The notes beneath the pieces were generated by a model that ran no database searches, was not told the origin of the DNA, and saw only the letters and a program-made list of their open reading frames with translations. The translations under genes were made by a program, and so were the position numbers. From the NCBI GenBank assembly GCA_043808175.1, contig JAZDFE010000002.1:4906-68905 (forward strand): a stretch of 64,000 nucleotides of DNA. The letters run 5' to 3'. This document shows, one piece after another, positions 1 through 64,000 of the stretch (position 1 is the stretch's first letter; every line of letters starts with the position of its first letter). Origin of the DNA: Candidatus Omnitrophota bacterium. Its GTDB lineage: Bacteria > Omnitrophota > Omnitrophia > Omnitrophales > Aquincolibacteriaceae.

Positions 1-252
1 TTCCCGCACCGTTAAGATGATGAAGGGTATGAATGGCCCCCCTTTCTCGGAAGTGACCTTTCTGTAGAGCTCGAGTCCGGTCATCTTGGGCATATTGATG
101 TCCAGGATCACGAGATCGGGATGCTTTTCAAAGATCATGGCGAGCCCCTTTTCCCCGTCCGCCGCTTCCAGGACCTTGTATTTTTTCTCCAAATAAAACC
201 GGAGCAGTCTTCTTACTTCTTTGGCATCATCGATCACAAGCACTGTTTTCAT
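1..252 (-). CDS. response regulator receiver-domain protein (C-terminus runs off the window edge)
   Basis: Manual reverse translation from the ATG at 252 gives MKTVLVIDDAKEVRRLLRFYLEKKYKVLEAADGEKGLAMIFEKHPDLVILDINMPKMTGLELYRK...ILT. It has the acidic DD pocket, the phospho-acceptor D in ILDINMP and the conserved T. ATGA start/stop overlap with the upstream Hpt ORF. Confidence 0.85.
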   Translation of the reverse strand, partial: MKTVLVIDDAKEVRRLLRFYLEKKYKVLEAADGEKGLAMIFEKHPDLVILDINMPKMTGLELYRKVTSEKGGPFIPFIILTVRE

Positions 253-512
253 GTCCATAAAGAGTCGCTCCTATATATTTTTTTCAGTTCTTCCATCGCG
301 TGCTTCAGGCTTCCCATTTGTTTCTCGATCGTGCCGACATCTTGATCGCCTTTCGCAACGGCCTCCAACTCCTTAGCTGTGATATAGATCTCTTCGATCC
401 GCAGATTCCCTGCGGTCCCCTTGATAAAATGAGCCGTCTTGGCAACTTCCTCAAAATTCCTTTCCTGAAAAGCCTTCTTAAGGTCTTGGATCGCTGAGGT
501 AAACTGCTTCAT
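249..512 (-). CDS. histidine phosphotransfer (Hpt) domain protein; may be the C-terminal part of a frameshifted REC-Hpt fusion
   Basis: 87-aa ORF with the Hpt signature AHFIKGTAGNL (HxxKG). The same frame continues upstream of the ATG as ...AIKELGIPEGFYRELVVGF without a start codon. Confidence 0.8.
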   Translation of the reverse strand: MKQFTSAIQDLKKAFQERNFEEVAKTAHFIKGTAGNLRIEEIYITAKELEAVAKGDQDVGTIEKQMGSLKHAMEELKKIYRSDSLWT

Positions 513-1038
513 GAACCCAACTACGAGTTCGCGGTAAAACCCCTCGGGGATACCCAGTTCTTTGATTGCCCCTCTGCTTATCCCATTTCATGGCCCTCTT
601 TTTTTTCCGATTTACCGGCCCACCTTGGGAAACTCCCTTGAGCCAATAAAAAATCTTGTCCTTGAGCTCAGAGACTTCAATGGGTTTTGTGAGGTAATCA
701 TTCATCCCTGCCGCGAGGCACTTTTCTTTGTCATTTTCGGTCGCGGTCAGGGCAAGAATGGGTAGGGTCTCATGAAGTTGCTCCCGGATGACCTTCGTTG
801 CCTCGACTCCTCCCATAACGGGCATTTGGAGGTCCATCAAGATCAGATCATAAGGATCTTTCTTGACCTTCTCAATGACTTCGCGTCCATCCAAAGCGAT
901 CTCTACGCTGAGTTTAAAACTTTTGAGTATGATCGAAAGAAATTTCTGAGCGTTCGGCTCGTCTTCCGCCACCAGGATATTGAACCCCTTGCCGGCCGAT
1001 TCTCCCTCCCTATATTGAGGCACAATCTCAACGGACAT
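478..1038 (-). CDS. response regulator receiver-domain protein (tail out of frame with the downstream Hpt)
   Basis: NILVAEDEPNAQ...DLILMDLQMPVMGG...LALTA...DYLTKP receiver motifs. The last ~45 residues are Arg/Lys-rich and overlap the Hpt reading frame. Confidence 0.85.
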   Translation of the reverse strand: MSVEIVPQYREGESAGKGFNILVAEDEPNAQKFLSIILKSFKLSVEIALDGREVIEKVKKDPYDLILMDLQMPVMGGVEATKVIREQLHETLPILALTATENDKEKCLAAGMNDYLTKPIEVSELKDKIFYWLKGVSQGGPVNRKKKRAMKWDKQRGNQRTGYPRGVLPRTRSWVHEAVYLSDPRP

Positions 1039-1119
1039 TTTTGACCCATATCTTCATGGCGACCCCTCTGTGGTTTGGTCGAAAAATTTTCCGTTCAAAC
1101 CCCTTTTACCCCTCGAAAA

Positions 1120-1300
1120 AACAGCACGGAACCGTCCGCAACTCATCTCAGTGCGATCGGCAAAGCCCACCATTATGATACCGCTCTTGGCTGCAATGTC
1201 GAGTGGCATAAAAATCCCGACTTAAGCGTCGAGGTATATCCCAAAGTGAAAGGCAGGAAGCGTAACAAGACCCCCGTCTGGACAATGACCTTTGAGGCAT
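1120..1300 (-). pseudogene. remnant of an RND efflux pump C-terminal transmembrane region
   Basis: The reverse frame reads LPAFHFGIYLDA*VGIFMPLDIAAKSGIIMVGFADRTEMS. This is collinear with YAYVGIFMLLGIVAKNGIMMVDFAN of the intact pump (DNA similar to 2230-2330). It has an in-frame TAA and no start codon or N-terminal part. Confidence 0.6.
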
Positions 1301-1402
1301 TGTGACGCTGTTTAAAATGAAAGCCGGGCAGGTCCAACACGGTAACTTCTCGTTTTATATGCAGGAAAAGATCGGCTTATGACTGAGTGGCGATGATCCG
1401 CC

Positions 1403-1895
1403 CTAGAACAATTCGGAAGGCTGTCCTGTTGCAGCGACGACGCCTTTCCAGAACCACTGGCTGGGATCTATTTTCTTTCGACCGCTCGTAACAAGAGCGA
1501 TGGGAACGTGCGTAAATTCGTGGTTCCAGAAACCGACCACCATCGCCGTGCGTCCCGACATGGCCGCATGAACGGCGTTCTGACCCAGCATAAGGCAGAT
1601 CGCCGAATCCTGCGCGTTCGCGGGAACGCTCCAGATCTCATAACTCGGATCGATATACTTCAGTGTGATGTCTTTGCCGCGCTTCTTGAAATAGGTCTTG
1701 ATCTGGTCTCTCAGGAAAATCCCGATATCGCCGTACACGACATTCCCTGAAGCATCTTTCACACTCGTGACCCGCGCCTTCCGCTGCCACGATCACCGCG
1801 TGATCATCCCGGGACAATATAGCCTCAAGCACCGTAAGGAGTTTTTCTGTGGTGAAAGGAACCTCGGGGATCATGCAAAGATCCGGAGCATTCAT
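1403..1895 (-). pseudogene. 6-phosphofructokinase remnant (N-terminally truncated and frameshifted)
   Basis: ORF 1638-1895 gives DLCMIPEVPF...AVIVAAEGAG, then loses similarity. ORF 1403-1762 in another frame resumes as KDASGNVVYGDIGIFL...IDPSYEIWSVPANAQD...AVHAAMSGRT (PFK C-terminal half). The N-terminal ~half is missing because the RND gene ends at 1937. Confidence 0.7.
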
Positions 1896-1936
1896 CTATC
1901 GTCGATTGTCTGATAAAAAGACACTGTTTCTTTGCT

Positions 1937-4900
1937 TTAGTTTTCTTTCCGGGACGAGCCGGCGCGAGTAAGCTCGAATTTATCGAGCACCTTTTCCTGG
2001 AAAGCTTGCATATAGAGAAAAAGCCCTGGCGTTACAAAGAGCGTTACCACCTGAGAAAAGACGAGCCCGCCGACCACGACCAGCCCGAGGGGGACCCTGG
2101 AAGAACCGTCCGCGCCATATCCGAGCGCGATCGGCAAAGCGCCCATGATCGCCGCGAGTCCCGTCATGAGGATCGGCCGGAAGCGCACAACGCTCGCGTC
2201 GTGGATCGCGTCAAAGTTGTTCTTCCCTTCGGCAAGGCCCTGATTGGCAAAGTCCACCATCATGATACCGTTCTTGGCCACAATGCCAAGCAGCATAAAG
2301 ATCCCGACATAAGCATAAAGGGACATCTCGGAGTGGAAGATCCAAAGCGTGGCAAGGCCGCCGAGCGTCCCGACCGGAAGCGTTGTGATGATCGTGAATG
2401 GATGCACATAACTTTCATAGAGAATACCGAGGATCACATATTTAATAAGAATCGCGATTAGGATCAGGAGGGTAAGACTCGCGATAGCGTCCGAAAATTC
2501 CTCCGCTTCGCCCTGCAGTTTCCCGGTAACCTCGGCCGGAAGAAGTTTCTCAGCCGTTTGTTCGATAAATTTCGTCGCATCTCCGAGAGGGACCCCCTCC
2601 TTGAGGTTGAACGAGATCGTCCCGGAATTCAGCTGCGAGTCATGCGGCACATTTTGCGGGGTCACCACTTCGGTCCATTCTAAGACAGAGCTTAGGGGCA
2701 CCATCTTTCCCGTGGCGCTTGCCCGGACATAGACGCGGGAAAGATCTTCCGGAACTTTCTGGTACTCCTTTTCGAGTTCTACGATCACCTGGTATTGATC
2801 GATCTGGGTTTTATAAAGCGTCACTTTGCCTTGGGCATAAGCCAGCGACAAGGCGTATTCGATATCCTGCGCCGTGATCCCTAAGGTCGACGCCCGGTCC
2901 CTTAAGATCGTGGCCTTCAAGGTCGGCAAGGTCAGTTTGACGCTGTTCTGAACGTCCACAAATCCGGGATGTGCCCGAAGCTCTTTTTCAAGCTGCATCG
3001 CGCTCTCATAAACTTTCCCCTGGTCTGCGCCGCGGATCGTGTAGGAATATTTGCTCCCCGAAGCGGTGCTTTCGCCGCCGGTGCTGATCTGAAGGGAGGG
3101 CGTTGCTTTAAGGAACGCGAATCCTCCGGCGATCTTTGCCAGCTTGCCGCGGATCTCCGCCAGGGCCTTGGCCATCGGGAGGCGCTTCCCGGAAGGCTTG
3201 AGCACAATATGGATGAACCCGGTGCTCTGGTCGGAGCCGGTCTGAAGTCCGGAAGCGGTCAGCGTCCGTTCAATATTGGGGTCCGCTTCAAGCACATGGT
3301 TCACTTGGGCTTGGTACTGGCGAGCCTGTTTTGTCGAGGTCCCGAGAGGCATCAATGTACCCCCCATGATCGCGCCGCTGTCGCCGTCCGGAAGAAATGT
3401 TTGAGGCAGCACATTGAAAAAGTATACGGTCCCGCCCAGACAAGCCACCCACAGAACGATCGTAATGAATGGCCGCAGCAGGATCTTTTTGAGAAGAATG
3501 CTGTATCCTCCGATCACTTTGTCCATGAACGGATTCATGATCCTCTGGACCCAGTTCTCTTTTTCTTTTCCCTCCTCCTTGGCCTTCAACATGCGCGCGC
3601 ACATCATCGGCGTGAGCGTAAGCGACACCACACCGGAACAAAGGATCGTCACGACCACCGTGATCGCAAATTCCCTGAAGATCCTTCCGACAACACCCCC
3701 CATGAATACCAGTGGAATAAAAATGACCGCTAAGGAAAGCGTCATGGAAAGGATCGTAAAACTGATTTCTTGAGCGCTCTTGATCGCGGCCGGAAACGGT
3801 TTCATGCCTTGTTCGATCAGACGCACCGTGTTTTCAAGCACCACGATCCCGTCATCCACGACGAACCCGACCGCAAGAATGATTCCCATAAGCGACAGGT
3901 TGTCCAAACTGAAATGGAGGGCCTTCATGACAAGGAACGAGGCAATGATGGAAACCGGCAACGTCATCGCGGGAATAACCGTGTCTGATAAACGCCCGAG
4001 GAAAAGAAAAATGACAAGAATGACCAGCACGAGCGCGATCAGGATTGTGTTCTTCACATCGTCGATGGACGCGATGATCGATTCGGATTTGTCGTAGTAA
4101 ACGGACAACTGGACCGAACCCGGGATCTCACGCTTCAGCTCTTCAACCGTTTGTTTGATCCGCTCGGCAAGACCCACCGTATTCGATCCCACCTGACGGA
4201 AAACAGGAAGCACGGCCACGCCGGCATGCAGCTTCTCGCCCGGCCGCGTCGTCGCCATCACATTCACAACGTCACTTTCGGTGCTGTTCACGCAAGTCGC
4301 GATATCCCGCAGCCGGATAGGAGCGCCGTTCCGGTAGGCCACGATCAGTGACTCATACTCCTTGGCGTCGATCATCTGCCCTTGAGGCTGGATCGAAAAA
4401 GTCCGCGCGTTTCCGTTCAAACTCCCTCCGGGGACCGTCACTGTTCCCGTTTGAACAGCCGCGGCAATATCATTCAACCCGATCCCATAGGCGGCCAGCT
4501 TGGCGGGATCCACCTGGACACGGATCGCGGATTGTGATCCGTAGACCTGAACCTGCGAAACGCCTTCGATCATGGAGATCCGCTGGCCGATCGTCCGGTT
4601 CGCATAATCATAAAGCTGGCCGGGGGTCAGACTGTCAGAAGTCACCATCAGATACATGATCGGTGTGTCGGAGGGGTTCGTTTTTGTATAAGTGGGCGGC
4701 GCCGGAAGATCTGTCGGCAGATTCGCCTGCGCGCGCGAAATAGCGGCCTGTACGTCCGGCGCCGCGAGGTCAATACTCCGGTCCAGATCAAACGTGAGCA
4801 TGATCTGAGTTTGACTGTCCGTGTTGGTGGAAATGATCGATTTGAGCCCCGGGATCTGCATGAACTGGCTTTCAAGGGGCGATGCCACCGTCGAGGCCAT

Positions 4901-5074
4901 GGTGTCCGGACTCGCGCCGGGATAAGCCACCGTCACCGTGATCACGGGAGAATCCACCACGGGAAGATCGCTGATGGGAAGACTGAAAAATGCGGCAACA
5001 CCAAAAAGCAGGACGAGCACCATGAGCAGCGTCGTCATGATCGGTTTTTTTATGAAGCTTTCCGTAAAACTCAT
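1937..5074 (-). CDS. RND (AcrB/HAE1-type) efflux transporter permease
   Basis: 1045-aa ORF with 12-TM RND layout and two large periplasmic loops. Conserved TM4 region GFVVDDGIVVLEN. Third gene of an OMF-MFP-RND operon. Confidence 0.93.
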   Translation of the reverse strand: MSFTESFIKKPIMTTLLMVLVLLFGVAAFFSLPISDLPVVDSPVITVTVAYPGASPDTMASTVASPLESQFMQIPGLKSIISTNTDSQTQIMLTFDLDRSIDLAAPDVQAAISRAQANLPTDLPAPPTYTKTNPSDTPIMYLMVTSDSLTPGQLYDYANRTIGQRISMIEGVSQVQVYGSQSAIRVQVDPAKLAAYGIGLNDIAAAVQTGTVTVPGGSLNGNARTFSIQPQGQMIDAKEYESLIVAYRNGAPIRLRDIATCVNSTESDVVNVMATTRPGEKLHAGVAVLPVFRQVGSNTVGLAERIKQTVEELKREIPGSVQLSVYYDKSESIIASIDDVKNTILIALVLVILVIFLFLGRLSDTVIPAMTLPVSIIASFLVMKALHFSLDNLSLMGIILAVGFVVDDGIVVLENTVRLIEQGMKPFPAAIKSAQEISFTILSMTLSLAVIFIPLVFMGGVVGRIFREFAITVVVTILCSGVVSLTLTPMMCARMLKAKEEGKEKENWVQRIMNPFMDKVIGGYSILLKKILLRPFITIVLWVACLGGTVYFFNVLPQTFLPDGDSGAIMGGTLMPLGTSTKQARQYQAQVNHVLEADPNIERTLTASGLQTGSDQSTGFIHIVLKPSGKRLPMAKALAEIRGKLAKIAGGFAFLKATPSLQISTGGESTASGSKYSYTIRGADQGKVYESAMQLEKELRAHPGFVDVQNSVKLTLPTLKATILRDRASTLGITAQDIEYALSLAYAQGKVTLYKTQIDQYQVIVELEKEYQKVPEDLSRVYVRASATGKMVPLSSVLEWTEVVTPQNVPHDSQLNSGTISFNLKEGVPLGDATKFIEQTAEKLLPAEVTGKLQGEAEEFSDAIASLTLLILIAILIKYVILGILYESYVHPFTIITTLPVGTLGGLATLWIFHSEMSLYAYVGIFMLLGIVAKNGIMMVDFANQGLAEGKNNFDAIHDASVVRFRPILMTGLAAIMGALPIALGYGADGSSRVPLGLVVVGGLVFSQVVTLFVTPGLFLYMQAFQEKVLDKFELTRAGSSRKEN

Positions 5075-5088
5075 CGTTTATCCTTTTC

Positions 5089-5143
5089 GAACCACGCTCC
5101 ACGATCCATGCACCACGTGGCCCGTGGCACGTGGAACGTGGAA
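5089..5143. repeat. GC-rich heptad palindrome (CCACG/CGTGG family)
   Basis: gaaCCACGctCCACGatCCATGcaCCACGTGGccCGTGGcaCGTGGaaCGTGGaa, centred on CACGTG. Lies between the MFP stop and the RND start. Confidence 0.85.
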
Positions 5144-5149
5144 TACATA

Positions 5150-6301
5150 CTATTGATGCGCATTGCCCACCGCATGTTGCCCTTGAAGATCGGGCTGTAC
5201 ATCTTTGACGGGCACGCCGGAACTCAATCCCATTTGCCCGCTGGTGACTACCTTCTCGCCCGCCTTGACGCCATTTTCAACCACAATGTCGTCTCCCTGC
5301 CGGCTGCCGGTCCTGAGGATCCTGAGATCCGCTTTACCCTCCGGCGTTACGACAAAGGCAAAAGTTCCCTTTTGTCCCAACTGCGCAGCCGCGTACGGGA
5401 TCAGCACGGCACCCTTCTGGATCCCGAGGATTAGTTTCACATAAACGAATTGACCCGCCCACAAAGCATTATCTTCGTTGGGAACAATCGCCCTGAGAGA
5501 AATGGTCCCTGTTGTGTTGTCGATCGCATTCTCGATCAGTTTTAATTCTCCGGCATAGGACTTCCCGTCGTCCGGGACCCGGACTTCCGCTTTCAAAACA
5601 CCCGCGGCCATCGCGCTGCGGATCGCTTGAAGTTGCCGGTCCGTCACCGTGAAATCCACATAGAGCGTATCGATCGCCTTGACATTGGCAAGCGTCGGAC
5701 CGTTATTGGCCAGCACGATGTTCCCAGGGTCCACAAGAACTTTCCCGGTCACTCCATTCACAGGAGACTTGATGGAGCAATAATCCAGATTGATCTCGGC
5801 CAACACTAGTTCGGCCTTATCGAGAGTGGTCTTCGCTTCCGCCGCCTCAACATCCGTTTCATATTTCTCGAAATCCTGCTGGGACACAAGCTCTTTACTG
5901 GCAAGCCCGCGGTTCCGCTCCAGCGTATCCTTTTTCATTTTCATGTCGACGTTGTCCGCCTGCACGACCGCCTGGGCTTTGTCAACCGCGGCTTTATATT
6001 CCGAAGGATCTATGGTGAAAAGAAGATCCCCTGCCGCGACCCTTTGCCCTTGCTTAAAGTGTGCCTGAAGGACCTTGCCCGTGACTTGGGACTTGATGTC
6101 CACGTTGACAAGCGCCGCTAAATTCCCAAAAGCCTCGATATAGGAAGGGACATCCTTTTGGAGAGCGACGGAAGTTTGAACCGGCCGGGGCGGCATGGGG
6201 GGGATTTCCTTTTTCCCGGAGCATCCATTCCCCAGGATCAAGAAGAATACCGCGAAAACCCAACTCATTAGAACAGGAAACTTCGAAGGAAATGATCGCA
6301 T
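5150..6301 (-). CDS. RND efflux periplasmic adaptor (membrane fusion protein, HlyD/AcrA family)
   Basis: ORF 5150-6370 trimmed to the ATG at 6301, which has an upstream AGGAG. Lipoprotein-like N-terminus ...FFLILGNGC. Alpha-hairpin and beta-barrel regions typical of MFPs. Confidence 0.88.
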   Translation of the reverse strand: MRSFPSKFPVLMSWVFAVFFLILGNGCSGKKEIPPMPPRPVQTSVALQKDVPSYIEAFGNLAALVNVDIKSQVTGKVLQAHFKQGQRVAAGDLLFTIDPSEYKAAVDKAQAVVQADNVDMKMKKDTLERNRGLASKELVSQQDFEKYETDVEAAEAKTTLDKAELVLAEINLDYCSIKSPVNGVTGKVLVDPGNIVLANNGPTLANVKAIDTLYVDFTVTDRQLQAIRSAMAAGVLKAEVRVPDDGKSYAGELKLIENAIDNTTGTISLRAIVPNEDNALWAGQFVYVKLILGIQKGAVLIPYAAAQLGQKGTFAFVVTPEGKADLRILRTGSRQGDDIVVENGVKAGEKVVTSGQMGLSSGVPVKDVQPDLQGQHAVGNAHQ

Positions 6302-6332
6302 TTTTTTGTTTCTCCTATCTTCTGGCGCTGAT

Positions 6333-7820
6333 TTAAAGCTCGATCGTGCCCTTCTCGGCCCGGGCAGCATCCGTTCTCTCGTTGATCGTGCCGGTTGCGT
6401 AGGCTACCTGGGCAAAGCTGGTATAAAGCTCTTTCCGCGAATTGATCACCTGGCTCCGGGCGTCCGAAAGGTCCGATTCGGCGTTTAGAACGTCCAGGAT
6501 GCTTTTCAGTCCGGTCTTGTAACCATCCATGGAAAGATCATATGAACCTTGCGAGGCATCCAGATAAGCCTTGCTGGCCTCGAGCTTCTGGGTCGCCGTA
6601 ACGAAGTTGTAATAGGCATCCCAAACATCCGCCGTGACGCTCAGCTCCTTCTGCCGCAAATTCTCAAATTCGGCGTCGGCATCGGCTTTGGCGGCTTTGA
6701 TCTTGGAAACCGTGTCAAACCCCTCGAAAAGGGGCCAATTGACGCTCACGCCGGCCGTATAGCCGTAATTATGCTGAGTGTCATAATTCAGACCATGCCG
6801 GCCAAAATATTTGTACCAATCGTTCGATCCTGATCCTTGAGCATTCAGGGTCGGCCATAGATCCGACCGGGCGGCTGTGATCGCGGCGATCTTCGCGGCA
6901 AGACTGGCGCGTTCCGCCGCAAGATCGGGGCGTTTCGCCAGACCTTCTTCGATCAATTGGCCCACTTCTCTTGTCCCCACCTTGAATTCCACGTCTTTTT
7001 GCGGAAGCATGATATTGAGCGGCGTCCCCGCGGGAAAACCGAGGACTTTCGCGAGATCTCCTTCGGCCGTCTTGAGATTCCCCTTGGCGGATTCCAATCC
7101 AAACAAAGTTTTCTGATAACTTGCGGTGGCCTGAAGCACATCCACCTTCGCCTGGATCCCGGCTGAAAATCTCTCATTGGTCGCATCGAGCGCCGCCTTG
7201 GCGTCTTTGACGTCCATGTGGGCGGCCTCAAGCAATGCGGTCGTGCTGAAAAAATTAAAGTAAGCGGACGTCACATTGAGCAGGAGATTCTGGAAAGTCT
7301 GGTTGAATTGGAAGTTAGTCGCAAGCAACGTTTGAAAGGCCTGTTCCACTTTGGCGCTCCGGCCTCCAAAATCAACCAGCAGATAGGTCAATTTCATGTT
7401 AGCGCCGATGTCTCCTTGATTCAGACTTTGAAGGGGGCGGTTGGAAACCGTATGCTGGGTGTCAAAATCCTGCTCCACGGTCGCCGTGGGGTACCAGGCG
7501 CTCTGCGCTTCCCCGACTCGAGCTTTGGCCGAAAGGGCCTGGTACCATGCCTGTTTGGTCGAGGGATTGTTCTGCAAGGCGAGCCCGACCAATTCGATAA
7601 GCTTCATGGGTTTTTCGACGCTCGGTTTTCTTCCCTCTACGCCCGCGAGAACCGTTTCCGGCTTCTTGGATTGGGCATACCACTGAGGGGGCGTCCACAT
7701 ACTTGAAGATTCTTTGGGAACTTCCAGGGTCCGGCAGCCTGCAAAAAAGATCAGAAACAAAGAGAGGAGCGCGAAGAGCGGAAAAGAAGCGTGGAGTTTA
7801 TTCGTTTTAAGCATCGGCAA
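6333..7820 (-). CDS. outer-membrane efflux protein (TolC/OEP family)
   Basis: 495 aa with signal/lipobox LIFFAGC. Duplicated OEP repeat structure. First gene of the efflux operon. Confidence 0.88.
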   Translation of the reverse strand: MPMLKTNKLHASFPLFALLSLFLIFFAGCRTLEVPKESSSMWTPPQWYAQSKKPETVLAGVEGRKPSVEKPMKLIELVGLALQNNPSTKQAWYQALSAKARVGEAQSAWYPTATVEQDFDTQHTVSNRPLQSLNQGDIGANMKLTYLLVDFGGRSAKVEQAFQTLLATNFQFNQTFQNLLLNVTSAYFNFFSTTALLEAAHMDVKDAKAALDATNERFSAGIQAKVDVLQATASYQKTLFGLESAKGNLKTAEGDLAKVLGFPAGTPLNIMLPQKDVEFKVGTREVGQLIEEGLAKRPDLAAERASLAAKIAAITAARSDLWPTLNAQGSGSNDWYKYFGRHGLNYDTQHNYGYTAGVSVNWPLFEGFDTVSKIKAAKADADAEFENLRQKELSVTADVWDAYYNFVTATQKLEASKAYLDASQGSYDLSMDGYKTGLKSILDVLNAESDLSDARSQVINSRKELYTSFAQVAYATGTINERTDAARAEKGTIEL

Positions 7821-7937
7821 TTTAAAAGTCCTGGTCTCAGGTTGCCAAATGAAAAATATCTTACGAACATACTATTCATAAGTCCTTCAATTACAAGGGG
7901 AAAAGCAGCCTTCCATCAACGACGGGCCTGCAGATAC

Positions 7938-9500
7938 CTATTTAACCCGGACCACAATGAGCGTCAGGTCGTCAAAGGGCGGAGCCTGGCCAATGAAGTC
8001 CTTGATCTCGGCCTGGATCTTTAAAAAAAGATCATGCGCTCCAAGAGAACTGTTTTGTTCGACCAATCGCTTGAGTCTCTCGATGCTGAACATTTCGCCG
8101 TGGGCTGCCCTGGCCTCGATCACTCCGTCCGTATACATCACAAGAAGGTCTTGAGAGGCAAGCCGGATCGTTTCTTCCGGATAAGTTTGTTCCGGAAGAA
8201 TGCCCACGGGAACCCCATTCGTTTTTGTCTCGACAAAGACCCTCTCTTTGGCTTTGAACCACAAGGGCGGATAATGGCCTGCGTTGGCACAAGTCATCTG
8301 TTTCTTTTTTACGTCATACAGCAAGTAGAGGACCGTGATGAACATCCCCTTCCCCGAAGAGGCATCCGCCGCAATAAAACTGTTCGCCCGGCTTAAGGTC
8401 TCTCCCGGATGCGCCACCTCTGAAGAGATCACTCGGAATACGCTGCGGGAACGCGTCATGTAAAGAGTTCCGGGAAGTCCCTTCCCGGAAGCGTCGGCGA
8501 TGATAAAACCTATCTGGTCGCGGGAAGGAACGGAAAGAAAATCATAATAATCCCCTCCCACTTCTTTAGCGGGGACACTCTTGGCCTCGATCTCCAGCCC
8601 CTCGACTTCGGGAGGATGTTCGGGAAAGATCGACCGCTGGATCTCTGTCGCGATCTCCAATTCGCGTCTCACACGTTCGTTCTCACGCACTGTCTCCGCC
8701 AATTCGAGCATCATGCGCTTGAGGGATACGGTCATCTCGTTGAAGATCCCGGACATGCGATTGAATTCGGTCTCGGTAAAATGTTCCAGTTTGTGTTCGA
8801 GATCGCCGCCCCCCACCGTTTCCATTCCCTTCACCACCCGCCGTATCGGTCTTGTAAGCCAGATCGAACTCAAAAGACCGACGATGAACGAAAAACCAAG
8901 GCAGGTTCCGATCGAGATAAGGAAAAGATTGGAAAATTCCTTCCGGATCTGAAGGACCGTTTGTTGGGCGATGTCGATCCCGATGACCCCGACAGTTTCT
9001 CCCGATCGTGTCTTCACGGGGGCAAAAGCTGAGACCCAGGTACCCCATGGGTCCGTCTGAGCTTTCAGGTCCGCGTAGGGCTTTTGGAATCCTACCCGGA
9101 TCTCAGGGGCATGACGAAGATCATAGCGCTCCCCGCAGCCCACAGGTGTGCGTTCGCGGTCGGCGTTCGTCACAAAGCGGACATAATTCGGGTCCGGGTC
9201 CGCGACCATGATGTAAGTATCAAAAATGTCCTTATCGACCGCGCGAACGCTCCGGAGTTTCTCGATCAAGATCCGGGTTTCAGGAAATTTTTCACAACCC
9301 TTCTCAAGAGAGATCGACCGGATATCTTCGCCTGTGATCAGGTTGGCGCTGACTTTGGTAAGGTTCTCGAGGTATTGTTTGAAGGCGTCGTCGCGAAGCT
9401 TTGTTACTTTAAAGTAGAAAAAAGTAAAAATACCCGTGAGCACGAGCGCGCTCGAAAGAAAAAAAACGATCGAAAGACGGGCCGCGAAGCTTTTGAACAT
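7938..9500 (-). CDS. membrane sensor PP2C-type serine phosphatase (Cache-like - HAMP - SpoIIE/RsbU)
   Basis: Two TM segments flank a periplasmic region (DPWGTWVSAFAPV...GVIGIDI). HAMP segment RPIRRVVKGMETVGGGDLEHKL. PP2C/SpoIIE motifs EVGGDYYDF and MYTDGVIEA. Confidence 0.85.
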   Translation of the reverse strand: MFKSFAARLSIVFFLSSALVLTGIFTFFYFKVTKLRDDAFKQYLENLTKVSANLITGEDIRSISLEKGCEKFPETRILIEKLRSVRAVDKDIFDTYIMVADPDPNYVRFVTNADRERTPVGCGERYDLRHAPEIRVGFQKPYADLKAQTDPWGTWVSAFAPVKTRSGETVGVIGIDIAQQTVLQIRKEFSNLFLISIGTCLGFSFIVGLLSSIWLTRPIRRVVKGMETVGGGDLEHKLEHFTETEFNRMSGIFNEMTVSLKRMMLELAETVRENERVRRELEIATEIQRSIFPEHPPEVEGLEIEAKSVPAKEVGGDYYDFLSVPSRDQIGFIIADASGKGLPGTLYMTRSRSVFRVISSEVAHPGETLSRANSFIAADASSGKGMFITVLYLLYDVKKKQMTCANAGHYPPLWFKAKERVFVETKTNGVPVGILPEQTYPEETIRLASQDLLVMYTDGVIEARAAHGEMFSIERLKRLVEQNSSLGAHDLFLKIQAEIKDFIGQAPPFDDLTLIVVRVK

Positions 9501-9621
9501 GTTCGCATTCTAGCTTCCCTCAAATAAAAAAGCCACTTGGAATAGCGGGTCTGGATAAGAAATTCCCTGGCAGCAAAGTAAAACCGGATCTTCTCTTTTC
9601 CCGGGGAAGCAGCTTCTTGGA

Positions 9622-12171
9622 CTATCGGGGATTGGAACCCTGTGGGGAAATAAGTTCTTCTATTTTTTTCTCGAGAGTGAGCAAGGTTGCTTCTAAGCGC
9701 CGGGAATGGGCCTGGGCTTTCACATGGGACCTTCTCTCTTCCTCGAGTTTTTCTTCCAGGGTCTTTTGGGTGATCTCTTTTTCGTTCAAAAGCTCTTCTT
9801 TTTCTCGGATCGCCTTCGTCAACGCCTCCAGGATGCGGATTTTTTCATCTCGTTCTTCCTTCATCTTTTCTTTTTCGCTTTCGACGTCGGCGCATCGTTT
9901 CCGGACGTCTCTCGTTTGAACCTCGGCTTGAGCCAAAGCCTCGTCAAGATCTCTGATCTTGGCTAAAGCCTTTTCAGTTTCCTCTCGCTTCGTTTCAATT
10001 TCTTCTGCAAGACGTTCTCTTTCTCGTTCTAAAACCGCGAGCTCCGAGAACCGGTCTTCCAGGTTTTTCCCCAAGGACAGCTTTTCTTCTTCAAGGCACG
10101 CAAGATCTTTCTCAAGACTGTGTCTCTCATTCTCTAATTGCTTTTTTTCGTCCTCTAAAGCAGAAAGGGCGGCACGGCTCTCCTCCGAGGCTTCCTCAAA
10201 CTCACGGATCCGGGCCTTCAAAGTCTCGGACTCGTCCTCTTTCTTTCCAAGATCCTTCTCAAGACGGGTCCGCACTGCCTCCAAAACTTCTAATGCCTGC
10301 GCTTTCTCGTTCCCGGCCTTTATTAAAGCTTCCTTCTCTTGCTCCAAACGATCCTTCTCGGACCGCAAAACATCAGAACCCTCGTGCGCTCCCTCCAGAT
10401 CCTTCTCCAAGCCCTCGATCTTCCCCCTCAACTCCTCCAAGGTCTCGCCCGATTCGCGGAGGTCCTCTCTCAACTGAAGGGCTTCCTTACCCCTCGCGGA
10501 AAGCTCTGTCCTCAGGAATTTTCGCTCATCCTCAAGCTGGCTCTTCTCTTCCTCCAACTCAAGACGCGCTCTCTCATGCGCTTCCACGATCATACGGTGT
10601 TTCTCAATCAGTGCGGCGGCGCTCGCTTCCCCGGCCTTGACCTCCGCCTCCGTCTCAGCGCGTTTTATTTCTAACGCCTGCAACTCCTCCCACAACCGCG
10701 CTGCCTCAGCCACCTTCGTCGCAAGTTCCTTCGATAACTGATCCTTTTCATCCTCTGATTGTTTTTTGTCATCCTCTAAAGCAGAAAGGGCGGCACGGCT
10801 CTTCTCCGAGGCTTCCTCAAACTCACGGATCCGGACCTTCAAAATCTCGGACTCTTTCTCCTTCTTACTGAGATCCTTCTCCAGATCTTTCCGCACTGCC
10901 TCCAAAACTTCTAATGCCTTCGCTTTCTCCTCACCCGACTTTAACAACACTGCCTGCTCACGTTCCAATCGTTCCTTCTCCTGTTCCAAACGTTCCTTCT
11001 CGGACCGCAAAACATCAGAACCCTCGTGCGCTCCCTCCAGATCCTTCTCTAAGCCCTCGATCTTCCCCCTCAACTCCTCCAAGGTCTCGCCCGATTCGCG
11101 GAGGTCCTCTCTCAACTGAAGGGCTTCCTTACCCTTCGCGGAAAGCTCCGCCTTCAGGGATTTCCTCTCACTCTCAAGTCCGCTCTTCTCTTCCTCTAAC
11201 TCAAGACGTTCTCTCTCATGCGTTTCCACGGCCATACGGTGTTTCTCGGTCAACTCTGCGGCGTACGCTTCCCCGGCCTTGACCTCAGCTTCCGTCTCAG
11301 CGTGTCTTGCCTCCAACGCCTGCAACTCCTCCCACAACCGCGCTGCCTCAGTCACCTTCGTCGCAAGTTCCTTCGATAACTGATCCTTTTCATTCTCTGA
11401 TTGTTTTTTGTCATCTTCTAAAGCAGAAAGGGCGGCACGGCTCTTCTCAGAGGCTTCCTCAAACTCACGGATCCGGGCCTTCAAAGTCTCGGACTCTTCC
11501 TCCTTCTTACTGAGATCCTTCTCAAGACGGGCACGGACTTCCTCCAAGGCCGCCAACGCCTTGGCTTTCTTTTCGAAGTTTTGTATTTGCGCATGAGCGG
11601 TCTTGATCTCCGCCTCAAGCTCGGCCGCCCTTTTCCTTGCTTTTTCCTCGTCGCCGCGTACTTGTTTGATCACTTCGATAAGCAGGGCATTCTCTTTTTC
11701 CAAAGGTTTTTTCTTATTTTCTCCATCAGCAACTTTTATCTTCAGGGTTTCTGCATGAGCCTTTTTTTCCGCCGCCAGCTCCGCTTCGAACTCCTCACAT
11801 CTCTTTTTCAGCTCTTCAATGCGGGCCTCCAAGAGCTTTCTCTCAACCCCCGCCTTATCCGCCCCGTCGGATGTCAGATATTCATTTTTATTTTCGTGAA
11901 GAAATTGCGCGGGCGAGCCGAGCGAATACACTTTGGAGGGGGGAGGCACTTGGGACGGACCGGGGTCGTTGGACGATCCCTTCTTTTTTTCCAGGACATC
12001 CATGAGGTCCATAAGCTCTACCAGATTGATCTTCGGAGGAGCTCCCGAGGCCTCACCCTTCAGCGAGTCGCGTTGCTTGGAATAATATCCGATCAAAGCA
12101 TCTGCGATCGCATTCGGAAGACGTCCGCTCTTCACCAATTTGTGGATTTGTTCCTCAAAAGAACTTGTCAT
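9622..12171 (-). CDS. long coiled-coil protein with 214-aa tandem repeats (function unknown)
   Basis: 849 aa, E/K/L/A-rich heptad pattern almost throughout, with no catalytic motif. The N-terminal ~100 aa are non-coiled. Confidence 0.8.
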   Translation of the reverse strand: MTSSFEEQIHKLVKSGRLPNAIADALIGYYSKQRDSLKGEASGAPPKINLVELMDLMDVLEKKKGSSNDPGPSQVPPPSKVYSLGSPAQFLHENKNEYLTSDGADKAGVERKLLEARIEELKKRCEEFEAELAAEKKAHAETLKIKVADGENKKKPLEKENALLIEVIKQVRGDEEKARKRAAELEAEIKTAHAQIQNFEKKAKALAALEEVRARLEKDLSKKEEESETLKARIREFEEASEKSRAALSALEDDKKQSENEKDQLSKELATKVTEAARLWEELQALEARHAETEAEVKAGEAYAAELTEKHRMAVETHERERLELEEEKSGLESERKSLKAELSAKGKEALQLREDLRESGETLEELRGKIEGLEKDLEGAHEGSDVLRSEKERLEQEKERLEREQAVLLKSGEEKAKALEVLEAVRKDLEKDLSKKEKESEILKVRIREFEEASEKSRAALSALEDDKKQSEDEKDQLSKELATKVAEAARLWEELQALEIKRAETEAEVKAGEASAAALIEKHRMIVEAHERARLELEEEKSQLEDERKFLRTELSARGKEALQLREDLRESGETLEELRGKIEGLEKDLEGAHEGSDVLRSEKDRLEQEKEALIKAGNEKAQALEVLEAVRTRLEKDLGKKEDESETLKARIREFEEASEESRAALSALEDEKKQLENERHSLEKDLACLEEEKLSLGKNLEDRFSELAVLERERERLAEEIETKREETEKALAKIRDLDEALAQAEVQTRDVRKRCADVESEKEKMKEERDEKIRILEALTKAIREKEELLNEKEITQKTLEEKLEEERRSHVKAQAHSRRLEATLLTLEKKIEELISPQGSNPR
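10100..11600. repeat. about 2.4 copies of a 642-bp tandem repeat inside the coiled-coil gene
   Basis: Shadow ORFs 10293/10914 and 10766/11408 repeat at a 642-nt offset. Protein blocks ...LSKKE.ESE.LK.RIREFEEASEKSRAALSALEDDKKQSE.EKDQLSKELATKV.EAARLWEELQALE... recur three times. Confidence 0.85.
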
Positions 12172-12332
12172 TTTAAACTTTCCTGGCGCAAAACATCCGG
12201 ACCTCGAACGGAGCGCCGGACACGCTAAAACACCGCTTCACTGAAAAAACCCTCTCTTGTTACCCCGCTCAACCTGCCCTCCGCATAAGCGGGACCTTTT
12301 TACAGCCACTTCGTGTTTTCCTCCGGTGGGTG

Positions 12333-13478
12333 CTATTTTTTTTTCGGGAACGATTCCAAGTAATGCTTAACAACAAGACACTTCTTTTCATGCTCACGAA
12401 TGATCGCTTCGATGAGCATGTCACGGGCTTCCTCCGTCAAATTTTCAGGGCCGACAGGTTCCTCGCCTATCATTTTAGACACATCATTGGTTCTCGAAAA
12501 GATCGCCCTTGCCCATTCCCCCTCGTTACACCTACCCAGCAGATACAGAACAGTCATCACAAACTGACCCCCGTTGAGACTGCCCAAGTTAACAAGCGCT
12601 GATTTCTGGGGGCCTGTGAAACCGGAAACGATCTCCTGAAACAGGTTGATAATTTTCCTCCAGTCTTCGCCCGTATAAAGGTCCCATGCATTAAGAGAAA
12701 GCCCGCGTTCCTGTAAAAAGAACTTCACTTTTTGCTGTTGCATCTCTTGATAGAGTGAGGAAACAGGGTACCCGGCCGCAGGCTCAAAAATAGGATCTGC
12801 ACGCAACCAACCCAGAAGATCTTGAGAAAGGTCATCCCCTTTATCCGCGAGATCCCTTTCTGAGGAAGCTAAAAGATACGCGCTAAAAATGCGGGGCTGG
12901 ATGATCACCCCATTTTCAACGAGCAGATCTCCTTGCCCTTTGAAATCAGCTATGATTCTCTCAAACAACGCTTTTGTTTCCGACTCGATCACATGGCCTT
13001 GAAAACTCTTGATGAGACCTTCACCGACCTGCAGACAATATTTACCTTCCCGGCTGATCAACTTCGCATCTTGGAGGGGCACCGCTTTCAAAAGCCCTTC
13101 CCGGATCATTTCCTGCAAAACTTTCTGTCGATTATCCAGTGCGGTCCGCATGCTCGGGTCCATTTGGAGCGCCGCATCAAAACATTTGAGCGCATCTTTG
13201 AACTTTTCGTTTTTCGACAACAAAGAGCCTTGATCGACCAGCGCGCGCTTATGCAAAAAATTGCAATGCAATGCTTCTTCGTAACATTCAAAGGCTTTGC
13301 CCGGATTTCCAAGTCTGTCGTGACAGCGACCCAGATCCACCCAGGCCTTTTCATTGTCGCCGTGAATGGCTAACGCCCTTTCATAACATGACTTGGCCTT
13401 TCCCCAGGCCTTGTTTTTGAAAAACTCAAGAGCTTCTTTCATGAATTTTTCGCATCCGCACCCCGATTCCTCATGCAT
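12333..13478 (-). CDS. TPR-repeat protein with unassigned C-terminal domain
   Basis: N-terminal TPR units (AWVDLGRCHDRLGNPGKAFECYEEAL; KDALKCFDAALQMDP). I recognise no motif in the remaining ~250 aa. Confidence 0.7.
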   Translation of the reverse strand: MHEESGCGCEKFMKEALEFFKNKAWGKAKSCYERALAIHGDNEKAWVDLGRCHDRLGNPGKAFECYEEALHCNFLHKRALVDQGSLLSKNEKFKDALKCFDAALQMDPSMRTALDNRQKVLQEMIREGLLKAVPLQDAKLISREGKYCLQVGEGLIKSFQGHVIESETKALFERIIADFKGQGDLLVENGVIIQPRIFSAYLLASSERDLADKGDDLSQDLLGWLRADPIFEPAAGYPVSSLYQEMQQQKVKFFLQERGLSLNAWDLYTGEDWRKIINLFQEIVSGFTGPQKSALVNLGSLNGGQFVMTVLYLLGRCNEGEWARAIFSRTNDVSKMIGEEPVGPENLTEEARDMLIEAIIREHEKKCLVVKHYLESFPKKK

Positions 13479-13632
13479 GGGCTCCCCCCTTTTCTTAAAT
13501 AGGTAACAAAACGTTGAATGGCTTAACGATCCTTCCGGACTCCCTGGCCATGGCTATTGTACTGGATAGTGGAACGCATGAAAAGGTATCCGGCCATAAA
13601 AATTTCCGCGTTTCCGGGAGGAAAAAGGGCTC

Positions 13633-14661
13633 TCATTCTGACCTCAGCCCTTTTTGCCACACCCAGCTGCTCGAGAGGGCGTCTTCCAACGACAGCTTCG
13701 CGCTCCAGCGCAGTTCTTTTTTCGCTTTGCCGACCGCAGCGTAGATCTTCTTGATATCGCCGGAACGGCGCGGGGCGATCTTGTGAGGCACCTTCACGCC
13801 TGTCACTTTTTCGAATGTCCGGAGGATCTCAAGAACGCTGTGTCCGCGGCCTGTGCCGATATTAAAAACATCGTAGAACGTCCGCTCGCGCTTTTTCTCC
13901 AGATACATCAACGCCCGGACATGGGCCCCGGCGAGGTCCATCACATGGATGTAATCCCGGATGCATGTTCCGTCGGGTGTCGGATAATCGTTCCCGTACA
14001 CTTGAAGGATCTTGCGGAGACCCGCCGCCGTCTGTGTGAGGAACGGCACGAGGTTCTTCGGGATCCCGAGCGGAAGCTCGCCGATAAGCCCCGAGGGATG
14101 TGCGCCGATGGGATTGAAATAGCGCAAAGAGACCGCCTTCAGGGGCGCGCCGCTCTGGATGAACGTCTCGAGCATCCGTTCTGCGATCTTTTTTGTTTCT
14201 CCGTAAGGGGATGCCGTTTTTTTGACCGGAGCGTTCTCGCGGACGGGAAGTTTGTCGGGATCGCCGTAAACCGTACAGGAGGAGGAAAAAACGAAATTCG
14301 GCACCCGGTATTGCTCGGTCGCTGTGAGCATCGTCAGCATACCGCCAAGGTTATTGCGATAATACCGGAGAGGCTGGGACACCGACTCCTCCACCGCCTT
14401 AAGCGCCGCGAAATGGATGATGCCGTGAAAATGCCCTTCCTTTTTGAAAACCCGGGCCACGTCCCCGGGGGCCGCGCAGTCGCCGGTATGCAAAGGCACG
14501 TTCCGCCCCGTGATCTTCCGGACCCTTGCGACGATGAACCTTTCGGAATTCGAGAAATTATCCAGGATCACGGGCTCGTAGCCCGCGCGAACCAACTCGA
14601 CCACAGTATGCGATCCGATATAACCCGCTCCGCCGGTCACCAGTATTTTCTTCGCTCTCAT
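13633..14661 (-). CDS. galE: UDP-glucose 4-epimerase
   Basis: ORF trimmed to the ATG at 14661 (MRAKKILVTGGAGYIGSH, Rossmann GxxGxxG). SPYGETKK catalytic YxxxK. Collinear with GalE over the full length. Confidence 0.9.
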   Translation of the reverse strand: MRAKKILVTGGAGYIGSHTVVELVRAGYEPVILDNFSNSERFIVARVRKITGRNVPLHTGDCAAPGDVARVFKKEGHFHGIIHFAALKAVEESVSQPLRYYRNNLGGMLTMLTATEQYRVPNFVFSSSCTVYGDPDKLPVRENAPVKKTASPYGETKKIAERMLETFIQSGAPLKAVSLRYFNPIGAHPSGLIGELPLGIPKNLVPFLTQTAAGLRKILQVYGNDYPTPDGTCIRDYIHVMDLAGAHVRALMYLEKKRERTFYDVFNIGTGRGHSVLEILRTFEKVTGVKVPHKIAPRRSGDIKKIYAAVGKAKKELRWSAKLSLEDALSSSWVWQKGLRSE

Positions 14662-14832
14662 GGGATCTCCCGTCTCAATAGTATCATAAGACGCCCCATT
14701 CTTGAACTCTGTTACGCGCATGGGGAGCCTATTCCGAAAGGGTAGGATCGCCGAGCAGCGGCAAACAAAAAGGGCACATCCCCGGTCACCCCTTCTATAG
14801 AAAATATTATCATTCCCCATTCCGAGGTCTCT

Positions 14833-14868
14833 AAAAACACGAAAACCACCGGGGTTATCCCCTGGTGG
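14833..14868 (-). terminator. intrinsic terminator downstream of the TPR gene
   Basis: Hairpin CCACCGGGG-ttat-CCCCTGGTGG. On the minus strand it is followed by TTTTCGTGTTTTT. Confidence 0.55.
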
Positions 14869-14890
14869 CCTTTTGTGTTACTGTGTTTCC

Positions 14891-15004
14891 AGGCTGTCCA
14901 TTCGTAGGACGCCATGATTTTCATTAATCAAAAAACGGATAGGGAATCATGACTGTACTAGTTTCTTCATGGTTTCTTTTAATGAATGACAAACCAGTAT
15001 GCCT
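14891..15004. repeat. hairpin-module array (AT-loop family)
   Basis: CGTAGGACGCC leader. Modules CCATGATT..(ttcattaatc)..AATCATGactgtac and GGTTT..(cttttaatgaatgac)..AAACCagtatgcc. Confidence 0.75.
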
Positions 15005-15012
15005 ACTTCTCT

Positions 15013-16284
15013 TTATGGATTGATGGTTGAATTAGCGGATTGGATCGCTTTATAAAGCTTTTGGGCCAGATCTTTGTTTAAATTATTTAATATCGTGTAT
15101 TGTTGCAACGCAGAATCCGTCTCATGAAAAGATAGATGCGACATCCCAAGACCGTAATAGGCCATGGAATTCCGGGCATCCAAGGAGATGGCCTTATTGA
15201 AAGACTCGATCGCTTTTTTGACTTTGCCTTGCTGAAAATAGCTGTTACCCAAACCGACGTAAGCATTAGATTCCTTGGCGTTCAAGGAGATCGCCTTGTT
15301 ATAAAACTCGATCGCTTTTTCGGTATTGCCCTTCTGCACATCGATATTACCCAAACCGACGTAAGCACCGGCACACTTGGCGTCCACGGAGACGGCTTTC
15401 GTGAAAGACTCGATCGCTTTTTCGACCTTGCCCTTCTGAAAATAGATATGCCCTAAACCGACGCTAGCATTGGGATCCTTGGTGCCCAACGAGACGGCCT
15501 TGTTATAAAACTCGATCGCTTTATCGATATTGTTTTGCTGGAAATAGAGGTGGCCCAAACCGACGTAAGCATTAGGCTCCCTGGCGTCCACGGAAATGGC
15601 TTTATTGAAAGATTCGATCGCTTTTCCGGTATTGCCTTGCTGGAAATAGAGCTGACCTAAACCGACGTAAGCACTGGGCTCCTTGGCGTTCAAGGAGATG
15701 GCCTTATTGAAAGACTGAATCGCTCCGTCGATATTGCCTTTCTGGAAATAGAGATGACCCAAACCGACATAAGCGCCGGACTCCTTGGCACCCAAGGAGA
15801 TGGCCTTGTTATAAAACTCGATCGCTTTTTCGGCGTTGTCCTTCCGGGAATAGATGAAAGCCAACCCGACGTAGGCCCCGGAGCATTTGGCGTCCAAGAA
15901 GATGGCCTTATTGAATGATTCGACCGCTTTATCGTCATCGCCTTTCCGGGAATAGACATGACCCAAACCGACGTAAGCGCCGGAACTCTCGGCGTTCAGG
16001 GAAATGGCCTTATTGAAAGACTCGATCGCTTTATCGTCATCGCCTTTCTGAAAATAGAGATTCCCCAAACCGACGTAAGCATTGGAATCCTTGGCATCCA
16101 AAGAGATGGCCTTATTGAAAGACTCGATCGCTTTATTCATGTCGCCCTTTCTCACCGCTTCATTGCCGGCCCTAATAGACTCGCCCGCGTTTGCAGCGTA
16201 ACCGCTCGGATTACCGCAAATAAAAAATGCTGCTTGGGCAAAAAATATCAGGCTTACTAATCCGGAAAAGGAATGTTTTTTCAT
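15013..16284 (-). CDS. secreted TPR-repeat protein (ten near-identical 34-aa units)
   Basis: Trimmed to the ATG at 16284 (MKKHSFSGLVSLIFFAQAAFF signal-like). The unit AIESFNKAISLDAK.SNAYVGLG.LYFQKG...K is reiterated ten times, a 102-bp DNA period. Confidence 0.85.
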   Translation of the reverse strand: MKKHSFSGLVSLIFFAQAAFFICGNPSGYAANAGESIRAGNEAVRKGDMNKAIESFNKAISLDAKDSNAYVGLGNLYFQKGDDDKAIESFNKAISLNAESSGAYVGLGHVYSRKGDDDKAVESFNKAIFLDAKCSGAYVGLAFIYSRKDNAEKAIEFYNKAISLGAKESGAYVGLGHLYFQKGNIDGAIQSFNKAISLNAKEPSAYVGLGQLYFQQGNTGKAIESFNKAISVDAREPNAYVGLGHLYFQQNNIDKAIEFYNKAVSLGTKDPNASVGLGHIYFQKGKVEKAIESFTKAVSVDAKCAGAYVGLGNIDVQKGNTEKAIEFYNKAISLNAKESNAYVGLGNSYFQQGKVKKAIESFNKAISLDARNSMAYYGLGMSHLSFHETDSALQQYTILNNLNKDLAQKLYKAIQSANSTINP

Positions 16285-16524
16285 TTTTGATCCCTCGCAT
16301 AAGTGGTTTGTTGCCAAAGGGAAATCACCGGGTGGCTCTTCCCCGATCCGGGGACGATTTTTTGGAGATAGTATTAAATTCTTTCTTTGCTTCCGCAAGC
16401 ATTTTCTCCCGGCTCATTCTGACCTGCTCCACGGAACGGTGCCGGCACGTTCGAGAGAGTGGCGGGTGATCTTCGGACCCATGATGGGGGCGTTACGCGG
16501 AGGATCCGTTCCAAGTGGATCTTA

Positions 16525-17970
16525 CTACTTATTAAATACTTCCCTAAGGATCGCGTCTGCGATATTTTGAGCTAAAAGCTGGTTGCCTTTTTGAGTGCAA
16601 TGGCCGAATTCTCCGCCGAATATATCCACAAAATACTCTTGATAACCTCCTTTCTTCAGCGCCCCCTTGAATACCTTCTCGTTATCCACAAAAATAAGGC
16701 CATCCTTTATCTCGAACATTCTTTTTAACGGCTCCACATGACGGACAGGATATTGCACGCAAACCAATCTTACGCCTTTTGCATCCAGGAATTCTTTGAG
16801 TTTGCGGTAGTTGTCAACGGTCATAGAACCGACATATTCCAACCTGGCCGCATTCATCTTTTTAGCATATTTTTTTGCCAGTTCCGGTTTGCCGCTTTCT
16901 TCGTAGAGCAATGACAGGGTGTCATAGATACGATCGTTCACAGGATCAAGCTCGACGGCTTTCTTGAAGGCATCGATAGCCTGGGGTAATTTGTCATGGC
17001 TTCGATAAAACCGCCCCAGTTCGATATAGGCATTATTGCTTTCAGGATCAAGCTCGGTGAGTCTCTTGAGCAGTTTTTCGGCTTCGGAGAATTTTCCCTG
17101 GAACCGGTAAAACCCTTCCAATCCTTCAAGCGCGGCATGGTTTCTAGGATTGATCTCGATGGCTTTCTTGTACATGTCTTCGGATTGGGGGAATTTGTTT
17201 TGCTCCCGATAAAGCCATCCTAACTGAAAGTAGGCATTATCGTTCTTAGGATTGAGCTGGATGGCTTTTTTGAATAACTCTTCGGCTTCTTTGAGAAATT
17301 TACCATGCTCTTGATAAAGAAACCCTAAGCTCACGTAGACATTATCGTTTTTAGGTTCAAGTTCGATGGCTTTCTTAAGGGATTTTTCGGCCGCTTGAAA
17401 TTGCTTTTCCTCGTCATCCGTGCTTTCTAATACCACTTGTTTTTTTTCTTCTTTAGGGGCCGCTTGGGTCAGGCGCAACCATAGAAACCTTGCCAGTTTA
17501 TAGATCCTGAGAGACCGGATGAAAAGCGTCCCTCTTGAAGTCGTGGGTGTTTCGATCGGAACATAGTCGCCCCCATCATTGACCCCCATCATCGCAACTA
17601 CCATATCGGGATGATACTCGTCCAAATAAGATTCTACGCGCCTCAAGATAGCGGTGGTATTCGTACCGATCTTGCCTTGATCTATGACGCTGAACCGTAT
17701 CCCGATATTACGCTCGTTCAAGACTTGCTCGAGAAGGTAAGGGTATTTCCCCTGAGTGGTAGACTCCCCTAAACAGAGAATGCGATGGGCACCTTTTTGT
17801 TTTATGGATCGTAAATTCCCGTACTGTTGTACCGATGCCAGAACAAACCCGCCCAGGCGCATTCCCGCCTCAAGAAGTAAAAGAGATAAGACCAAACCCA
17901 ATAGCACGAGGACTGTTTTTTGCCAAGCCGAGGTTGTTATTTGCGAGGATCTTTTCTTATTCATTAGCAC
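16525..17970 (-). CDS. membrane-anchored SGNH/GDSL-like hydrolase with inserted TPR repeats
   Basis: N-terminal TM segment. SGNH block I LCLGESTTQG, block III MGVNDGG, C-terminal FGHCTQKGNQLLA. About five TPR units lie in between (KNDNVYVSLGFLYQEHGKF...). Confidence 0.65.
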   Translation of the reverse strand: MLMNKKRSSQITTSAWQKTVLVLLGLVLSLLLLEAGMRLGGFVLASVQQYGNLRSIKQKGAHRILCLGESTTQGKYPYLLEQVLNERNIGIRFSVIDQGKIGTNTTAILRRVESYLDEYHPDMVVAMMGVNDGGDYVPIETPTTSRGTLFIRSLRIYKLARFLWLRLTQAAPKEEKKQVVLESTDDEEKQFQAAEKSLKKAIELEPKNDNVYVSLGFLYQEHGKFLKEAEELFKKAIQLNPKNDNAYFQLGWLYREQNKFPQSEDMYKKAIEINPRNHAALEGLEGFYRFQGKFSEAEKLLKRLTELDPESNNAYIELGRFYRSHDKLPQAIDAFKKAVELDPVNDRIYDTLSLLYEESGKPELAKKYAKKMNAARLEYVGSMTVDNYRKLKEFLDAKGVRLVCVQYPVRHVEPLKRMFEIKDGLIFVDNEKVFKGALKKGGYQEYFVDIFGGEFGHCTQKGNQLLAQNIADAILREVFNK

Positions 17971-18005
17971 ATTTTATTCGTTGGCGCACGCGACCTCCCC
18001 CGTTC

Positions 18006-18123
18006 ATTGAACCACCGGCAAGTTAGTTTTCTCGGGGATTTGGGTTGTGTCCGCCCAAGCATATTCCTCCGGGGTTAGTTTGTCCAGAGAACTGTGCGGG
18101 CGAACTCGGTTGTGATCGATCCT
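18006..18123 (-). mobile_element. relic of a DDE (rve/integrase-core) transposase C-terminus
   Basis: The reverse frame gives IDHNRVRPHSSLDKLTPEEYAWADTTQIPEKTNLPVVQ*. The (Y)N..RPHSSL...TP.E motif is the conserved end of IS3/IS481-type transposases. A stop lies immediately upstream, so only ~38 codons survive. Confidence 0.6.
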
Positions 18124-18127
18124 TTAT

Positions 18128-18268
18128 CCGTAGGGCGCCATGATTTTCATTAATCGAAAAATAAGGGGTAACCAGGGCAGTCCAAGTCACCCTTTATGAA
18201 AAGAAGATCAAGACTTGGGCTGTACTAGTTTCTTTATTGTTGCTTTTATTAAACGATCAATCGGTACG
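18128..18268. repeat. hairpin-module array (AT-loop family)
   Basis: CGTAGGGCGCCATGATTttcattaatc...; CAAGTC..GACTTGggctgtac; ...tcggtacgc junctions. Confidence 0.7.
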
Positions 18269-18269
18269 C

Positions 18270-18893
18270 TTACTTTTGCGCGAGCTCTTTCAGGACTTTC
18301 AGGGCCTTGTCGTAATCCGGCTCATTGATGTTCTCTTTGACATATTCCACATAGCGCACGTTCCCCCGGGGACCCACGATGAAAATGGCGCGGGAAAGCA
18401 GGCGCATCCCCTTGATCAGCACGCCGTATTTTTCCCCGAAGTCCGCGGTACGATGGTCCGAGAGTGTCCGTACGCCCAGGATCCCGTCGGTCTTGCAAAA
18501 ACGCTTTTGCGCGAACGGCAGGTCCATACTGATAAAAAGAACGGTGACCCCGGGGAAGGTGGACACGGCCTCCTCGTTGAACCGGTGGATCTCCATCCTG
18601 CAGACCATCGTATCCAGCGACGGTACCGAGGCGATGAGCGTGACCTTGCCTTTCAGATCACTCAGCCGAACATCGCTCATGTTGGGCGCCTGTACCACAA
18701 AATCCGGCGCCTTATCCCCGACGGCGATCTCCGGCCCCAGCAGCGTGACGGGCTCCCCTTGCATCGTGGCGACCCCGTTGCGTTCCTGCACAAGAGCGGG
18801 CAATTCCGCGAATACCAGCGAGGACACAAGCCCCAAACACGCCGCCAAGATCCAAACCACTTTCATTTTTCCCGCATGGATTTTTTTCATCAT
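18270..18893 (-). CDS. tpx: thiol peroxidase (Tpx-type peroxiredoxin) with signal peptide
   Basis: SVPSLDTMVCRMEIHRFN (peroxidatic Cys) and FAQKRFCKTDG (resolving Cys). Start moved to the ATG at 18893 next to AGGAG. Confidence 0.88.
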   Translation of the reverse strand: MMKKIHAGKMKVVWILAACLGLVSSLVFAELPALVQERNGVATMQGEPVTLLGPEIAVGDKAPDFVVQAPNMSDVRLSDLKGKVTLIASVPSLDTMVCRMEIHRFNEEAVSTFPGVTVLFISMDLPFAQKRFCKTDGILGVRTLSDHRTADFGEKYGVLIKGMRLLSRAIFIVGPRGNVRYVEYVKENINEPDYDKALKVLKELAQK

Positions 18894-18925
18894 CGCTCCT
18901 TTTCTCAACGGATATTGTTCTATGA

Positions 18926-19825
18926 TTAAACTTGGCCCAGCCAGTCCGGCGGCGCGATCTCTTTCCAGCGGCGGCGAATGGCTTCATAACGACCGGGATC
19001 AAGGGGGCCCTTGCTGACGATACACGCGTTCTCCTGCCAACGGCCCGGATGCTGGGTCCCGACGATCGCAACAGAAACACCCGGCACACTCAGCACAAAT
19101 CGCAGGGCTGTCGCCACGGCCTCGTCCTCCGGAGCTTTCAGAAAATCATAATCCAGTTTTTTAAAACGTTCCCAATAAGGCGCGTGGTACTCGATGGGTC
19201 GTCTCTTATGCCGCCAGGCAACATTGGCGATCGGCCGTTTCGCGATCACGCCCATGCCTTGTTTCACCGCGACGGGCAAAATGGAGTCGATAGAATGTTG
19301 GTCCGCAAGATTGATCGACATTTGCAGCGTGTCAAAAACCCCGGTCCGCACCGCATAAAGCGCGGCATCGTTCTCGCCGCTGTACCCGATGAACCGGGTC
19401 TTTCCGGATCGCTTGGCCTTTTTTATAAAATCGATCACGACGCCCTTTTCCAGGACCTTCCGCGAACAACTGTGCAACTGAAAAAGATCGAGATGACCGG
19501 TGCGCAAGCGTTTAAGACTTTGCTCCAGGCTATTTTGAAGACGGACGGGATCTGCCCAGTCGGCGGGATTTTCGAACCCGCGCGAGTGCCCGCATTTGGT
19601 GAAGAGAAAAAAATCCTCACGGCGATGCGCGACCGCGCGGCCGATACTTTCCTCGCTAGTCCCGTAACATTCGGCGGTATCGATCACATTGAGCCCGGCA
19701 TCCAGCGCGCTGCCGAGCAAACGCTCCACCTCCGGAAGTGAGGTATTCTCAAGGCCGACCTCGGCGCCCCCGAACCCCAGGACCGCCACTTCCAAACTTG
19801 TTTTCCCAAGCTTGCGTTTTTCCAT
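18926..19825 (-). CDS. aldo/keto reductase family oxidoreductase
   Basis: 299 aa. Motifs LGFGGAEVG, NVIDTAECYG..SEE.IG and LFTKCGH are typical of the AKR fold. Confidence 0.85.
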   Translation of the reverse strand: MEKRKLGKTSLEVAVLGFGGAEVGLENTSLPEVERLLGSALDAGLNVIDTAECYGTSEESIGRAVAHRREDFFLFTKCGHSRGFENPADWADPVRLQNSLEQSLKRLRTGHLDLFQLHSCSRKVLEKGVVIDFIKKAKRSGKTRFIGYSGENDAALYAVRTGVFDTLQMSINLADQHSIDSILPVAVKQGMGVIAKRPIANVAWRHKRRPIEYHAPYWERFKKLDYDFLKAPEDEAVATALRFVLSVPGVSVAIVGTQHPGRWQENACIVSKGPLDPGRYEAIRRRWKEIAPPDWLGQV

Positions 19826-19863
19826 TGAATCACCTCCCCAACCTTTCCCCGCCTGCCCTGTTT

Positions 19864-20094
19864 TTATGTATTCTTCGATTCTTGCTCCGGGCGCCGGAGG
19901 TCTTCCGGACTTTGGTTTTCTTCCCCGGGGGTTGTTGTCCCGGCCTCGGATGAAGAAAGCGCTTTTTCTGCTCGCCGGGCCGCGATCGCTGTTCTCGCGG
20001 CCCTGATACCGAAGATGGCATGCGCCGGAGGCGCTTCAAGCAGGAAGGTCCCCGCCACCAGCCCCGCCATGATGAGTTTAAAAGTTTTTGACAT
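19864..20094 (-). CDS. small secreted hypothetical protein
   Basis: Trimmed to the ATG at 20094, which has GGGAGGTGG upstream. MSKTFKLIMAGLVAGTFLLEAPPAHA looks like a signal peptide. The rest is low-complexity. Confidence 0.45.
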   Translation of the reverse strand: MSKTFKLIMAGLVAGTFLLEAPPAHAIFGIRAARTAIAARRAEKALSSSEAGTTTPGEENQSPEDLRRPEQESKNT

Positions 20095-20137
20095 CTTCCA
20101 CCTCCCGTATTTTGATCGAATGGCACCGGCTACCATT

Positions 20138-20668
20138 TTATCCGTGGATCGTGGTACGTGTCCCCGGAATTTCTCGGTAGATCTCAAGGTCCTGTTCTGA
20201 AAATAGAACGAAGATCACTTTTTCAAGGGACTCCGGATCTTCCTCCAGGAACCTCCGGACCGTTCCCACGGCAATCGCGGCGGCCTTCCGGATGGGAAAC
20301 CTGTAGGCCCCGGTCGAAATGGAGGGGAACGCGATCGTTTTCAAGTGATGGGTTTGAGCGCATTTTAAGGAGTTCCTGTAACAGGAGGCCAAAAGTGCTT
20401 CCTCTTGAGACTTTCCTCCGTGCCACACAGGGCCTACGGTATGAATGACAAAACGCGCCGGAAGCTCGTACCCCTTCGTGATCTTGGCCTGCCCCGTCTC
20501 GCAGCTACCCAGGCCTTTGCATGCTTCGAGAAGCGCCGGACCGGCGGCCCGGTGGATCGCGCCATCGACTCCCCCGCCGCCGAGCAGGGTCCGGTTGGCC
20601 GCGTTCACGATCGCATCGCAGCTGAGACGGGTAATATCGCCATGGATGAGTTCGATCGCAGTCTTCAT
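20138..20668 (-). CDS. macro-domain protein (O-acetyl-ADP-ribose deacetylase, YmdB-like)
   Basis: [43 protein letters not shown]. The last ~10 codons ([11 protein letters not shown]) are encoded by a heptad-repeat half element at 20143-20172. Confidence 0.88.
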
Positions 20669-20785
20669 AGGTAAGATCCCGGTTCAACAAGGCTCATGCC
20701 GGGATTATAGTGTGAGGATCATCCGCGGGAAATGAAAAACACCGGCACCCAGTTCAAAGCTTTTCGGAACGGCCCACCTGCACTG

Positions 20786-20849
20786 CCGTCCCGAGTCCCG
20801 GCGGTTCGTGGCTCGTGGCCCGTGTCCCGATGCCGTACACGTCACACCC
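20786..20849. repeat. GC-rich heptad repeat block (CGTGG/CGTGTCC units)
   Basis: gtcccgagtcccggcggttCGTGGctCGTGGccCGTGTCCcgatgccgtacacgtcacaccc. Positions 20805-20946 are 141/142 identical to 23776-23917. Confidence 0.85.
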
Positions 20850-20850
20850 A

Positions 20851-21110
20851 AGAAATGACGCCTGATTCTCCTATTAAGTTTTATAAAGAATCAGTGCAGC
20901 ACCGACTTTCAATTAACTGCTCTTATCGACAGTCGGTACGGCATCGCCTGGTTTCATTTAAGAGATGATTGAGAACCAGTGCTGTCCTGGCCTCCGATTA
21001 ATTTTTCAATAATAGCCAGGGCGTACTTGCACACAGGTACAAGTGCCGAGATGCTTGATATCGTTCTGAGCTCGTCTTTTTTGCTAGGCTGTCCGTAGGA
21101 CGCCTATTTT
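20851..21110. repeat. hairpin-module array (AT-loop family), five or more modules
   Basis: CTGATTCT..AGAATCAGtgcagc; ACCGACT..AGTCGGTacggc; CTGGTT..AACCAGtgctgtc; CTGGC..GCCAGggcgtac; ACTTGCACacagGTACAAGT; ends ...ggctgtccgtaggacgcc. Confidence 0.8.
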
Positions 21111-21111
21111 T

Positions 21112-21294
21112 TTACGCCTTCCCGCTCTTCACTAATCTTTCGGCCTCGAGCCAGATCTCAAGGTCATTGTTCGGAACGCACCCTTTTTGCTCCCAAAGTT
21201 CCCTGGCTTTCTTTTGAATGCGCGCATTCAGCTCTTCCTTTGAAAGCTTGGGTGCTGAAGCTCTACTCCACCCCAGATCTGTTATCTTTGCCAT
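21112..21294 (-). CDS. DUF2934-type small protein
   Basis: Trimmed to the ATG at 21294, which has AGGAG upstream. KKARELWEQKGCVPNNDLEIWLEAER matches the DUF2934 pattern (ELWE..G.P.G.D...WL.AE). Confidence 0.65.
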   Translation of the reverse strand: MAKITDLGWSRASAPKLSKEELNARIQKKARELWEQKGCVPNNDLEIWLEAERLVKSGKA

Positions 21295-21392
21295 ATTCCG
21301 CTCCTTTTGTGTTAGTGAAACGACGTGCAGTAACATATCCCTTGCGTGCGGCTTTGTCAGCAAAAAAGTTGCCGCTCCAATGGCGTATGGGA

Positions 21393-21657
21393 CGGCGTAC
21401 TGGTTTATCATTTATTTAAAAAATAATAATGAAACTAGTACTGTCATGATTACCGTCCAAACTTTTCATTTCTTTTTCAAAACGGTAGTCGGCACTGATT
21501 TTCATTTAATTTTTAGATTGGAAATCAGTACAGTCCCAACCAACCCTTAAATGAATCGGAGGGTTGGGGCTGGACGGCCCCAATCTCAGCTATGCTTCGA
21601 TTGATAGGTATTGGGACCGTTTATTTTTTGATTGATGAAAATCATGGCGTACCGACC
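21393..21657. repeat. hairpin-module array (AT-loop family), modules in both orientations
   Basis: CTGGTTT..AAACTAGtactgtc; CTGATTTtcatttaat..AAATCAGtacagtc; CCCAACC..GGTTGGGgctggac; GGCCCCAAT..ATTGGGACC; inverted copy of the CCATGATTTTCAT module. Confidence 0.8.
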
Positions 21658-21707
21658 GGAAGAGAATGAGGATCAGGGAATGAAACGATTATTTCTGACG
21701 CTTACTC

Positions 21708-21771
21708 GAGCCACGAGCCAAGCACCACGCACCACGAAGCTCGTGTCCCGTGGTTCGTGGCACGTGTCCCC
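21708..21771. repeat. GC-rich heptad palindrome
   Basis: gagCCACGagCCAAGcaCCACGcaCCACG-aagct-CGTGTCCCGTGGttCGTGGcaCGTGTCC, directly after the histidine-kinase stop. Confidence 0.85.
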
Positions 21772-21774
21772 GTA

Positions 21775-22890
21775 CTATTTCCTGGGCAGCGTAAAAATAA
21801 ATTTGCTGCCCTTTCCCGGCTCGCTTTCGACCCAGATCCTGCCCTGATGAAGCTCGACAATGTCCTTGACGATGGGAAGTCCAAGACCGGTCCCTTCCTG
21901 TTTTTCGGCGGTCAGACGCTCGAATTTGTCGAACAACTTGCCAAAATCCTCCTTGGCGATCCCCGGCCCCGAATCGGAGATCTCGAAACGGACCTCTTCT
22001 TCAGTTCCGGAAAGGCGGAGGATGATCTTGCCGCCGGAAGGAGTGTATTTGACGGCGTTGCTGAGCAAATTGATGAGGACCTCGGTCAGCTTGTCACGGT
22101 CCGCCAGGACCTCGCCCGCGCTCTCTGAAAAATCTTTTTCGAGGAGAAGGTTCTTTTTCGAGATCTCATTGGCATCGCCGGCAAGGACCTCCTCGGCCAG
22201 GGCGGCGATCCCGAAACTTTCTTTTTTCAACTTCATCTTTCCCGCTTCGATCTTTGAAAGATCGAGAAGATCCGTGACCAGCCGGATAAGCCTTTCCGTA
22301 TTTTTGAGGGCGATCGTAAGCACCTCCCGCTGTTCCTCGCTCACCGCGCCGGCCGAACCGTCCAAGACATAGTCCAGCGAAAGCTGCATGTTGCTCAAGG
22401 GATTTTTGAATTCATGGGAGACATTGGCGACAAAAGCCGACTTCCGCTCGTCCATCTGTTTCAAAAGCTCCTCGGCCTCTTTGATCTTGCTGATATCATT
22501 CCCGACGCAGAGGATCTCCTTGGTCTCGCCCTTCGCGTCGGACAAGGCCTTATTGGTCCAGGCGATCCACACCCGCTCCCCGCTGCGAAGCATGTTCTCA
22601 TTTTCGTTATTCACATACTTCTCGGGATAGCGCACGATATCATCAACCATGGCCTTCTGGTCCCTGCCCGCGCTGTCCGTCACCGGCGCGATCGTCCCGA
22701 TGGCGCTTTTACCCAAGATCTCCTTCTCCTCAAATCCGAAGAACTCCTGCGCGAACTTATTGAGGAAGGTGATCCTGCCCTGGGTATCCATGCGCAGGAT
22801 GATGCTGTTGGCGTCCTGGACCAGCCTGCGATAAGAGTCCTCGCTTTGTCCGAGCGTCTTACCGGCTTTCATGCTGCTCATGCCTCCCAT
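21775..22890 (-). CDS. PAS-domain sensor histidine kinase
   Basis: PAS region (YRRLVQDANSIILRMD...). HisKA H-box VSHEFKNPLS. HATPase N/G boxes (NLLSNAVKYTP, DSGPGI, GTGLGLPIV). Confidence 0.9.
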   Translation of the reverse strand: MGGMSSMKAGKTLGQSEDSYRRLVQDANSIILRMDTQGRITFLNKFAQEFFGFEEKEILGKSAIGTIAPVTDSAGRDQKAMVDDIVRYPEKYVNNENENMLRSGERVWIAWTNKALSDAKGETKEILCVGNDISKIKEAEELLKQMDERKSAFVANVSHEFKNPLSNMQLSLDYVLDGSAGAVSEEQREVLTIALKNTERLIRLVTDLLDLSKIEAGKMKLKKESFGIAALAEEVLAGDANEISKKNLLLEKDFSESAGEVLADRDKLTEVLINLLSNAVKYTPSGGKIILRLSGTEEEVRFEISDSGPGIAKEDFGKLFDKFERLTAEKQEGTGLGLPIVKDIVELHQGRIWVESEPGKGSKFIFTLPRK

Positions 22891-22895
22891 CCCCT

Positions 22896-23279
22896 CTACT
22901 GCTCTTTCTGATCGTCGGATTCGGATTTTGGATGATCGACGGCATCGGCAATTTTTTGCTTCGCCATGAGGGTCTTGAAGTCTAAAGATTTTACCGCCTT
23001 CACAACCTCAGGGTCATAGGCGAGGGCCTGAACATTAGGATCGGAGGCCAGGCCGGCAACGGTTTTCATGACCTCCGGATCGTCCATGACCGCGGGCTGG
23101 AGCTCCTGCAACTCGCTGGGGAGATTCTCGGGATCGGAAGAGACGGTCCCTTCGGAGGATGGAACGCTCCCGTCATCCGGGGTGCTCCCGTCCGTTGATC
23201 CGGTCTCCTCTCCATAGACGGTGCCGGCAAGTAAGGCGAATGCCGAAACAAAAAACACAAGCAAAAGGATCTTTTTCAT
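22896..23279 (-). CDS. secreted hypothetical protein
   Basis: Signal peptide MKKILLLVFFVSAFALLAGTVYG. The acidic/Pro-rich mature part has no recognisable motif. Confidence 0.6.
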   Translation of the reverse strand: MKKILLLVFFVSAFALLAGTVYGEETGSTDGSTPDDGSVPSSEGTVSSDPENLPSELQELQPAVMDDPEVMKTVAGLASDPNVQALAYDPEVVKAVKSLDFKTLMAKQKIADAVDHPKSESDDQKEQ

Positions 23280-23295
23280 TTTATCTCCTATTCAT

Positions 23296-23715
23296 TTAAG
23301 TTCCCGCCATCTGCACCACGATATCGCGTTGGCGGGGGCGGTTGTCGAATTCCGTCAGGACCACCTGCTGCCACGTGCCGAGCGTGAGTTTACCGTTCTC
23401 GAACGGGATGACAAGCGACGGCCCCTGAAGGAGCGCGCGCAGGTGGCTGAACCCGTTGGCGTCCCCCCACGAAGCATCGTGCGCGTACCCGGTCTTGCGC
23501 GGGACAAGCTTTTCATAGAGCGCCCGGACGTCCTTGACCAGGCCCGGCTCATATTCGAACGTCGTGACCGCGGCCGTGGAACCGGTCACAAAAACCGTGA
23601 GACTTCCCTGCCTCAAGGCCGACCGCTTCAGGATCTCTACGATCCGCTCCGTCAGGTCGATCAGATCCGGATCGCCCTTCGTCTCCACCGTTATGTGCTC
23701 CGTGATGATCTTCAT
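23296..23715 (-). CDS. YjbQ/UPF0047 family protein (secondary thiamine-phosphate synthase-like)
   Basis: Trimmed to the ATG at 23715 (MKIITEHITVETKG...). Motifs TGSTAAVTTFEYEPG and GFSHLRALLQGPS. The upstream 32 codons of the ORF (PGTRDT repeats) are translated repeat DNA. Confidence 0.85.
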   Translation of the reverse strand: MKIITEHITVETKGDPDLIDLTERIVEILKRSALRQGSLTVFVTGSTAAVTTFEYEPGLVKDVRALYEKLVPRKTGYAHDASWGDANGFSHLRALLQGPSLVIPFENGKLTLGTWQQVVLTEFDNRPRQRDIVVQMAGT

Positions 23716-23727
23716 CTTCTTTTCGTT

Positions 23728-23820
23728 CCCCGTGTCCCTTGTCCCTGGAGTTATCGTGTCCCGTGTCCCCGGAATTTCGTGGCTCGTGGCCCGTGTCCCG
23801 ATGCCGTACACGTCACACCC
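23728..23820. repeat. GC-rich heptad repeat block
   Basis: CGTGTCCcttgtccctggagttatCGTGTCCCGTGTCCccggaatttCGTGGctCGTGGccCGTGTCC... Its right part is shared with 20805-20849. Confidence 0.85.
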
Positions 23821-23829
23821 AAGAAGTGA

Positions 23830-24106
23830 CGCCTGATTCTCCTATTAAGTTTTATAAAGAATCAGTGCAGCACCGACTTTCAATTAACTGCTCTTATCGA
23901 CAGTCGGTACGGCATCGTACTTGTTCACCGGCGCAAGTGCGGTCAGAGTACGAAGCTGATATTATGCTCCGACTCTGCCGTCCCAATACTTATCAATTTC
24001 TGCAAAGCAGAAATTGGGGCGGTCTTGGTTACCGTTGATCAAAAGAAAATTAAAACCAGGGCCGTACTTGTACACAGGTACAAGTGCCTACGGTACCGGT
24101 ACCGAT
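23830..24106. repeat. hairpin-module array (AT-loop family)
   Basis: The first two modules are identical to 20862-20942. Then come ACTTG..CAAGT, CAGAGT..ACTCTGccgtc, CCCAATACTTATCAATTTCTGC..GCAGAAATTGGGG, TGGTT..AACCAgggccgtac, ACTTGTACacagGTACAAGT and GGTACCGGTACC. Confidence 0.8.
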
Positions 24107-24126
24107 CTATTTTCATTTCAGCCTCC

Positions 24127-24768
24127 TTATGGAACCAACCGGGCGCCCATCTCAAAAGCCCTCCGGAGGTCCTTCGGAAAAACATCCCGCCGGCGGGCCG
24201 CCTTTTGGGCCGGATCGAAACGGGTCGCGACATATTTGGAATAATCATCAAACTGGAGCGTATCATACACCTGCAAGGTCTCCGCCGGCCCGAGGACCCT
24301 TCCCATCATGGCGCCCGTCTCGTTCAAGCTCCGGTCCCAGCCCAGCTGGACCGCCATCTTCTCCGTCGTGCCGAGGGCATAGAGGATCCCCACACGCATC
24401 TTCCCGGGGAAAAGCGACACCGACGGGTCCGTGTACGTGTAAAAAGGAAAAACCAGCCGCTCGATCAAAGAGCGCATCGCGCCCGTGGCGCAGCCCAGGT
24501 ACACCGGCGACCCCAGGAGGATCCCGCCGGCGGTCTCGATCTTCCGCAGGAACGGCGTCAGGCCGTCCTCCATCGCGCAGCGGCCGTAACTTTTTCCGCC
24601 TTTCAGCTTGCAGGAGAAACAACTCGTGCAGCCTTTATAATCCAGATCGTAAAGATGCACCAGTTCCGTCTCCGCCCCGCGCGAGGCCGCCCCTTCGAGC
24701 GCGCTCTTGAGCAAAAGGGCCGTGTTCCACTCCTTGCGGGGACTCCCGTTGAACGCAATGACCTTCAT
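24127..24768 (-). CDS. flavodoxin-like fold NAD(P)H-dependent FMN reductase / iron-sulfur flavoprotein family
   Basis: MKVIAFNGSPRKEWNT (typical N-terminus), Cys cluster CTSCFSC...C, GSPVYLGCATGAMRSLIERL. Confidence 0.75.
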   Translation of the reverse strand: MKVIAFNGSPRKEWNTALLLKSALEGAASRGAETELVHLYDLDYKGCTSCFSCKLKGGKSYGRCAMEDGLTPFLRKIETAGGILLGSPVYLGCATGAMRSLIERLVFPFYTYTDPSVSLFPGKMRVGILYALGTTEKMAVQLGWDRSLNETGAMMGRVLGPAETLQVYDTLQFDDYSKYVATRFDPAQKAARRRDVFPKDLRRAFEMGARLVP

Positions 24769-24847
24769 ACCGGATCCTTTCTCGGTTTGAATTGATGCCG
24801 GTTATCTTTGATCGCTCCTACCAGTCTCCGATACCCGCACTGTTTCT

Positions 24848-24903
24848 ACGTGTCCCGAGTCCCGTGTCCCCGGAATTTCGTGTCCCGTGTCCCCGTGTCC
24901 CCT
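24848..24903. repeat. GC-rich heptad repeat block
   Basis: aCGTGTCCCGAGTCCCGTGTCCccggaatttCGTGTCCCGTGTCCCCGTGTCCcc. Confidence 0.8.
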
Positions 24904-25267
24904 AATCTCGGAACTGTTCCCAAAGCCGCTTGAAGCGGGGTTCGTAGATAAGGTCGTAGAGATGCGTCTTATCCGGGAAAAGACTCCGGATCAGTTCTCT
25001 GAACTTCGCTTTTTCGATCTCGATATCCACGGCCTCGCTGTCGGTGCTCAGGATCAGGAACACGATCCGGTCCTGCATCTTCTTGATCTCGGATAATTTT
25101 TCCTCTTCGATCGCAAGGTCATACTGCAGGCAGATCCGGGCAAGCCGGGCGAGGACCTCATCGCCGCCAAGTCCGAGCGGGGCCCCGCAGGGACAGACGA
25201 TCTCGCGGCCGGACTTGAAAAGCGACGCGTCATATTCCTTTTGGCATTTCGGACACTTCACCGGCAT
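24902..25267 (-). CDS. zinc-ribbon hypothetical protein
   Basis: N-terminal CPKC...CPCG four-Cys knuckle. The helical remainder has no recognisable family motif. Confidence 0.55.
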   Translation of the reverse strand: MPVKCPKCQKEYDASLFKSGREIVCPCGAPLGLGGDEVLARLARICLQYDLAIEEEKLSEIKKMQDRIVFLILSTDSEAVDIEIEKAKFRELIRSLFPDKTHLYDLIYEPRFKRLWEQFRD

Positions 25268-25285
25268 GGCCCCTGTCTGCGACGC

Positions 25286-25564
25286 TTATTCCTTGATCTT
25301 GTCAAATTCCTCGACGGGAATAGCGGGAAAACTGGTGAAGGCAATACCGGTCAATTTATTTAACGCGATCGAAGCCTTCATCACTTCCGCAGTCCCGGGA
25401 AAATTGGTAATGACCACGAGGTCGTATTTTCCCAGAAGCGCGTAGGCGGAAACCAGCTTGCCTCCGGCCTTTGCGATCACCTCAGCCGCCTTTTGGGTCC
25501 TCTCGGCGGAAATGCCTCCCAGCGCCTCTTTGGAATATTTCCCGTACATGAAATAAACAGCCAT
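25286..25564 (-). CDS. GYD-domain protein
   Basis: Trimmed to the ATG at 25564, which has AGGAGG upstream. MAVYFMYGKYS...GKYDLVVI... matches the GYD family pattern. Confidence 0.75.
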   Translation of the reverse strand: MAVYFMYGKYSKEALGGISAERTQKAAEVIAKAGGKLVSAYALLGKYDLVVITNFPGTAEVMKASIALNKLTGIAFTSFPAIPVEEFDKIKE

Positions 25565-25660
25565 TTTTCCCTCCTTTTTCTTCGGTTTGAAACGACTCAT
25601 AGTCGGTTGAGAAAAAACACGGAAAAGACAAGTCCGGCCGTGTCCCGACGGTTCGTGGCT

Positions 25661-25775
25661 CGTGGCACGTGTCCCCGGAATTATTGTGTCCCGTGGTACG
25701 TGTCCCCGGAATTATTGTGTCCCGTGGCACGTGTCCCCGGAATTATTGTGTCCCATGGCTCGTGGCACGTGTCCC
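25661..25775. repeat. 3.5 tandem copies of a 31-nt unit (GC-rich heptad family variant)
   Basis: CGTGGCACGTGTCCCCGGAATTATTGTGTCC at 25661, 25692 (one substitution) and 25723, then a partial copy. The copies are contiguous with no spacers. Confidence 0.9.
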
Positions 25776-25780
25776 TGATT

Positions 25781-26152
25781 TTAGATCCGTTCTACGCTCA
25801 CGTGATCGCCGTCACGGACGGCGCCGAGAAGCGCTTTGAAATCGCCTTCGAGCTCCCCGAGGATGTTGCACCGGTCGGCAAGCCGGCATTCCGTACCTTT
25901 CGAGATGGGCGTGCGCCCGTAGGGCAATGCCAGACAGTTCCCCTGCGTCCAAAAACAAACCGTGCCGGGAACCACCACCTGATGGGCGTCCGCTTCAAGC
26001 GCCGCGCTCACGGGGACCTGAAAATAGACCTCGTTCCCCCACGTCTGCGCCGACGACGTCATAGGAAGCGCCGCGAGGATCTTGCCGGCTGTCGCCGTCT
26101 CCTTCAGCGTCGCAAAAATTTCAACTTCCCCGATTTTAATTTTAATTTGCAT
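25781..26152 (-). CDS. cyclophilin-like fold protein (small, function unknown)
   Basis: Trimmed to the ATG at 26152 (MQIKIKIGEVEIFATLKETATAGKILAALP...WGNEVYF...). The pattern matches the cyclophilin-like small-protein family. Confidence 0.65.
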   Translation of the reverse strand: MQIKIKIGEVEIFATLKETATAGKILAALPMTSSAQTWGNEVYFQVPVSAALEADAHQVVVPGTVCFWTQGNCLALPYGRTPISKGTECRLADRCNILGELEGDFKALLGAVRDGDHVSVERI

Positions 26153-26186
26153 CTTCTTTCCTTTTTCCGTTATCTGTTTCACTTTT

Positions 26187-26489
26187 TTATCTTATCGCAT
26201 AAAGCAAGAATAATACTACTCCCAAAACGGTTAATTTAAACGATAAGAATAATAGGGCGAATGGAACATTCGTTGCTTTGATCTTGCCCCGCAAATAAAG
26301 ATGGAGATTGTACAAAAAATAAGCGAGGAGGATCCCGTAGGCAACGGGACTGGCCCAGTGACAGCGCGTGCCGGCCGCAAAGAAATCAAACCCATAAATA
26401 ACAAGGGTTAAGAAAAACGAGACCGCATAGGGCCAGCAACAATCATGCTGGTAAAATACGCGGATATTTTCAATCAATGATCGCATCAT
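26187..26489 (-). CDS. small integral membrane protein (3 TM), hypothetical
   Basis: 100 aa with three hydrophobic segments and no motif. Confidence 0.5.
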   Translation of the reverse strand: MMRSLIENIRVFYQHDCCWPYAVSFFLTLVIYGFDFFAAGTRCHWASPVAYGILLAYFLYNLHLYLRGKIKATNVPFALLFLSFKLTVLGVVLFLLYAIR

Positions 26490-26525
26490 ATTCTAGCCGT
26501 CGAATGGTACCGGGGACCTTTCTCA

Positions 26526-27302
26526 TCAAGAAACCATGTAAAGCTCTTTCCAGATGGCTTCAAGTGCCTCAGCAGCGCCAAGGGGAATTTTAGTGTCCAC
26601 CCAACCGGAGATCTCGGTCTTGTCGGGGTTGATCTCCACGGTCGGTCTGTTGAGATCGGACGCAAGTGCCATGGGGTGCCGGATGTAAGGAAACACGCTC
26701 GTCGTTCCGATGGAAAAATAGATATCGAACGGCTGCCCCACCTCCCGCTCCATCAGGGCCACTTTATGCGGCTGCAGCCATTCCCCGAAGAAAACAACGT
26801 CCGGCCGGGCGATGGAATGACATTCCGGACAGCGCGGAGGAATGCTCAGGCGGTCATAATTCTCGACCCGGGTCTTCCAGCCGCATCTTTCACACCGGAG
26901 GTCGTGCATATCCCCGTGGATATCGATCACGTTCTTGGAGCCCGCCGCATGGTGAAAACCGTCGATATTCTGCGTCAGCACCCAGACCCGTTCGAAATGC
27001 CTCTCCATCTCCGCAATGATCTCGTGAGCGCGGTTATACCTGGCTCCCCGGCATCTTTTTTCTATCTGAGAAAGGTATTTCCACGTGATCTCGGGCTTTT
27101 TCCGGAGAGTCTCACCGGCTAGCGCCGTCTCGATCGGAATGCCGTCTTCCGTCGCGTCATTCTCATAAAGACCGCCCATCCCCCGGTAGGTCGGAAGCCC
27201 GGAATCCGCGGAGATCCCCGCGCCGGTGATGAACAGAATGCTCTTACAAGCTTTAAGAAGCTTCGCGACTTCTTTTATTTTTGAGTCGGCTGTTTGAACC
27301 AT
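26526..27302 (-). CDS. cobB: NAD-dependent protein deacylase (Sir2/CobB family)
   Basis: GAGISADSGLPTYRG. QNIDGFH (catalytic His). Zn ribbon CERCG...CPECH. The 258-aa size is canonical. Confidence 0.88.
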   Translation of the reverse strand: MVQTADSKIKEVAKLLKACKSILFITGAGISADSGLPTYRGMGGLYENDATEDGIPIETALAGETLRKKPEITWKYLSQIEKRCRGARYNRAHEIIAEMERHFERVWVLTQNIDGFHHAAGSKNVIDIHGDMHDLRCERCGWKTRVENYDRLSIPPRCPECHSIARPDVVFFGEWLQPHKVALMEREVGQPFDIYFSIGTTSVFPYIRHPMALASDLNRPTVEINPDKTEISGWVDTKIPLGAAEALEAIWKELYMVS

Positions 27303-27339
27303 GGGATACCCCGAATGAAACTCGAAAGGTACCGTTCAA

Positions 27340-27372
27340 CGAGTCCCGAGTCCCGAGTCCCGTGTCCCCTGT
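27340..27372. repeat. heptamer tandem CGAGTCC x3 + CGTGTCC
   Basis: CGAGTCCCGAGTCCCGAGTCCCGTGTCCcctg, immediately 3' of the metallopeptidase gene. The same junction occurs at 31872-31892. Confidence 0.85.
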
Positions 27373-27377
27373 TTTTG

Positions 27378-27755
27378 TCAGTAGGTCCCGTCTTTGATCA
27401 TGTGTTCATCCGAGATCCCGAAATAGTGCGCGAACTCATGAAGAACGGTATCCCGGACCGCCTTCCGAATCTCCCGCCGGCTGCGGCAGGACCGCGTGAG
27501 AGGCCCCCGGAAGACCGTGATCTTGTCCGGGAGAACGCTCCCGTCGTGGTGTGTCCTCTCCCCGAGCGGCACGCCTTCGTAAAGTCCCAGCAGGTCTTCT
27601 CCGGCCCCGGTCTCCTTTTTTTGACGGGCCGATGGCTCCTCCAGGATCACGATATTGATGTTCTCGAGCTTGCGCTTGAACTCCCGGGGAAGACTTTTCA
27701 CCGCGTCCCGGACCAATGCCTCGAATTCCCGCGTCGTCAAAAATCTTTTTTCCAT
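27378..27755 (-). CDS. small zincin-like metallopeptidase family protein (copy 1)
   Basis: 125 aa with C-terminal HEFAHYFG (HExxH). Nearly identical to 31899-32250. Confidence 0.75.
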   Translation of the reverse strand: MEKRFLTTREFEALVRDAVKSLPREFKRKLENINIVILEEPSARQKKETGAGEDLLGLYEGVPLGERTHHDGSVLPDKITVFRGPLTRSCRSRREIRKAVRDTVLHEFAHYFGISDEHMIKDGTY

Positions 27756-27765
27756 TTCAGAACCT

Positions 27766-27835
27766 TACCGGCCGTTGCCGTCTCCTTCAGCGTCGCAAAA
27801 ATCTCGATCTTCCCGATCTTAATTCTGATCTTCAT
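27766..27835 (-). pseudogene. 5' fragment of a cyclophilin-like gene
   Basis: MKIRIKIGKIEIFATLKETATAG, equivalent to the first ~23 codons of 25781-26152, then unrelated sequence. Confidence 0.6.
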
Positions 27836-27914
27836 CCTCTTTCGTTCTCCGTGACTCATTTCACGTTCTTTGTTAATGAAGTGATGTGTCCCCTGATTTG
27901 TGTTTATTGGTTCC

Positions 27915-28256
27915 TTACGCAAAAGCGGTTTTAAGCCAAACATGCGTGGCCGCCACTCTCTCTTCCCGGCGTTTCGGATGGATCACGATCTCCACATCCT
28001 TATCAAGCGCGTTCAAGATCTCGAACAAGTAGTCCAGAGAGAATGCGCTGAGCTTTCCGTTCATGAGGCAGGACACCTTGGATTGAGGGATCCCGAGAAG
28101 TTTGGCCGCCCGTTTTTGCGTCAGGCCCCGTTCCCGGAGGATCTCCGCGATACGAGACATCACTTTCGCGCGGGTCTGAACGCGATCCGGATACTCGGCC
28201 CCGATATCCGCAAAAACATTCCCGCTTCCCCGTTGGATTTTTTCCTTTCCGCTCAT
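27915..28256 (-). CDS. XRE-family HTH regulator (HigA-like, no adjacent toxin ORF seen)
   Basis: Trimmed to the ATG at 28256. GSGNVFADIG...LTQKRAAKLLGIPQSKVSCLMNGKL (HTH_3). Confidence 0.8.
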   Translation of the reverse strand: MSGKEKIQRGSGNVFADIGAEYPDRVQTRAKVMSRIAEILRERGLTQKRAAKLLGIPQSKVSCLMNGKLSAFSLDYLFEILNALDKDVEIVIHPKRREERVAATHVWLKTAFA

Positions 28257-28263
28257 GCTCCCT

Positions 28264-28292
28264 AATATACCATATTTGGTATAATTGCTCAA
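28264..28292 (-). promoter_or_regulatory. putative promoter with embedded operator palindrome for the XRE gene
   Basis: The minus strand reads TTGAGC-17 nt-TATATT. The spacer contains the palindrome ATACCA-aata-TGGTAT (28267-28282). The -10 ends 7 nt before the ATG, so the mRNA may be leaderless. Confidence 0.45.
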
Positions 28293-28565
28293 GTTTAACC
28301 CGGAAAATCCTTTATGTTCTTCCCCATAGTTTACCATGAGGGCAGAGAATGGAGCTTCTGTTTCAAAAGTTTTTGGTCGATCAGCTTCGTTTTATAGGTC
28401 GCGACCTTAATGGGAGACACGGCTTTGCTGACGGCGATTCTCGCGACAGTGTCGCGAGTTTTTCACTGTGCCGGTCACTCTCATGGAATTGCCTCATCCT
28501 CCAAAGAGTAGCGGCAAGGAAGGTTAGCGGAGATCTGCGGCAGCCCGTCCGGACTTCACGATTTC

Positions 28566-28877
28566 CTATGAAAAACTGGGGGGAGATGCTTTTTTCACGG
28601 CTGGAACAACACGGATCTGCACGGTAAGACCCAGAAAACGGAGGACTTTCTCAAGCGCGGCAATGCTTGTGAATTCACCGCTCTCGATCTTGGAAATATA
28701 TTGTTGCGTTACTCCGGCTTTTCCAGCAAGATCCGTCTGGGTCCATCCATGCCGGATCCGGGCCGCAATGATCCGCTTCACGATTTGGAACTTCTGCGTC
28801 TCCAGCTCATAGAGTTCGCGGAAATGAGGATCCTTCAGCTCCTCTTTCAAATGATCGTCGACTTTGCTGAGCCTCAT
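28566..28877 (-). CDS. XRE-family antitoxin (HigA-type)
   Basis: WTQTDLAGKAGVTQQYISKIESGE HTH. ATGA overlap with the upstream toxin ORF. Confidence 0.8.
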   Translation of the reverse strand: MRLSKVDDHLKEELKDPHFRELYELETQKFQIVKRIIAARIRHGWTQTDLAGKAGVTQQYISKIESGEFTSIAALEKVLRFLGLTVQIRVVPAVKKASPPSFS

Positions 28878-29236
28878 AAAATCCCTCTCATCCGTCCATG
28901 CAAATACGCCTCCCGACTCCTGACCGCAAAGGCGATCTCCCTTTCCGGGGTCTGCATGGTCTTTTTAATGAAACCGTTTGTAAAGATGACGTTGCCACTT
29001 TCCACAAAAAAATAAAGCGCCCGAAGCGCTCCTTCCCGGCCCGTCCACCTCAGTTCAAAGATCTTTTGACCGAGGTATTTCACGTAGGGCTCTCTCAAGG
29101 CGTAACCGAACGCCTCCAACAGGCCCCGGACCGCGAAAAACTTCCGCCTCGAAGCGGGCTCCAACGACATGATGAATTCTTTAGCCGGGATCCGTCCCGC
29201 ACCGGTTTCAAGATAATAACAAGTGACGGCGCTCAT
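28874..29236 (-). CDS. RelE/ParE-superfamily toxin (phage Gp49-like / HigB-type)
   Basis: Trimmed to the ATG at 29236. Contains ...IFELRWTGREGALRALYFFVESGNVIFTNGFIKK..TP.REI, typical of the Gp49/DUF891 family. Confidence 0.75.
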   Translation of the reverse strand: MSAVTCYYLETGAGRIPAKEFIMSLEPASRRKFFAVRGLLEAFGYALREPYVKYLGQKIFELRWTGREGALRALYFFVESGNVIFTNGFIKKTMQTPEREIAFAVRSREAYLHGRMRGIL

Positions 29237-29497
29237 GGGAAGTATACAACCAGATAGTTGTTTTTGCAAGGGATGTTCATGAACAGGATATTATGACTAA
29301 ATTAAGCTTAAGTCAATTTTATTTTGCTTTTAAATCATTTTGTAAAAAAACTACCCCTTTCGGACTTGATGACATGGTGACTTGATAGTAAGGCTAGCTT
29401 TAGGCTATGAGCTATCGGGTACGTGCTACGCTCTAAGCGTAGCGGCAGGGAGAGCTAGGATCGAAGTAGGTCCGGAGAGGCGGTGTCCCGGAATAAC

Positions 29498-29644
29498 GAA
29501 AAAGCCGCGCTTAAATGGCGCGGCTTTGTGGAGATAGATCTCCCGGCGCTTTAGCACATTTCCCGTCCCGCAGGACGGTGCTCGCCCACATGGGGTCAAG
29601 CTTTAGCGGAGCAAGTAACCTCTTTAAATCACCGCTTCTTCTAT
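29498..29644 (-). ncRNA. candidate ~150-nt sRNA, copy 1
   Basis: Conserved promoter (29651-29679), several hairpins (CCGTCC-tgcg-GGACGG; GGAGA-tcta-TCTCC; a 10-bp helix with a G-U that is valid only on the minus strand) and the intrinsic terminator GCCGCGC-catttaa-GCGCGGC-TTTTT. About 95 percent identical to 31563-31709. Confidence 0.5.
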
Positions 29645-29650
29645 ATAAGA

Positions 29651-29679
29651 ACTGTAGCTGACCTATCGCGTTTTGACAA
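29651..29679 (-). promoter_or_regulatory. sigma70-like promoter of sRNA candidate copy 1
   Basis: The minus strand reads TTGTCA-17 nt-TACAGT. Both hexamers are conserved in copy 2 while the 17-nt spacer sequence differs. Confidence 0.5.
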
Positions 29680-29715
29680 GAAAGCGAGACCTAGCAAGAA
29701 CTAACAGGAGCCGGG

Positions 29716-29775
29716 GTCATTCATTTCCAACCATTCTTCAATGAACCCGGCACTTAGGGTACCGGCACCGATCCA
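29716..29775. repeat. hairpin module (AT-loop family)
   Basis: CCGGGGTCattcatttccaaccattcttcaatGAACCCGG followed by GGTACCGGCACC. Related module at 30447-30488. Confidence 0.6.
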
Positions 29776-30378
29776 TTAACGTAAATAGGCAAGCACGCGA
29801 TAACTCATCGTTTTGCCCGGTGTTCGGTTGATGATCGTCACCCGTAAATATTTCCCGTAAACGGGTGTGTAAAGCGCTCGGCCCGTGGTCGGCCCCGTGG
29901 TAAGTGTCGCGAAATTCGGATGCCCTTCCCCATTGTCTTCGGCAAGTGAAGCGCCAAACTCCTGAACGCCCTGGTCCACCAAACGCGCGTCCTCACCTCC
30001 GGACTTATGATAGACCGTCGTCATCGCCGTCATCGAGAAATAGGCCTTCAGCTCATACATGGGCGTGATCGCCTGTTTCGTCAAAATACTTTCCGGAAAA
30101 GCTTCGACAAAAAGCGTGATCTCTTCATATCCGCTCACGTCAATATACACGGACTCTTGACTCTTGCCGCTTTCAAGTTGGACTTTGGCGAGAACCTCCA
30201 ACTCCTTTTTTTCTTTGATGACTTTGACGGGAGTGGGCTGCTCTGCAGCTGCAGCAATGACTCCTTGTGTTTCTGCAGCCAAAGATATCCCCGGCGATAA
30301 TACAAGCATGAGGAACCACATAGCATGGCAACATTTTCGAAGGATTCTTGATTCCATGCGGGCCATTATACAGCACAT
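29776..30378 (-). CDS. secreted hypothetical protein
   Basis: 200-aa ORF whose start is uncertain among five Met codons. Signal-like MWFLMLVLSPGISLAAE. No motif recognised. Confidence 0.55.
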   Translation of the reverse strand: MCCIMARMESRILRKCCHAMWFLMLVLSPGISLAAETQGVIAAAAEQPTPVKVIKEKKELEVLAKVQLESGKSQESVYIDVSGYEEITLFVEAFPESILTKQAITPMYELKAYFSMTAMTTVYHKSGGEDARLVDQGVQEFGASLAEDNGEGHPNFATLTTGPTTGRALYTPVYGKYLRVTIINRTPGKTMSYRVLAYLR

Positions 30379-30446
30379 GAAACTTGGATGTTACTAAAAC
30401 GTCCCCACCCTTTCCACTGCGCTTCAAGGGCGATACAAATCATCGA

Positions 30447-30732
30447 GGCCGGGATCATTCATTTTCATCCATGCTTTAATGGACCCGGCTCGATACCGCA
30501 CGCACTGAACGACCCATAAAGCTTAAATGAAGTTTAGTGCTGTCCCAATCAACCCTTAAAATTAATGGGAGGATTGGGACGCGACCTACCTTAAAAAGCG
30601 GCGGTATCGCCTGGTTTCATTTAAGAGATGATTGAGAACCAGTGCTGTCCTGGCCTCCGATTAATTTTCCAATGATAGCCAGGGCGTACTTGTACACAGG
30701 CACAAGTGCTTGGGGTACCGGTACCGGTCCGG
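30447..30732. repeat. hairpin-module array (AT-loop family)
   Basis: CCGGGATC..GGACCCGG; CACTGAAC..GTTTAGTGctgtc (G-T pair valid on the + strand reading); CCCAATC..GATTGGGacgcgac. After that, 30606-30709 is about 95 percent identical to 20943-21046. Ends with GGTACCGGTACCGG. Confidence 0.8.
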
Positions 30733-30733
30733 T

Positions 30734-31033
30734 TTATTTCCTAGCGACCGCTTTAAATCCGACCCCCGCGTGATGAAGTAAGAGAAGGATATTGAGGAAC
30801 CCCGGATTGCCGTTCCCGGAAAGCATCTTATAAAGACTCACCCGGTGGATCTTGCTCGTTCTCGCGAACCGGGTCATCCCTCCGCGGGCGTCGATCACGT
30901 TCTTTAATGCCATCAGGAACGCCTTTTTATCTCCCGCCTCCAGTGCCGCGTTAAGGTACTCTGCCGCCTCCTCGGGATCCTTCAAGGTCTTCAATAACCA
31001 ATCGCGATAGCTGACTGCCGGTGGCACTTTCAT
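30734..31033 (-). CDS. addiction-module antidote protein (HigA-family DNA-binding antitoxin)
   Basis: Trimmed to the ATG at 31033 (ATGA overlap with the killer gene). DPEEAAEYLNAALEAGD...GMTRFARTSKIHRVSLYKMLS. Confidence 0.75.
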   Translation of the reverse strand: MKVPPAVSYRDWLLKTLKDPEEAAEYLNAALEAGDKKAFLMALKNVIDARGGMTRFARTSKIHRVSLYKMLSGNGNPGFLNILLLLHHAGVGFKAVARK

Positions 31034-31353
31034 TGTTTTCTCCTTAGGTAATCTTGCCAATAAAAACAGGCCTTCTGAATATCTTTGTCCTGGGTCGATT
31101 TATCACCGCCGCACAAGAGAATCACAAGCATGGCGCCGTCCAATCCGAAATACACACGGTACCCCGGTCCAAAATGGAATCGCAGTTCCCAAATACCGGT
31201 CCCCACAAGCTTCGTGTCACCAAAATTCCCAAAAAACAGCCGGTCAATACGGGTTTTAATGCGGGTCCGCACCCGGGCATCCTTTAAACTTTCCATCCAT
31301 TCGTCAAAGGGCTGGCGTCCATCCGCGGCCTGATAGAAAAGAACTTCTATCAT
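31030..31353 (-). CDS. addiction-module killer protein (RelE/HigB-like toxin)
   Basis: 107 aa. Contains ...FGNFGDTKLVGTGIWELRFHFGPGYRVYFGLDGAMLVILLCGGDKSTQ..DI, typical of this toxin family. Confidence 0.75.
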   Translation of the reverse strand: MIEVLFYQAADGRQPFDEWMESLKDARVRTRIKTRIDRLFFGNFGDTKLVGTGIWELRFHFGPGYRVYFGLDGAMLVILLCGGDKSTQDKDIQKACFYWQDYLRRKQ

Positions 31354-31443
31354 GCGCGACCTCTATGATCACTAACATGAAGATATCCCATAGCGCCTCG
31401 TTTGTCAACTATAGTTTACACGAATAATATTTAACTATATTCA

Positions 31444-31472
31444 TATAATAATTGATTATTATGGAATGTCAA
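31444..31472 (-). promoter_or_regulatory. possible promoter of the killer/antidote operon
   Basis: The minus strand reads TTGACA (31467-31472), 16 nt, TATTAT, within an AT-rich tract ~90 nt upstream of the toxin ATG. Confidence 0.35.
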
Positions 31473-31562
31473 GAAAGGAGCTTTTAAAAGGTGTGGCTTA
31501 ATGGGAAGGGCTTAATGATCGGGGAAAAAAACGGAAACGGGACAACGCACAGTTTGTAAAAC

Positions 31563-31709
31563 GAAAAAGCCGCGCGATTGAGCGCGGCTTTTCTGGAGAT
31601 AGATCTCCCGGCGCTTTAGCACATTTCCCGTCCCGCAGGACGGTGCTCGCCCACATGGGGTCGGGCTTTAGCGGAGCAAGTAACCTCTTTAAATCACCGC
31701 TTCTTCTAT
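31563..31709 (-). ncRNA. candidate ~150-nt sRNA, copy 2
   Basis: Same hairpins and terminator (GCCGCGC-tcaatc-GCGCGGC-TTTTT) as copy 1. The promoter is at 31716-31744. Confidence 0.5.
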
Positions 31710-31715
31710 AAAAGA

Positions 31716-31744
31716 ACTGTAGCCGGCCTTTTACGTTTTGACAA
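31716..31744 (-). promoter_or_regulatory. sigma70-like promoter of sRNA candidate copy 2
   Basis: The minus strand reads TTGTCA-17 nt-TACAGT, with a spacer sequence different from copy 1. Confidence 0.5.
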
Positions 31745-31847
31745 GAAAGCGAGACCTAGCAAGAACTAACAGGAGCCGAGGTCAACTCCCCCAGCGCCGC
31801 GAAAACCTCGATTTTCCCGATCTTGATTTTAATCTTCATTTTCTTTC

Positions 31848-31892
31848 GCTCCACGCTCCACGTTCCACGAATCCCGAGTCCCGTGTCCCCTG
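31848..31892. repeat. GC-rich heptad repeat block
   Basis: gctCCACGctCCACGttCCACGaatcCCGAGTCCCGTGTCCcctg. Confidence 0.8.
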
Positions 31893-31898
31893 TTTTTG

Positions 31899-32282
31899 TC
31901 AGTAGGTCCCGTCTTTGATCATGTGTTCATCCGAGATCCCGAAATAATGCGCGAACTCATGAAGAACGGTATCCCGGACCGCCTTCCGCATCTCCCGCCG
32001 GCTGCGGCAGGACCGCATGAGAGGCCCCCGGAAGACCGTGATCTTGTCCGGGAGAACGCTCCCGTCGTGGTGCGTCCTCTCCCCGAGCGGCACGCCTTCG
32101 TAAAGCCCCAGCAGGTCTTCTCCGGCCCCGGTCTCCTTTTTTTGACGGGCCGATGGCTCCTCCAGGATCACGATATTGATGTTCGCGAGCTTGCGCTTGA
32201 ACTCCCGGGGAAGACTTTTCACCGCGTCCCGGACCAGCGCCTCGAATTCCCCGATCTTAATTTTGATCTTCATCGGATTCAA
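31899..32282 (-). CDS. small zincin-like metallopeptidase family protein (copy 2, chimeric N-terminus)
   Basis: Identical to copy 1 from EFEALVRDAVK... to HEFAHYFG...GTY, apart from a few substitutions. The N-terminus MNPMKIKIKIG derives from a cyclophilin-like gene start, joined by an ~82-bp deletion relative to copy 1. Confidence 0.7.
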   Translation of the reverse strand: MNPMKIKIKIGEFEALVRDAVKSLPREFKRKLANINIVILEEPSARQKKETGAGEDLLGLYEGVPLGERTHHDGSVLPDKITVFRGPLMRSCRSRREMRKAVRDTVLHEFAHYFGISDEHMIKDGTY

Positions 32283-32320
32283 TTAGGTGATGTGTCCCTG
32301 AAATACCTGGCACCGTTCGA

Positions 32321-32872
32321 CTAGAAAATAATGCATTTATCCAAATCGAAAACGGTGGGTTGAGCGCTTCCCGGTCCCGTGGCATCCAGCGTTCCGTTAC
32401 ATTCGTGGCAATAATAAATGGTTTTAAGATACTTCTTCTCAAGAAGCGGGGGAATATGATCGTAGAATTTCTTATCCCCAGGATGTTGCTCGGCCCAAAA
32501 CGCGTAAAGCCCCTTTTGCTTTTTCGCACCATTACATTCCCGGCATGCCCACACTTGATTATGAATTTCCTGTACTCTCGAGCAATCTGGACACCGCTCG
32601 TTAATCTTGATCGTCTTGGGAACGATGTGCTCCCATTGGAGGGTTTCTTCGCTCCCACAATAAACGCATTTTTTCTCGGACTGAGCAAATTGTTTGTCCT
32701 CTCGCAGAATGTCTGACCACTTCTTCTTGTCAGTTTTTAAATCGCGGAAGGTTTGCTTCACGAACCCGTACGCGCTCTTCTTCGCGTCCTCCCCCATCGC
32801 GCTCTTGGCAATGATCTTCGCGTATTGGTACCAGATCAGATCCTGGATCGTTTTAACGTCTCTGTCAGGCAT
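32321..32872 (-). CDS. HNH endonuclease (small, Zn-ribbon type)
   Basis: CVYCGS...LQWEHIVP...NQVWACRECNGAKK is an HNH core flanked by CxxC pairs. Confidence 0.75.
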   Translation of the reverse strand: MPDRDVKTIQDLIWYQYAKIIAKSAMGEDAKKSAYGFVKQTFRDLKTDKKKWSDILREDKQFAQSEKKCVYCGSEETLQWEHIVPKTIKINERCPDCSRVQEIHNQVWACRECNGAKKQKGLYAFWAEQHPGDKKFYDHIPPLLEKKYLKTIYYCHECNGTLDATGPGSAQPTVFDLDKCIIF

Positions 32873-32884
32873 GAAAATTAGTTT

Positions 32885-33820
32885 CTAGTTAGGTGTAAAG
32901 TTCTTAAATTTTCCGTAGCGGATCTCAAGGCGATCTGGGTCGGGATGATCTTTGTGCGAACGGGGCAGGATCAGCCGCTGATCATTCAAAGCCTGTAGGC
33001 CATGCAACAAAATCGGCCCGTCCTCTTCCTCAAGAACATCTTTTCGCACTTTAATGACATAATCAGGACGTATTCCCAGGACAAAACGATCAAAAGCTGT
33101 GTGATGGAGATTGCATAAAGAAATGCCATTCGGAACGACCGGATCACCCTTGGGTTCTGAATCCGGGATAATGTGAATTGCTTCGAGAAGTTCGGGATGC
33201 CTCAGCCGACACATCGCACACTGCTCCCGGTAAGCTCGTAATACTTGCACTCTAAATTTTTGTTGATGAAGACGATATTTCATTTGAGCCGTCATATATC
33301 GTCTCTTCGCATCTTCCTCTCCGGGTTCGCTGACTTGGTAACCATTTACTCGCATTTGAGCTATACGGGCAACCTTCTCCTCATCAACTAATACTTTAAA
33401 TGTTAGCTTGGATGGATCGTCACCCTCCACAGTAACTGGCCAAACGGGAAAATACTTACCCTCTTCTACACAATACAAATACACAAGAGGCACTTTCCGT
33501 ATCATTGCTTCGCGCAAAGCCGCATTTTGCCAATGGTTTGGATTGGTCCCCATGTATCGATATAGCAAATAACCACTCGGATCATGTTTATCATCATATG
33601 GGGATTCAAGCGCTGTTCTGATCGTCAATGGAAGCTCGGGTAGGATTTCCGGCTTAAAGATCCCTTGCGGCCCTAGTAATCGGATCTTTTTATTCTGGTA
33701 GGGTACGCCCTCGTTAAGTAATTTCCACGGCAGCACTTCCCCATAAATTAGTGTCTGCTCTTTGAGCCATTCAAAAACTCTCAAACGAACTTTTGCATCG
33801 ATGTCGTTTGGGGATTCCAT
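32885..33820 (-). CDS. HNH (HNH_2-type) endonuclease with an N-terminal DNA-reader-like domain; putative type IV restriction enzyme (COG3440-like)
   Basis: C-terminal QKFRVQVLRAYREQCAMCRL...LEAIHIIP...NGISLCNLHHTAFD. N-terminal LLYRYMGTNPNHWQNAALREAM...PLVYL block, typical of this predicted restriction-endonuclease family. Confidence 0.7.
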   Translation of the reverse strand: MESPNDIDAKVRLRVFEWLKEQTLIYGEVLPWKLLNEGVPYQNKKIRLLGPQGIFKPEILPELPLTIRTALESPYDDKHDPSGYLLYRYMGTNPNHWQNAALREAMIRKVPLVYLYCVEEGKYFPVWPVTVEGDDPSKLTFKVLVDEEKVARIAQMRVNGYQVSEPGEEDAKRRYMTAQMKYRLHQQKFRVQVLRAYREQCAMCRLRHPELLEAIHIIPDSEPKGDPVVPNGISLCNLHHTAFDRFVLGIRPDYVIKVRKDVLEEEDGPILLHGLQALNDQRLILPRSHKDHPDPDRLEIRYGKFKNFTPN

Positions 33821-33824
33821 CGGA

Positions 33825-34952
33825 TTAATTTAAGACTGTGGCTGGATTTACGGATTCGCCAACGCTAAGTAAGACGTTCGGATCAAAATCGAGACTATTT
33901 TTATTAGATTCATCAATTTCCCGAATTTTCTCATAACCCAAGAAGCGAATAACTTCATTTAACCGAAGACAGGGGCCCGAAAAGGTGGGACGTCTTAGCT
34001 CATTAAAAACTTTGGTCCGGCGCGTCTCTGAGGCAACAATAAAAAGTGGATAGTTTGAGTTTGGATTTTCTGCTCTTAGATCTGATAGCCTCAAGATCCC
34101 GGAGTAAATCTGGGTAGAATTTTCTACTTCGAAGGCAGATTTGATGGAATAAGGACCAAACTTCCACACGACATCAATATTTTTAATGCTTGGAGGGACA
34201 TCAAGTGTTTCATGAAATTCCGGCAGGACAAGCTCTCTGAAAGTGTGTCCTTCAAATTCTCTGCCCTGGTCATTACGGGGAACCCAAACATCACATCGAG
34301 CCAAACGACCTAACCGAATTAATCGCCACTGCATTTCCGTGTGTTCGGTTGGCGCTTGGGCTATAAACTCCTCCTCTTTTTCTTTGATGCTTTTTGCCTG
34401 CGGAGCGATATTGACCAGTTCTTCCCCTTTTTCTAAGGTCTTGAGCACCCCTAAAATATCCCCGTATCTGCTAAAAAAGTTTTTGACGGCTTCTTCGTTG
34501 ACCATTGAGAAACCACGAGGAAAATAGTTTTCCTTATAACCAAAGAGAACATTTAGCTTGTTAAAAGGGACATTGATGCGTTCATCGTTGACGATAAAAT
34601 AGATAAACTCCCAGGTCGTTCCGCCCTCTTTTTCTTGCCAAAAATACCGCGCGAGGTCCCGGCTGTGCACTTTGGCTGCCACCTCGCCAACAGCGCGGAT
34701 TCTTCCCCCGTTATAGATCAATACCACATCACCTGCTGCCATATTCTCCCAGTTCCGTTGGTTAGATTGCCCAGGAACAGCACCCCAAACAATAAACGGA
34801 GAATTATGGTAGATGTCTTGGAGGTTTTTTATCTCTTGCTCAGGTAGGAACTTTCGGACTTCTTCGAGACTGCGCTTACGCTGGATGGTATCTTCAAAAT
34901 GCCGTTCGGCTGCTAAATTTCCGCCTGCAACGACAATGAAAATCTTTCTCAT
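33825..34952 (-). CDS. two-domain protein: N-terminal PUA-like (EVE/ASCH-type) reader + C-terminal PD-(D/E)xK-like nuclease; putative modification-dependent restriction enzyme
   Basis: N-terminal pattern FIVWGAVPG....NWENMAAGDVVLIYNGGRIRAVGEVAAKV resembles PUA-like folds. C-terminal QWRLIRLGR..CDVWVP...IDVVWK...AFEVENST.IYSGILRLSDL resembles restriction-endonuclease-like cores. The assignment is inferred, not searched. Confidence 0.55.
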   Translation of the reverse strand: MRKIFIVVAGGNLAAERHFEDTIQRKRSLEEVRKFLPEQEIKNLQDIYHNSPFIVWGAVPGQSNQRNWENMAAGDVVLIYNGGRIRAVGEVAAKVHSRDLARYFWQEKEGGTTWEFIYFIVNDERINVPFNKLNVLFGYKENYFPRGFSMVNEEAVKNFFSRYGDILGVLKTLEKGEELVNIAPQAKSIKEKEEEFIAQAPTEHTEMQWRLIRLGRLARCDVWVPRNDQGREFEGHTFRELVLPEFHETLDVPPSIKNIDVVWKFGPYSIKSAFEVENSTQIYSGILRLSDLRAENPNSNYPLFIVASETRRTKVFNELRRPTFSGPCLRLNEVIRFLGYEKIREIDESNKNSLDFDPNVLLSVGESVNPATVLN

Positions 34953-34980
34953 TTGTTCCTCGGTTTTCTTATAAAAACAG

Positions 34981-35096
34981 ACGTCCTACGAATGAACACC
35001 CTGGCTTTTAATTATTCCACCATCCGTACGGCACTTGTACCGATGCACAAGTACGGCAGGGTCACTTTTCAAGGTTAATCGTGTACCCTGACCGCG
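34981..35096. repeat. hairpin-module array (AT-loop family, partly inverted orientation)
   Basis: ACGTCCTACGAATG is the reverse complement of the CATTCGTAGGACG leader. CACTTGTACcgatGCACAAGTA; GGGTCA..TGTACCCtgaccgcg. Confidence 0.65.
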
Positions 35097-35542
35097 TATC
35101 CATTCTCTAGAATTGAGTTGTTAAGATAGCACTCGCGCTTTGTTGGCGCCAGTACCTTCGGTCGAAGCTCCGAGGCTTCGTACCGAATAGACCTCTTTGC
35201 CGTCTTTGTCACTATAGTACTTGAGCCCCGTGGCCCTCATATCTTAGTCTAGACCCATCCCACCTTGGAACAAATAAAAAAACTCCTAGTACTCACATGC
35301 TTTGAACTTTTTGCTCCGGACTTATATATTGAAGTGAGATTTTCCATCCGACTAGCACTTATTCCAATGAATAAGTACGATCGCGCCACTCCCCTAGGTT
35401 GGTCGTGTGCGCGAATCGCAATAACTAGCATTAAATAACATTCCAAATATTTTGTTCAAATCACGCTCAGAGGCTTTGCGAGTATAATACTTGCAATATG
35501 TGGATGCACATAGTATACTTATATCAGAAAAAGGAGGCTCTT

Positions 35543-35761
35543 ATGCCCAACATGACACTCTCGATACCGGTAGAACTGAAAGCGAAAATGGACCGTTTTA
35601 AGGAGATCAACTGGTCTGAGGTCGCGAGACAGGCCATTTTTCAAAAGACCCTGCTCATGGACAAGATGAACCTGATGATGTCCTCAAGCAAGATCAGCGA
35701 GCCGGAGACCCTGTACGAGGCCCGCAAGATCAGCCGCAAAATCTCTAAAAAACATAAGTAG
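35543..35761 (+). CDS. VapB-like antitoxin (small DNA-binding protein)
   Basis: Trimmed to the ATG at 35543, which has AGGAGG 7 nt upstream. MPNMTLSIPVELKAKMDRF... looks like an RHH/AbrB-like N-terminus. It lies 11 nt upstream of the PIN gene. Confidence 0.6.
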   Translation: MPNMTLSIPVELKAKMDRFKEINWSEVARQAIFQKTLLMDKMNLMMSSSKISEPETLYEARKISRKISKKHK

Positions 35762-35772
35762 AGCACGCCCGC

Positions 35773-36186
35773 ATGGAACTCGTCGTTGACGCGAACATCC
35801 TGCTCGCCGGTTTCATGAAGGCGGCCGTGACGCGGGAACTTCTTCTGGACACTCGCCTGAAGTTACACGCCCCGGAATATCTGGTCTATGAAACGCGGAA
35901 ACACCTTTTGGGGAATTCCAGCCTGCGCAAACGCATCGGTTTGTCGTCTAAGCAGATCGAGGAGACATGGTTCATTCTCACACAGAATATTGAATCGCAT
36001 GCACAAACCGATTATCAAAAAGTCTATCTTTCCGCGCTTAAGATCGCGCCCCACCCCGAGGACGCTCCCTATCTCGCCCTCGCCTTAGACATGGGACTTC
36101 CCCTCTGGTCCAATGATCATGGAATGAAAATGCAGAATCGGGTCAAAGTATTCACAACCCATGAATTGTTAAATAAACTCCGCTAG
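35773..36186 (+). CDS. PIN-domain toxin (VapC-like)
   Basis: MELVVDANILLAGF... (first acidic residue), further acidic residues at E..(YETR) and D (WSNDHG). The 137-aa size is typical. Confidence 0.7.
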   Translation: MELVVDANILLAGFMKAAVTRELLLDTRLKLHAPEYLVYETRKHLLGNSSLRKRIGLSSKQIEETWFILTQNIESHAQTDYQKVYLSALKIAPHPEDAPYLALALDMGLPLWSNDHGMKMQNRVKVFTTHELLNKLR

Positions 36187-36265
36187 TCTGTGGTTGTATC
36201 GATAAGGAACCGATGCAAGAAATGCACAGGTTGCGCCGGATAACAAAGAGAGGAACGGTTGATTA

Positions 36266-36490
36266 ATGTTAGAACGGAACGATGAATTGATCGAGCAATT
36301 TAACAAGGAAGAGCAGAAGCGTCAGAGGCTTCAACGCCGCAAGCGTGCGCGCCGGAAACGGGCACCCTCTGCGAGTAAAGAATTTCATAAGCTGTTCGAC
36401 CGTCTTGACGCCTGGCTTTCTTATAAAATTAAATTGGAAGCCAGTGCTGTACTTGCCAACCTTTATTATTTAATAGAGGCAAGTACGTAG
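36266..36490 (+). CDS. hypothetical small basic protein
   Basis: 74-aa ORF with an Arg/Lys-rich centre (QRRKRARRKRAP). No motif, and coding status is uncertain. Confidence 0.3.
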   Translation: MLERNDELIEQFNKEEQKRQRLQRRKRARRKRAPSASKEFHKLFDRLDAWLSYKIKLEASAVLANLYYLIEAST

Positions 36491-36558
36491 TAATCGAACG
36501 GCGCAAGCCCGCGGACTGTATTTCCAAGAAATGGATTGGTTAGAAATCCGGGATTTTT

Positions 36559-37368
36559 TCAGCTCAGACTTTCGGCGCTGTAGCGGGCGATCAGGCCCGT
36601 CCGAAGGGCATGCCGGTAGACCCGGGTGAAGTACCGGTAGGCCAGATAAATATAGCCCACCGCGAGACCCAGGGCCACGAAGAGCCCCGTCCACGCGACG
36701 TCGCCGCCGGAGACGATCTTCCTCAATCCTTCGAAAACATACGAGGGCGGCAGGAACCGCGAGACGCCTTGCATCCATCCCGGAAGAGTCGCGAGGGGGT
36801 AGAGCACGCCCGCGAAAGGCGAAATGAGCGCCGGGATCGGCCAGATGAACCATTCCGAGGCCGGACCGAATCGGAGCACAAGCGCGCTCCCGAAAATGCC
36901 GAGGGCGATCCCGAAGAGGAAGAGCACGAGCAGGAACGGCAGGACCATGAGGCCGTAGATAAGGATCGACAGTTTAAAACACAGGCCCGCGATCAGGAGC
37001 ATGGCGGCCAGACCGATCACGCTCGTCGCGATGCTCGAGAGGACAAGGCCCGCCACGTACTCCGGGATCAAAAGAGGCGCGGCAAAAAGATTCAGGAAAT
37101 TACGCGACCAGACATCCTCGAAGAACGCCATGGTCACGCCCTGCATGATCCGCATGAAGAAATCCCAAAAGAGGACCGCGCCGAGGAGCGCGGGGACAAA
37201 ATTAAAACCGGGTGCGGCCACGGTGTTGAGGTAGCGGGTGAGAAATCCCCAAAGGACGATGTCCACCACGACCCACGCGAAAAGAGGCACGACGCGGGAA
37301 AAACTCCCGCGGATCAGATAATACTGGCGGAGCACGATGGACCAGATCCGGCGCAGTGACATAATCAA
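36559..37368 (-). CDS. ABC-2 type transporter permease
   Basis: 269 aa with six hydrophobic segments. ATGA overlap with the ATPase gene. Confidence 0.8.
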   Translation of the reverse strand: MIMSLRRIWSIVLRQYYLIRGSFSRVVPLFAWVVVDIVLWGFLTRYLNTVAAPGFNFVPALLGAVLFWDFFMRIMQGVTMAFFEDVWSRNFLNLFAAPLLIPEYVAGLVLSSIATSVIGLAAMLLIAGLCFKLSILIYGLMVLPFLLVLFLFGIALGIFGSALVLRFGPASEWFIWPIPALISPFAGVLYPLATLPGWMQGVSRFLPPSYVFEGLRKIVSGGDVAWTGLFVALGLAVGYIYLAYRYFTRVYRHALRTGLIARYSAESLS

Positions 37369-38105
37369 CCGACCAGGGTCAGCGGCTCGCGGGCCACGGT
37401 GATAAAAAGTTCTTCGAGGGTTTTTTTGCCGTGTTCGGCCGGCAAAGTCTTCGGGTCCCCTTCCAAGAGGATCCTGCCGTGCGAAAGAAAAAGCACGCGG
37501 TCGCAGACCTCCTCCACCTCGTACATATTGTGGGAGGCCCAGAGAACGCCGCCGGCCTCCCGGGTCGCGAACTCGCGGATCCGGGCCCGGATCTCCCGCG
37601 CGATCGACGGATCGAGCGATGCGGTCGGCTCATCCAACAAAAGCAGTTGCGGCCGGTTGAGCATCGCCTTGGCGAGGCTGACGCACGTCTGTTCGCCCGA
37701 AGAAAGAACGCCGCATTTCCGGTCCCGGAAAGCCCCGAGTTCGAACCCTCTCAGGAGTTCCTCGATACGCGCCGGAAGGTCCCTCACCCCGTACAAATGG
37801 CCGAAGATCTTCAGGTTCTGGGACACGGTCAGGTTCCCCGGGAGCGGGGCGTAAACGGCCGCGAAATTCGTCTGCGAGATCGCCCGCGAACGGCACGAGG
37901 CAAGGTCGAACCCTCCGATCTCGACCGTCCCCTCGTCGGGCGCGAGGATGCTGAGGATCATGCTGAGGGCGGTCGTCTTTCCCGCCCCGTTGGGCCCCAG
38001 AAGTCCGACGATCTCGCCCTGCGCCACATCAAAGGAGATCCCGTCCACGGCCGTCTTGCCGCCGTAGGCCTTGCGTAAGGACCTCACCGAAAGTATTTTG
38101 TCCAT
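37365..38105 (-). CDS. ABC transporter ATP-binding protein
   Basis: Walker A GPNGAGKT, signature LSSGEQ, Walker B LLLLDEP, H-loop SHNM. Confidence 0.92.
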   Translation of the reverse strand: MDKILSVRSLRKAYGGKTAVDGISFDVAQGEIVGLLGPNGAGKTTALSMILSILAPDEGTVEIGGFDLASCRSRAISQTNFAAVYAPLPGNLTVSQNLKIFGHLYGVRDLPARIEELLRGFELGAFRDRKCGVLSSGEQTCVSLAKAMLNRPQLLLLDEPTASLDPSIAREIRARIREFATREAGGVLWASHNMYEVEEVCDRVLFLSHGRILLEGDPKTLPAEHGKKTLEELFITVAREPLTLVG

Positions 38106-38330
38106 GACCCCGTCCCCAAGCTATTGAATGCGTAGAGTCTCTCCTCCCGCGGGAAAAGTTTCAAGAAATTTCTCCGCCTCCGCCCCACGCTTTAAATTTT
38201 ATAAACCCCATGAATTCCTTCCGGCCCATGGGGATGAACACGGAAAAGTGGCGCTAGGATTCCCGGGGGGAATCTGATACAATACGCCCGCTGTCGAAGG
38301 GAAATTCTATCGGTATTCATTAGTTTGCGT

Positions 38331-38407
<77 letters not shown>

Positions 38408-38420
38408 ATTTACGCACTAA

Positions 38421-38455
38421 AAGGCCTCTTCAAATGAAGAGGCCTTTTGTGTTTA
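38421..38455 (+). terminator. intrinsic terminator after the tRNA
   Basis: AGGCCTCTTC-aaat-GAAGAGGCCT followed by TTTTGTGTTT. Confidence 0.8.
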
Positions 38456-38615
38456 TGTAAATTGGTACTACGCCGGCACGGCTTAAGGTGGGCCGTGTCC
38501 GGCGGTTGTACCGCAGGGGGCTTCTTTGTTTTTGTATCCCCTCAAATACCCCCTGTAAGCACTTTTGTATGCATTTTTGGATCGCCTCGAGTTAGAATAG
38601 GCCACTTTTAATTTT

Positions 38616-39671
38616 ATGAAGGGAGAAAAAGTGAAGGCAAAGCTCAAAACCGTTTTTGGATTACTTGTTAAGATCGTCGTCGTGATCGTCCTTACGATCC
38701 TCTTGTTGGAGGGCGGCGTTCGCGTCGTTTTATACGTCTCCTTAAACAACTATCTGACCAAGGTCCTGCCGCAGCCTTACGGGAACATCATGCAAAAAGT
38801 AGGACGGTTCGATTGTTTTGGCGCAAAGTCTGAGAACCAATTTGATCCCCTTTGTTATTTTATTCCACAGACCGGATTTTTTCGCGGGCCCGAAGGAAGG
38901 GTCGACTGTCCTAAAGAAAAAACAAATCACGAGATCAGGATCATTTGCATCGGGGACTCCGCGACTTACGGGGTCGCGGTCGATTATGATCATAGCTGGG
39001 TCGTTCTTTTGGGCAGGATGCTTACTGAAAAATATCCCGGAAAGAACATCCGGGTGCTCAACGCGGGTCTTCCGGGAGCCACTTCGCGGCAGGTCAAGAG
39101 ATTTTTCCAATTTTATATAGCGCCCTATCACCCCGACATCCTTATCTGGCGAGGCGGCAGCACGCTCACGGACACCTATTTTGTGAACGCGGCGACAGAC
39201 TCCATGAGATTCTTGATGTGGCGCTGTTTGTATGAATCGCGTCTCCTCAGGGTTATTTGCGCCCTTCTGGATAGAGGAAAAAAGCAGCTTGCGGACAAGG
39301 TTTTTGACTTTGTAACAAACAAAAGTGGCCGTTTTTTACTCAGCCCGTTGCCGTCCGGGGCGTTCGATTCTGATTTTAGTCTGGTCAAAAGGATCGCTGA
39401 AGAGCGAGGCACTCAATACGTGTTGCAAGTCGAACATCTTAATCGTGACGAAACGACAGATACTATTTATAGCGAATTTGAAGGACAACGGCGCGATGAT
39501 AAAAAACCTGTCGCCTACACCCTGGCCGCCTTCGAAGCATACCGCAAAAAAAATCCTTCAAAGAACCTTTTTGTTGATCATGTCCATCTCACGGAGACAG
39601 GGGAAGCGATCACCGCAGAAGAGATCTCAAAATTTATTATCAACAACAAATGGATCGAGACATTGAATTAG
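38616..39671 (+). CDS. membrane-anchored SGNH/GDSL hydrolase family protein
   Basis: N-terminal TM segment (LLLEGGVRVV, as in the 16525-17970 protein). Block I IICIGDSATYG, block II GLPGATS, block V DHVHLTETG. Confidence 0.75.
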   Translation: MKGEKVKAKLKTVFGLLVKIVVVIVLTILLLEGGVRVVLYVSLNNYLTKVLPQPYGNIMQKVGRFDCFGAKSENQFDPLCYFIPQTGFFRGPEGRVDCPKEKTNHEIRIICIGDSATYGVAVDYDHSWVVLLGRMLTEKYPGKNIRVLNAGLPGATSRQVKRFFQFYIAPYHPDILIWRGGSTLTDTYFVNAATDSMRFLMWRCLYESRLLRVICALLDRGKKQLADKVFDFVTNKSGRFLLSPLPSGAFDSDFSLVKRIAEERGTQYVLQVEHLNRDETTDTIYSEFEGQRRDDKKPVAYTLAAFEAYRKKNPSKNLFVDHVHLTETGEAITAEEISKFIINNKWIETLN

Positions 39672-39844
39672 CTGTCTTTAAATTATGGGTAGCTTTCGCC
39701 GTACGGTGCTGACCTTGAGCGCCGACGGCGGGGTCCCGGGACAGTGAGGCCCAGGGCCGCTATCTAAGGACGTATTCCTGCTGGTTTTTTGGGTTTTTAC
39801 AGGTAGAATGTCCCCCTCTATGCCACTCATCAAAGGAGCTTTCC

Positions 39845-40798
39845 ATGTATCGGGAAAAAATTAAGGTATTAGATTGCACGATCCGCGACGGCGGCCTGAT
39901 GAATAACCACGACTTCGACGACCGCTTCGTCCGGGCGATCTACAAGGCGGTTTCCGAGGCCGGGATCGACTATATGGAGATCGGCTACAAGAACTCCAAA
40001 CGGCTTTTCCCGGGGGACAAATACGGCGCCTGGAAATTCTGCTCCGATGACGATATCCGGAAGGTCACGGAAGGGATCCCCTCCAAGACCAAGCTCTCCG
40101 TCATGGTGGACGTGGACCGTGTGGACCTTGAGGACATCAAGCCCAAAAAGGAAAGCCCCGTGAGCATGATCCGCACGGCGTGTTATGTCAAAGACGTCGA
40201 TAAAGCGATCTTTCTCGCCAATCATTTCGCGGACAAGGGTTACGAGACCGCGGTCAATCTCATGGCGATCTCCAAGGTGCTGGAGGTGGAGCTGAACGAA
40301 TGCCTGGCCCAGCTCGAGAAGGAATGCAAATGCAATGTGGTGTATCTGGTCGATTCGAACGGCGCGCTGTATCAGGAGACCGTGGAGTATCTGATCAAGA
40401 AAGCCAAGGGCATCATCAAGACCAAAGAGATCGGGCTTCACGCGCACAATAACCAGCAGCTGGCCTTCGGCAACACGATCGAGGCGATCATCCACAACGC
40501 GAACTACCTGGACAGCACGATCTTCGGGATGGGGCGGGCGGCCGGGAATTGCCCGACGGAGCTGCTCCTGGGTTTCCTGAAAAATCCGAAATTCGACATC
40601 CGTCCCATCCTGGACGTGATCTCCAAAGAGATGCTCCCCTTGAGCAAAAAGGTCGAATGGGGCTACGTGATCCCTTATGCCATCACCGGGATCCTGGATG
40701 AGCATCCCAAATCCGCGTTGGAGCTTCGCGAAAGCGACCGGAAAGATAATTTCCGCGAATTTTATGACAGTTTCGCGGGGAGCTCCGAGGTCGAATAA
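39845..40798 (+). CDS. HMGL-like / DRE-TIM metallolyase family aldolase (pyruvate carboxyltransferase domain)
   Basis: VLDCTIRDGG, IGLHAHNNQQLAFGNTIEAI, GMGRAAGNCPTELL. Confidence 0.75.
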   Translation: MYREKIKVLDCTIRDGGLMNNHDFDDRFVRAIYKAVSEAGIDYMEIGYKNSKRLFPGDKYGAWKFCSDDDIRKVTEGIPSKTKLSVMVDVDRVDLEDIKPKKESPVSMIRTACYVKDVDKAIFLANHFADKGYETAVNLMAISKVLEVELNECLAQLEKECKCNVVYLVDSNGALYQETVEYLIKKAKGIIKTKEIGLHAHNNQQLAFGNTIEAIIHNANYLDSTIFGMGRAAGNCPTELLLGFLKNPKFDIRPILDVISKEMLPLSKKVEWGYVIPYAITGILDEHPKSALELRESDRKDNFREFYDSFAGSSEVE

Positions 40799-40800
40799 GC

Positions 40801-41421
40801 GTGGATCTCCGCAAATTCCGTGAAAGGCCCGTCCTCGGGATCCTGCGCGGGATCACCCCTTCGCAGTTGGAGCCCCTCTTCGAATCGATCATCGCCGGCG
40901 GTCTTCGGGCCGTTGAGATCACGATGAACACCGAAGGCGCGACCGGACTTATCAAGAACGCGGTCCGGCGCTACGGTAAGCAACTGATGATCGGAGCCGG
41001 AACCGTTCTCACTTTGAAAGATCTCCAGGCTGCACTTCGCGCGGGCGCGACCTTCATCGTGAGCCCTGTCGTGGTCCCTCCCGTGATCGCATACTGCGCC
41101 AGGCACAAGATCCCCGTTTTCCCGGGAGCGCTGGCCCCTCGGGATATTTATGAAGCGTGGCGGGCCGGAGCGACGATGGTGAAGGTATTCCCCGCCGGCT
41201 GTTTCGGGCCGGATTATTTCAAAGAGATCAAAGGCCCGTTCCCCAAGATCGAGCTCCTGGCGTGCGGCGGGGTCACGCCTCAGAACCTGCCGGATTATTT
41301 TAAGAACGGCGCGAGTGCCGCCGCGGTAGGCTCGAGCGTCTTCCGCAAGGATTGGCTCGCCGCAAAGAAATTCCACCTCATCCGCAACCAGATCCGCGCC
41401 TACCTCAAAGCACTCCCCTAA
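40801..41421 (+). CDS. eda: KDPG / 4-hydroxy-2-oxoglutarate aldolase
   Basis: GTG start 2 nt after the previous stop. VLGILRG, RAVEITMNT, GAGTVL, VKVFPA (Schiff-base Lys), GGV. Confidence 0.82.
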   Translation: MDLRKFRERPVLGILRGITPSQLEPLFESIIAGGLRAVEITMNTEGATGLIKNAVRRYGKQLMIGAGTVLTLKDLQAALRAGATFIVSPVVVPPVIAYCARHKIPVFPGALAPRDIYEAWRAGATMVKVFPAGCFGPDYFKEIKGPFPKIELLACGGVTPQNLPDYFKNGASAAAVGSSVFRKDWLAAKKFHLIRNQIRAYLKALP

Positions 41422-41476
41422 AAAGCGATCCGACGGAATTTCTTGCGAATCCGGAAGCACGCTCCGCAGGTCGAGC

Positions 41477-41637
41477 GGGCATGGTGTCAGCCAGGAGAGT
41501 GCCTTGCTTCGACACCGGCGGTTCCTCGTTTCCGGCGAACGATGACCGCCTGCGCTCTCGCGCTTCGCCTCGCTCAAAGCGAGACCAAGCTCGAAGCGCT
41601 CCGAGAGCTGCCTCCGGCAAGGCACTCTCCTGCTGAC
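41477..41637 (-). ncRNA. conserved multi-stem element, copy A (orientation given relative to copy B; transcribed strand unknown)
   Basis: A 21-bp closing helix (41486-41507 / 41617-41637) encloses the blocks CAGCTCTCGGAGC, GAGCTTGGT, GCGAGAGCGCAGGC and GCCGGTGT, which are shared with 55394-55552. The inner stems differ from copy B but stay complementary. Confidence 0.5.
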
Positions 41638-41645
41638 GAGCAAGA

Positions 41646-41833
41646 CCGGTCCCAATACTTATCAATTTCCACAGAGTGGAAATTGGGGCCGTCCTTGTCG
41701 ACCATTTGGGAAAAGAATGAAAGACAAGGGCGGAGGCGCGAGTGAGTTTTTCCACGCCGGGGAAAAACGAACGGTGCCGAAGGATCCGCAAGAAATTCCA
41801 CATTTTGTTCACTTGGAATCAGGGAATTGGGGG
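41646..41833. repeat. hairpin-module array abutting the uvrB stop codon
   Basis: GGTCCCAATACTTATCAATTTCCACagaGTGGAAATTGGGGCCGTCC; CTTGTC..GACAAGggcggag; further imperfect modules. Confidence 0.7.
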
Positions 41834-43936
41834 CTAGCGTTTTTTGCGGGGGATCCGGACGGATCTTTTGGGCGTGCCCTTTTGGGGCGCGCCTTCCCCT
41901 TCGATCCGGCGGATCTCGTCGCGATAACGGGCGGCCTTGTCGAACTCCAGCGCCCGCGCGCAAGCTTCCATCCGGGTCTTGAGGAACGCGAGATAGTTCT
42001 TGGTCTCGTATGCTTTTCCGGATTCATGGACCACGTCATGGACGAACTCTTCGGCCTTTTTCCATTGTTCGATCCCGTCCTTGATCTCTTTCTGGATCGA
42101 GACCGGGGTGATCTTGTGCGCCGTATTGTAGTCCGCCTGGATCTTACGGCGGCGCGCGGTCTCATCGATCGCCCGCTTCATGGAATCCGTGACTTTGTCC
42201 CCGTACATGAGGACCCTGCCGTTGACGTGACGTGCCGCCCGGCCCGCGGTCTGGATGAGCGAAACGTCGCTCCGGAGGAAACCTTCCTTGTCCGCGTCGA
42301 GCACGACCACGAGCGACACTTCCGGGAGGTCCAGACCTTCGCGCAAAAGGTTCACGCCGATCACGCAGTCGTATTTCTTGAGACGGAAATCGCGGAGGAT
42401 CTCCACCCTCTCGAACGCGTCGAACTCCGAGTGAATGTAATGCGCCTTGATCCCGAGCTCCTTCAGGTACCGGCTGAGATCTTCGGCCATCTTTTTGGTC
42501 AGCGTCGTGACGATCGTCCGTTCCCCTTTCTTCTCCCGCGCCTTCACCTCGCCGATCAGATCGTCGATCTGTCCTTCGGTCTTCCGGACCTCGATCTGGG
42601 GGTCCATCAACCCCGTCGGGCGGATGACCTGCTCCGTCACTTCTTTCACGCGGCCCATCTCGTAAGGCCCCGGCGTCGCGGAGACATAAAGACACTGCTT
42701 CAACTTGGCCTCGAATTCCGGCCATCGGAGCGGCCGGTTATCCAGCGCGGAAGGCAGGCGGAACCCGTGGTCGACCAGGACCTTTTTCCGTGAAGCATCG
42801 CCGTTGAACATGCCGCGGATCTGCGGCACGCTTTGGTGCGACTCGTCGATGATGACGAGAAAATCCTTCGGGAAATAATCCATGAGCGTGTAAGGTGTGG
42901 AGCCGGGAGCGCGTCCGGAAAGATGACGGGAGTAATTCTCGACGCCGGAGCAATAGCCGACCTCCTTCAGCATCTCAAGGTCATATTGCGTACGCGACTC
43001 CAGGCGCTTGGCCTCAAGGTCCTTGCCTTCGGAAGCGAGTTTCTTGACGTGTTCTTTCATTTCTTGCTCGATCGATACGATCGCGGCCTCGAGCCTTTCG
43101 CCCGGGGTCACGAAATGTTTCGCGGGATAGATCGCGAGTTTTTCGACCTCCCGGAGTGCGGTCAATTTCACGGGGTCGAGAAGCGCGATCCGTTCGATCG
43201 CCTCGGGACCGCCCAAACTTTTCATTTCTTTTCCAGAGTGGTAGTTTGGACGGCCCCAATCTCCGCTTTGCTTCGATTGATCGATATTGGGACCGAAATC
43301 GATGCGGTAAGGATTCTGTCCGTACGACGGAAGGAGGTCGATCCTGCCGCCGCGTACGCGGAACGTTCCCCGCCGGAGCTCGGTCTCCTCCCTTTCATAT
43401 TGAAGGCTGATCAGGCTTGAGAGGAATTTGTCGCGGTCCGCGGCCTCGCCTTTGGCGATCGTGATGAGAAGTCCCTGCCAGTCCTCCGGCGCGCCGAGGC
43501 CGTAGATGCAGGAAACGCTTGAGACGATGATACAGTCCTTGCGCGAAAGGATGGAGCTGGTCGCGGAAAGACGCAGCCGGTCGAGGTCTTCGTTGATCGA
43601 GGCGTCTTTTTCGATGTAGGTGTCCGTGTGCGGGATGTACGCCTCCGGCTGGTAATAATCGTAATAGGACACGAAGTATTCGACGGCGTTCTCGGGGAAG
43701 AATTCCTTGAGCTCCGAATAAAGTTGCGCGGCGAGGGTCTTGTTGTGGGAGATCAAAAGCGTGGGGAGCCCGAGCCGGGCGATCACGTGCGCCATGGTGA
43801 ACGTCTTTCCCGAGCCCGTCACCCCCCGAAGGACCTGTTCCTTTTCCCCGGCCAGGAAACCCTCTACCAGCTTTTCGATCGCCTGCGGCTGATCGCCCTT
43901 CGGCTTCATGGAGGAAACCAATCTGAACCCGCTCAT
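41834..43936 (-). CDS. uvrB: excinuclease ABC subunit B
   Basis: 700 aa. Walker A GVTGSGKT, helicase motifs (DESH, ...), C-terminal UVR motif LEFDKAARYRDEI. It carries a 28-aa repeat-derived insertion. Confidence 0.95.
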   Translation of the reverse strand: MSGFRLVSSMKPKGDQPQAIEKLVEGFLAGEKEQVLRGVTGSGKTFTMAHVIARLGLPTLLISHNKTLAAQLYSELKEFFPENAVEYFVSYYDYYQPEAYIPHTDTYIEKDASINEDLDRLRLSATSSILSRKDCIIVSSVSCIYGLGAPEDWQGLLITIAKGEAADRDKFLSSLISLQYEREETELRRGTFRVRGGRIDLLPSYGQNPYRIDFGPNIDQSKQSGDWGRPNYHSGKEMKSLGGPEAIERIALLDPVKLTALREVEKLAIYPAKHFVTPGERLEAAIVSIEQEMKEHVKKLASEGKDLEAKRLESRTQYDLEMLKEVGYCSGVENYSRHLSGRAPGSTPYTLMDYFPKDFLVIIDESHQSVPQIRGMFNGDASRKKVLVDHGFRLPSALDNRPLRWPEFEAKLKQCLYVSATPGPYEMGRVKEVTEQVIRPTGLMDPQIEVRKTEGQIDDLIGEVKAREKKGERTIVTTLTKKMAEDLSRYLKELGIKAHYIHSEFDAFERVEILRDFRLKKYDCVIGVNLLREGLDLPEVSLVVVLDADKEGFLRSDVSLIQTAGRAARHVNGRVLMYGDKVTDSMKRAIDETARRRKIQADYNTAHKITPVSIQKEIKDGIEQWKKAEEFVHDVVHESGKAYETKNYLAFLKTRMEACARALEFDKAARYRDEIRRIEGEGAPQKGTPKRSVRIPRKKR
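43211..43296. repeat. two hairpin modules inserted in frame inside uvrB
   Basis: CCAAACTtttcatttcttttccagagtggtAGTTTGGacggc + CCCAATctccgctttgcttcgattgatcgatATTGGGaccg. Both have close relatives at 21456-21495 and 21580-21625. Confidence 0.8.
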
Positions 43937-43992
43937 CCGTCTATTCCTTTAAGACTGCCGGCCGTTTTTCACCTGCCCGCACTTGTGCGCCC

Positions 43993-44949
43993 TCACAAGT
44001 GGGATCCCCTTTCGGCGGCATCGCCGAAACGGGACGGAAAAGGCTCATACCAGTCAAGCAAGAGGGAGAAATCAACGGCTTTAACGGAATGGGTCAGGGC
44101 ACCGACGGAAATGGTATCGACGCCCGTTGCGGCAAACTTACGGACGTTCGCGAGCGTGATACCTCCCGAGGCTTCGATCATGACGCCAGGGGCTTCCTTG
44201 TGAATGATCCCCACGGCCCTCCGGGTTTCCTTGGGCGAAAAATTATCCAGAAGGATCACCTTGGGCTTGAGCGCGATCGATTGGCGGAGCTCCTTGAGGT
44301 CGCGGACCTCGATCTCGAAATCACGCAGGTGTCGTTTCAGTTTCGAAAGATCGCCGTAAAGCCGGTGGTTTTCCTTCACGAAAATATACGCATCCAGGCC
44401 GGGGCGGTGTCTCCGACCCCCGCCGACCTCAACGGCCACCTTTTCCAGTTCGCGCCAAAGCGGCGCGGTCTTGCGCGTGTGGAGAAGAAGGACCGGATAT
44501 TCTTTTATTTTTTCCACGAACTGGCGCGTTTTGGTCGAGATCCCGGAAAGATGGCTGATAAAATTGAGCAGGGTCCTCTCCACCTTCAGGATCGACCGGA
44601 TATTCCCGCGCATTTTGAAAACGATCTTCCCGGGCCGGAGCTTCCCTCCGTTATGGACCCAGAATTCGAGCTTCACTTTCGGATCCACGATCTTGAAGAT
44701 CTCTCTTACGAGCCGCTCGCCGCAAAAGATCCCGCGGTCCTTGGCGATCACACGGGCTTCGCCCTTGGTTTGGGCCGGGATCAGAAGATTTGAGGTGATA
44801 TCTCCGTGTCCGATATCCTCCCTCAGGGCTTCCTTGATGAAATTCAGGGTCCGCTGGGAGACATGGAGCGGATGGCCGTGGATGCCGTGCCTTTTGCTAA
44901 AGACCGGCGAGCTGGGTTTTGTAGGATACAAGAAGACTTTTCGCATCAT
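43993..44949 (-). CDS. nadC: nicotinate-nucleotide diphosphorylase (carboxylating)
   Basis: ALREDIGHGDITS, ERTLLNF, HTRKT, VKENH, IEASGGI. The start is set at the first in-frame ATG (44949), which overlaps the valS 3' end by ~50 nt. The start is uncertain. Confidence 0.85.
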   Translation of the reverse strand: MMRKVFLYPTKPSSPVFSKRHGIHGHPLHVSQRTLNFIKEALREDIGHGDITSNLLIPAQTKGEARVIAKDRGIFCGERLVREIFKIVDPKVKLEFWVHNGGKLRPGKIVFKMRGNIRSILKVERTLLNFISHLSGISTKTRQFVEKIKEYPVLLLHTRKTAPLWRELEKVAVEVGGGRRHRPGLDAYIFVKENHRLYGDLSKLKRHLRDFEIEVRDLKELRQSIALKPKVILLDNFSPKETRRAVGIIHKEAPGVMIEASGGITLANVRKFAATGVDTISVGALTHSVKAVDFSLLLDWYEPFPSRFGDAAERGSHL

Positions 44950-47707
44950 TGAGTTTCTCTTTTTCTTTTTCAAGGATCTCTTTTGGCGCTTTTTCGGCAA
45001 AAGAAGGGTTCTCAACTTTTTTACGGATGTTCTCTATCCATTGTTCGGTTTCTTGGATCCTTTTCTGGAGCCGTTTTTTCTCTTCTTCCGGGTCCAGGAT
45101 CCCCTCGAGCGAGATAAAAATATCAAAAGCCGCAAAGGAGTTCGCCGCCATCGTGCCTTTTTTCTGGAAGGTACGCACACATTGAAGCTCCGCGAGCCGG
45201 CCCAGTGTCTTCACCTCGCGTTCAAAGGCTTTAAAGATCTCCTGCGTCCCCTGCTCTTTACAAACAAGGGCGGCCTTGAGTTTCTCCGTCGGCGCGATCC
45301 GGGACCGGACCCTGAGATCGCGGATACCGCCCACGGCGTCCTGCAAAAGACCGATCGCCTCCTGCGCTTCCGCGTCGTGGAACTTCTTTTTCCCGTCATG
45401 CGGCCAACCGGCGAACATGAGGGTCTCGGGCCAGGTATTGGCGTCGGCCGCTTTTTGTTTGAACGTCTGCCAGATCTCTTCGGTGATGAACGGCATGAAA
45501 GGATGCAGGAGCCTCAGGATCTTTTCTGTCACATAAAAAAGAACTTTTTGCGTCTGAAGTTTTAAAGCGGCGTCGGCGGATTGGGTCATGGGTTTTGCGA
45601 GCTCGATATACCAGTCGCAGAAATCATCCCACACGAAGTGATAAAGCTCGATCGCCGCCTGGGCGAGGCCGAACTGGGAAAGGTGCTTTTCGATCGCAGC
45701 GGCTTTTTCCTCAAGACGCGACAGGATCCAGCGGCTGGGAAGCGAGAGTGCTTCCTTTTTGAACTGTCCGGGGTCCGTCGAAGCGGTTTCGAGGCCCCCG
45801 AGTTGCATCAGCACGAACCGGCAGGCGTTCCAGACCTTGTTCGCGAAATTACGGCCGACTTCGAATTTTTCGCGCGAAAGATAAACATCCTGCGCCGAAA
45901 GCATCACGAGACTGTAGCGCAGGGCGTCGGCCCCCATCTCTTCGATCACCTCAAGCGGGTCGATGGAGTTCCCGAGCGATTTCGACATCTTGAGCCCGGT
46001 GGCTACGCGGACCGTGCCGTGAATATTAATTTGGGTGAACGGGACTTCGCCCATGAATTCAAGGCCCGCCATGATCATGCGCGCCACCCAGAAGAAAATG
46101 ATCTCCGGAGCGGTCACGAGGTCCGAGGTCGGGTAGAATTTTTTCAGGTCTTCGGTCTTGGCCGGCCAGCCCAGGGTCGAGAACGGCCACAGCCAGCTGG
46201 AAAACCAGGTGTCTAAAACATCAGGATCTTGTTGAAGTTCGGTGTTCCCGCAAGAGGGACATTTTGACGGCTTTTCGCGAGCGACAATGATCCCTTCCGA
46301 GCCACGAGCCACGGGACACGGCCCATCGGATTTTTCGTGGTTCGTGGCACGTGGTGCTTGGCCCTGCGCGCAGCGCGCGCAATACCACGCCGGGATCTGA
46401 TGCCCCCACCAGATCTGCCGCGAGATACACCAGTCACGGATGCCGCCGAGCCAGTTAAGATAAACCTTGGTCCAGCGGTCCGGATAGAAAACCGTTTTTC
46501 CCTGCTCATGCGCCTTGAGGGCCTTCGCGGCCAGCGGCTGCATTTTGACGAACCATTGTTTGGAAAGGTACGGTTCGACCACGGTATCGCACCGGTAGCA
46601 ATGTCCGACCGCGTGCAGATGCGAATCGCGTTTAATGAAAAGACCGCGCGCCTCGAGATCATGAATGATCTTCTTACGCGCGTCGAACCGGTCCATCCCC
46701 TTGTAAACACCACCGCGTTCGTTGATCTTGCCGTCCGGCGTCATGACATTGATCTGCTCGAGATTATGGCGGTACCCCATCGCGAAGTCGTTGGGGTCAT
46801 GCGCCGGCGTGACTTTCACGATGCCGGTCCCGAATTCAGGGTCCACAAATTCATCCGCGATCACCGGGATCTCGCGGTCCATGAGCGGCAGGATGACCTT
46901 CTTGCCGATCAAGCGTTTGTAACGCGGATCGCCCGGATGGACCGCGACGGCCGTATCACCCAACATCGTTTCGGGACGCGTCGTCGCGACCACGATATGG
47001 TCTTCGCCCATCTTTTCATGGGGACCGCTCTTCCCCGCGATCGGATATTTGATGTGATAAAGCCCGCCCTGCACGTCCTTGTGGGCGGCTTCTTCGTCCG
47101 AAAGCGCGGTCTGGCAGCGCGGGCACCAGTTGATGATATAGTTGCCGCGATAGATCAGCCCCCGTTCATAGAGCGTGACGAACGCCTCGCGTACCGCCTT
47201 GGAAAGCCCTTCGTCCATGGTGAACCGTTCGCGGGTCCAGTCGCAGGAAGCCCCGAGGCGGCGGAGCTGGCGCGTGATGGTCGACCCGTGTTCGTTCTTC
47301 CATTTCCAGACTTCTTTTAAGAAAGCCTCGCGGCCGACGTCCCACCGGGTTTTCTTTTCCTTGGCGAGTTTCTTCTCCACCACATTCTGCGTCGCGATCC
47401 CCGCGTGGTCTACGCCCGGCACCCAAAGCGTATCCCGGCCTTTCATGCGGTTCCAACGGACGAGGACATCCTGGATGGAATTATTGAGCGCGTGGCCCAT
47501 GTGCAGGATGCCCGTGACATTGGGAGGAGGAATGACAATGACGTAAGGGCCCACGGGACACGGGCCATGGGCCACGTCTTTTTCCGTGGAGCGTGGGGCG
47601 TGGGACGTGGCCCGGTCACTTTGCGGGCGGAAATAACCCTTCGACTCCCAGAGGGAATACCACTTGGTTTCGACCTGCCTAGAATGATATTGTTTGTCTA
47701 GTTCCAT
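44897..47707 (-). CDS. valS: valine--tRNA ligase
   Basis: Trimmed to the ATG at 47707 (MELDKQYH...). HIGH region PPPNVTGILHMGHA, KMSKS LKMSKSLGN, CP1 editing domain, C-terminal coiled coil. It contains two repeat-derived in-frame insertions. Confidence 0.95.
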   Translation of the reverse strand: MELDKQYHSRQVETKWYSLWESKGYFRPQSDRATSHAPRSTEKDVAHGPCPVGPYVIVIPPPNVTGILHMGHALNNSIQDVLVRWNRMKGRDTLWVPGVDHAGIATQNVVEKKLAKEKKTRWDVGREAFLKEVWKWKNEHGSTITRQLRRLGASCDWTRERFTMDEGLSKAVREAFVTLYERGLIYRGNYIINWCPRCQTALSDEEAAHKDVQGGLYHIKYPIAGKSGPHEKMGEDHIVVATTRPETMLGDTAVAVHPGDPRYKRLIGKKVILPLMDREIPVIADEFVDPEFGTGIVKVTPAHDPNDFAMGYRHNLEQINVMTPDGKINERGGVYKGMDRFDARKKIIHDLEARGLFIKRDSHLHAVGHCYRCDTVVEPYLSKQWFVKMQPLAAKALKAHEQGKTVFYPDRWTKVYLNWLGGIRDWCISRQIWWGHQIPAWYCARCAQGQAPRATNHEKSDGPCPVARGSEGIIVAREKPSKCPSCGNTELQQDPDVLDTWFSSWLWPFSTLGWPAKTEDLKKFYPTSDLVTAPEIIFFWVARMIMAGLEFMGEVPFTQINIHGTVRVATGLKMSKSLGNSIDPLEVIEEMGADALRYSLVMLSAQDVYLSREKFEVGRNFANKVWNACRFVLMQLGGLETASTDPGQFKKEALSLPSRWILSRLEEKAAAIEKHLSQFGLAQAAIELYHFVWDDFCDWYIELAKPMTQSADAALKLQTQKVLFYVTEKILRLLHPFMPFITEEIWQTFKQKAADANTWPETLMFAGWPHDGKKKFHDAEAQEAIGLLQDAVGGIRDLRVRSRIAPTEKLKAALVCKEQGTQEIFKAFEREVKTLGRLAELQCVRTFQKKGTMAANSFAAFDIFISLEGILDPEEEKKRLQKRIQETEQWIENIRKKVENPSFAEKAPKEILEKEKEKLNDAKSLLVSYKTQLAGL
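46299..46366. repeat. GC-rich heptad palindrome inside valS (internal)
   Basis: gaGCCACGaGCCACGgGACACGgcccatcgg-attttt-CGTGGttCGTGGcaCGTGGtgCTTGGccctg. It encodes ...APRATNHEKSDGPCPVARGS... between the CARC and CPSC zinc knuckles. Confidence 0.8.
47547..47615. repeat. GC-rich heptad palindrome inside valS (N-terminal)
   Basis: gggcCCACGgGACACGggCCATGggCCACG-tcttttt-cCGTGGagCGTGGggCGTGGgaCGTGGcccgg. It encodes ...RATSHAPRSTEKDVAHGPCPVGP... just before the HIGH motif. Confidence 0.8.
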
Positions 47708-47716
47708 AAATTCAAA

Positions 47717-47782
47717 GAGCCACGGCCCACGCACCACGAGCTACGATTTTCGTGGCCCCTGGCCCGTGGAACGTGGCCCCGG
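47717..47782. repeat. GC-rich heptad palindrome (cimA/valS junction)
   Basis: gaGCCACGgcCCACGcaCCACGagCTACG-atttt-CGTGGccCCTGGccCGTGGaaCGTGGcccc. Confidence 0.88.
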
Positions 47783-47784
47783 TT

Positions 47785-49353
47785 TTACCCTTTGTGCAGT
47801 TTATATTCGATGGCTTCCACGAGGGCTTGCCAGCTGGCTTCGATGATGTTCTCGTGAACGCCCACCGTGGTCCAGCTCCTGTCCTTGTCCTGGAATTCGA
47901 TGAAAACGCGCACCTTGGCGGCGGTCCCGGCCTCGGAATTAACGACGCGCACTTTATAATCCGTCAGGTGGATCTCGGAGATCGACGGGAACGAACGGCC
48001 GAGCGCTTTGCGGAGCGCGGAATCAAGCGCGTTCACCGGGCCGTCCCCTTCGGCGGATTCGAAATGCTCCTCCCCTCCGGCCGTGATCGTGACGTCCGCA
48101 ATGGAACGAGGGATCCCTTTGCCGATATTCTCGGTCCGGACCGAGATGTCTTTGACTTTGAAGAACGGCTTGAATTTTCCGAGAAGTTTCTGCACCAAAA
48201 GCTCGAAGCTCGCCTCCGCGGCCTCGAATTGGTAGCCCTCATGTTCAAGGCGCTGGATCTCGGTCAGGATCTTCTGCGTCTCGGGCGAATCCTTTTTGAA
48301 ATGCATCTCGAGTTCCCGGGCCTTGATCATGATATTGGTCTTCCCGCCAAGCTCGGAGACGAGGTAGCGGCGATAATTGCCGAGGGCCTTGGGCTCCACG
48401 TGCTCGTAGGTCTTGGCGTTCTTCATCATGGCGTTGATATGCACGCCGCCTTTATGCGCGAACGCGGAACGGCCCGTGAACGGCTGGTGGTTCACGAGCG
48501 GCATATTGCAAACCTCGGCCACGTAGTGCGAGAGCTGGGTCAATTCTTTCATCTTCTTCGCCGGAAAACACGGGGTCTTCATCTTGAACTGCAGGTCCGG
48601 GATGATGCTCACGAGGTTCGCGTTCCCGCAGCGCTCCCCGTAGCCGTTGATCGTTCCCTGCACCAGGACGCATCCTTCGCCCACCGCCTGAATGGAATTC
48701 GCGACCGCGAGTTCGGAATCATTGTGGCAATGGATGCCGAGCGGCGTTCTCACGGAGCGCTTCACTTTAAGGATCGCGTGACGGATCTCGTGCGGCAAAC
48801 TCCCGCCGTTCGTGTCACAAAGCGTGAGAATATCGGCCCCCGCCTTCGCGGCCTGCCGGAGCGTTTCGAGCGCGTAGTCCGGGTTCGCTTTGAACCCGTC
48901 GAAGAAATGTTCCGCATCATAGATCACTTCGAGCCTCCGGTCCTTGAGATAAGCGACCGTCTCGTAGATCATCAGAAGATTTTCTTTGAGCGTGGTCTTG
49001 AATACTTCCGAAACGTGAAAATCCCAGGATTTCCCGAACACCGTCGCCACCCGGGTGCCGGCCCCGATCAAAGCCTTCACGTTCGGGTCGTCCTTGACCT
49101 TGGTGTGTGCGCGCCGCGTGGAGCCAAAAGCCACGATCCTGGAACGCTTGATCCCGGCTTTCTTGACCATCGCGAAGAATTCCATGTCCTTGGGGTTCGA
49201 GCCCGGCCACCCGCCTTCGATGTAGTGAATGCCGAACTGATCGAGCCGTTTCGCGATCAGGAGCTTGTCATGCGAAGACAGACTGATGCCTTCCGCTTGA
49301 GAACCGTCGCGGAGCGTGGTGTCGTAAAATAGTATTTTTTTGGTTTTACTCAT
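47785..49353 (-). CDS. cimA: citramalate synthase (LeuA-related, CimA-type)
   Basis: FYDTTLRDGSQAEGISLS..DKL.IA..LD.FGI.YIEGGWPGSNPKD is the hallmark N-terminus of CimA-type enzymes. HxH metal site GIHCHND. C-terminal LeuA-dimer-like regulatory domain. Confidence 0.8.
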   Translation of the reverse strand: MSKTKKILFYDTTLRDGSQAEGISLSSHDKLLIAKRLDQFGIHYIEGGWPGSNPKDMEFFAMVKKAGIKRSRIVAFGSTRRAHTKVKDDPNVKALIGAGTRVATVFGKSWDFHVSEVFKTTLKENLLMIYETVAYLKDRRLEVIYDAEHFFDGFKANPDYALETLRQAAKAGADILTLCDTNGGSLPHEIRHAILKVKRSVRTPLGIHCHNDSELAVANSIQAVGEGCVLVQGTINGYGERCGNANLVSIIPDLQFKMKTPCFPAKKMKELTQLSHYVAEVCNMPLVNHQPFTGRSAFAHKGGVHINAMMKNAKTYEHVEPKALGNYRRYLVSELGGKTNIMIKARELEMHFKKDSPETQKILTEIQRLEHEGYQFEAAEASFELLVQKLLGKFKPFFKVKDISVRTENIGKGIPRSIADVTITAGGEEHFESAEGDGPVNALDSALRKALGRSFPSISEIHLTDYKVRVVNSEAGTAAKVRVFIEFQDKDRSWTTVGVHENIIEASWQALVEAIEYKLHKG

Positions 49354-49370
49354 AAGTTTAAACTTTCAAA

Positions 49371-49447
49371 GGGCCGCGGGACACGACCCGCGAGCCACGA
49401 CCCGCGAGCCACAAAAACGTGGCGCGTGGACCGTAGAACGTGGACCG
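49371..49447. repeat. GC-rich heptad palindrome (lysC/cimA junction)
   Basis: gggccgcgGGACACGacCCGCGagCCACGacCCGCGagCCAC-aaaaa-CGTGGcgCGTGGacCGTAGaaCGTGGaccg. Confidence 0.88.
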
Positions 49448-49449
49448 TA

Positions 49450-50667
49450 TTATTTCTTGCCGAGTCCGAACGCCTGGTGAATGACCTTCGCGGCGAGCTT
49501 GCCTTTATCGCCGGCCACCACGACCGAGATCTTGATCTCGGAAGTGGAGATCATATCGATATTGATCTTGTTCTTGGCCAAGGTCGAGAACATCTTGGAC
49601 GCGATGCCCGAATGGGACCGCATGCCGATCCCGACCACGCTCACCTTCGCGATATTCTCGTCGCAAGTGACGTTCGTGGCGCCGACCTTCTTCATGGCGG
49701 CTTTCACGACCTTCATGGCCTTCACCAGTTCGTTCTTGAAGACGGTAAAAGAAATATCCGTGGAATTCGTCTGTGTTTTGTTCTGGATGATCATATCCAC
49801 GTTTACATTCGCGTCCGCCAGGGTCTGGAAGACCTTGGCCGCCACGCCCGGACGGTCCGAGACGCGGAACAGGGTGATCTTGGCTTCATCTTCGGCGAGT
49901 GCGACGCCGCTTACGACGACTTCTTCCATGGCTTTATTCTCCTTCGTGATAAGAGTTCCTTTGTGGTCGTTCTGGGAATTGCGGACCCAGATCGGCATGT
50001 TGAATTTTTTCCCGACTTCGATCGAACGTGAATGCATCACTTTCGCGCCGAGCGACGCGAGCTCCAGGATCTCATCGTAAGTGACCCGGTCCATCTTTTG
50101 CGCTTCCGGGATCACGCGCGGGTCCGCGGTGAAGATCCCGTCCACGTCCGTATAGATCTCGCAATGTTTCGCCTTCAGGGCGACCGCGAGCGCCACGGCC
50201 GTCAGATCGGAACCGCCGCGACCGAGCGTCGTGATCTCGCCCGAGGGCGTCTGGCCCTGGAATCCGGCCACGATCACGATCTTCCCTTCGCTCAAGGCCT
50301 TCTTGATCCGATCCGGGCTGATGTTCTGAATACGCGCCTTGCTGTGGAACTCATCCGTCATGATCCCGACCTGCGGGCCCGTGAACGAGACCGCTTCATG
50401 ATCGAGCTTGTGGATCGCCATGGCCAAAAGCGCGATCGACACCTGCTCGCCCGTGGCAAGCAACATGTCCATCTCGCGCTCCTGCGGATCGGAGTTGATC
50501 TGTTTCGAGAGATCGATCAGGTCGTCGGTCATATCGCCCATGGCGGAAACGACCACGACGACCTTGTTCCCCGCTTGCTCGGTTTTGATCACACGTTGAG
50601 CGACCCGTAAGATCTTTTCCGCGTTCGCGACCGAGGAACCGCCGTATTTCTGTACGATCAATGACAT
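49450..50667 (-). CDS. lysC: aspartate kinase
   Basis: Trimmed to the ATG at 50667 (MSLIVQKYGGSSV). Kinase core plus two C-terminal ACT domains. Confidence 0.92.
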   Translation of the reverse strand: MSLIVQKYGGSSVANAEKILRVAQRVIKTEQAGNKVVVVVSAMGDMTDDLIDLSKQINSDPQEREMDMLLATGEQVSIALLAMAIHKLDHEAVSFTGPQVGIMTDEFHSKARIQNISPDRIKKALSEGKIVIVAGFQGQTPSGEITTLGRGGSDLTAVALAVALKAKHCEIYTDVDGIFTADPRVIPEAQKMDRVTYDEILELASLGAKVMHSRSIEVGKKFNMPIWVRNSQNDHKGTLITKENKAMEEVVVSGVALAEDEAKITLFRVSDRPGVAAKVFQTLADANVNVDMIIQNKTQTNSTDISFTVFKNELVKAMKVVKAAMKKVGATNVTCDENIAKVSVVGIGMRSHSGIASKMFSTLAKNKINIDMISTSEIKISVVVAGDKGKLAAKVIHQAFGLGKK

Positions 50668-50730
50668 GGTAATGACCTTTTCGATTTGATTGGTTTTAAA
50701 AAACATGTTTCCAAAATAACCACCGTTGTG

Positions 50731-50780
50731 CGGGCCACGTTCCACGCGCCACGCATTCCGTGGCCCTTGGCCCGTGGAAC
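50731..50780. repeat. GC-rich heptad palindrome (kinase/lysC junction)
   Basis: cggGCCACGttCCACGcgCCACG-cattc-CGTGGccCTTGGccCGTGGaac. Confidence 0.88.
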
Positions 50781-50785
50781 AGCTC

Positions 50786-51991
50786 CTAAGAGGCCTTAGT
50801 CATGAAAAATGGCATCAGTTCCGTGGTTTTATTGAATTTCACTTCCGAAGTTTTGGCCGCGAGCTCCGAGAACCGCTCGATCTCGTCAGGCATGATGTTC
50901 TTGCCGGTCACGGCGAAGGGAACGCTGTCGCGAACGATCTCCTTCATTTTCCAAAGGGTCGCATGACCCGGCGTGACCAGAAGGCGCGAATCTTTGGAGC
51001 GCTCCAGATATTTGCGGACCTTCGAAAGAACGAAGAAATCGATCCCCTCGATCGCCGAGACCTTTCCCTTCACATCTCCGGCCCGCGACGCCTCCTCGGG
51101 AGTGTGGAGATGGAGACAAACAAAATCTTTTTCTTCCAGGGCCTCGATCGCCACTTTGGAGATCTTGTCATAAAAAGCCGCGGGCTCTTCGCCCCCTTCC
51201 TTGACCTCCATGACCGTGAGTCCCGCCATGCGGCCCAGGCCCCTCGCGTATTCGCGCGCGGCGACCATCGCGCCGCCGGTGATGTCAAAACATTCGCGGA
51301 AAGGTGTGAGGAACGGCTTCTTTCCCTGTCCCCAAAGCCAGATCATGTTCGCGGGATTCTCGCCGAGGTCCACGCGCACCTGATTGATCTCATGGTCCTG
51401 CAAGAGAAGCCTGGCGTCATACATCAATTTTCGCATCAATTCCTCGCCCGGACCCTTCGGCAGCACATCCTCGATCTTCTCGCCGATCACGCTCTCGGGC
51501 GGCTGGGTCTTCGCGGACAAGGCCTCGAATCCGTTCGCGTCCTTGATCACCGCAAGGTGCCGGTGCCCGGAACCCGAGAAGAACCGCACAAAATCGCTTG
51601 CTACCTTTTTGTTCAAAAAATTGACGAGCGCCTTCGCCTCTTTGGTGCTAAGGGCTCCGGCAGTCGGATCGGCCAGCATCCCCGCGGCCTCGGTGATGAA
51701 ATTCATGCAGAACGCGACTTCTTTGTCGTCGAGCGTCAGTTCCTTATCGGCAGCCTCAAGCGGTCCGCGGCCGGTATAAAGTTTCGACGCGTCGTAGCCT
51801 AAAAGATTGAATAGGCTCACGTCCGCGGAAAGCGGCAAACGTTCGGAAACAAGTTTCGCGGTCCCTACCTTTCCGTTCTTCGCAAAAAAATTCAAATTGG
51901 GGACCTTGGCCGCTTCCAAAGGAGTTTTTCCTCCGAGTTCCTCGGTCGGATGATCCGCAGCGCCCGCGAGAACCACAACGATAGATTTCAT
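50786..51991 (-). CDS. cofactor-independent phosphoglycerate mutase (ApgM) family protein; proposed non-canonical homoserine kinase
   Basis: [28 protein letters not shown] ApgM-type N-terminus with metalloenzyme core. It sits between thrC and lysC, overlapping the thrC stop. The kinase role is by analogy with thr-operon-linked ApgM homologues. Confidence 0.7.
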
Positions 51992-53058
51992 CGGATGACC
52001 TCCTTTACGGCATCGAGAGTGGATTTGACCTTATAGACCGGATCTTCGAAGCTGAGCGCAAAATCGGGGTCTTTCAACCCCGCACCCGTCAGCGTGATCA
52101 CAATGCGGGATCCTTCCTTGAAAAATCCCTTTTTCGCTAGGTTGATCACTCCGGCGACCGGCGCAACACTGGCCGGTTCCGCGAACACGCCTTCGCGCTC
52201 CGCGATAAAACGGTACGCCTTCGTGATCTCCTCGTCCGTCACCTTATCGATCAGGCCGCCCGATTCGTCGCGCGCGTTGACGGCGCCCTGCCAGCTCGCG
52301 GGATTTCCGATACGGATGGCAGTCGCGATCGTCTCCGGTCTTTCCACCGGATGCCCCAGCACGATCGGTGCGGACCCCGCGGCCTGAAAGCCGAGCATCT
52401 TCGGTAAGGTTTCGGACTTCCCCGCTTTTTTATATTCCTTGTAGCCCATCCAGTAAGCCGTGATATTGCCGGCATTCCCGACCGGGATCGCGTGATATTC
52501 CGGTGCGTCCCCGAGATCATCGACGATCTCGAACGCCGCCGTCTTCTGTCCTTCGATGCGGTACGGATTGATGGAATTCACAAGCGTGATCTTCCCTTCC
52601 CGGGTGATCTCTTTGACGAGTTCAAGCGCCTTGTCAAAATTCCCCTCGACCATGATCACCTTCGAGCCGTAGCGGTACGCCTGCAAAAGTTTTCCTTTGG
52701 CGATCTTCCCTTCCGGGATCAACACAAAACATTTGAGCCCGCACCGGCACGCGTAAGCCGCGGCAGAGGCGGACGTATTCCCGGTCGAGGCGCACATCAC
52801 GGCCTTCGAGCCCGCTTCAACCGCCTTCGAGATCGCCAGGGTCATCCCGCGGTCCTTGAACGAACCCGTCGGGTTCAGGCCTTCGAATTTGTAATAGATC
52901 CGGATATTTTTCAGACCGAGTTCCTGAGGCAGGGCCTCCGCGAGAATGAGCGGCGTATTGCCTTCATTGAGCGAAATGATGGGCGTCTTATCCGTGACCG
53001 GAAGATATTCCTGATAGCGCTCGATGATCCCGATCTTCTTGACCGCGTATGTCCCCAT
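51988..53058 (-). CDS. thrC: threonine synthase
   Basis: PLP-lysine motif [14 protein letters not shown]. 356 aa, collinear with short-type ThrC. Confidence 0.92.
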
Positions 53059-53062
53059 ACCG

Positions 53063-54358
53063 TCAGGCCTCTTCGATGCGAATGACCTGGGTCTTGCCCT
53101 TGATACAGGACATGCCGTCGATCTCGCGGACCGCGGCCCTCAGGTCTTTTTCGTGGGTATCATGCGTTAAAAGGATGAGCGGCACCACGCGCCCCGCGCT
53201 GCGTTCACGCTGCATGACGTCCGAGATGCTGATCTTGTGTTTTCCGAGGATCTTCGAGATATTCGCGAGCACGCTGGGTTTGTCGATCACATAGAACCGT
53301 AAATAATAGCGCGACAGGATCGAGAAAATGCTTTTCACCGGGAGGGTCTTCCCGAGCGCCCGGACCATGAACCGGTCCTCTGCGGGCCCCGCGACTCCGG
53401 CTTTCGCGATATCCACCAGGTCCGCGATCACCGCGCTCGCGGTCGGATGCGGCCCCGCTCCGCGGCCGTAAAAAAGCACGTCGCCCACTTCGTCGCCGCG
53501 CATGAGGATCGCGTTGAACGATCCGTTCACGTTCGCGAGGATGTGCGAATTCGGCAAAAGCGTCGGCTGAACGCGCGCCTCCATACCCTCCCCCGACCGC
53601 TTGGCGATCGCGAGCAATTTGATCGTGTACCCGAATTCTTTGGCGAAGGCAATATCGTCGCTTGAGATCTCGGTGATCCCCTCGCAGTAAATGTCCTTGA
53701 ACTTCACTTTCCCGCCGAAAGCGAAACGGGCGAGGATCGCGAGCTTGTGCGCGGCGTCGTGCCCGCTCACGTCAAGAAAAGGGTTCGCCTCGGCAAAACC
53801 CTGCTTCTGGGCGCCGGTCAATGCTTCCTTAAAACTCATGCCCTTGGCGGTCATCTGGGTCAGGATGTAATTCGTGGTCCCGTTGATAATGGCGTGCATC
53901 GAATCGATACGGTTCGCCGCAAGTCCTTCACGAAGCGCCTTGATGCACGGAATGCCGCCTCCCACGCTCGCCTCAAAACAAAGCCAGCGTTTCATCCGGT
54001 GCGCGAGTGCGAAGATCTCATCGCCGTGCTCGGCCAGAAGGGCTTTATTAGCGGTCACCACATGTTTGCCGTTTTTGAGCGCTTCTTTGATCAACTGCCG
54101 GGCGACCGTTGTGCCGCCGATCAGTTCGACCACGACATCAATGGACGGATCCCGCACGACGGCAAAAGCGTCCCGGGTCATGATACTTTTCGGAGGATGG
54201 ACTTTTTTATTCCGCCCGGGATATTTCTCCGCGATCCTCGCGAGCTCGAAAGACACCCCGAGCTGGCGGGCGAACAAAGCCTTCTTCGCCTTAAGGATCT
54301 CATAAAGTCCGGTGCCGATCTGTCCCAACCCGAGAAGTCCGATCTTGATCTTTTTCAT
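53063..54358 (-). CDS. hom: homoserine dehydrogenase
   Basis: Trimmed to the ATG at 54358, which has GAGGAG upstream. NAD-binding [11 protein letters not shown], catalytic domain, C-terminal ACT domain. Confidence 0.92.
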
Positions 54359-54411
54359 ATTTCTCCTCAAGCAAACGCCCTAAGTTCAGTAATGACAAAA
54401 CCTTAAGTCGG

Positions 54412-54500
54412 GGCAGCACTGATTCTCATTGATTGAAAATTATAATGTAATCAGTGCAGTCCTGGCTACCTTCAATTTCCAATAAAAGCCAGGGCAGTAT
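54412..54500. repeat. hairpin-module array (two modules)
   Basis: CTGATTctcattgattgaaaattataatgtAATCAGtgcagtc + CTGGCTaccttcaatttccaataaaAGCCAGggcagtat. Confidence 0.75.
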
Positions 54501-54547
54501 ATCCCACCCCAAAGTAAAAATCAAACAGCCCTTGCCCTTGAAATGCC

Positions 54548-54595
54548 GCACCACGCCAACCGCTCCACGCGCCACGTGGCACGTGCTACGAGGTG
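54548..54595. repeat. GC-rich heptad palindrome upstream of hom
   Basis: gcaCCACGccaaccgctCCACGcgCCACGTGGcaCGTGCtaCGAGGtg, centred on CACGTG. Confidence 0.8.
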
Positions 54596-54685
54596 TTTCA
54601 GCATTTCCAACGGAGTTTACTTTAAAAATGATTTATGTATACTATTCCCCTGTTTTCCGTCATAAACTAAATAAAGGGTCCACCT

Positions 54686-55111
54686 ATGAAAAAGGGTTAT
54701 CTTGTTATTCTTGTTCTTTTGACCACCGTCATCCAACTCGGCATGGCGCGGTCCGGCCAGTATGATGAAGACGCGCGCGCGCAGGAAAAGATCCAGAAAC
54801 AAATGGATAACGAGAACCTAACCCCTGAAAAGAGCCATCCCGCAAAAAATTTCGCGACGGGAGTTAAAGAAATGACGGTTGATAATGTGAAGGACACTCT
54901 CGACGATACGGCCCACAGCACCATGAGCGAAAAGCCGGTGGTCGGGACCCTGGACGGAACGCAGCAGGCAGGAGAAAAGGTCGTCGATAACACCATCAAG
55001 GGCGTCAAGAAGGTCGTTTCTCTCGGCTACGCGAAAAACGATCATTACGAGATCGAACAGGCCGAAAAGGGCTCCGGCGACGCCGCCAAGATCAAGCTCT
55101 TCAAGTTCTAA
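54686..55111 (+). CDS. secreted hypothetical protein
   Basis: Signal-like MKKGYLVILVLLTTVIQLGMA. The 141-aa hydrophilic mature part has no motif. Confidence 0.6.
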   Translation: MKKGYLVILVLLTTVIQLGMARSGQYDEDARAQEKIQKQMDNENLTPEKSHPAKNFATGVKEMTVDNVKDTLDDTAHSTMSEKPVVGTLDGTQQAGEKVVDNTIKGVKKVVSLGYAKNDHYEIEQAEKGSGDAAKIKLFKF

Positions 55112-55131
55112 AAACGACGCAGCGCTTCAAC

Positions 55132-55165
55132 AAAAAAGCCGGGTCAAAAAAGCCTGGCTTTTTTT
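55132..55165. terminator. bidirectional intrinsic terminator
   Basis: AAAAAA-AGCCGGG-tcaaaaaag-CCTGGCT-TTTTTT. It has an A-run upstream and a T-run downstream, so it reads as a terminator on both strands. Confidence 0.65.
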
Positions 55166-55393
55166 GTGCCTCAACCCAATAGACTTGGGTGCATCCCCCT
55201 TCCGCTGTTTATTTGTCTCTTTATTGAGCCCTCCGTCGGGAAGTGTGTTTCGCCAACGTTCGCCATGCCCCGCCGAGGCATGACTTCACTCGCAAGCGTC
55301 GGCCTCGATGAAAAACCGTGGCTCTCGGCCTCCTTAGCGTGGCTCGCCGCACTTCCCGCCGTCGGCTCAAGAGAAGGCGAAAAGTTGAGATGA

Positions 55394-55552
55394 GGCAGGC
55401 AGGAATCGTAACGAGACAGCTCTCGGAGCTGATGGGAGCTTGGTTCCGTTCCTCATGAACGGATCCCATCAGCGAGAGCGCAGGCTGGCACTCGCCGCTG
55501 GAGCGAGTGAACAGCCGGTGTTGAGAGACGATTCCTGCCTGCCACCCTGCCC
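55394..55552 (+). ncRNA. conserved multi-stem element, copy B (transcribed strand unknown)
   Basis: 16-bp closing helix GGCAGGCAGGAATCGT / ACGATTCCTGCCTGCC. Nested hairpins CAGCTC-tcg-GAGCTG, CTGATGGGA...TCCCATCAG around TCCGTTC-ctcat-GAACGGA, and CACTCGC-cgctgga-GCGAGTG. It shares four sequence blocks with copy A. Confidence 0.5.
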
Positions 55553-55619
55553 ATTCCGTCTCGCGAGCGAGCCTCACCGCATTGGGATTGCTTCCAAGGT
55601 ATCCAGCTGGAATAATAAA

Positions 55620-58600
55620 TTAGGCTGCTACGGCGAAGGCGAGGGTGGCGTCGTAACTTCTCTGTAGGGCATTGACCAGGGACTCGGCAACGATCCAGAA
55701 CCCGTCCCGGCCCCGGCTTATTTCCCGAAGCCGCGCATCTTCCCCGCCGGACCACGCCCAAAGAAGCGCTGCCGCCAAGGTTCCGCCGTTTTGCCCCTGG
55801 GTCTTAAAGAAAGAGACCTTCTTCCTCAGACGTTGGACCAACTCCTGGGAGGGAAGGATCTTCTTTGAAAGATGAATGCTCGGCGCGCCCGGCCGGTCAA
55901 AGCTGATCTGCGACCCGGCAAGATCTCTGTCGGTCCTCGTCACGCGGTCCAGTTTAAGCAAAGCGCCAAGTTCTTTATCCTGCACCTGGCCGCGCTCGTT
56001 ATAGACCACGATCCGGACCCCCCGGCCGGAAAGAGCCGCGTAAAAATATTCGTTCTTCTGCGCCAGAGAAAGATTGGGGAAATCCTCGGCGTCCACGAAC
56101 ACCGTCGCAAGCTGCACGCTCTTGCGGATGGCTTTCACCATCTTGTCCTCACGCATCTCCGCCCGATTCTTCGGATCGGGACGGATCCGTCCTTCGCTTT
56201 GCAAAGGCGGATCGAAATGCTGGCTTTCGGCTTCGCTCAACGCCCTACGCTCAACACCCAACGTATTTTTTTCTTCCGTCCCCTGTTTCCCCTTCTCCGT
56301 TTCCCCGGATATTTTCCTCACCTCCGACCGCCCGACTGCGCCGGAACGTGGCACCTTGTCTGTGACAAACACGCGCTGTGCGGTCCAGTTAAGGGTGGCA
56401 CGGCGGTTCTCAGATTGAACAGAAACATCGGAAGATCTTTTCCAACCCGCCCACAATCTTTGTTTCAACGCTTCGAACGCGGTCCGGTCCCCAAAATAGT
56501 CCCGCATGAGATCAGGCATCGCATCATCCAGCGCGGCGCTCTTCGCTTTGATGAACCCCACGGGGCTGAATGCAACGGGCTGTGATTCTTTTTTATAAAT
56601 GAAGAACATGACAATGATATCGCGCCCATTCGCATCCAGAAAAGCGCTCTGAATAAACCACTGCCGTTCGGCTTCCAAGGATTCTGCCAATTGCAGGGCG
56701 GCATCCCGGAGAGCCTTGCTATCGCCGGACCGTAATGCAATATGGGGAACGGGATAGCCGGTTTTTCCGATCGAGACGTCCCCAGCCTCTTCTTCGGGAA
56801 CAAAACTACCGCGAAATTCTGCCATGGGAACGACTTCCGGAGGATACAGATGGAGATGCATATGCGGCACGAAAGCCTCCGAACGATGGAACTCCGTAAC
56901 GGCACCCGCGCGCACCCAGCCAAACTCGACGTCAAGGGCTTTTTCCGTGAGCCACTGTTTCTGCCATTTTTTTGTAACGATCAGCGAATCGAATTCCACT
57001 TTCGGATACGTGCCGGCCCTGACGAAATAATCTGGGTTGAAAGGATCCTGAAAATACTTTTCGGCACTTTCGGCGTCGTACGACTCTTTGTTATCAAACA
57101 AAGATTCTGCATCTCGATTCACACTGACCGCGGGCCGGGCATTCAGCTTCGGCAGAAGAAGTCTTTGAAATGGCCCGTATTTCCTCATTGGGACCAGGGC
57201 CGGATCATAAGCCAACGGTACCTTCCGGTCGTTCGTGACGGGCATTACGGCCGTTTGCGTTTGCTCCCAAAAAACACGGCTTTCATCGAATTTCTTCCAC
57301 CATGAACGCCTTAATTCCTCGACCAGATTCGTACCGGAAACCACCTTCTCTTCGACAACACTGCTTCGCGCCCCTTGAGAAATCTCCTTCCGCGGCGGAA
57401 CAGTCTCATTGTAAACGCTCGAAAGAACGACCGCCGCTTCTTGAGTAGAAAGCGGCAAGTTCGGACTGGGGAATGCTTGTTTGGACAATCGCGCATGAAA
57501 AGCGTTTAAGTAAGCCTTTGTGAGATCCCGTAACGTGACAGACAAGGCGAATCGTTCGTCGACAAAGCGTCTCCCGGCTTCCGCCATTCGATCCCTCTTT
57601 CCCTCATCGATCACGAGCTCACGGATCCTTTCCGCCAGTTCCTGGGGATCGCCTCTCCGGGTCACAAATCCCGTTTTACCGTTTTCCAAAGTTTCCGGAA
57701 GACCTCCGCCGTCCGAAACGATCACCGGTACACCGCTGGCTTGTCCCTCAATGGACACGATACCAAAAGGCTCGGAACCGAGGGTAGGATAAACTGCCAT
57801 GGAGGACAGGTCATACCAATCCCTCATACGCTCGCTCGGCTGGTCTTCCACGAATATCACGTCAACGCCCAACTGTCTTGCCAGTTGCCGCAAACGGAAA
57901 CGCTCCCGGGCTGCAGGATCCCTTTCCGGTCCGACGATCACCACAACGACCTTCGCGGCCAACCCGGGATCTTTCTTGATCAATGCCGCTACCGCCCGGA
58001 TCGTGACCTCCTGCCCCTTCCGGGGAGTGATCCGGCCGGGATGCAAAATAACCTTCCGGCCCTGTAAACCATATTGGTCCTTGAGTTTTTGAACGGCCCG
58101 GCGATCGTTTTCCGTCCTCGCGGCGCTGAAGTAGCTCATATCGGTCACGGGATAGAGCGTTCCGACGTTCTCGATCCCTAATCCGGAAAATACCTTTTCA
58201 TAAGCCTTGCTGCCCGTGACTGCGGTATCGGCATGACGGATCAGATAACGGACGCCTTCCGTGATCGGCCCTCCGTGAAAAAAGTATTGAGAAGCCACGG
58301 AAAACCGGTTCGCAAAAGAAAGCGCTTTTTGCATCATCTGAAAATGGGGCGTCGAACTGTTTAAGGCGATCAATTGGATGGGTTCGCGGGCATGGATCTT
58401 TTCAAGCGATCGCCCCACATGATCGGCTTGTTCTTGATCGCTTAAGACAGCGCCGGCCGCTGTCCTTGCGGGGATCCCGTGGAGCACAAGCCCATTGCCG
58501 GTCTTGAGATTCTTTAAGGAATTTTCCGTGGGTGCCGTTGCGAAATTCAAATAGAGCCAGTCAATGGTCAGGTTCTTCTCGGTCCGCAGCAGCGCCTTGA

Positions 58601-61600
58601 TCATATTGCTTTGATAAGTCTGTACCCCGCCTGTCGTGAGCTGCAGCGGGCAGAAAAAAACAAGATGCCTCACGCCCTGGGCGCTCAGGCCTTCGCCCGG
58701 GGCCCGCTGCGAAGGGATCGTGTTCAAGTCCACAAAAAAAGAGGCCCATGCCCGGACAAACCCTTGTTCCGGTTCTTCCACCGCCGTTCGCACCTCGGAT
58801 CGATTTCCGATTCCGTCAGTCAGTCTCTCTTTGTCCGGTCTATCCGGATCATTCGCATCCTCATCCCGCATCTCGGAACGGGCTTGGGAGCTCGCGGAAG
58901 ACCCCGACAACTGGCCCAGGATCTTCCATCCCGTCCGGCGAACGATCTCCGCCATCATTCCCGGACCCCAACTGTTCATCTCGGCATTATTAAGATCGAT
59001 GATCCTTCTGAAATCGTCTTGCTGCTCGGGACCGCGTCCGGGACCGATCTCCGAAGCATATAAACTCAGAAAGCCGGGGATCCTTGCCGCCAACACTTCA
59101 TCGCGATATTCCTTTTCGAACCCGCTTTCGCGGATCACTAATTCCTGATGTGGGCGAGGACCGTAAATCGTCATTTCCCCCTTCAGGATGTTCCAAAGTT
59201 GCGGAAGCTCATCGATCCCCGAATATTTCAAAAAAGATCCGAGGGGAAATTCGAACAACTTAATGGGCTCATTCTTTCGATCGAGGCTCCTCAATTCAAA
59301 GATCGTGAAGGGTTTCCCGCGAAATCCGACCCTCTTCTGTTGAAAAAGCCACGACATCTTCGGATTCGCGATCTTGATCAGAGGGATCAAAACCGCGAGC
59401 AATGCCATGGACGGGATCGCCGCGATCATGACCGTTGTCAGATCCAGCAGCCGCATCCAGGAAGAGGTTGGAGAAATCGCAAAAAAAGAACGGTTCTGTC
59501 CAAAATCTTGCCGCATCTCGGAGCGCGTGACGAATTTCTCATCTCCAGCAATACGATTCCTAGAGATGAACTCCATGGAGTTTCGAGCCGCCCTTTTTAT
59601 CTCTTTATATTCATCACCTTGTTTTGTGATTAACTCCTGCAGAATAGATCGCGGTGTATGAAGGTTGCAGCCTAACGCGAAGAGGATACCCAAAAGTGAA
59701 TGTTTACCACCATATTGAGTAGCATCAAGATGATAAATATTTTCTAAAACGGTGGAATACATGCTATTCCAGGCCAGAGCAAACAGGATAGGATAGCCAT
59801 CATCGCCTCTGGCGATGCCCGCTCTCAAAACCTCCAGTTGGTCTGCCCTAGCACTTTTCTTTTCCTTATCCCAGGCCTTGTTGAAAAGTTTCACCCAGTC
59901 ATGCCCTCGATTAAAGGCTTCCAAGGAAGCGCAAATCATTCTTTCCTTGATTTTCATCACATTCTTTTTATGAGCTTCAAGGCGTTTGAACACGGCCTCG
60001 CCTGATTGAAGCCCCAATTGTGGCGCTAATCGATCTGCAAAATCATGCGTGATAACGTCTCGCATATCCCTGCCTTTAAGAAACTCCTGGCCAGCTTGAG
60101 GATTTTCATGGTTTTTTTTGATTAATTGCTGAGGAGATTCGTCGCGAATTTTGTGTAGTGTTTCTCGGACGCGCAGAAAAAAGTCCAGAGCCAATTCGAG
60201 CTGTTCAAACTCGCTGGCACTGATCGTGCCATTCTTTCGCATGTTGTTCAGAACTTCGATCGAGCTCATGCCCAAGGAGCGGAAGGCGGTCTTGCCAATC
60301 ATGCAAATCGTAAGAATATCCCGCATCATTCCCCAGCCCTTTTTGATGCTCCTTAGATCTAGAGATTCAAGATTGCGATGCTCCCTCTCATAATCCCAGG
60401 CATCAAAAAAGATGCTGACAACAGCGATCGGATCTTTTTCGATATTAAAAAGAAATGGGTAATGGGGAGTCGCTTGTATTTGCGAATACAAGTTTGAGTC
60501 ACCGATTATAAAAGATAACTGTTTTGCTTTTTCAGCATCAAAGGGATTGCCCCTACATAACTCCTGGAATTCCTCCACCGTCCCCGTCCACGCGTCGATA
60601 TCGTTATATCCTCTTTCCTGTATAGCCGAGATAAATTGATCCCGAAACAATTGTTGATCGTCCTGTTTTGAATCAAAGACGATAAAAACATCAACGTCTG
60701 AATTATAGGTCATCTCCTCCCGGGCAACACTTCCCGCGCCAAGAAGAGCTATTTTTCGGCCTGCCCAAGCCGGATTTTTATATACCCCTTCAAAGGTTGC
60801 TCGACTGGCCTCAAGAAATCTTGCGGTATTAGCTTTGGCCACCGAAATCCCTGAAAAACTCGAATGATCAGTCACATTTGGCGCCAGCCCTTCCTTTTGT
60901 GGATTAGTCCGCATTTCGGAGCGAGATCCTTTGCTATCCTCTCCCTTCGGACGACGTCCGGTGTCGATGGTGATAAGGGATGATGGGTTGGGGTTCATTG
61001 CCTTATGAAATATTAATAGCGGGAGGTTGAATGCCTTATTGCTTTCTCTTGCAGCAGGCAGAATGACTGACATTAAACGCCCTTCCGCATCGACTAATTT
61101 AGCTGCCTCGATTTCATTAAAAAGTGCGGCCCTTTGCGCGACAAACTTCTCACCAGCAGCATCGATCGCTGCGTTAAGAGCACTGTCCCGCGAAGCTTCT
61201 GGAGCGCGTTCCGCCTCAAGATAGGAGTCGACGATCCCTTTTACAAAATCAAAATCAAGCTTCCTCAGTTTCAGAAGATAAGTGTCTATATTTTTGTCAT
61301 TGCTCAGCCCATTAAAGTTAAGCGCATTTAACCAACGCCACTTCAGAAGGCCATGAAGTATTTTGAATATTGCATTCAAGATATCTTGAATGATCTTAAC
61401 CGCTTCAACAACAACAGGCTGGGTAATCTTCCAATTAGAAACGCTAAAATAAAACCTCTTTTTGATCCGGCCAAGATATTTGATGGTCCCATCCGCCACT
61501 TTTTCCCAATTTTCGATGATCTTCTGGATTTCTGGGACGTTGGGATCCTGATAATTTGAGTCATAGGAAAGATTGTCCAGCTTCATCGGCCCGGTCGTCA

Positions 61601-63974
61601 ACGGCTCACCCTTGACCCTGATTTTGGCATACGGACTTCCTTGCTGAATGCGTAATGAACCAAAGAGGCGGGAATCGGTCTCGAAGAGCCTCGTCGTTCC
61701 TATGAACTCCAGGTTACGCGAAAGCGTCGGGATCGTGGCTTGGGGATCGATAAATATGAACCCCACCTCAAGATCGAATTCCCACCTTCTGACATTTTCA
61801 ATCGCTTTCCTGTTCTGCTCTACCGTCACTCCTTTCCCATAATGCCTTAATTGCTCTGGATCGCCAGACTCGATCCCTAGATAGAGTTTTTCCACGCCCG
61901 CACGCCGCAGCAGGCGAAATACTTTATCAACTCTTGCTTCCCTTCTCTTTGTTTCTTCCGGATCGTCACGGACGAAAGGAGCGACATTGTCGGCACGAAC
62001 CGATACCTTTCTGATCGGAACCGGCTTTTTACCCATCGTTTTCCGCTTTTTATTGATCTCGATCATGTGATTCGCGAACTCTTCGACGCGATCCATCGAA
62101 TGTTCAAAATCTTCTTTTTCTTTAACGGGCCCAACAAATTCAGAATCCACGATGTAGAACGCTTTTGCCCCATTCTTGATCAACTTGTCAATTCGATCGA
62201 ATACCCACTTTAACGGAAAAGGCCGCCAAATAGCCCCAAAGCCGCCCTGGATCGAACAAAATGTGCAGTGTCCATACGGACAACCGCGGCTCGTTTCGAT
62301 GCCGTAGTATCCCGTTCCGTCATCCTGGAAGAGCTCGACAGCGTGTTCCTCCGTGATATCGGGATAATCTTCCAGATCCATGCCTTTTTGGGGTTTATTA
62401 AAAACCACCCTCTGGGAATCCGCATCCACGAACGCGACGCCGGGGATCTCCCGATAAAAAGTCATGTCCCGATATTCCGTATTGGATAGAGCTTTATCAT
62501 AAATTTTTTCCAAAGGCTCTTCTCCGTCACCCGCAACGGCGATGACCCCTCCGTAATCTTGCAATTCGTCTTGTTCCAAAAGTTCCCGATAGCCGAATGT
62601 GGGTAGCGTATTTCCCAGCACGATCAACGGCCGGTCATCGCCCATCTCTTTGAACTTTTTCACCAAATAATTTAAGACTACCAGCGAACCCCACTTGGCC
62701 GAAAGACCTACCACGCGCGGTCTTTTTTCTTTGATCTCTTTAAAGATCGCATCATACAGATCATTCCATTGCTGCTCAGTCCATTCACCCTTCCGACCGG
62801 GAGCTTTCTTTTCCCATTCACGCAGGCGCTGATTCATATCAACAATGGATACCGACGCAGCCGGGATCTTAACCCGCATATAGGCCGCCAGCGTTTCGAC
62901 CGCAAGAGGCTCTTGCCAGCGTTCTTTATATTTTGGCGCAATGAGATTCACCAACACCAAATCCGAAGTAGTAGTTCGATGTCCAAGTATGAATCGGATC
63001 TTATCCCGCACTTCAGAGCGACGATTATCTCGATAAACCTCGGCGGCGGGAAAGGTCATAACATTGAGCGTGAGACGCTGTTCGATCAGGGGCGTCGCGG
63101 AGTGAACGCCGAGGGCTTCCACCGAAGACGCGATCGCGCGGAGTTCGGTGCGGGTGGAAGCGGCATCTCCCTGCATGGTTTTTTCAGGTTCAACGTATTG
63201 CAGCATTCCACCCCGCCCTTTACGGAACCAGTAAGGATCTTTGGCCGCAAGAGCCGCCACAGCTGCTCGGTCGGCCCCTATGACCGTATCGCTTTTTACG
63301 GTTCTCCTGATGACTACAGGGGTGTCGCTTCGTATCACACGATTCATCGCCTGATCGATGCCCCAACGACGATTCCCGGTCACCAGGCGATAATTCCAAT
63401 CCCCATTGACGAAGATCAAATCCGAACGGTCTTTCAAACTTCCGGGCTTTTTATCATAGGTCATCCCTGAGGTGGAGAATGGGTCGGTGGAAACGACGAG
63501 CTTCGCTTCCTGTTTCAGGGCTTCCAGCCGGTGCCCCAATCGGGATATCTTTTCATCGGGAGATGCTTTCAATTGTGCGAGAGTATCGTCGACATCTTTT
63601 TGCGTTGTATCACTGACCAAGAATGGGTAATTTCTGACATTGAAAATGACCCGTTCAACGAGGCTGCTGTCCAATAAATACTGCGCCAACCAAAGATCAG
63701 ACACGATCTCGGGACCGACGTTATCCGTGTCCAATTCCAGGGTCTTGACCGAACGGCTTTGAAATTTTCTTATGATCGCTTCCCGGTGGTCGATCAAATA
63801 ATTCCGCTTTGAGTCAGGATCGATCGGGTTCGAGGGATCATAATTGTTGGACCAAAGACCCGCATCAAGCAGGAACGATAATCGATCGGCGGTTCCTGAT
63901 TTTACAAATCGAGCCATCAAATCCGGCAGCCCCTTGGGGGAGGTAAGAAACTCGTTTAAAGCTTGTTGTTTCAT
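55620..63974 (-). CDS. 2,784-aa multi-module fusion protein: DUF89/ARMT1-like phosphatase - B12-binding/radical SAM - GlnE-like nucleotidyltransferase - phosphoglycosyl (polyprenyl-P sugar) transferase - GT4 glycosyltransferase - HIT-like - unknown C-terminal module
   Basis: Uninterrupted ORF. Motifs in order: DTDNVGPE / NGDWNYRL; SRGCPYGHCTFCS; GSVAREEMTYNSDVDVFIVF and DLRSIKKGWGMMRDI; QQKRVGFRGKPFTIFELRSL and DELPQLWNILKGEMTIYGPRP; EPFGIVSIEGQASGVPVIVSDGGGLPE; VPHMHLHLYP. Confidence 0.85.
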   Translation of the reverse strand: MKQQALNEFLTSPKGLPDLMARFVKSGTADRLSFLLDAGLWSNNYDPSNPIDPDSKRNYLIDHREAIIRKFQSRSVKTLELDTDNVGPEIVSDLWLAQYLLDSSLVERVIFNVRNYPFLVSDTTQKDVDDTLAQLKASPDEKISRLGHRLEALKQEAKLVVSTDPFSTSGMTYDKKPGSLKDRSDLIFVNGDWNYRLVTGNRRWGIDQAMNRVIRSDTPVVIRRTVKSDTVIGADRAAVAALAAKDPYWFRKGRGGMLQYVEPEKTMQGDAASTRTELRAIASSVEALGVHSATPLIEQRLTLNVMTFPAAEVYRDNRRSEVRDKIRFILGHRTTTSDLVLVNLIAPKYKERWQEPLAVETLAAYMRVKIPAASVSIVDMNQRLREWEKKAPGRKGEWTEQQWNDLYDAIFKEIKEKRPRVVGLSAKWGSLVVLNYLVKKFKEMGDDRPLIVLGNTLPTFGYRELLEQDELQDYGGVIAVAGDGEEPLEKIYDKALSNTEYRDMTFYREIPGVAFVDADSQRVVFNKPQKGMDLEDYPDITEEHAVELFQDDGTGYYGIETSRGCPYGHCTFCSIQGGFGAIWRPFPLKWVFDRIDKLIKNGAKAFYIVDSEFVGPVKEKEDFEHSMDRVEEFANHMIEINKKRKTMGKKPVPIRKVSVRADNVAPFVRDDPEETKRREARVDKVFRLLRRAGVEKLYLGIESGDPEQLRHYGKGVTVEQNRKAIENVRRWEFDLEVGFIFIDPQATIPTLSRNLEFIGTTRLFETDSRLFGSLRIQQGSPYAKIRVKGEPLTTGPMKLDNLSYDSNYQDPNVPEIQKIIENWEKVADGTIKYLGRIKKRFYFSVSNWKITQPVVVEAVKIIQDILNAIFKILHGLLKWRWLNALNFNGLSNDKNIDTYLLKLRKLDFDFVKGIVDSYLEAERAPEASRDSALNAAIDAAGEKFVAQRAALFNEIEAAKLVDAEGRLMSVILPAARESNKAFNLPLLIFHKAMNPNPSSLITIDTGRRPKGEDSKGSRSEMRTNPQKEGLAPNVTDHSSFSGISVAKANTARFLEASRATFEGVYKNPAWAGRKIALLGAGSVAREEMTYNSDVDVFIVFDSKQDDQQLFRDQFISAIQERGYNDIDAWTGTVEEFQELCRGNPFDAEKAKQLSFIIGDSNLYSQIQATPHYPFLFNIEKDPIAVVSIFFDAWDYEREHRNLESLDLRSIKKGWGMMRDILTICMIGKTAFRSLGMSSIEVLNNMRKNGTISASEFEQLELALDFFLRVRETLHKIRDESPQQLIKKNHENPQAGQEFLKGRDMRDVITHDFADRLAPQLGLQSGEAVFKRLEAHKKNVMKIKERMICASLEAFNRGHDWVKLFNKAWDKEKKSARADQLEVLRAGIARGDDGYPILFALAWNSMYSTVLENIYHLDATQYGGKHSLLGILFALGCNLHTPRSILQELITKQGDEYKEIKRAARNSMEFISRNRIAGDEKFVTRSEMRQDFGQNRSFFAISPTSSWMRLLDLTTVMIAAIPSMALLAVLIPLIKIANPKMSWLFQQKRVGFRGKPFTIFELRSLDRKNEPIKLFEFPLGSFLKYSGIDELPQLWNILKGEMTIYGPRPHQELVIRESGFEKEYRDEVLAARIPGFLSLYASEIGPGRGPEQQDDFRRIIDLNNAEMNSWGPGMMAEIVRRTGWKILGQLSGSSASSQARSEMRDEDANDPDRPDKERLTDGIGNRSEVRTAVEEPEQGFVRAWASFFVDLNTIPSQRAPGEGLSAQGVRHLVFFCPLQLTTGGVQTYQSNMIKALLRTEKNLTIDWLYLNFATAPTENSLKNLKTGNGLVLHGIPARTAAGAVLSDQEQADHVGRSLEKIHAREPIQLIALNSSTPHFQMMQKALSFANRFSVASQYFFHGGPITEGVRYLIRHADTAVTGSKAYEKVFSGLGIENVGTLYPVTDMSYFSAARTENDRRAVQKLKDQYGLQGRKVILHPGRITPRKGQEVTIRAVAALIKKDPGLAAKVVVVIVGPERDPAARERFRLRQLARQLGVDVIFVEDQPSERMRDWYDLSSMAVYPTLGSEPFGIVSIEGQASGVPVIVSDGGGLPETLENGKTGFVTRRGDPQELAERIRELVIDEGKRDRMAEAGRRFVDERFALSVTLRDLTKAYLNAFHARLSKQAFPSPNLPLSTQEAAVVLSSVYNETVPPRKEISQGARSSVVEEKVVSGTNLVEELRRSWWKKFDESRVFWEQTQTAVMPVTNDRKVPLAYDPALVPMRKYGPFQRLLLPKLNARPAVSVNRDAESLFDNKESYDAESAEKYFQDPFNPDYFVRAGTYPKVEFDSLIVTKKWQKQWLTEKALDVEFGWVRAGAVTEFHRSEAFVPHMHLHLYPPEVVPMAEFRGSFVPEEEAGDVSIGKTGYPVPHIALRSGDSKALRDAALQLAESLEAERQWFIQSAFLDANGRDIIVMFFIYKKESQPVAFSPVGFIKAKSAALDDAMPDLMRDYFGDRTAFEALKQRLWAGWKRSSDVSVQSENRRATLNWTAQRVFVTDKVPRSGAVGRSEVRKISGETEKGKQGTEEKNTLGVERRALSEAESQHFDPPLQSEGRIRPDPKNRAEMREDKMVKAIRKSVQLATVFVDAEDFPNLSLAQKNEYFYAALSGRGVRIVVYNERGQVQDKELGALLKLDRVTRTDRDLAGSQISFDRPGAPSIHLSKKILPSQELVQRLRKKVSFFKTQGQNGGTLAAALLWAWSGGEDARLREISRGRDGFWIVAESLVNALQRSYDATLAFAVAA

Positions 63975-64000
63975 AGGAGCGAATGGGTCTTTTTTATTTC

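Follow-up and report, generated by a model that had tools for sequence, protein, structure and literature searches.

The window analyzed here, that is, the whole 64-kb stretch of Omnitrophota DNA, carries the gene string hom-thrC-ApgM-lysC-cimA-valS and a pair of MFP and RND pump genes; these labels, proposed in a first-pass annotation, were confirmed by Pfam. A palindrome made of heptads lies between cimA and valS, starting about 4-7 nt past the cimA stop and leaving about 7-9 nt before the valS AUG, and direct reading of the window gives at 47717-47782 the sequence that had been described. The copies reported at the kinase/lysC, lysC/cimA and cimA/valS junctions, upstream of hom and between MFP and RND are all present. 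Likewise, all six full copies listed at the outset (beginning at 5089, 21708, 47717, 49371, 50731 and 54548) and all the listed variants or half elements (20143, 20786, 23728, 24848, 25661, 27340 and 31848) were found again. The list of full copies was nevertheless incomplete, as two palindromes inside the valS frame (46300-46363 and 47549-47612) had been overlooked. This brings the total to 15 loci in 64 kb, nine inverted pairs and six single arms (Table 1).

Table 1. Heptad arrays of the 64-kb window, with the gene that hosts two of them
Feature	Position	Strand	Context
Heptad palindrome, 4+4 units, no loop	5088..5143	.	MFP stop (5150) / RND pump start (5074)
Heptad palindrome	21702..21771	.	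4 nt past stop (21775) of PAS histidine-kinase gene
Mixed palindrome, (nnCCACG)x3 then CGAATCC/CGAGTCC/CGTGTCC units	31846..31895	.	3 nt past Zincin_1 gene stop (31899)
Focal heptad palindrome, 4+4 units, loop ATTTT (+ strand)	47717..47782	.	cimA stop (47785) / valS start (47707)
Heptad palindrome, mixed CCACG/CCGCG units	49372..49452	.	lysC stop (49450) / cimA start (49353)
Heptad palindrome, 3+3 units	50731..50780	.	ApgM-type gene stop (50786) / lysC
Heptad palindrome centred on CCACGTGG	54548..54595	.	Upstream of hom
valS (valine-tRNA ligase), host of two in-frame copies	44897..47707	-	Translation; 100% match to an Omnitrophota MAG ValS
Heptad palindrome, 4+4 units, in frame, valS site 1	47549..47612	.	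About 21 aa just before PPPNVTG...HMGH motif
Heptad palindrome, 3+4 units, in frame, valS site 2	46300..46363	.	Between two Cys pairs of zinc knuckle
Single-arm array GGACACG TACCACG ATCCACG	20143..20172	-	Last ~9 codons of Macro-domain gene (20138..20668), leads into stop
Single-orientation array	20786..20829	-	Upstream of Macro-domain gene
Single-orientation arrays	23728..23800	-	Upstream of UPF0047 gene; in 150-nt duplicated segment
Single-orientation array, GGACACG/GGACTCG units	24848..24903	-	Adjoins stop of ORF 24902..25267
Single-orientation arrays, 31-nt tandem repeat x4	25636..25775	-	4 nt past cyclophilin-like gene stop (25781)
Single-arm array, GGACACG then GGACTCG x3 (sense)	27338..27374	-	3 nt past paralogous Zincin_1 gene stop (27378)

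These loci form a dispersed family of the heptanucleotide SSR/STRR kind: at least 15 of them within 64 kb are all built on the unit n-G-(C/A)-C-A-C-G, which makes up 26 arms, 101 units and 1.1% of the window DNA. With at most one mismatch, CCACGNNCCACG occurs 58 times as against 3.7 expected, and none of 100 shuffles reached as high a number. The strict 7-nt periodicity claimed for the repeats holds when it is measured with a detector blind to the heptad sequence, which at period 7 returned 19 strict tandem arrays, compared with about 0.3 in shuffles and with 0, 0, 0, 1, 0 and 0 at periods 5, 6, 8, 9, 10 and 11. An inverted partner accompanies arrays at period 7 only (10 detections, corresponding to 8 elements), with none at the other tested periods (5, 6 and 8-11) and none in shuffles. 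The spacers, previously written as two arbitrary bases, are not random. The second base of the unit is G in 61% of cases and the third C (67%) or A (30%), which places the CGTGTCC units in this family too. The 31-nt repeat at 25636..25775 consists of heptads plus a CCGGAATTATT linker; a CRISPR-like or tandem-spacer reading of it (25654-25775) was rejected, as it contains no spacers and is a plain tandem repeat. A search of Rfam assigned the elements to no family. Scanning a genome collection with CCACGNNCCACGNNCCACG proved unspecific, the hits being mostly 21-nt coding repeats of high-GC taxa, and the palindrome itself was found there in one genome only, also of the Omnitrophota (L115).

In the nine paired loci the order is always CCACG arm, loop, CGTGG arm (arm polarity 6 to 0), usually with three to four units per arm and a short, A/T-rich loop. 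Across the arms, 112 of the 125 core positions pair as against 10 of the 50 spacer positions, the latter being chance level, which bears out the original statement that cores pair and spacers do not. The accompanying description of 2x2 spacer mismatches needs correcting: on the transcribed minus strand, G-U and extra pairs turn most of these loops into 1x1 mismatches. The RNA of the cimA/valS junction folds on the sense strand at -49.2 kcal/mol (z = -6.1), and the folds of the paired elements range from -22 to -49 kcal/mol. Substitutions between C and A at unit position 3 have no matching change in the opposite arm and, because the cores never vary, there is no compensatory covariation by which a structure could be told from a sequence motif. 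The sense strand folds more stably in 10 of 12 independent intergenic copies (P = 0.04), a weak bias that is mixed among independent metagenome copies, a sample too small for the purpose, and for which a transcription-linked C-to-T bias could be an alternative source. The idea that the sense strand of coding copies is less stable, which five of five valS copies fit, was dropped, as independent coding copies contradict it: the sense strand is favoured in those of L180 (-13.2 kcal/mol) and L217 (-8.0 kcal/mol).

The enrichment at gene junctions that had been proposed is substantiated within the 64-kb window, where 12 of the 15 elements are intergenic against an intergenic background of 18% (P = 3e-7). 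The host gene strings are co-directional, the array starts 0-9 nt past the upstream stop codon in 14 of the 15 copies, and among 13 independent junction copies 12 are closer to the upstream stop than to the downstream start (P = 0.003). Single-arm arrays, having no inverted partner, cannot form a hairpin, but they too lie just past a stop codon, as the pairs do. Operon punctuation does not describe the whole family, as two copies are translated within valS and one provides the final codons and the stop of the Macro-domain gene. Stable GC-rich hairpins directly past stop codons might suggest terminators or attenuators of transcription by which the hom-to-valS string is divided into separate units, a reading that is largely refuted and that we find barely credible. 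No trailing U-tract or T-run was found at the elements, and none of them is among the terminator-like sites in 44000-56000; the gap to the next start codon is 0-28 nt for several elements, which leaves no room for a promoter; and the two copies inside the essential valS ORF have to be transcribed through. Given the missing U-tract and these short gaps, the junction elements must be transcribed through as well. A REP-like role in the mRNA fits the elements better than termination does, and we infer that the hairpin acts at the RNA level in cistron stability or processing.

The copies inside valS occupy linkers exposed at the protein surface. At site 1 the linker is short in the Thermus thermophilus ValRS structure (1GAX) and eight residues long in relatives whose site is empty, whereas site 2 holds 57 extra nt (19 aa) that align to a gap in 1GAX. 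In relatives, site 2 contains other heptads (L121 and L122) or is empty (L126 and L127), and both inserts are either missing from close relatives or represented there by different heptads. An AlphaFold2 model of ValS has a mean pLDDT of 58.6, the catalytic core scoring low as well, which makes it uninformative on the inserts as loops. Further in-frame copies were found in metagenomes, in CobO, UbiX and a STAND protein. Persistence in frame is possible because the unit is stop-free in every frame (CCACGNN contains no stop in any of the six, whatever NN is) and three units keep the reading frame; the encoded peptides vary with frame and family. Stop-free heptads as an adaptation were considered and rejected: among 11 heptad families 10 contain no stop, yet chance predicts the same for 78% of heptads of 70% GC, and the excess is not significant. 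Stop-free units account for read-through, not for design. Import of the whole valS gene by recombination was also rejected as the cause of the turnover, 4-fold identity being about 0.8 outside the insert windows, while local allelic exchange may have taken place at site 2, whose flanks show two haplotypes common across lineages. A second, unrelated palindromic repeat family coexists with the heptads and has also inserted in frame, in uvrB.

Comparison with relatives shows that elements are gained, lost or exchanged for other heptad families. Between the window and L121, neutral identity is 0.836 (about 16% divergence at neutral sites). Orthologous junctions of relatives present (i) the same architecture with other heptads (GCGTACG, GGACTCG, GGGGAAC or GCGCAAC), or (ii) nothing at all, and CAGAC-nn and GGGGTAG are further heptad families of these genomes. 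At the lysC/cimA junction the sequences of L121 and L122 are unrelated, and L126 and L127 have compact junctions devoid of any element, so that the operon works without them. The elements are therefore not conserved parts of the operon, as the same junction is empty in some relatives and filled with different heptads in others. Where a site is conserved between the window and L121, the number of units varies: the copy upstream of hom is longer in L121 by exactly 14 nt (two units), and valS site 1 differs in length by exactly 21 nt (three units). The ApgM/lysC copy and its counterpart in L121 differ at 3 of their 50 nt, all outside the 30 core nt. Taking the two intergenic orthologous copies together, all 55 core nt are unchanged, against changes at about 5 of the 23 nt in spacers and loops (P = 5e-5); the cores are conserved above the neutral rate.

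Absence from some relatives, and in-frame insertions whose points in housekeeping genes vary from lineage to lineage, could be taken as the mark of selfish mobile elements (MITE, REP/REPIN or RPE-like), copied in trans and devoid of host function, whose placement would merely reflect tolerated insertions. One family at 15 or more loci agrees with this, and there is evidence for copying between loci in a recurrent 21-nt higher-order unit common to several of them and in a 150-nt segment that includes the arrays at 23728..23800 and is duplicated, with 97% identity, at 20797-20946; the second palindromic family with its uvrB insertion also favors it. We nonetheless rate this explanation as unlikely. 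The comparison of filled with empty sites shows no clear target-site duplication, and the elements possess no separate terminal inverted repeats, conserved loop or termini, or GTAG/CGTC tag. The loops, the number of units and the unrelated spacers differ among copies in a way that does not resemble the copy-paste of a master element or a MITE. Moreover, no transposase or RAYT was found by Pfam among the window ORFs, only two matches came from viral contigs, and above-neutral conservation of the cores in orthologous copies would not be expected for pure junk.

Core conservation as sequence could instead mean that the arrays are sites read in 7-nt register by an oligomerising protein, on dsDNA or on ssRNA/ssDNA, the hairpin being incidental. 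The ribbon-helix-helix omega repressor binds runs of 7-bp WATCACW heptads, direct or inverted, and at the DNA level the architecture of the elements fits an omega-type operator. Cold-shock proteins bind heptamer repeats with one protein per heptamer (PMC4679880). A conserved core of 4-5 nt beside two or three free positions, at a fixed spacing of 7 nt, agrees with such binding, and the single-orientation arrays share the post-stop position of the pairs. Besides, non-complementary spacers and uncompensated variants at position 3 make the arms behave as independent arrays. Still, we hold this to be very unlikely. Heptads as different as GCGTACG, GGACTCG, GGGGAAC, GCGCAAC and CAGAC-nn are used at the same sites by close relatives, which speaks against one specific binder and would call for repeated co-evolution of the binder or for several binders per genome, and in every family the two arms are complementary to each other, which binding sites do not require.

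G-tracts recurring every 7 nt might also fold as G-quadruplexes on the sense strand, as was shown for the GGGNATC heptamers of Xanthomonas and Nostoc (PMC4692102). Some single arms (GGGACNC) fit this subclass, reading GGGACAC-GGGACTC... on the sense strand with a G3-N4 spacing, the families of relatives include GGGGAAC and GGGGTAG, and the usual three to four units per arm approach the four that a quadruplex needs (PMC4692102). For the family as a whole this is highly improbable, since the first unit positions are degenerate and mostly without a G-tract: GG stands at positions 1-2 in just 39 of the 101 units, most CCACG units lack a G3 tract, and there is no G-tract in the CCACG core. Neither do GCGTACG, GCGCAAC and CAGAC-nn contain G-tracts, and in the paired elements the duplex competes with the quadruplex.

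Altogether, the best explanation, and one we think is probably correct, is that these are STRR-type heptad elements with slippage dynamics and a generic role as RNA hairpins. The arrays would grow and shrink by replication slippage, as the literature proposes for the excess of 7-nt repeats in prokaryotes, and they would survive only where harm is small, a few nt past a stop codon or in permissive protein loops. Transcribed as part of a polycistronic mRNA, the paired form is predicted to fold as an imperfect hairpin of 45-70 nt made of 5-6-bp helices, which most likely impedes 3'-to-5' exonucleases or marks a processing boundary in the manner of REP/BIME, and which would set the relative stability of neighbouring cistrons. 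Lying near the terminating ribosome, it may also influence termination or re-initiation. Selection would hold the core positions for as long as an element exists while spacers and loops drift. This role is generic because any heptad hairpin serves, and dispensable because some relatives have none. However, slippage copies whole units including their spacers and does not on its own account for cores that are conserved beside spacers that are unrelated, and it also leaves unexplained the dominance of one heptad per genome.

A dedicated Omnitrophota system, unlike passive slippage, would consist of an enzyme that writes or mobilises heptad arrays, or of an RNA-binding factor working in heptad register on selected sites; this we regard as distinctly unlikely. 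The observations to which such a reading points are the interchangeable heptads, the A-rich loop and spacers that were apparently non-complementary from the start. If it were true, small genomic elements would gain a new class, with members that reshape essential proteins as well. On the explanation we prefer, a known but poorly understood class of repeats is extended to a new phylum and current understanding is not overturned. STRRs were described in 1990, and the preference for 7 nt, the spread of heptads and the function of the arrays have since remained open questions. Genomes about 16% diverged at neutral sites in which the same junctions are empty, or filled by differing heptad families, provide a useful comparative set for them, in a lineage that shows length changes by whole units together with measurable core constraint. 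An essential aminoacyl-tRNA synthetase can thus harbor heptad repeats in its reading frame; such repeats inflate and diversify the proteins of uncultured bacteria and can mislead gene calling, start-site choice and orthologue alignment.

REP/BIME elements, located at gene 3' ends in operons, act as mRNA stabilisers or processing points, and REPs are linked to RAYT transposases. The elements described here resemble REP, BIME and REPIN in being extragenic imperfect palindromes of high copy number at gene 3' ends within operons. REPs, however, are single palindromes of 20-40 nt tagged by GTAG or CGTC (PMC3733652), while those of the window are built of 7-nt units in varying number with neither tag nor RAYT in the window; a search of the nine palindromes up to 10 nt from their ends gave no consistent GTAG or CGTC. 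Rickettsia palindromic elements (RPE) are in-frame palindromic inserts in unrelated housekeeping genes, to which they add peptide segments at places where the fold tolerates them (PMC10969869). The two valS copies, with empty alleles in relatives, are alike in being palindromic repeats in frame. RPEs are about 150 bp long, encode a conserved peptide and have no heptad substructure (PMC10969869), whereas the present elements measure 45-80 nt, are heptad-built, encode variable peptides, have no sequence relation to RPEs and belong to another lineage. The TAACTGA heptamer repeats of Beggiatoaceae, cyanobacteria and Bacteroidetes are intergenic, consist of two to six units, overlap stop codons in some cases and are patchily distributed, and a post-transcriptional role has been suggested for them (PMC4679880). 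The present elements share with them dispersed, intergenic 7-nt tandem arrays; the TAACTGA repeats, for their part, are almost all direct (one is indirect), lie just upstream of starts, are AT-rich and contain stops in all forward frames.

The closest likeness is to the cyanobacterial STRR (PMC2670836) and to the inverted heptamer pairs of Xanthomonas (PMC4692102), so that the heptad design, at first not recognised, does have precedents: the elements are heptanucleotide STRR-type repeats, a known class, here in a new phylum. In the part of PMC2670836 considered here, STRR are hairpins of 7-bp repeats between co-transcribed genes, for instance hupS and hupL, and comprise several heptamer families for which transcript stability or translational coupling was proposed. 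The Omnitrophota repeats differ in phylum and in units, and within that same part of PMC2670836 in-frame copies in housekeeping genes and turnover at orthologous sites are not described.

Rehm et al. (2015, PMC4692102) studied the GGGAATC repeats of Xanthomonas and the GGGGAYT repeats of Nostoc and Anabaena, which have one dominant unit per genome, prefer about four units and are mostly transcribed. They are 89-93% intergenic, mostly between aligned ORFs and much nearer to the upstream one, with an intragenic minority of up to 32% in Anabaena; each genome has 70-75 convergent array pairs capable of forming stem-loops; and location is kept among close relatives while length and sequence vary (PMC4692102). 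The repeats of the window agree with these in their tandem 7-nt units, intergenic position between co-oriented ORFs, proximity to the stop and convergent pairs (PMC4692102), although their distance to the stop is 0-9 nt instead of 28 nt on average. The unit n-G-(C/A)-CACG is degenerate in its first positions and mostly lacks a G-tract, so that the quadruplex explanation given by Rehm et al. does not carry over, and the host is a member of the Omnitrophota. Finally, in this lineage one heptad family can take the place of another at an orthologous site, and copies lie in frame in an aminoacyl-tRNA synthetase that is essential.

The palindromes reported by the first-pass annotation at operon junctions belong to a family of arrays with a strict 7-nt period. 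The layout described for the cimA-valS palindrome (nnCCACG x4, a short T-rich loop, CGTGGnn x4) holds, and every coordinate and gene label given with it agrees with the window sequence. The motif pair CCACGNNCCACG, with at most one mismatch, has 58 occurrences in the window where 3.7 are expected, and 0 of 100 shuffles contained as many. A detector blind to the heptad sequence found 19 strict tandem arrays at period 7 (shuffles, ~0.3) and 0, 0, 0, 1, 0 and 0 arrays at periods 5, 6, 8, 9, 10 and 11, respectively; arrays with an inverted partner were detected at period 7 only (10 detections, 8 elements), with none at the other tested periods or in shuffles. All units collected amount to 101 heptads in 26 arms (tandem arrays), covering 692 nt (1.08%) of the window; 11 arms have three units, 10 have four, and five to six are rare. 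The consensus is n-G-(C/A)-C-A-C-G, with positions 4-7 conserved at 87-96%, C (67%) or A (30%) at position 3, and degenerate, G-biased positions 1-2. By this consensus, the CGTGTCC and CGAGTCC units, present as reported, are not variants apart from the main family but members of it.

The window has nine inverted pairs and six loci with arrays in one orientation only. All pairs run CCACG arm, loop, CGTGG arm (6 to 0 when exact patterns were counted in both the window and its relatives). As had been proposed, the conserved CCACG/CGTGG positions (cores) pair and the remaining 2 nt of each unit (spacers) do not: Watson-Crick pairing in register was found at 112/125 core positions and at 10/50 spacer positions, the chance level, so each arm repeats an oriented core independently of the other and is not one side of a hairpin complementary end to end. 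The elements of the window are predicted to fold into hairpins on both strands (-11 to -43 kcal/mol), and the cimA-valS spacer reaches -49.2 kcal/mol on the transcribed strand (z = -6.1; equalled by 0/200 shuffles). The 2x2 mismatches described for it exist on the plus strand, whereas 1x1 mismatches stand instead on the transcribed one. Of 12 independent intergenic copies, 10 have a stabler hairpin on the sense than on the antisense strand (two-sided P = 0.04), because G-U pairs on the former correspond to A-C mismatches on the latter. This bias was mixed in an independent metagenome sample and is only suggestive of a real signal at the RNA level. An apparent opposite bias of coding copies was limited to valS, failed on independent coding cases and was rejected. 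That the arrays are G-quadruplex repeats is highly improbable, as only GGGACNC single arms fit.

Within the window the elements are enriched at gene junctions, as anticipated, with 12/15 being intergenic against a background of 18% (P = 3e-7). The array starts 0-9 nt past the upstream stop codon in 14 of the 15 junction copies from the window and its relatives, the lone exception being cimA-valS of the related genome L121, where another palindromic repeat takes the post-stop position. Independent copies are closer to the stop than to the next start in 12/13 cases (P = 0.003; Fisher combined P = 0.004). Trailing U-tracts and terminator-like scores are absent from all copies, and for several the gap to the next start codon is only 0-28 nt; transcription of downstream genes, the essential valS included, therefore has to run through the element. 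A function as terminators is barely credible, as downstream promoters are also absent and copies lie within an ORF. No Shine-Dalgarno-like sequence is visible between elements and next start codons (examples in the table), nor at the empty junctions of the relatives L126 and L127; an A/U-rich stretch precedes the AUG at such junctions, e.g. CUCUUUGAAUUU-AUG.

Two further full copies, missed by the first-pass annotation, lie within valS and are read through in frame. The encoded ValS has a 100% match to a Candidatus Omnitrophota MAG protein. Among 32 aligned ValS orthologues (67-93% identity) there are just two indel hotspots, and both coincide with these copies; some orthologues are without either insert, in others the inserts back-translate to different heptads, and both segments are additional with respect to T. 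thermophilus ValRS (1GAX). A half element also encodes the end of a Macro-domain gene, and Pfam-confirmed in-frame copies from metagenomes were found in a CobA/CobO/BtuR adenosyltransferase (L138), a UbiX-type flavoprotein (L180) and a cyclase-NB-ARC protein encoded by a 70%-GC genome (L133); another metagenome copy lies in a protein of >2,300 aa (L217).

We compared the DNA around valS from seven related genomes (L121 to L127). Gain, loss and replacement of elements are rapid between close relatives. At 4-fold degenerate sites, L121 matches the window at 845/1011 positions (83.6%); the two share some elements, with length changes in whole units, and have different heptads at other sites. All cimA-valS elements listed in the table have one architecture and an A-rich loop in common. 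No strict arrays were found in L126 and L127 (80-82% ValS identity, 34 kb together), whose junctions are compact (8-37 nt).

Coordinates of features in the window and state of the same sites in related genomes
Feature	Window position	Window	Relatives
cimA-valS junction	47717-47782	CCACG	L121 GCGTACG/CGTACGC; L122 GGACTCG/CGAGTCC; L123 CGGGGAA/GTTCCCC; L124 GCGCAAC/GTTGCGC
apgM-lysC junction		CCACG palindrome	L121 same element
Upstream of hom		CCACG palindrome	L121 same element, +14 nt exactly (2 units)
hom-thrC junction		none	L125 (65% ValS identity) GGGGTAG palindrome
valS	44897-47707 (minus)		
valS site 1	47549-47612	CCACG palindrome, directly before PPPNVTG...HMGH motif	L121 same element, -21 nt exactly (3 units)
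valS site 2	46300-46363	CCACG, between both Cys pairs of zinc knuckle	L121 GGGGAAC; L122 GGGACTC; L123 CAGAC-nn family
No visible Shine-Dalgarno	47708-47716; 49354-49371		L123 9995-10000
Macro-domain half element	20138-20172	last ~9 codons, runs into stop codon	
'EIPGTR' peptide-coding unit of half element, found again	23760-23780; 24870-24885	GAAATTCCGGGGACACG	
Repeat-rich island	~20000-32500	small genes; all single-arm heptad arrays	
Island duplications	27333-27632 = 31854-32153	96%	
	29525-29719 = 31590-31784	95%	
	20797-20946 = 23768-23917	97%	
	20939-21046 = 30602-30709	95%	
31-nt tandem repeat x4	25654-25775	GGACACG-TGCCACG-GGACACA (sense strand) + CCGGAATTATT linker	
uvrB	41834..43936 (minus)		
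Non-heptad palindrome in uvrB	43208-43295	in-frame	absent from UvrB of L121, L122, L126, L127
Non-heptad palindrome, other copies	21452-21619; 23980-24029; 41649-41698		L121, right after cimA stop
Giant ORF	55620-63974 (minus)	>2,784 aa	syntenic genes of 9,273 aa (L123) and 6,476 aa (L124)

The inserts at valS site 2 measure 51-63 nt, and the insertion points in the window and L122 are about two codons apart, so that the two are independent events; comparison of filled and empty sites gave no clear target duplication there. Around this site (codons ~470-495 in the window and in L121 to L123) two haplotypes are shared across lineages, reading downstream IIVAREKPSKCPSCGNTELQQDP in the window and L122 and VIVSREDIxxCPHCxSKDIxRDE in L121 and L123, and 4-fold identity is locally low (18/31). 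These sequence patterns suggest a recombination mosaic around the insertion hotspot, where local allelic recombination may contribute; import of valS as a whole was rejected.

In the two intergenic copies common to the window and L121, 0/55 core nt have changed against ~5/23 in spacers and loop, and the chance of no core change at the neutral rate is 5e-5. Judged from these alignments, the cores are thus kept by selection, or by a homogenising process sparing the spacers. The copies compared contain no compensatory changes that would separate structure from sequence motif, and position-3 C/A variants are uncompensated in the opposite arm. Some copying between loci has occurred in the window, where higher-order units of 21 nt are shared and a segment of 150 nt is duplicated, and no transposase or RAYT was found among the genes of its 64 kb. 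A purely selfish mobile element is an unlikely explanation, given absent transposition signatures and constrained cores, and a heptad-register array bound by omega/RHH-like proteins on DNA or Csp-like proteins on single strands is less likely still, as the heptads vary among close relatives and the arms of a pair are always complementary.

We favor instead a model in which arrays would lengthen and shorten via replication slippage and copies would survive only at harmless places. Once transcribed, the paired form may fold into an imperfect, REP-like hairpin, which could be a 3' exonuclease barrier or a processing boundary between cistrons and, lying within reach of the terminating ribosome, might also act on termination or re-initiation. 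In E. coli, REPs stall ribosomes when they lie no more than ~15 nt from a stop codon. The role proposed for the heptad hairpin would be generic, as one junction is served by five different heptads, and dispensable, given the element-free L126 and L127. The earlier interpretation is partly supported: the enrichment at junctions stands, and the stabilizing or processing role it offered is a probable one.

Other repeats and genes of the window deserve mention. The second, non-heptad palindromic family (about GTCCCAATAC..TATCAATTTC-hairpin-GAAATTGGGGC) adds 81 nt to uvrB, encoding 27 aa (PNIDQSKQSGDWGRPNYHSGKEMKSLG) between YRIDF and GPEAIERI, with GGTCCC at both ends; this insert breaks the Pfam UvrB_inter match. 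The 31-nt tandem repeat has no spacers and is therefore not CRISPR-like. The island carries Gp49/HTH toxin-antitoxin-like pairs and two Zincin_1 paralogues, with SIR2, Macro and PIN genes nearby. The giant ORF, which probably extends past the window end, combines ARMT1-like, B12-binding/radical SAM, nucleotidyltransferase, Bac_transf and GT1 domains.

Beyond this genome, a metagenome scan with the palindromic pattern gave at least 120 loci, ~31 of those listed having arms of at least three units. A genome-collection scan was unspecific, the only palindromic one among the matches listed being from another Omnitrophota MAG, and viral contigs gave two matches. No Rfam family fits. Two metagenome contigs of 66-67% GC, L206 (2,650 nt) and L228 (2,100 nt), have 37 and 28 strict period-7 arrays of GACCACG-type units over ~40-45% of their length, first forward and then in reverse, so that heptad palindromes on a kilobase scale exist in an unrelated organism of high GC content. 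Sample Ga0114957 (L132, L135, L136, L156, L168, L170, L182, L183) holds a separate perfect-palindrome family (AACCACGAACCACG, an AT-rich loop of 18-20 nt, then CGTGGTTCGTGGTT) with complementary spacers and loops alike between copies, which is REP/MITE-like and unlike the window design.

The heptad design, which the first-pass annotation did not recognize, has precedents. The STRR of filamentous cyanobacteria are 7-bp repeats able to form hairpins, e.g. in the hupS-hupL gap; their function is unknown, with proposals of a part in transcript stability or translational coupling (PMC2670836). GGGNATC-type heptamer repeats of Xanthomonas and Nostoc are 89-93% intergenic, prefer four units, sit mainly between aligned ORFs near the upstream one, are mostly transcribed and form 70-75 convergent inverted pairs per genome; in close relatives their location is conserved and their length and sequence vary (PMC4692102). 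As summarized in PMC4679880, citing Mrazek et al. 2007, heptanucleotide repeats are the most abundant class of long simple repeats in most prokaryotic genomes, with polymerase slippage as the proposed cause. A large Omnitrophota genome study makes no mention of repeats of any type (PMC10066038), and no description of heptad repeats in this phylum was found in the literature searched. The window family has every testable structural feature of the STRR/heptamer-repeat kind. It differs from the Xanthomonas subclass in lacking the G4 feature, from REPs in having no GTAG/CGTC tag and from MITEs in having neither terminal repeats nor a target duplication, and it shares the in-frame behaviour of the Rickettsia RPE (PMC10969869) but not their size or homology. 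Altogether, these are STRR-type heptanucleotide repeat hairpins, a known kind in a new phylum, distinguished by their in-frame occupancy of valS, the turnover of families at orthologous sites and a measurable constraint on their cores.

Follow-up and report, generated by a model that had tools for sequence, protein, structure and literature searches.

A Y-shaped three-way-junction module shared by Omnitrophota and CPR bacteria, probably the core of small mobile DNA repeats

Results

Two copies of a multi-stem element between convergent genes

The window, the 64-kb stretch of DNA that was analysed, is Omnitrophota DNA and contains a multi-stem element twice (copies A and B), as the initial annotation had reported; every string quoted there was found at its position in both copies. 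The placement in gaps between convergent genes was also as described, with copy A between eda (plus strand) and uvrB (minus strand) and copy B between an ORF at 54686-55111 (plus strand) and a giant ORF (minus strand). Neither copy is inside a gene. The composite that contains copy A occupies the uvrB-eda spacer, and the uvrB-element-eda order is orthologous in L022 (MAG fen_1321) and L174. The features of the two regions, with helices numbered P1 to P5, are:

40801-41421, plus strand: eda (KDPG aldolase)
41435-41799, minus strand: complete A-type composite with copy A, 365 nt; stem GGAATTTCTTGCGGATCC (41799-41782) with GGATTCGCAAGAAATTCC (41452-41435)
41477-41637, minus strand: copy A core and tail; match to covariance model R1 at 41492-41631, 131.8 bits
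41637-41617 paired with 41507-41486, minus strand: closing helix P1 of copy A
41598-41610 and 41548-41561, minus strand: copy A blocks CAGCTCTCGGAGC and GCGAGAGCGCAGGC, respectively
41648-41732, minus strand: module 2 inside the copy A 5' shell, 85 nt; a variable hairpin, then CCCCAATTTC..GAAATTGATAAGTATTGGGACC
41733-41799, minus strand: copy A 5' shell, including hairpin GTTTTTCC-CCGGCGT-GGAAAAAC (41768-41746)
41834-43936, minus strand: uvrB
54686-55111, plus strand: ORF upstream of copy B
55187-55393, plus strand: element X, a core-less shell homologue directly 5' of copy B
55394-55543, plus strand: copy B core, closing helix P1 and a three-way junction with two hairpin arms; R1 match at 55396-55542, 145.8 bits
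55394-55409, plus strand: 5' arm of copy B P1, GGCAGGCAGGAATCGT; partner ACGATTCCTGCCTGCC at 55528-55543
55417-55429, plus strand: invariant block CAGCTCTCGGAGC; its GCTCTC (55419-55424) pairs with GAGAGC (55474-55479) as P2b
55428-55473, plus strand: arm 1, P3 GCTGATGGG/CCCATCAGC around GAGCTTGGT and the apical hairpin P4 TCCGTTC/GAACGGA
55436-55444, plus strand: invariant block GAGCTTGGT
55472-55485, plus strand: invariant block GCGAGAGCGCAGGC, comprising the P2b 3' strand, junction, and start of P5
55483-55516, plus strand: arm 2 (P5), GGCTG/CAGCC, inner stem CACTCG/CGAGTG, conserved CGCNGGA loop, GAAC bulge
55514-55521, plus strand: block GCCGGTGT
55544-55552, plus strand: copy B tail
55544-55590, plus strand: 3' half of the B-type outer shell, ACCCTGCCC...GTCTCGCGAGCG...CGCATTGGGATTG, homologous to other B-type copies
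55620-63974, minus strand: giant ORF

An exact-string search located CAGCTCTCGGAGC and GCGAGAGCGCAGGC in the window only in copies A and B, and the same two copies were the only matches when the entire 64-kb window was searched with the covariance model.

The core folds as a three-way junction with covarying helices

The consensus core consists of P1, a short P2a, an invariant P2b, arm 1 (P3 around GAGCTTGGT, topped by P4), and arm 2 (P5), in which an inner stem bears the conserved CGCNGGA loop and the GAAC bulge. As single strands, copies B and A folded at -94.4 and -96.3 kcal/mol, with z scores of -8.7 and -5.5 against dinucleotide shuffles, and the DNA fold of the complete copy A composite reached -104.8 kcal/mol (z -7.9). 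Seventeen diverse copies were aligned by MAFFT, structure not being used, and model R1 was built from them. Standard pairs made up 92.9% of the cells in this alignment, compared to 70.1% in shuffles and 36-43% with slid partners; both sides changed in 37 of 48 pairs, and none of 500 shuffles matched any of these pairing and covariation measures, which bears out the covarying helices first proposed from the two window copies. Covariation was observed at every pair of P1 across the homologues, and helices P3 and P4 covary as well. The Y-shaped three-way junction is a real fold.

The conserved blocks had originally been read as unpaired. This reading stands for the junction nucleotides, which are invariant; two of the blocks, however, pair with each other as GCTCTC/GAGAGC and build P2b, a helix that never varies across the consensus, with the broken pairs of an otherwise invariant helix in one recG copy (L181) as an exception. 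The junction blocks are the most conserved part of the element and are identical from Omnitrophota to CPR. Since the genome homologues were collected by exact-match patterns in conserved blocks, the invariance of GCTCTCGGAGC and GAGCTTGG is partly by construction; in the metagenome scan, which was anchored on other blocks, block 1 was still intact, as judged from high full-length model scores.

Homologues come from Omnitrophota, CPR, and unclassified MAGs

One genome per species was searched with sequence patterns; of the 116 loci obtained, about 25 proved to be true homologues, and the metagenome scan with the different anchor blocks contributed about 30 more. The two scans together gave about 55 distinct copies that support the helices and keep the three-way architecture, fixed spacings, and the conserved loop. 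All of these copies belong to Omnitrophota, CPR, or unclassified MAGs, and a single genome often has several; in the genome scan, the hosts included many Omnitrophota MAGs, and the CPR hosts were Patescibacteria, Saccharibacteria, and Peregrinibacteria, alongside unclassified MAGs. No match to the element was found on plasmids (BLASTN) or viral contigs (pattern scans). Literature searches on the topic and on the literal block sequences returned nothing relevant beyond a review covering MITEs and RPEs (PMC10969869).

Most copies are intergenic, and these sit directly after complete, ordinary genes. Clustering of the ORFs within 3 kb of all copies revealed no recurrent neighbour gene; apart from common paralogous families, the clusters contained only spurious ORFs that run through the element itself. 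Neither an autonomous partner or associated enzyme nor any tnpA, tnpB, or invertase gene was present among the neighbours of the copies. The closing helices, which are the ends of the naked CPR form, have no common sequence between loci; those of orthologues are alike, and they are unlike those of paralogues within one genome. One 13-nt stretch of the P4 hairpin is common to two copies of a single genome and missing from the orthologue, a sequence pattern that hints at conversion or exchange between paralogous copies.

Omnitrophota copies are nested in rod-like repeats

Among the Omnitrophota copies, homology reaches about 80 nt 5' and about 55 nt 3' beyond the core, and the whole unit folds as a rod with the core and P1 at the apex of the shell. 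The tail CACCNTGCCC, at first counted as part of the element, belongs to this outer shell and not to the core. The core measures about 150 nt and the composites 260-365 nt; they are non-coding and multi-copy, with two copies in the 64 kb of the window and several per MAG. Three composites have GGGTGCA terminal inverted repeats and are flanked by perfect 9-bp direct repeats:

L004: 342 bp, direct repeat GCCGTACTA
L097: 353 bp, direct repeat TCCTATATC
L119: 329 bp, direct repeat GAAATCTAT

These ends and repeats are textbook transposition footprints. The element had been called the opposite of a MITE, a description that is not supported for the Omnitrophota core, nested as it is in rods whose complete copies have GGGTGCA terminal repeats and 9-bp target duplications. 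GGGTGCA was also observed at the right end of L147 and the left end of element X. No GGGTGCA ends and no target duplications were found on A- and B-type composites. This includes both window copies, which are resident; naked CPR copies have no GGGTGCA ends either. No longer element with GGGYGCA ends and duplications, as expected of a parent insertion sequence, was present in any retrieved locus.

Element X has a left terminal repeat, GGGTGCATCCCCC, and a hairpin, CATGCC-CCGCCGA-GGCATG, and its apex consists of 7 nt where the composites have P1 and the core. Its 5' half is identical to the L119 shell at 78 of 122 positions and its 3' half at 35 of 46. Since the shell at 55187-55393 is core-less, core and shell are separable modules; a second core-less shell was found in L104. 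Copy B shows homology to B-type copies up to +50 to +56 past the end of the model match (55542), and this homology stops at the 5' edge of the core. The 5' shell partner is absent from the window, where AATCCCAATGCG occurs once only, and copy B is a B-type composite without its 5' shell that abuts the core-less element X. Copy A is a complete A-type composite whose 5' shell is split by module 2. This second module stands alone in the window at 21540-21617 and 23980-24062 and lies in the P5 loop of L029 and L104. In L031/L178, module 2 was located at the shell site that it occupies in copy A, with the remaining 5' shell upstream, and L077 has the same junction.

Stop-free copies inside CPR housekeeping genes

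In CPR bacteria, the element was found in-frame and stop-free in tgt, glyA, comF, recG, and parB, in sense or antisense orientation. The insertion sites recorded were:

tgt: one site across lineages at 52-84% protein identity
glyA: loop after TTHKTLRGPRG, antisense
recG: linker after the PRIE motif, antisense
parB: N-terminal linker

Host genes read through the element in more than one frame, and both orientations are stop-free; the predicted insert peptides include GSSRSTVELGIR and SSAPAADAxLRSR. The closest SHMT homologues, 78-83% identical, are without the glyA insert, which makes this insertion lineage-specific. The insert is present in about 20 of 120 Tgt homologues from CPR: 4-5 have it in sense and about 10 in antisense orientation, and in the rest it is partly decayed or frame-shifted yet open; decay was also seen in recG. 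When separately examining two Tgt proteins that are 84% identical, it was observed that the insert is sense in one (P0241, locus L007) and antisense in the other (P0243, locus L182). The L182 insert is the in-place reverse complement of that in L007, with 171 of 241 identities when inverted compared to 136 of 250 as is. Inversion was seen between related species or genomes. The occurrence of both orientations and the in-place flip rule out an intron needing one polarity, as well as any function tied to the host mRNA.

The conservation of the in-gene copies was compared with that of their hosts. For tgt (L007 versus L173), the host proteins are 65% identical and the third codon positions 40%, compared to 76% for the element (82/73/72% by codon position); for recG (L123 versus L181), the corresponding values are 59%, 39%, and 74% (79/75/67%). 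The element thus has no clear codon periodicity in either gene, its third positions being about as conserved as the other two, and the differences in its helices are compensatory. Proximity to the insert brings no gain in similarity: host flanks within 50 codons resemble each other no more than those farther off, which argues against a recent recombination tract carrying the insert. Conservation above the synonymous sites of the host implies selection on the nucleotides or fold in place, or re-insertion at the exact site.

Signs of a target duplication were sought at the borders of the naked core, and none was established. The candidate GAAAT in recG was rejected, as these are native residues present in insert-free homologues; AATT(A/C) in glyA is a possible duplication. 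Two ideas were likewise rejected for tgt, namely that the element had entered a hairpin already present there or had left a footprint on excision; the insert-free alleles show only marginal CCGG...CCGG complementarity.

Pairing, polarity, and expression signals

Over 51 unique copies, 94.3% of the pairs were Watson-Crick, 2.05% G·U, 1.35% A·C, and 2.3% other, and the excess of G·U over A·C was not significant (p = 0.09). Typical functional RNAs have several-fold more G·U than 2%. In 37 of 43 copies the given strand formed the more stable fold of the two strands, by a mean of about 4.6 kcal/mol, which is a weak sign of strand polarity. A rule tied to the replication strand was rejected: GC skew is negative over the whole window, yet copies A and B are oppositely oriented.

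No consensus for an intrinsic terminator or a sigma-70-type promoter, the only promoter type scanned, was found flanking either window copy. Rfam 15 at gathering thresholds identified only one tRNA in the window; at E up to 10, the copy B region gave only a chance 17.8-bit match outside the element, and at E up to 0.1, nothing was found at the element in eight homologous loci. The view that the element belongs to no known RNA family was thus upheld at both gathering and permissive thresholds. Since copies lie sense or antisense to host genes and flip between close relatives, no fixed relation to a promoter is possible. The near absence of wobble pairs, together with the labile orientation, makes DNA a more likely substrate than RNA.

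The initial annotation had offered a structured RNA or a structured ssDNA site. The conserved fold was retained, and the ssDNA alternative fits better; a classical RNA agrees poorly with the high Watson-Crick content (94%), the little wobble or strand asymmetry, the occurrence in both orientations, and the absence of a promoter.

Discussion

We consider it probable (roughly 0.6) that the element is the Y-shaped core of small mobile, RPE-like DNA repeats that is recognised as a folded single strand, and no RNA gene of the conventional kind. Selection on the folded single strand is indicated by junction nucleotides that do not vary and by covarying helices that are almost purely Watson-Crick, and stems that are free to vary around a fixed junction suggest reading of the core by a structure-specific protein. 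The folded strand would be DNA that becomes exposed in transposition, replication, or repair and is read by such a protein. In Omnitrophota, the shell would be moved by a transposase supplied in trans and reading the GGGTGCA ends, possibly a DDE-type enzyme acting by cut-and-paste or copy-and-paste; the complete composites of 329-353 bp produce the 9-bp target duplications. A transposase that reads terminal repeats cannot explain the naked CPR form, since its closing helices share no sequence between loci. In CPR, housekeeping proteins tolerate the naked core with its closing helix, in either orientation, within their loops and linkers, and the core can invert in place.

More tentatively, the core may be more than cargo of selfish repeats: purifying selection would act on it at every site as a folded nucleic acid with a function, either a new protein-recognised Y-shaped ssDNA site or a new structured RNA. 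It would then have spread across phyla by riding small repeats, surviving in essential genes through translatability both ways and flipping in place, and a function for the cell or for the element would lie behind the excess conservation in tgt and recG. Purely selfish DNA would not be expected to keep in-gene copies far more conserved than the synonymous sites of their hosts, a point against the mobile-repeat reading.

A functional structured ncRNA, protein-binding or a ribozyme, that travels as a passenger of small repeats and uses the long closing helix as a processing site appears doubtful. It would account for the invariant unpaired nucleotides of the three-way junction, the covariation of all variable helices, and the presence of one core in different vehicles. 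The in-gene identity of 74-76%, compared to 39-40% at host third positions with adjacent flanks not elevated, also agrees with it, as do the greater stability of the given strand in 37 of 43 copies and the slight preponderance of G·U over A·C. Nevertheless, G·U makes up just 2% of pairs, host genes carry the element on either strand and close relatives have it inverted, promoter and terminator consensus sequences were not found near the window copies, and no Rfam family matched even at E up to 10.

Improbable as well is a functionless palindromic repeat whose complementarity is upheld neutrally, one hairpin arm being corrected from the other by template switching or gene conversion, together with exchange between copies. 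The near-perfect Watson-Crick stems without strand bias, the 13-nt P4 stretch common to two copies of one genome, the visible decay of some tgt inserts, and the broken helix pairs of L181 are consistent with it. Correction between arms, however, leaves unpaired nucleotides unprotected, and it is the junction blocks that are most conserved. The retention of architecture, spacings, and loop in about 55 copies also speaks against it, as does the resemblance of closing helices between orthologues and not between paralogues of the same genome.

Very little probability is given to an invertible DNA switch, in which a recombinase would flip the segment between the closing-helix repeats and so produce two peptides or DNA states. 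Intragenic invertons resemble the CPR inserts in being coding segments flanked by inverted repeats, and one locus does differ in orientation between closely related genomes, the frame being kept and either orientation stop-free. The inverted repeats, however, are specific to each locus and differ at every one, so that no sequence-specific invertase could read them; no recombinase was identified and no invertase gene lies nearby, the flips were seen between related species only, and the majority of copies lie between genes, where no output is apparent. Least credible of all is a small intron-like element cut from the mRNA by self-splicing, or by a host RNase and ligase, at the closing helix: the inserts in essential genes at one tgt site across lineages of 52-84% identity, the structure kept there, and a closing helix that joins the two insert boundaries would suit it, but an RNA mechanism needs one polarity, whereas about 10 clear tgt inserts are antisense compared to 4-5 in sense, the glyA and recG inserts are antisense, the in-gene copies are all in-frame and stop-free, as needed only if translated, the majority lie between genes, and group I and group II intron models showed no similarity to the element.

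Among known systems, the proposed mobile DNA repeat comes close to the RPE, for which in-frame palindromic repeats in Rickettsia genes have been documented (Ogata et al., 2000, 2002; PMC10969869). As far as that review describes RPEs, both are palindromic non-coding repeats of about 100-150 bp that occur intergenically and in-frame in unrelated housekeeping genes, are tolerated as extra peptide segments, and have no transposase of their own. The likeness is one of description, with no sequence relation known, and the present element resides in Omnitrophota and CPR. It also differs from the RPE, on the same description, in being a three-way junction with an invariant junction and variable helices instead of a simple hairpin consensus, in using several frames and both orientations with flips in place, and, in Omnitrophota, in lying within a larger repeat that has terminal inverted repeats and makes 9-bp duplications.

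The 329-353 bp Omnitrophota composites resemble Correia, ERIC, and QMITE repeats as non-coding, multi-copy, long rods with conserved terminal inverted repeats and perfect 9-bp target duplications that nest in one another and lie at gene 3' ends. Unlike those repeats, their most conserved part is an internal asymmetric core, which is common to sub-families with unrelated ends and also occurs shell-less; the window, A-type, and B-type copies are without GGGTGCA ends or duplications, and no parent insertion sequence was found among the retrieved loci.

With the folded ssDNA recognition sites of integron attC, IS200/IS605 ends, REP/RAYT, and parvoviral T-shaped terminal hairpins, the element has in common a conserved structure, variable stem sequences, and Watson-Crick pairs, and unpaired or extrahelical bases would likewise carry the specificity. 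The AAV terminal repeat, of about 145 nt, has one closing stem, two arms, GAGC/GCTC motifs, and "flip/flop" orientations; by analogy, the core may be likened to it in size, in its stem and two arms, in its GAGC/GCTC motifs, and in its two orientations. The differences are that no integrase, HUH transposase, or Rep gene accompanies the element, that it is without R/L boxes and the REP GTAG motif, that its ends are locus-specific and its neighbours ordinary genes, in contrast to integron attC sites, and that it is internal to the chromosome instead of at a genome end as in parvoviruses. Transposition of the IS200/IS605 type is at odds with the 9-bp duplications that the shell makes.

Hardly any mobile or non-coding elements have been described from Omnitrophota and CPR, both of them major uncultured lineages, and one Y-shaped module of about 150 nt is common to the two and nests in other repeats. 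For annotation, its copies should be masked as repeats and not called as hypothetical ORFs or RNA genes. The module is written into the essential proteins Tgt, SHMT, RecG, ParB, and ComF as invertible extra peptide segments, which extends the "protein-coding palindrome" phenomenon of Rickettsia to new phyla. It is a candidate marker for horizontal exchange between Omnitrophota and CPR, and it poses the question of what reads a structure whose stems vary freely around an invariant junction.

Module 2 and other small repeats

Beside the core element, the ~150-nt three-way junction, a second family of small repeats, module 2, was observed, in which a variable hairpin is followed by CCCCAAT(T/C)TC, a stem-loop, and ATTGATARGTATTGGGAC. 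Within the window, module 2 was located at the following positions:

21540-21617, + strand, module 2
23980-24062, - strand, module 2
41648-41732, - strand, module 2

Outside the window, it was found at the homologous loci L029, L104, L031/L178, L077, L059, and L165. The copies were either solitary and upstream of genes, or they were located within the core element's 5′ shell (the 5′ half of the outer rod-like repeat) or the loop of its P5 arm; the insertion in L029 was possibly accompanied by a 2-3 bp duplication (CAG/AG). Separately, a 19-20 nt GC palindrome, CTGCCTGCCGGCAGGCAGG, was present at two unrelated sites, the 3′ shell of L097 and the core interior of L030, and looks like a tiny mobile hairpin of its own.

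Core-less shells and the surroundings of copy B

Shell repeats whose left end is GGGTGCATCCCCC and whose hairpin has the loop CCGCCGA were also observed without a core. The first adjoins copy B of the core element, and it seems to lack its right terminal repeat at that junction.

55187-55393, + strand, core-less shell repeat
L104, about 3395-3620, - strand, core-less shell repeat

Two further features were located around copy B:

about 55133-55166, + strand, terminator-like hairpin AAAAAAGCCGGGTCAAAAAAGCCTGGCTTTTTTT, 3′ of the ORF at 54686-55111
55620-63974, - strand, giant ORF (≥2784 aa), with its end ~30 nt past the copy B shell

The hairpin was overlooked by the consensus terminator scan because its stem contains one mismatch. 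Giant genes are typical of Omnitrophota.

Paired and paralogous core copies

In L127, core copies were arranged head to head with a spacing of 11 nt:

4612-4760, - strand, core copy
4772-4913, + strand, second core copy, divergent (25 bits)

A single CPR genome, MAG JAUYBE01, carried in-gene copies in comF and recG (L020 and L181). The P4 hairpins of both contained GGTCTCCGAGCGA, whereas the recG orthologue L123 differed there, which suggests gene conversion between copies.

Other insertions in recG and tgt

An extra PF13366 (GxxExxY) domain was found in some CPR RecG homologues of 857-911 aa (P0139, P0142, P0156, P0163, P0164, and P0204), representing a further kind of insertion with recG again as the host gene. 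In L185, a CPR tgt without the insert is preceded by a gene (1-51) that showed a weak PF00078 (reverse-transcriptase) match and is probably unrelated to the core element. Another insert, AT-rich and ~30 aa long (...LSHSLSNICGK...), occupied the core element's tgt insertion site in the CPR Tgt homologues P0285 and P0360; this site may be a general insertion hot spot.
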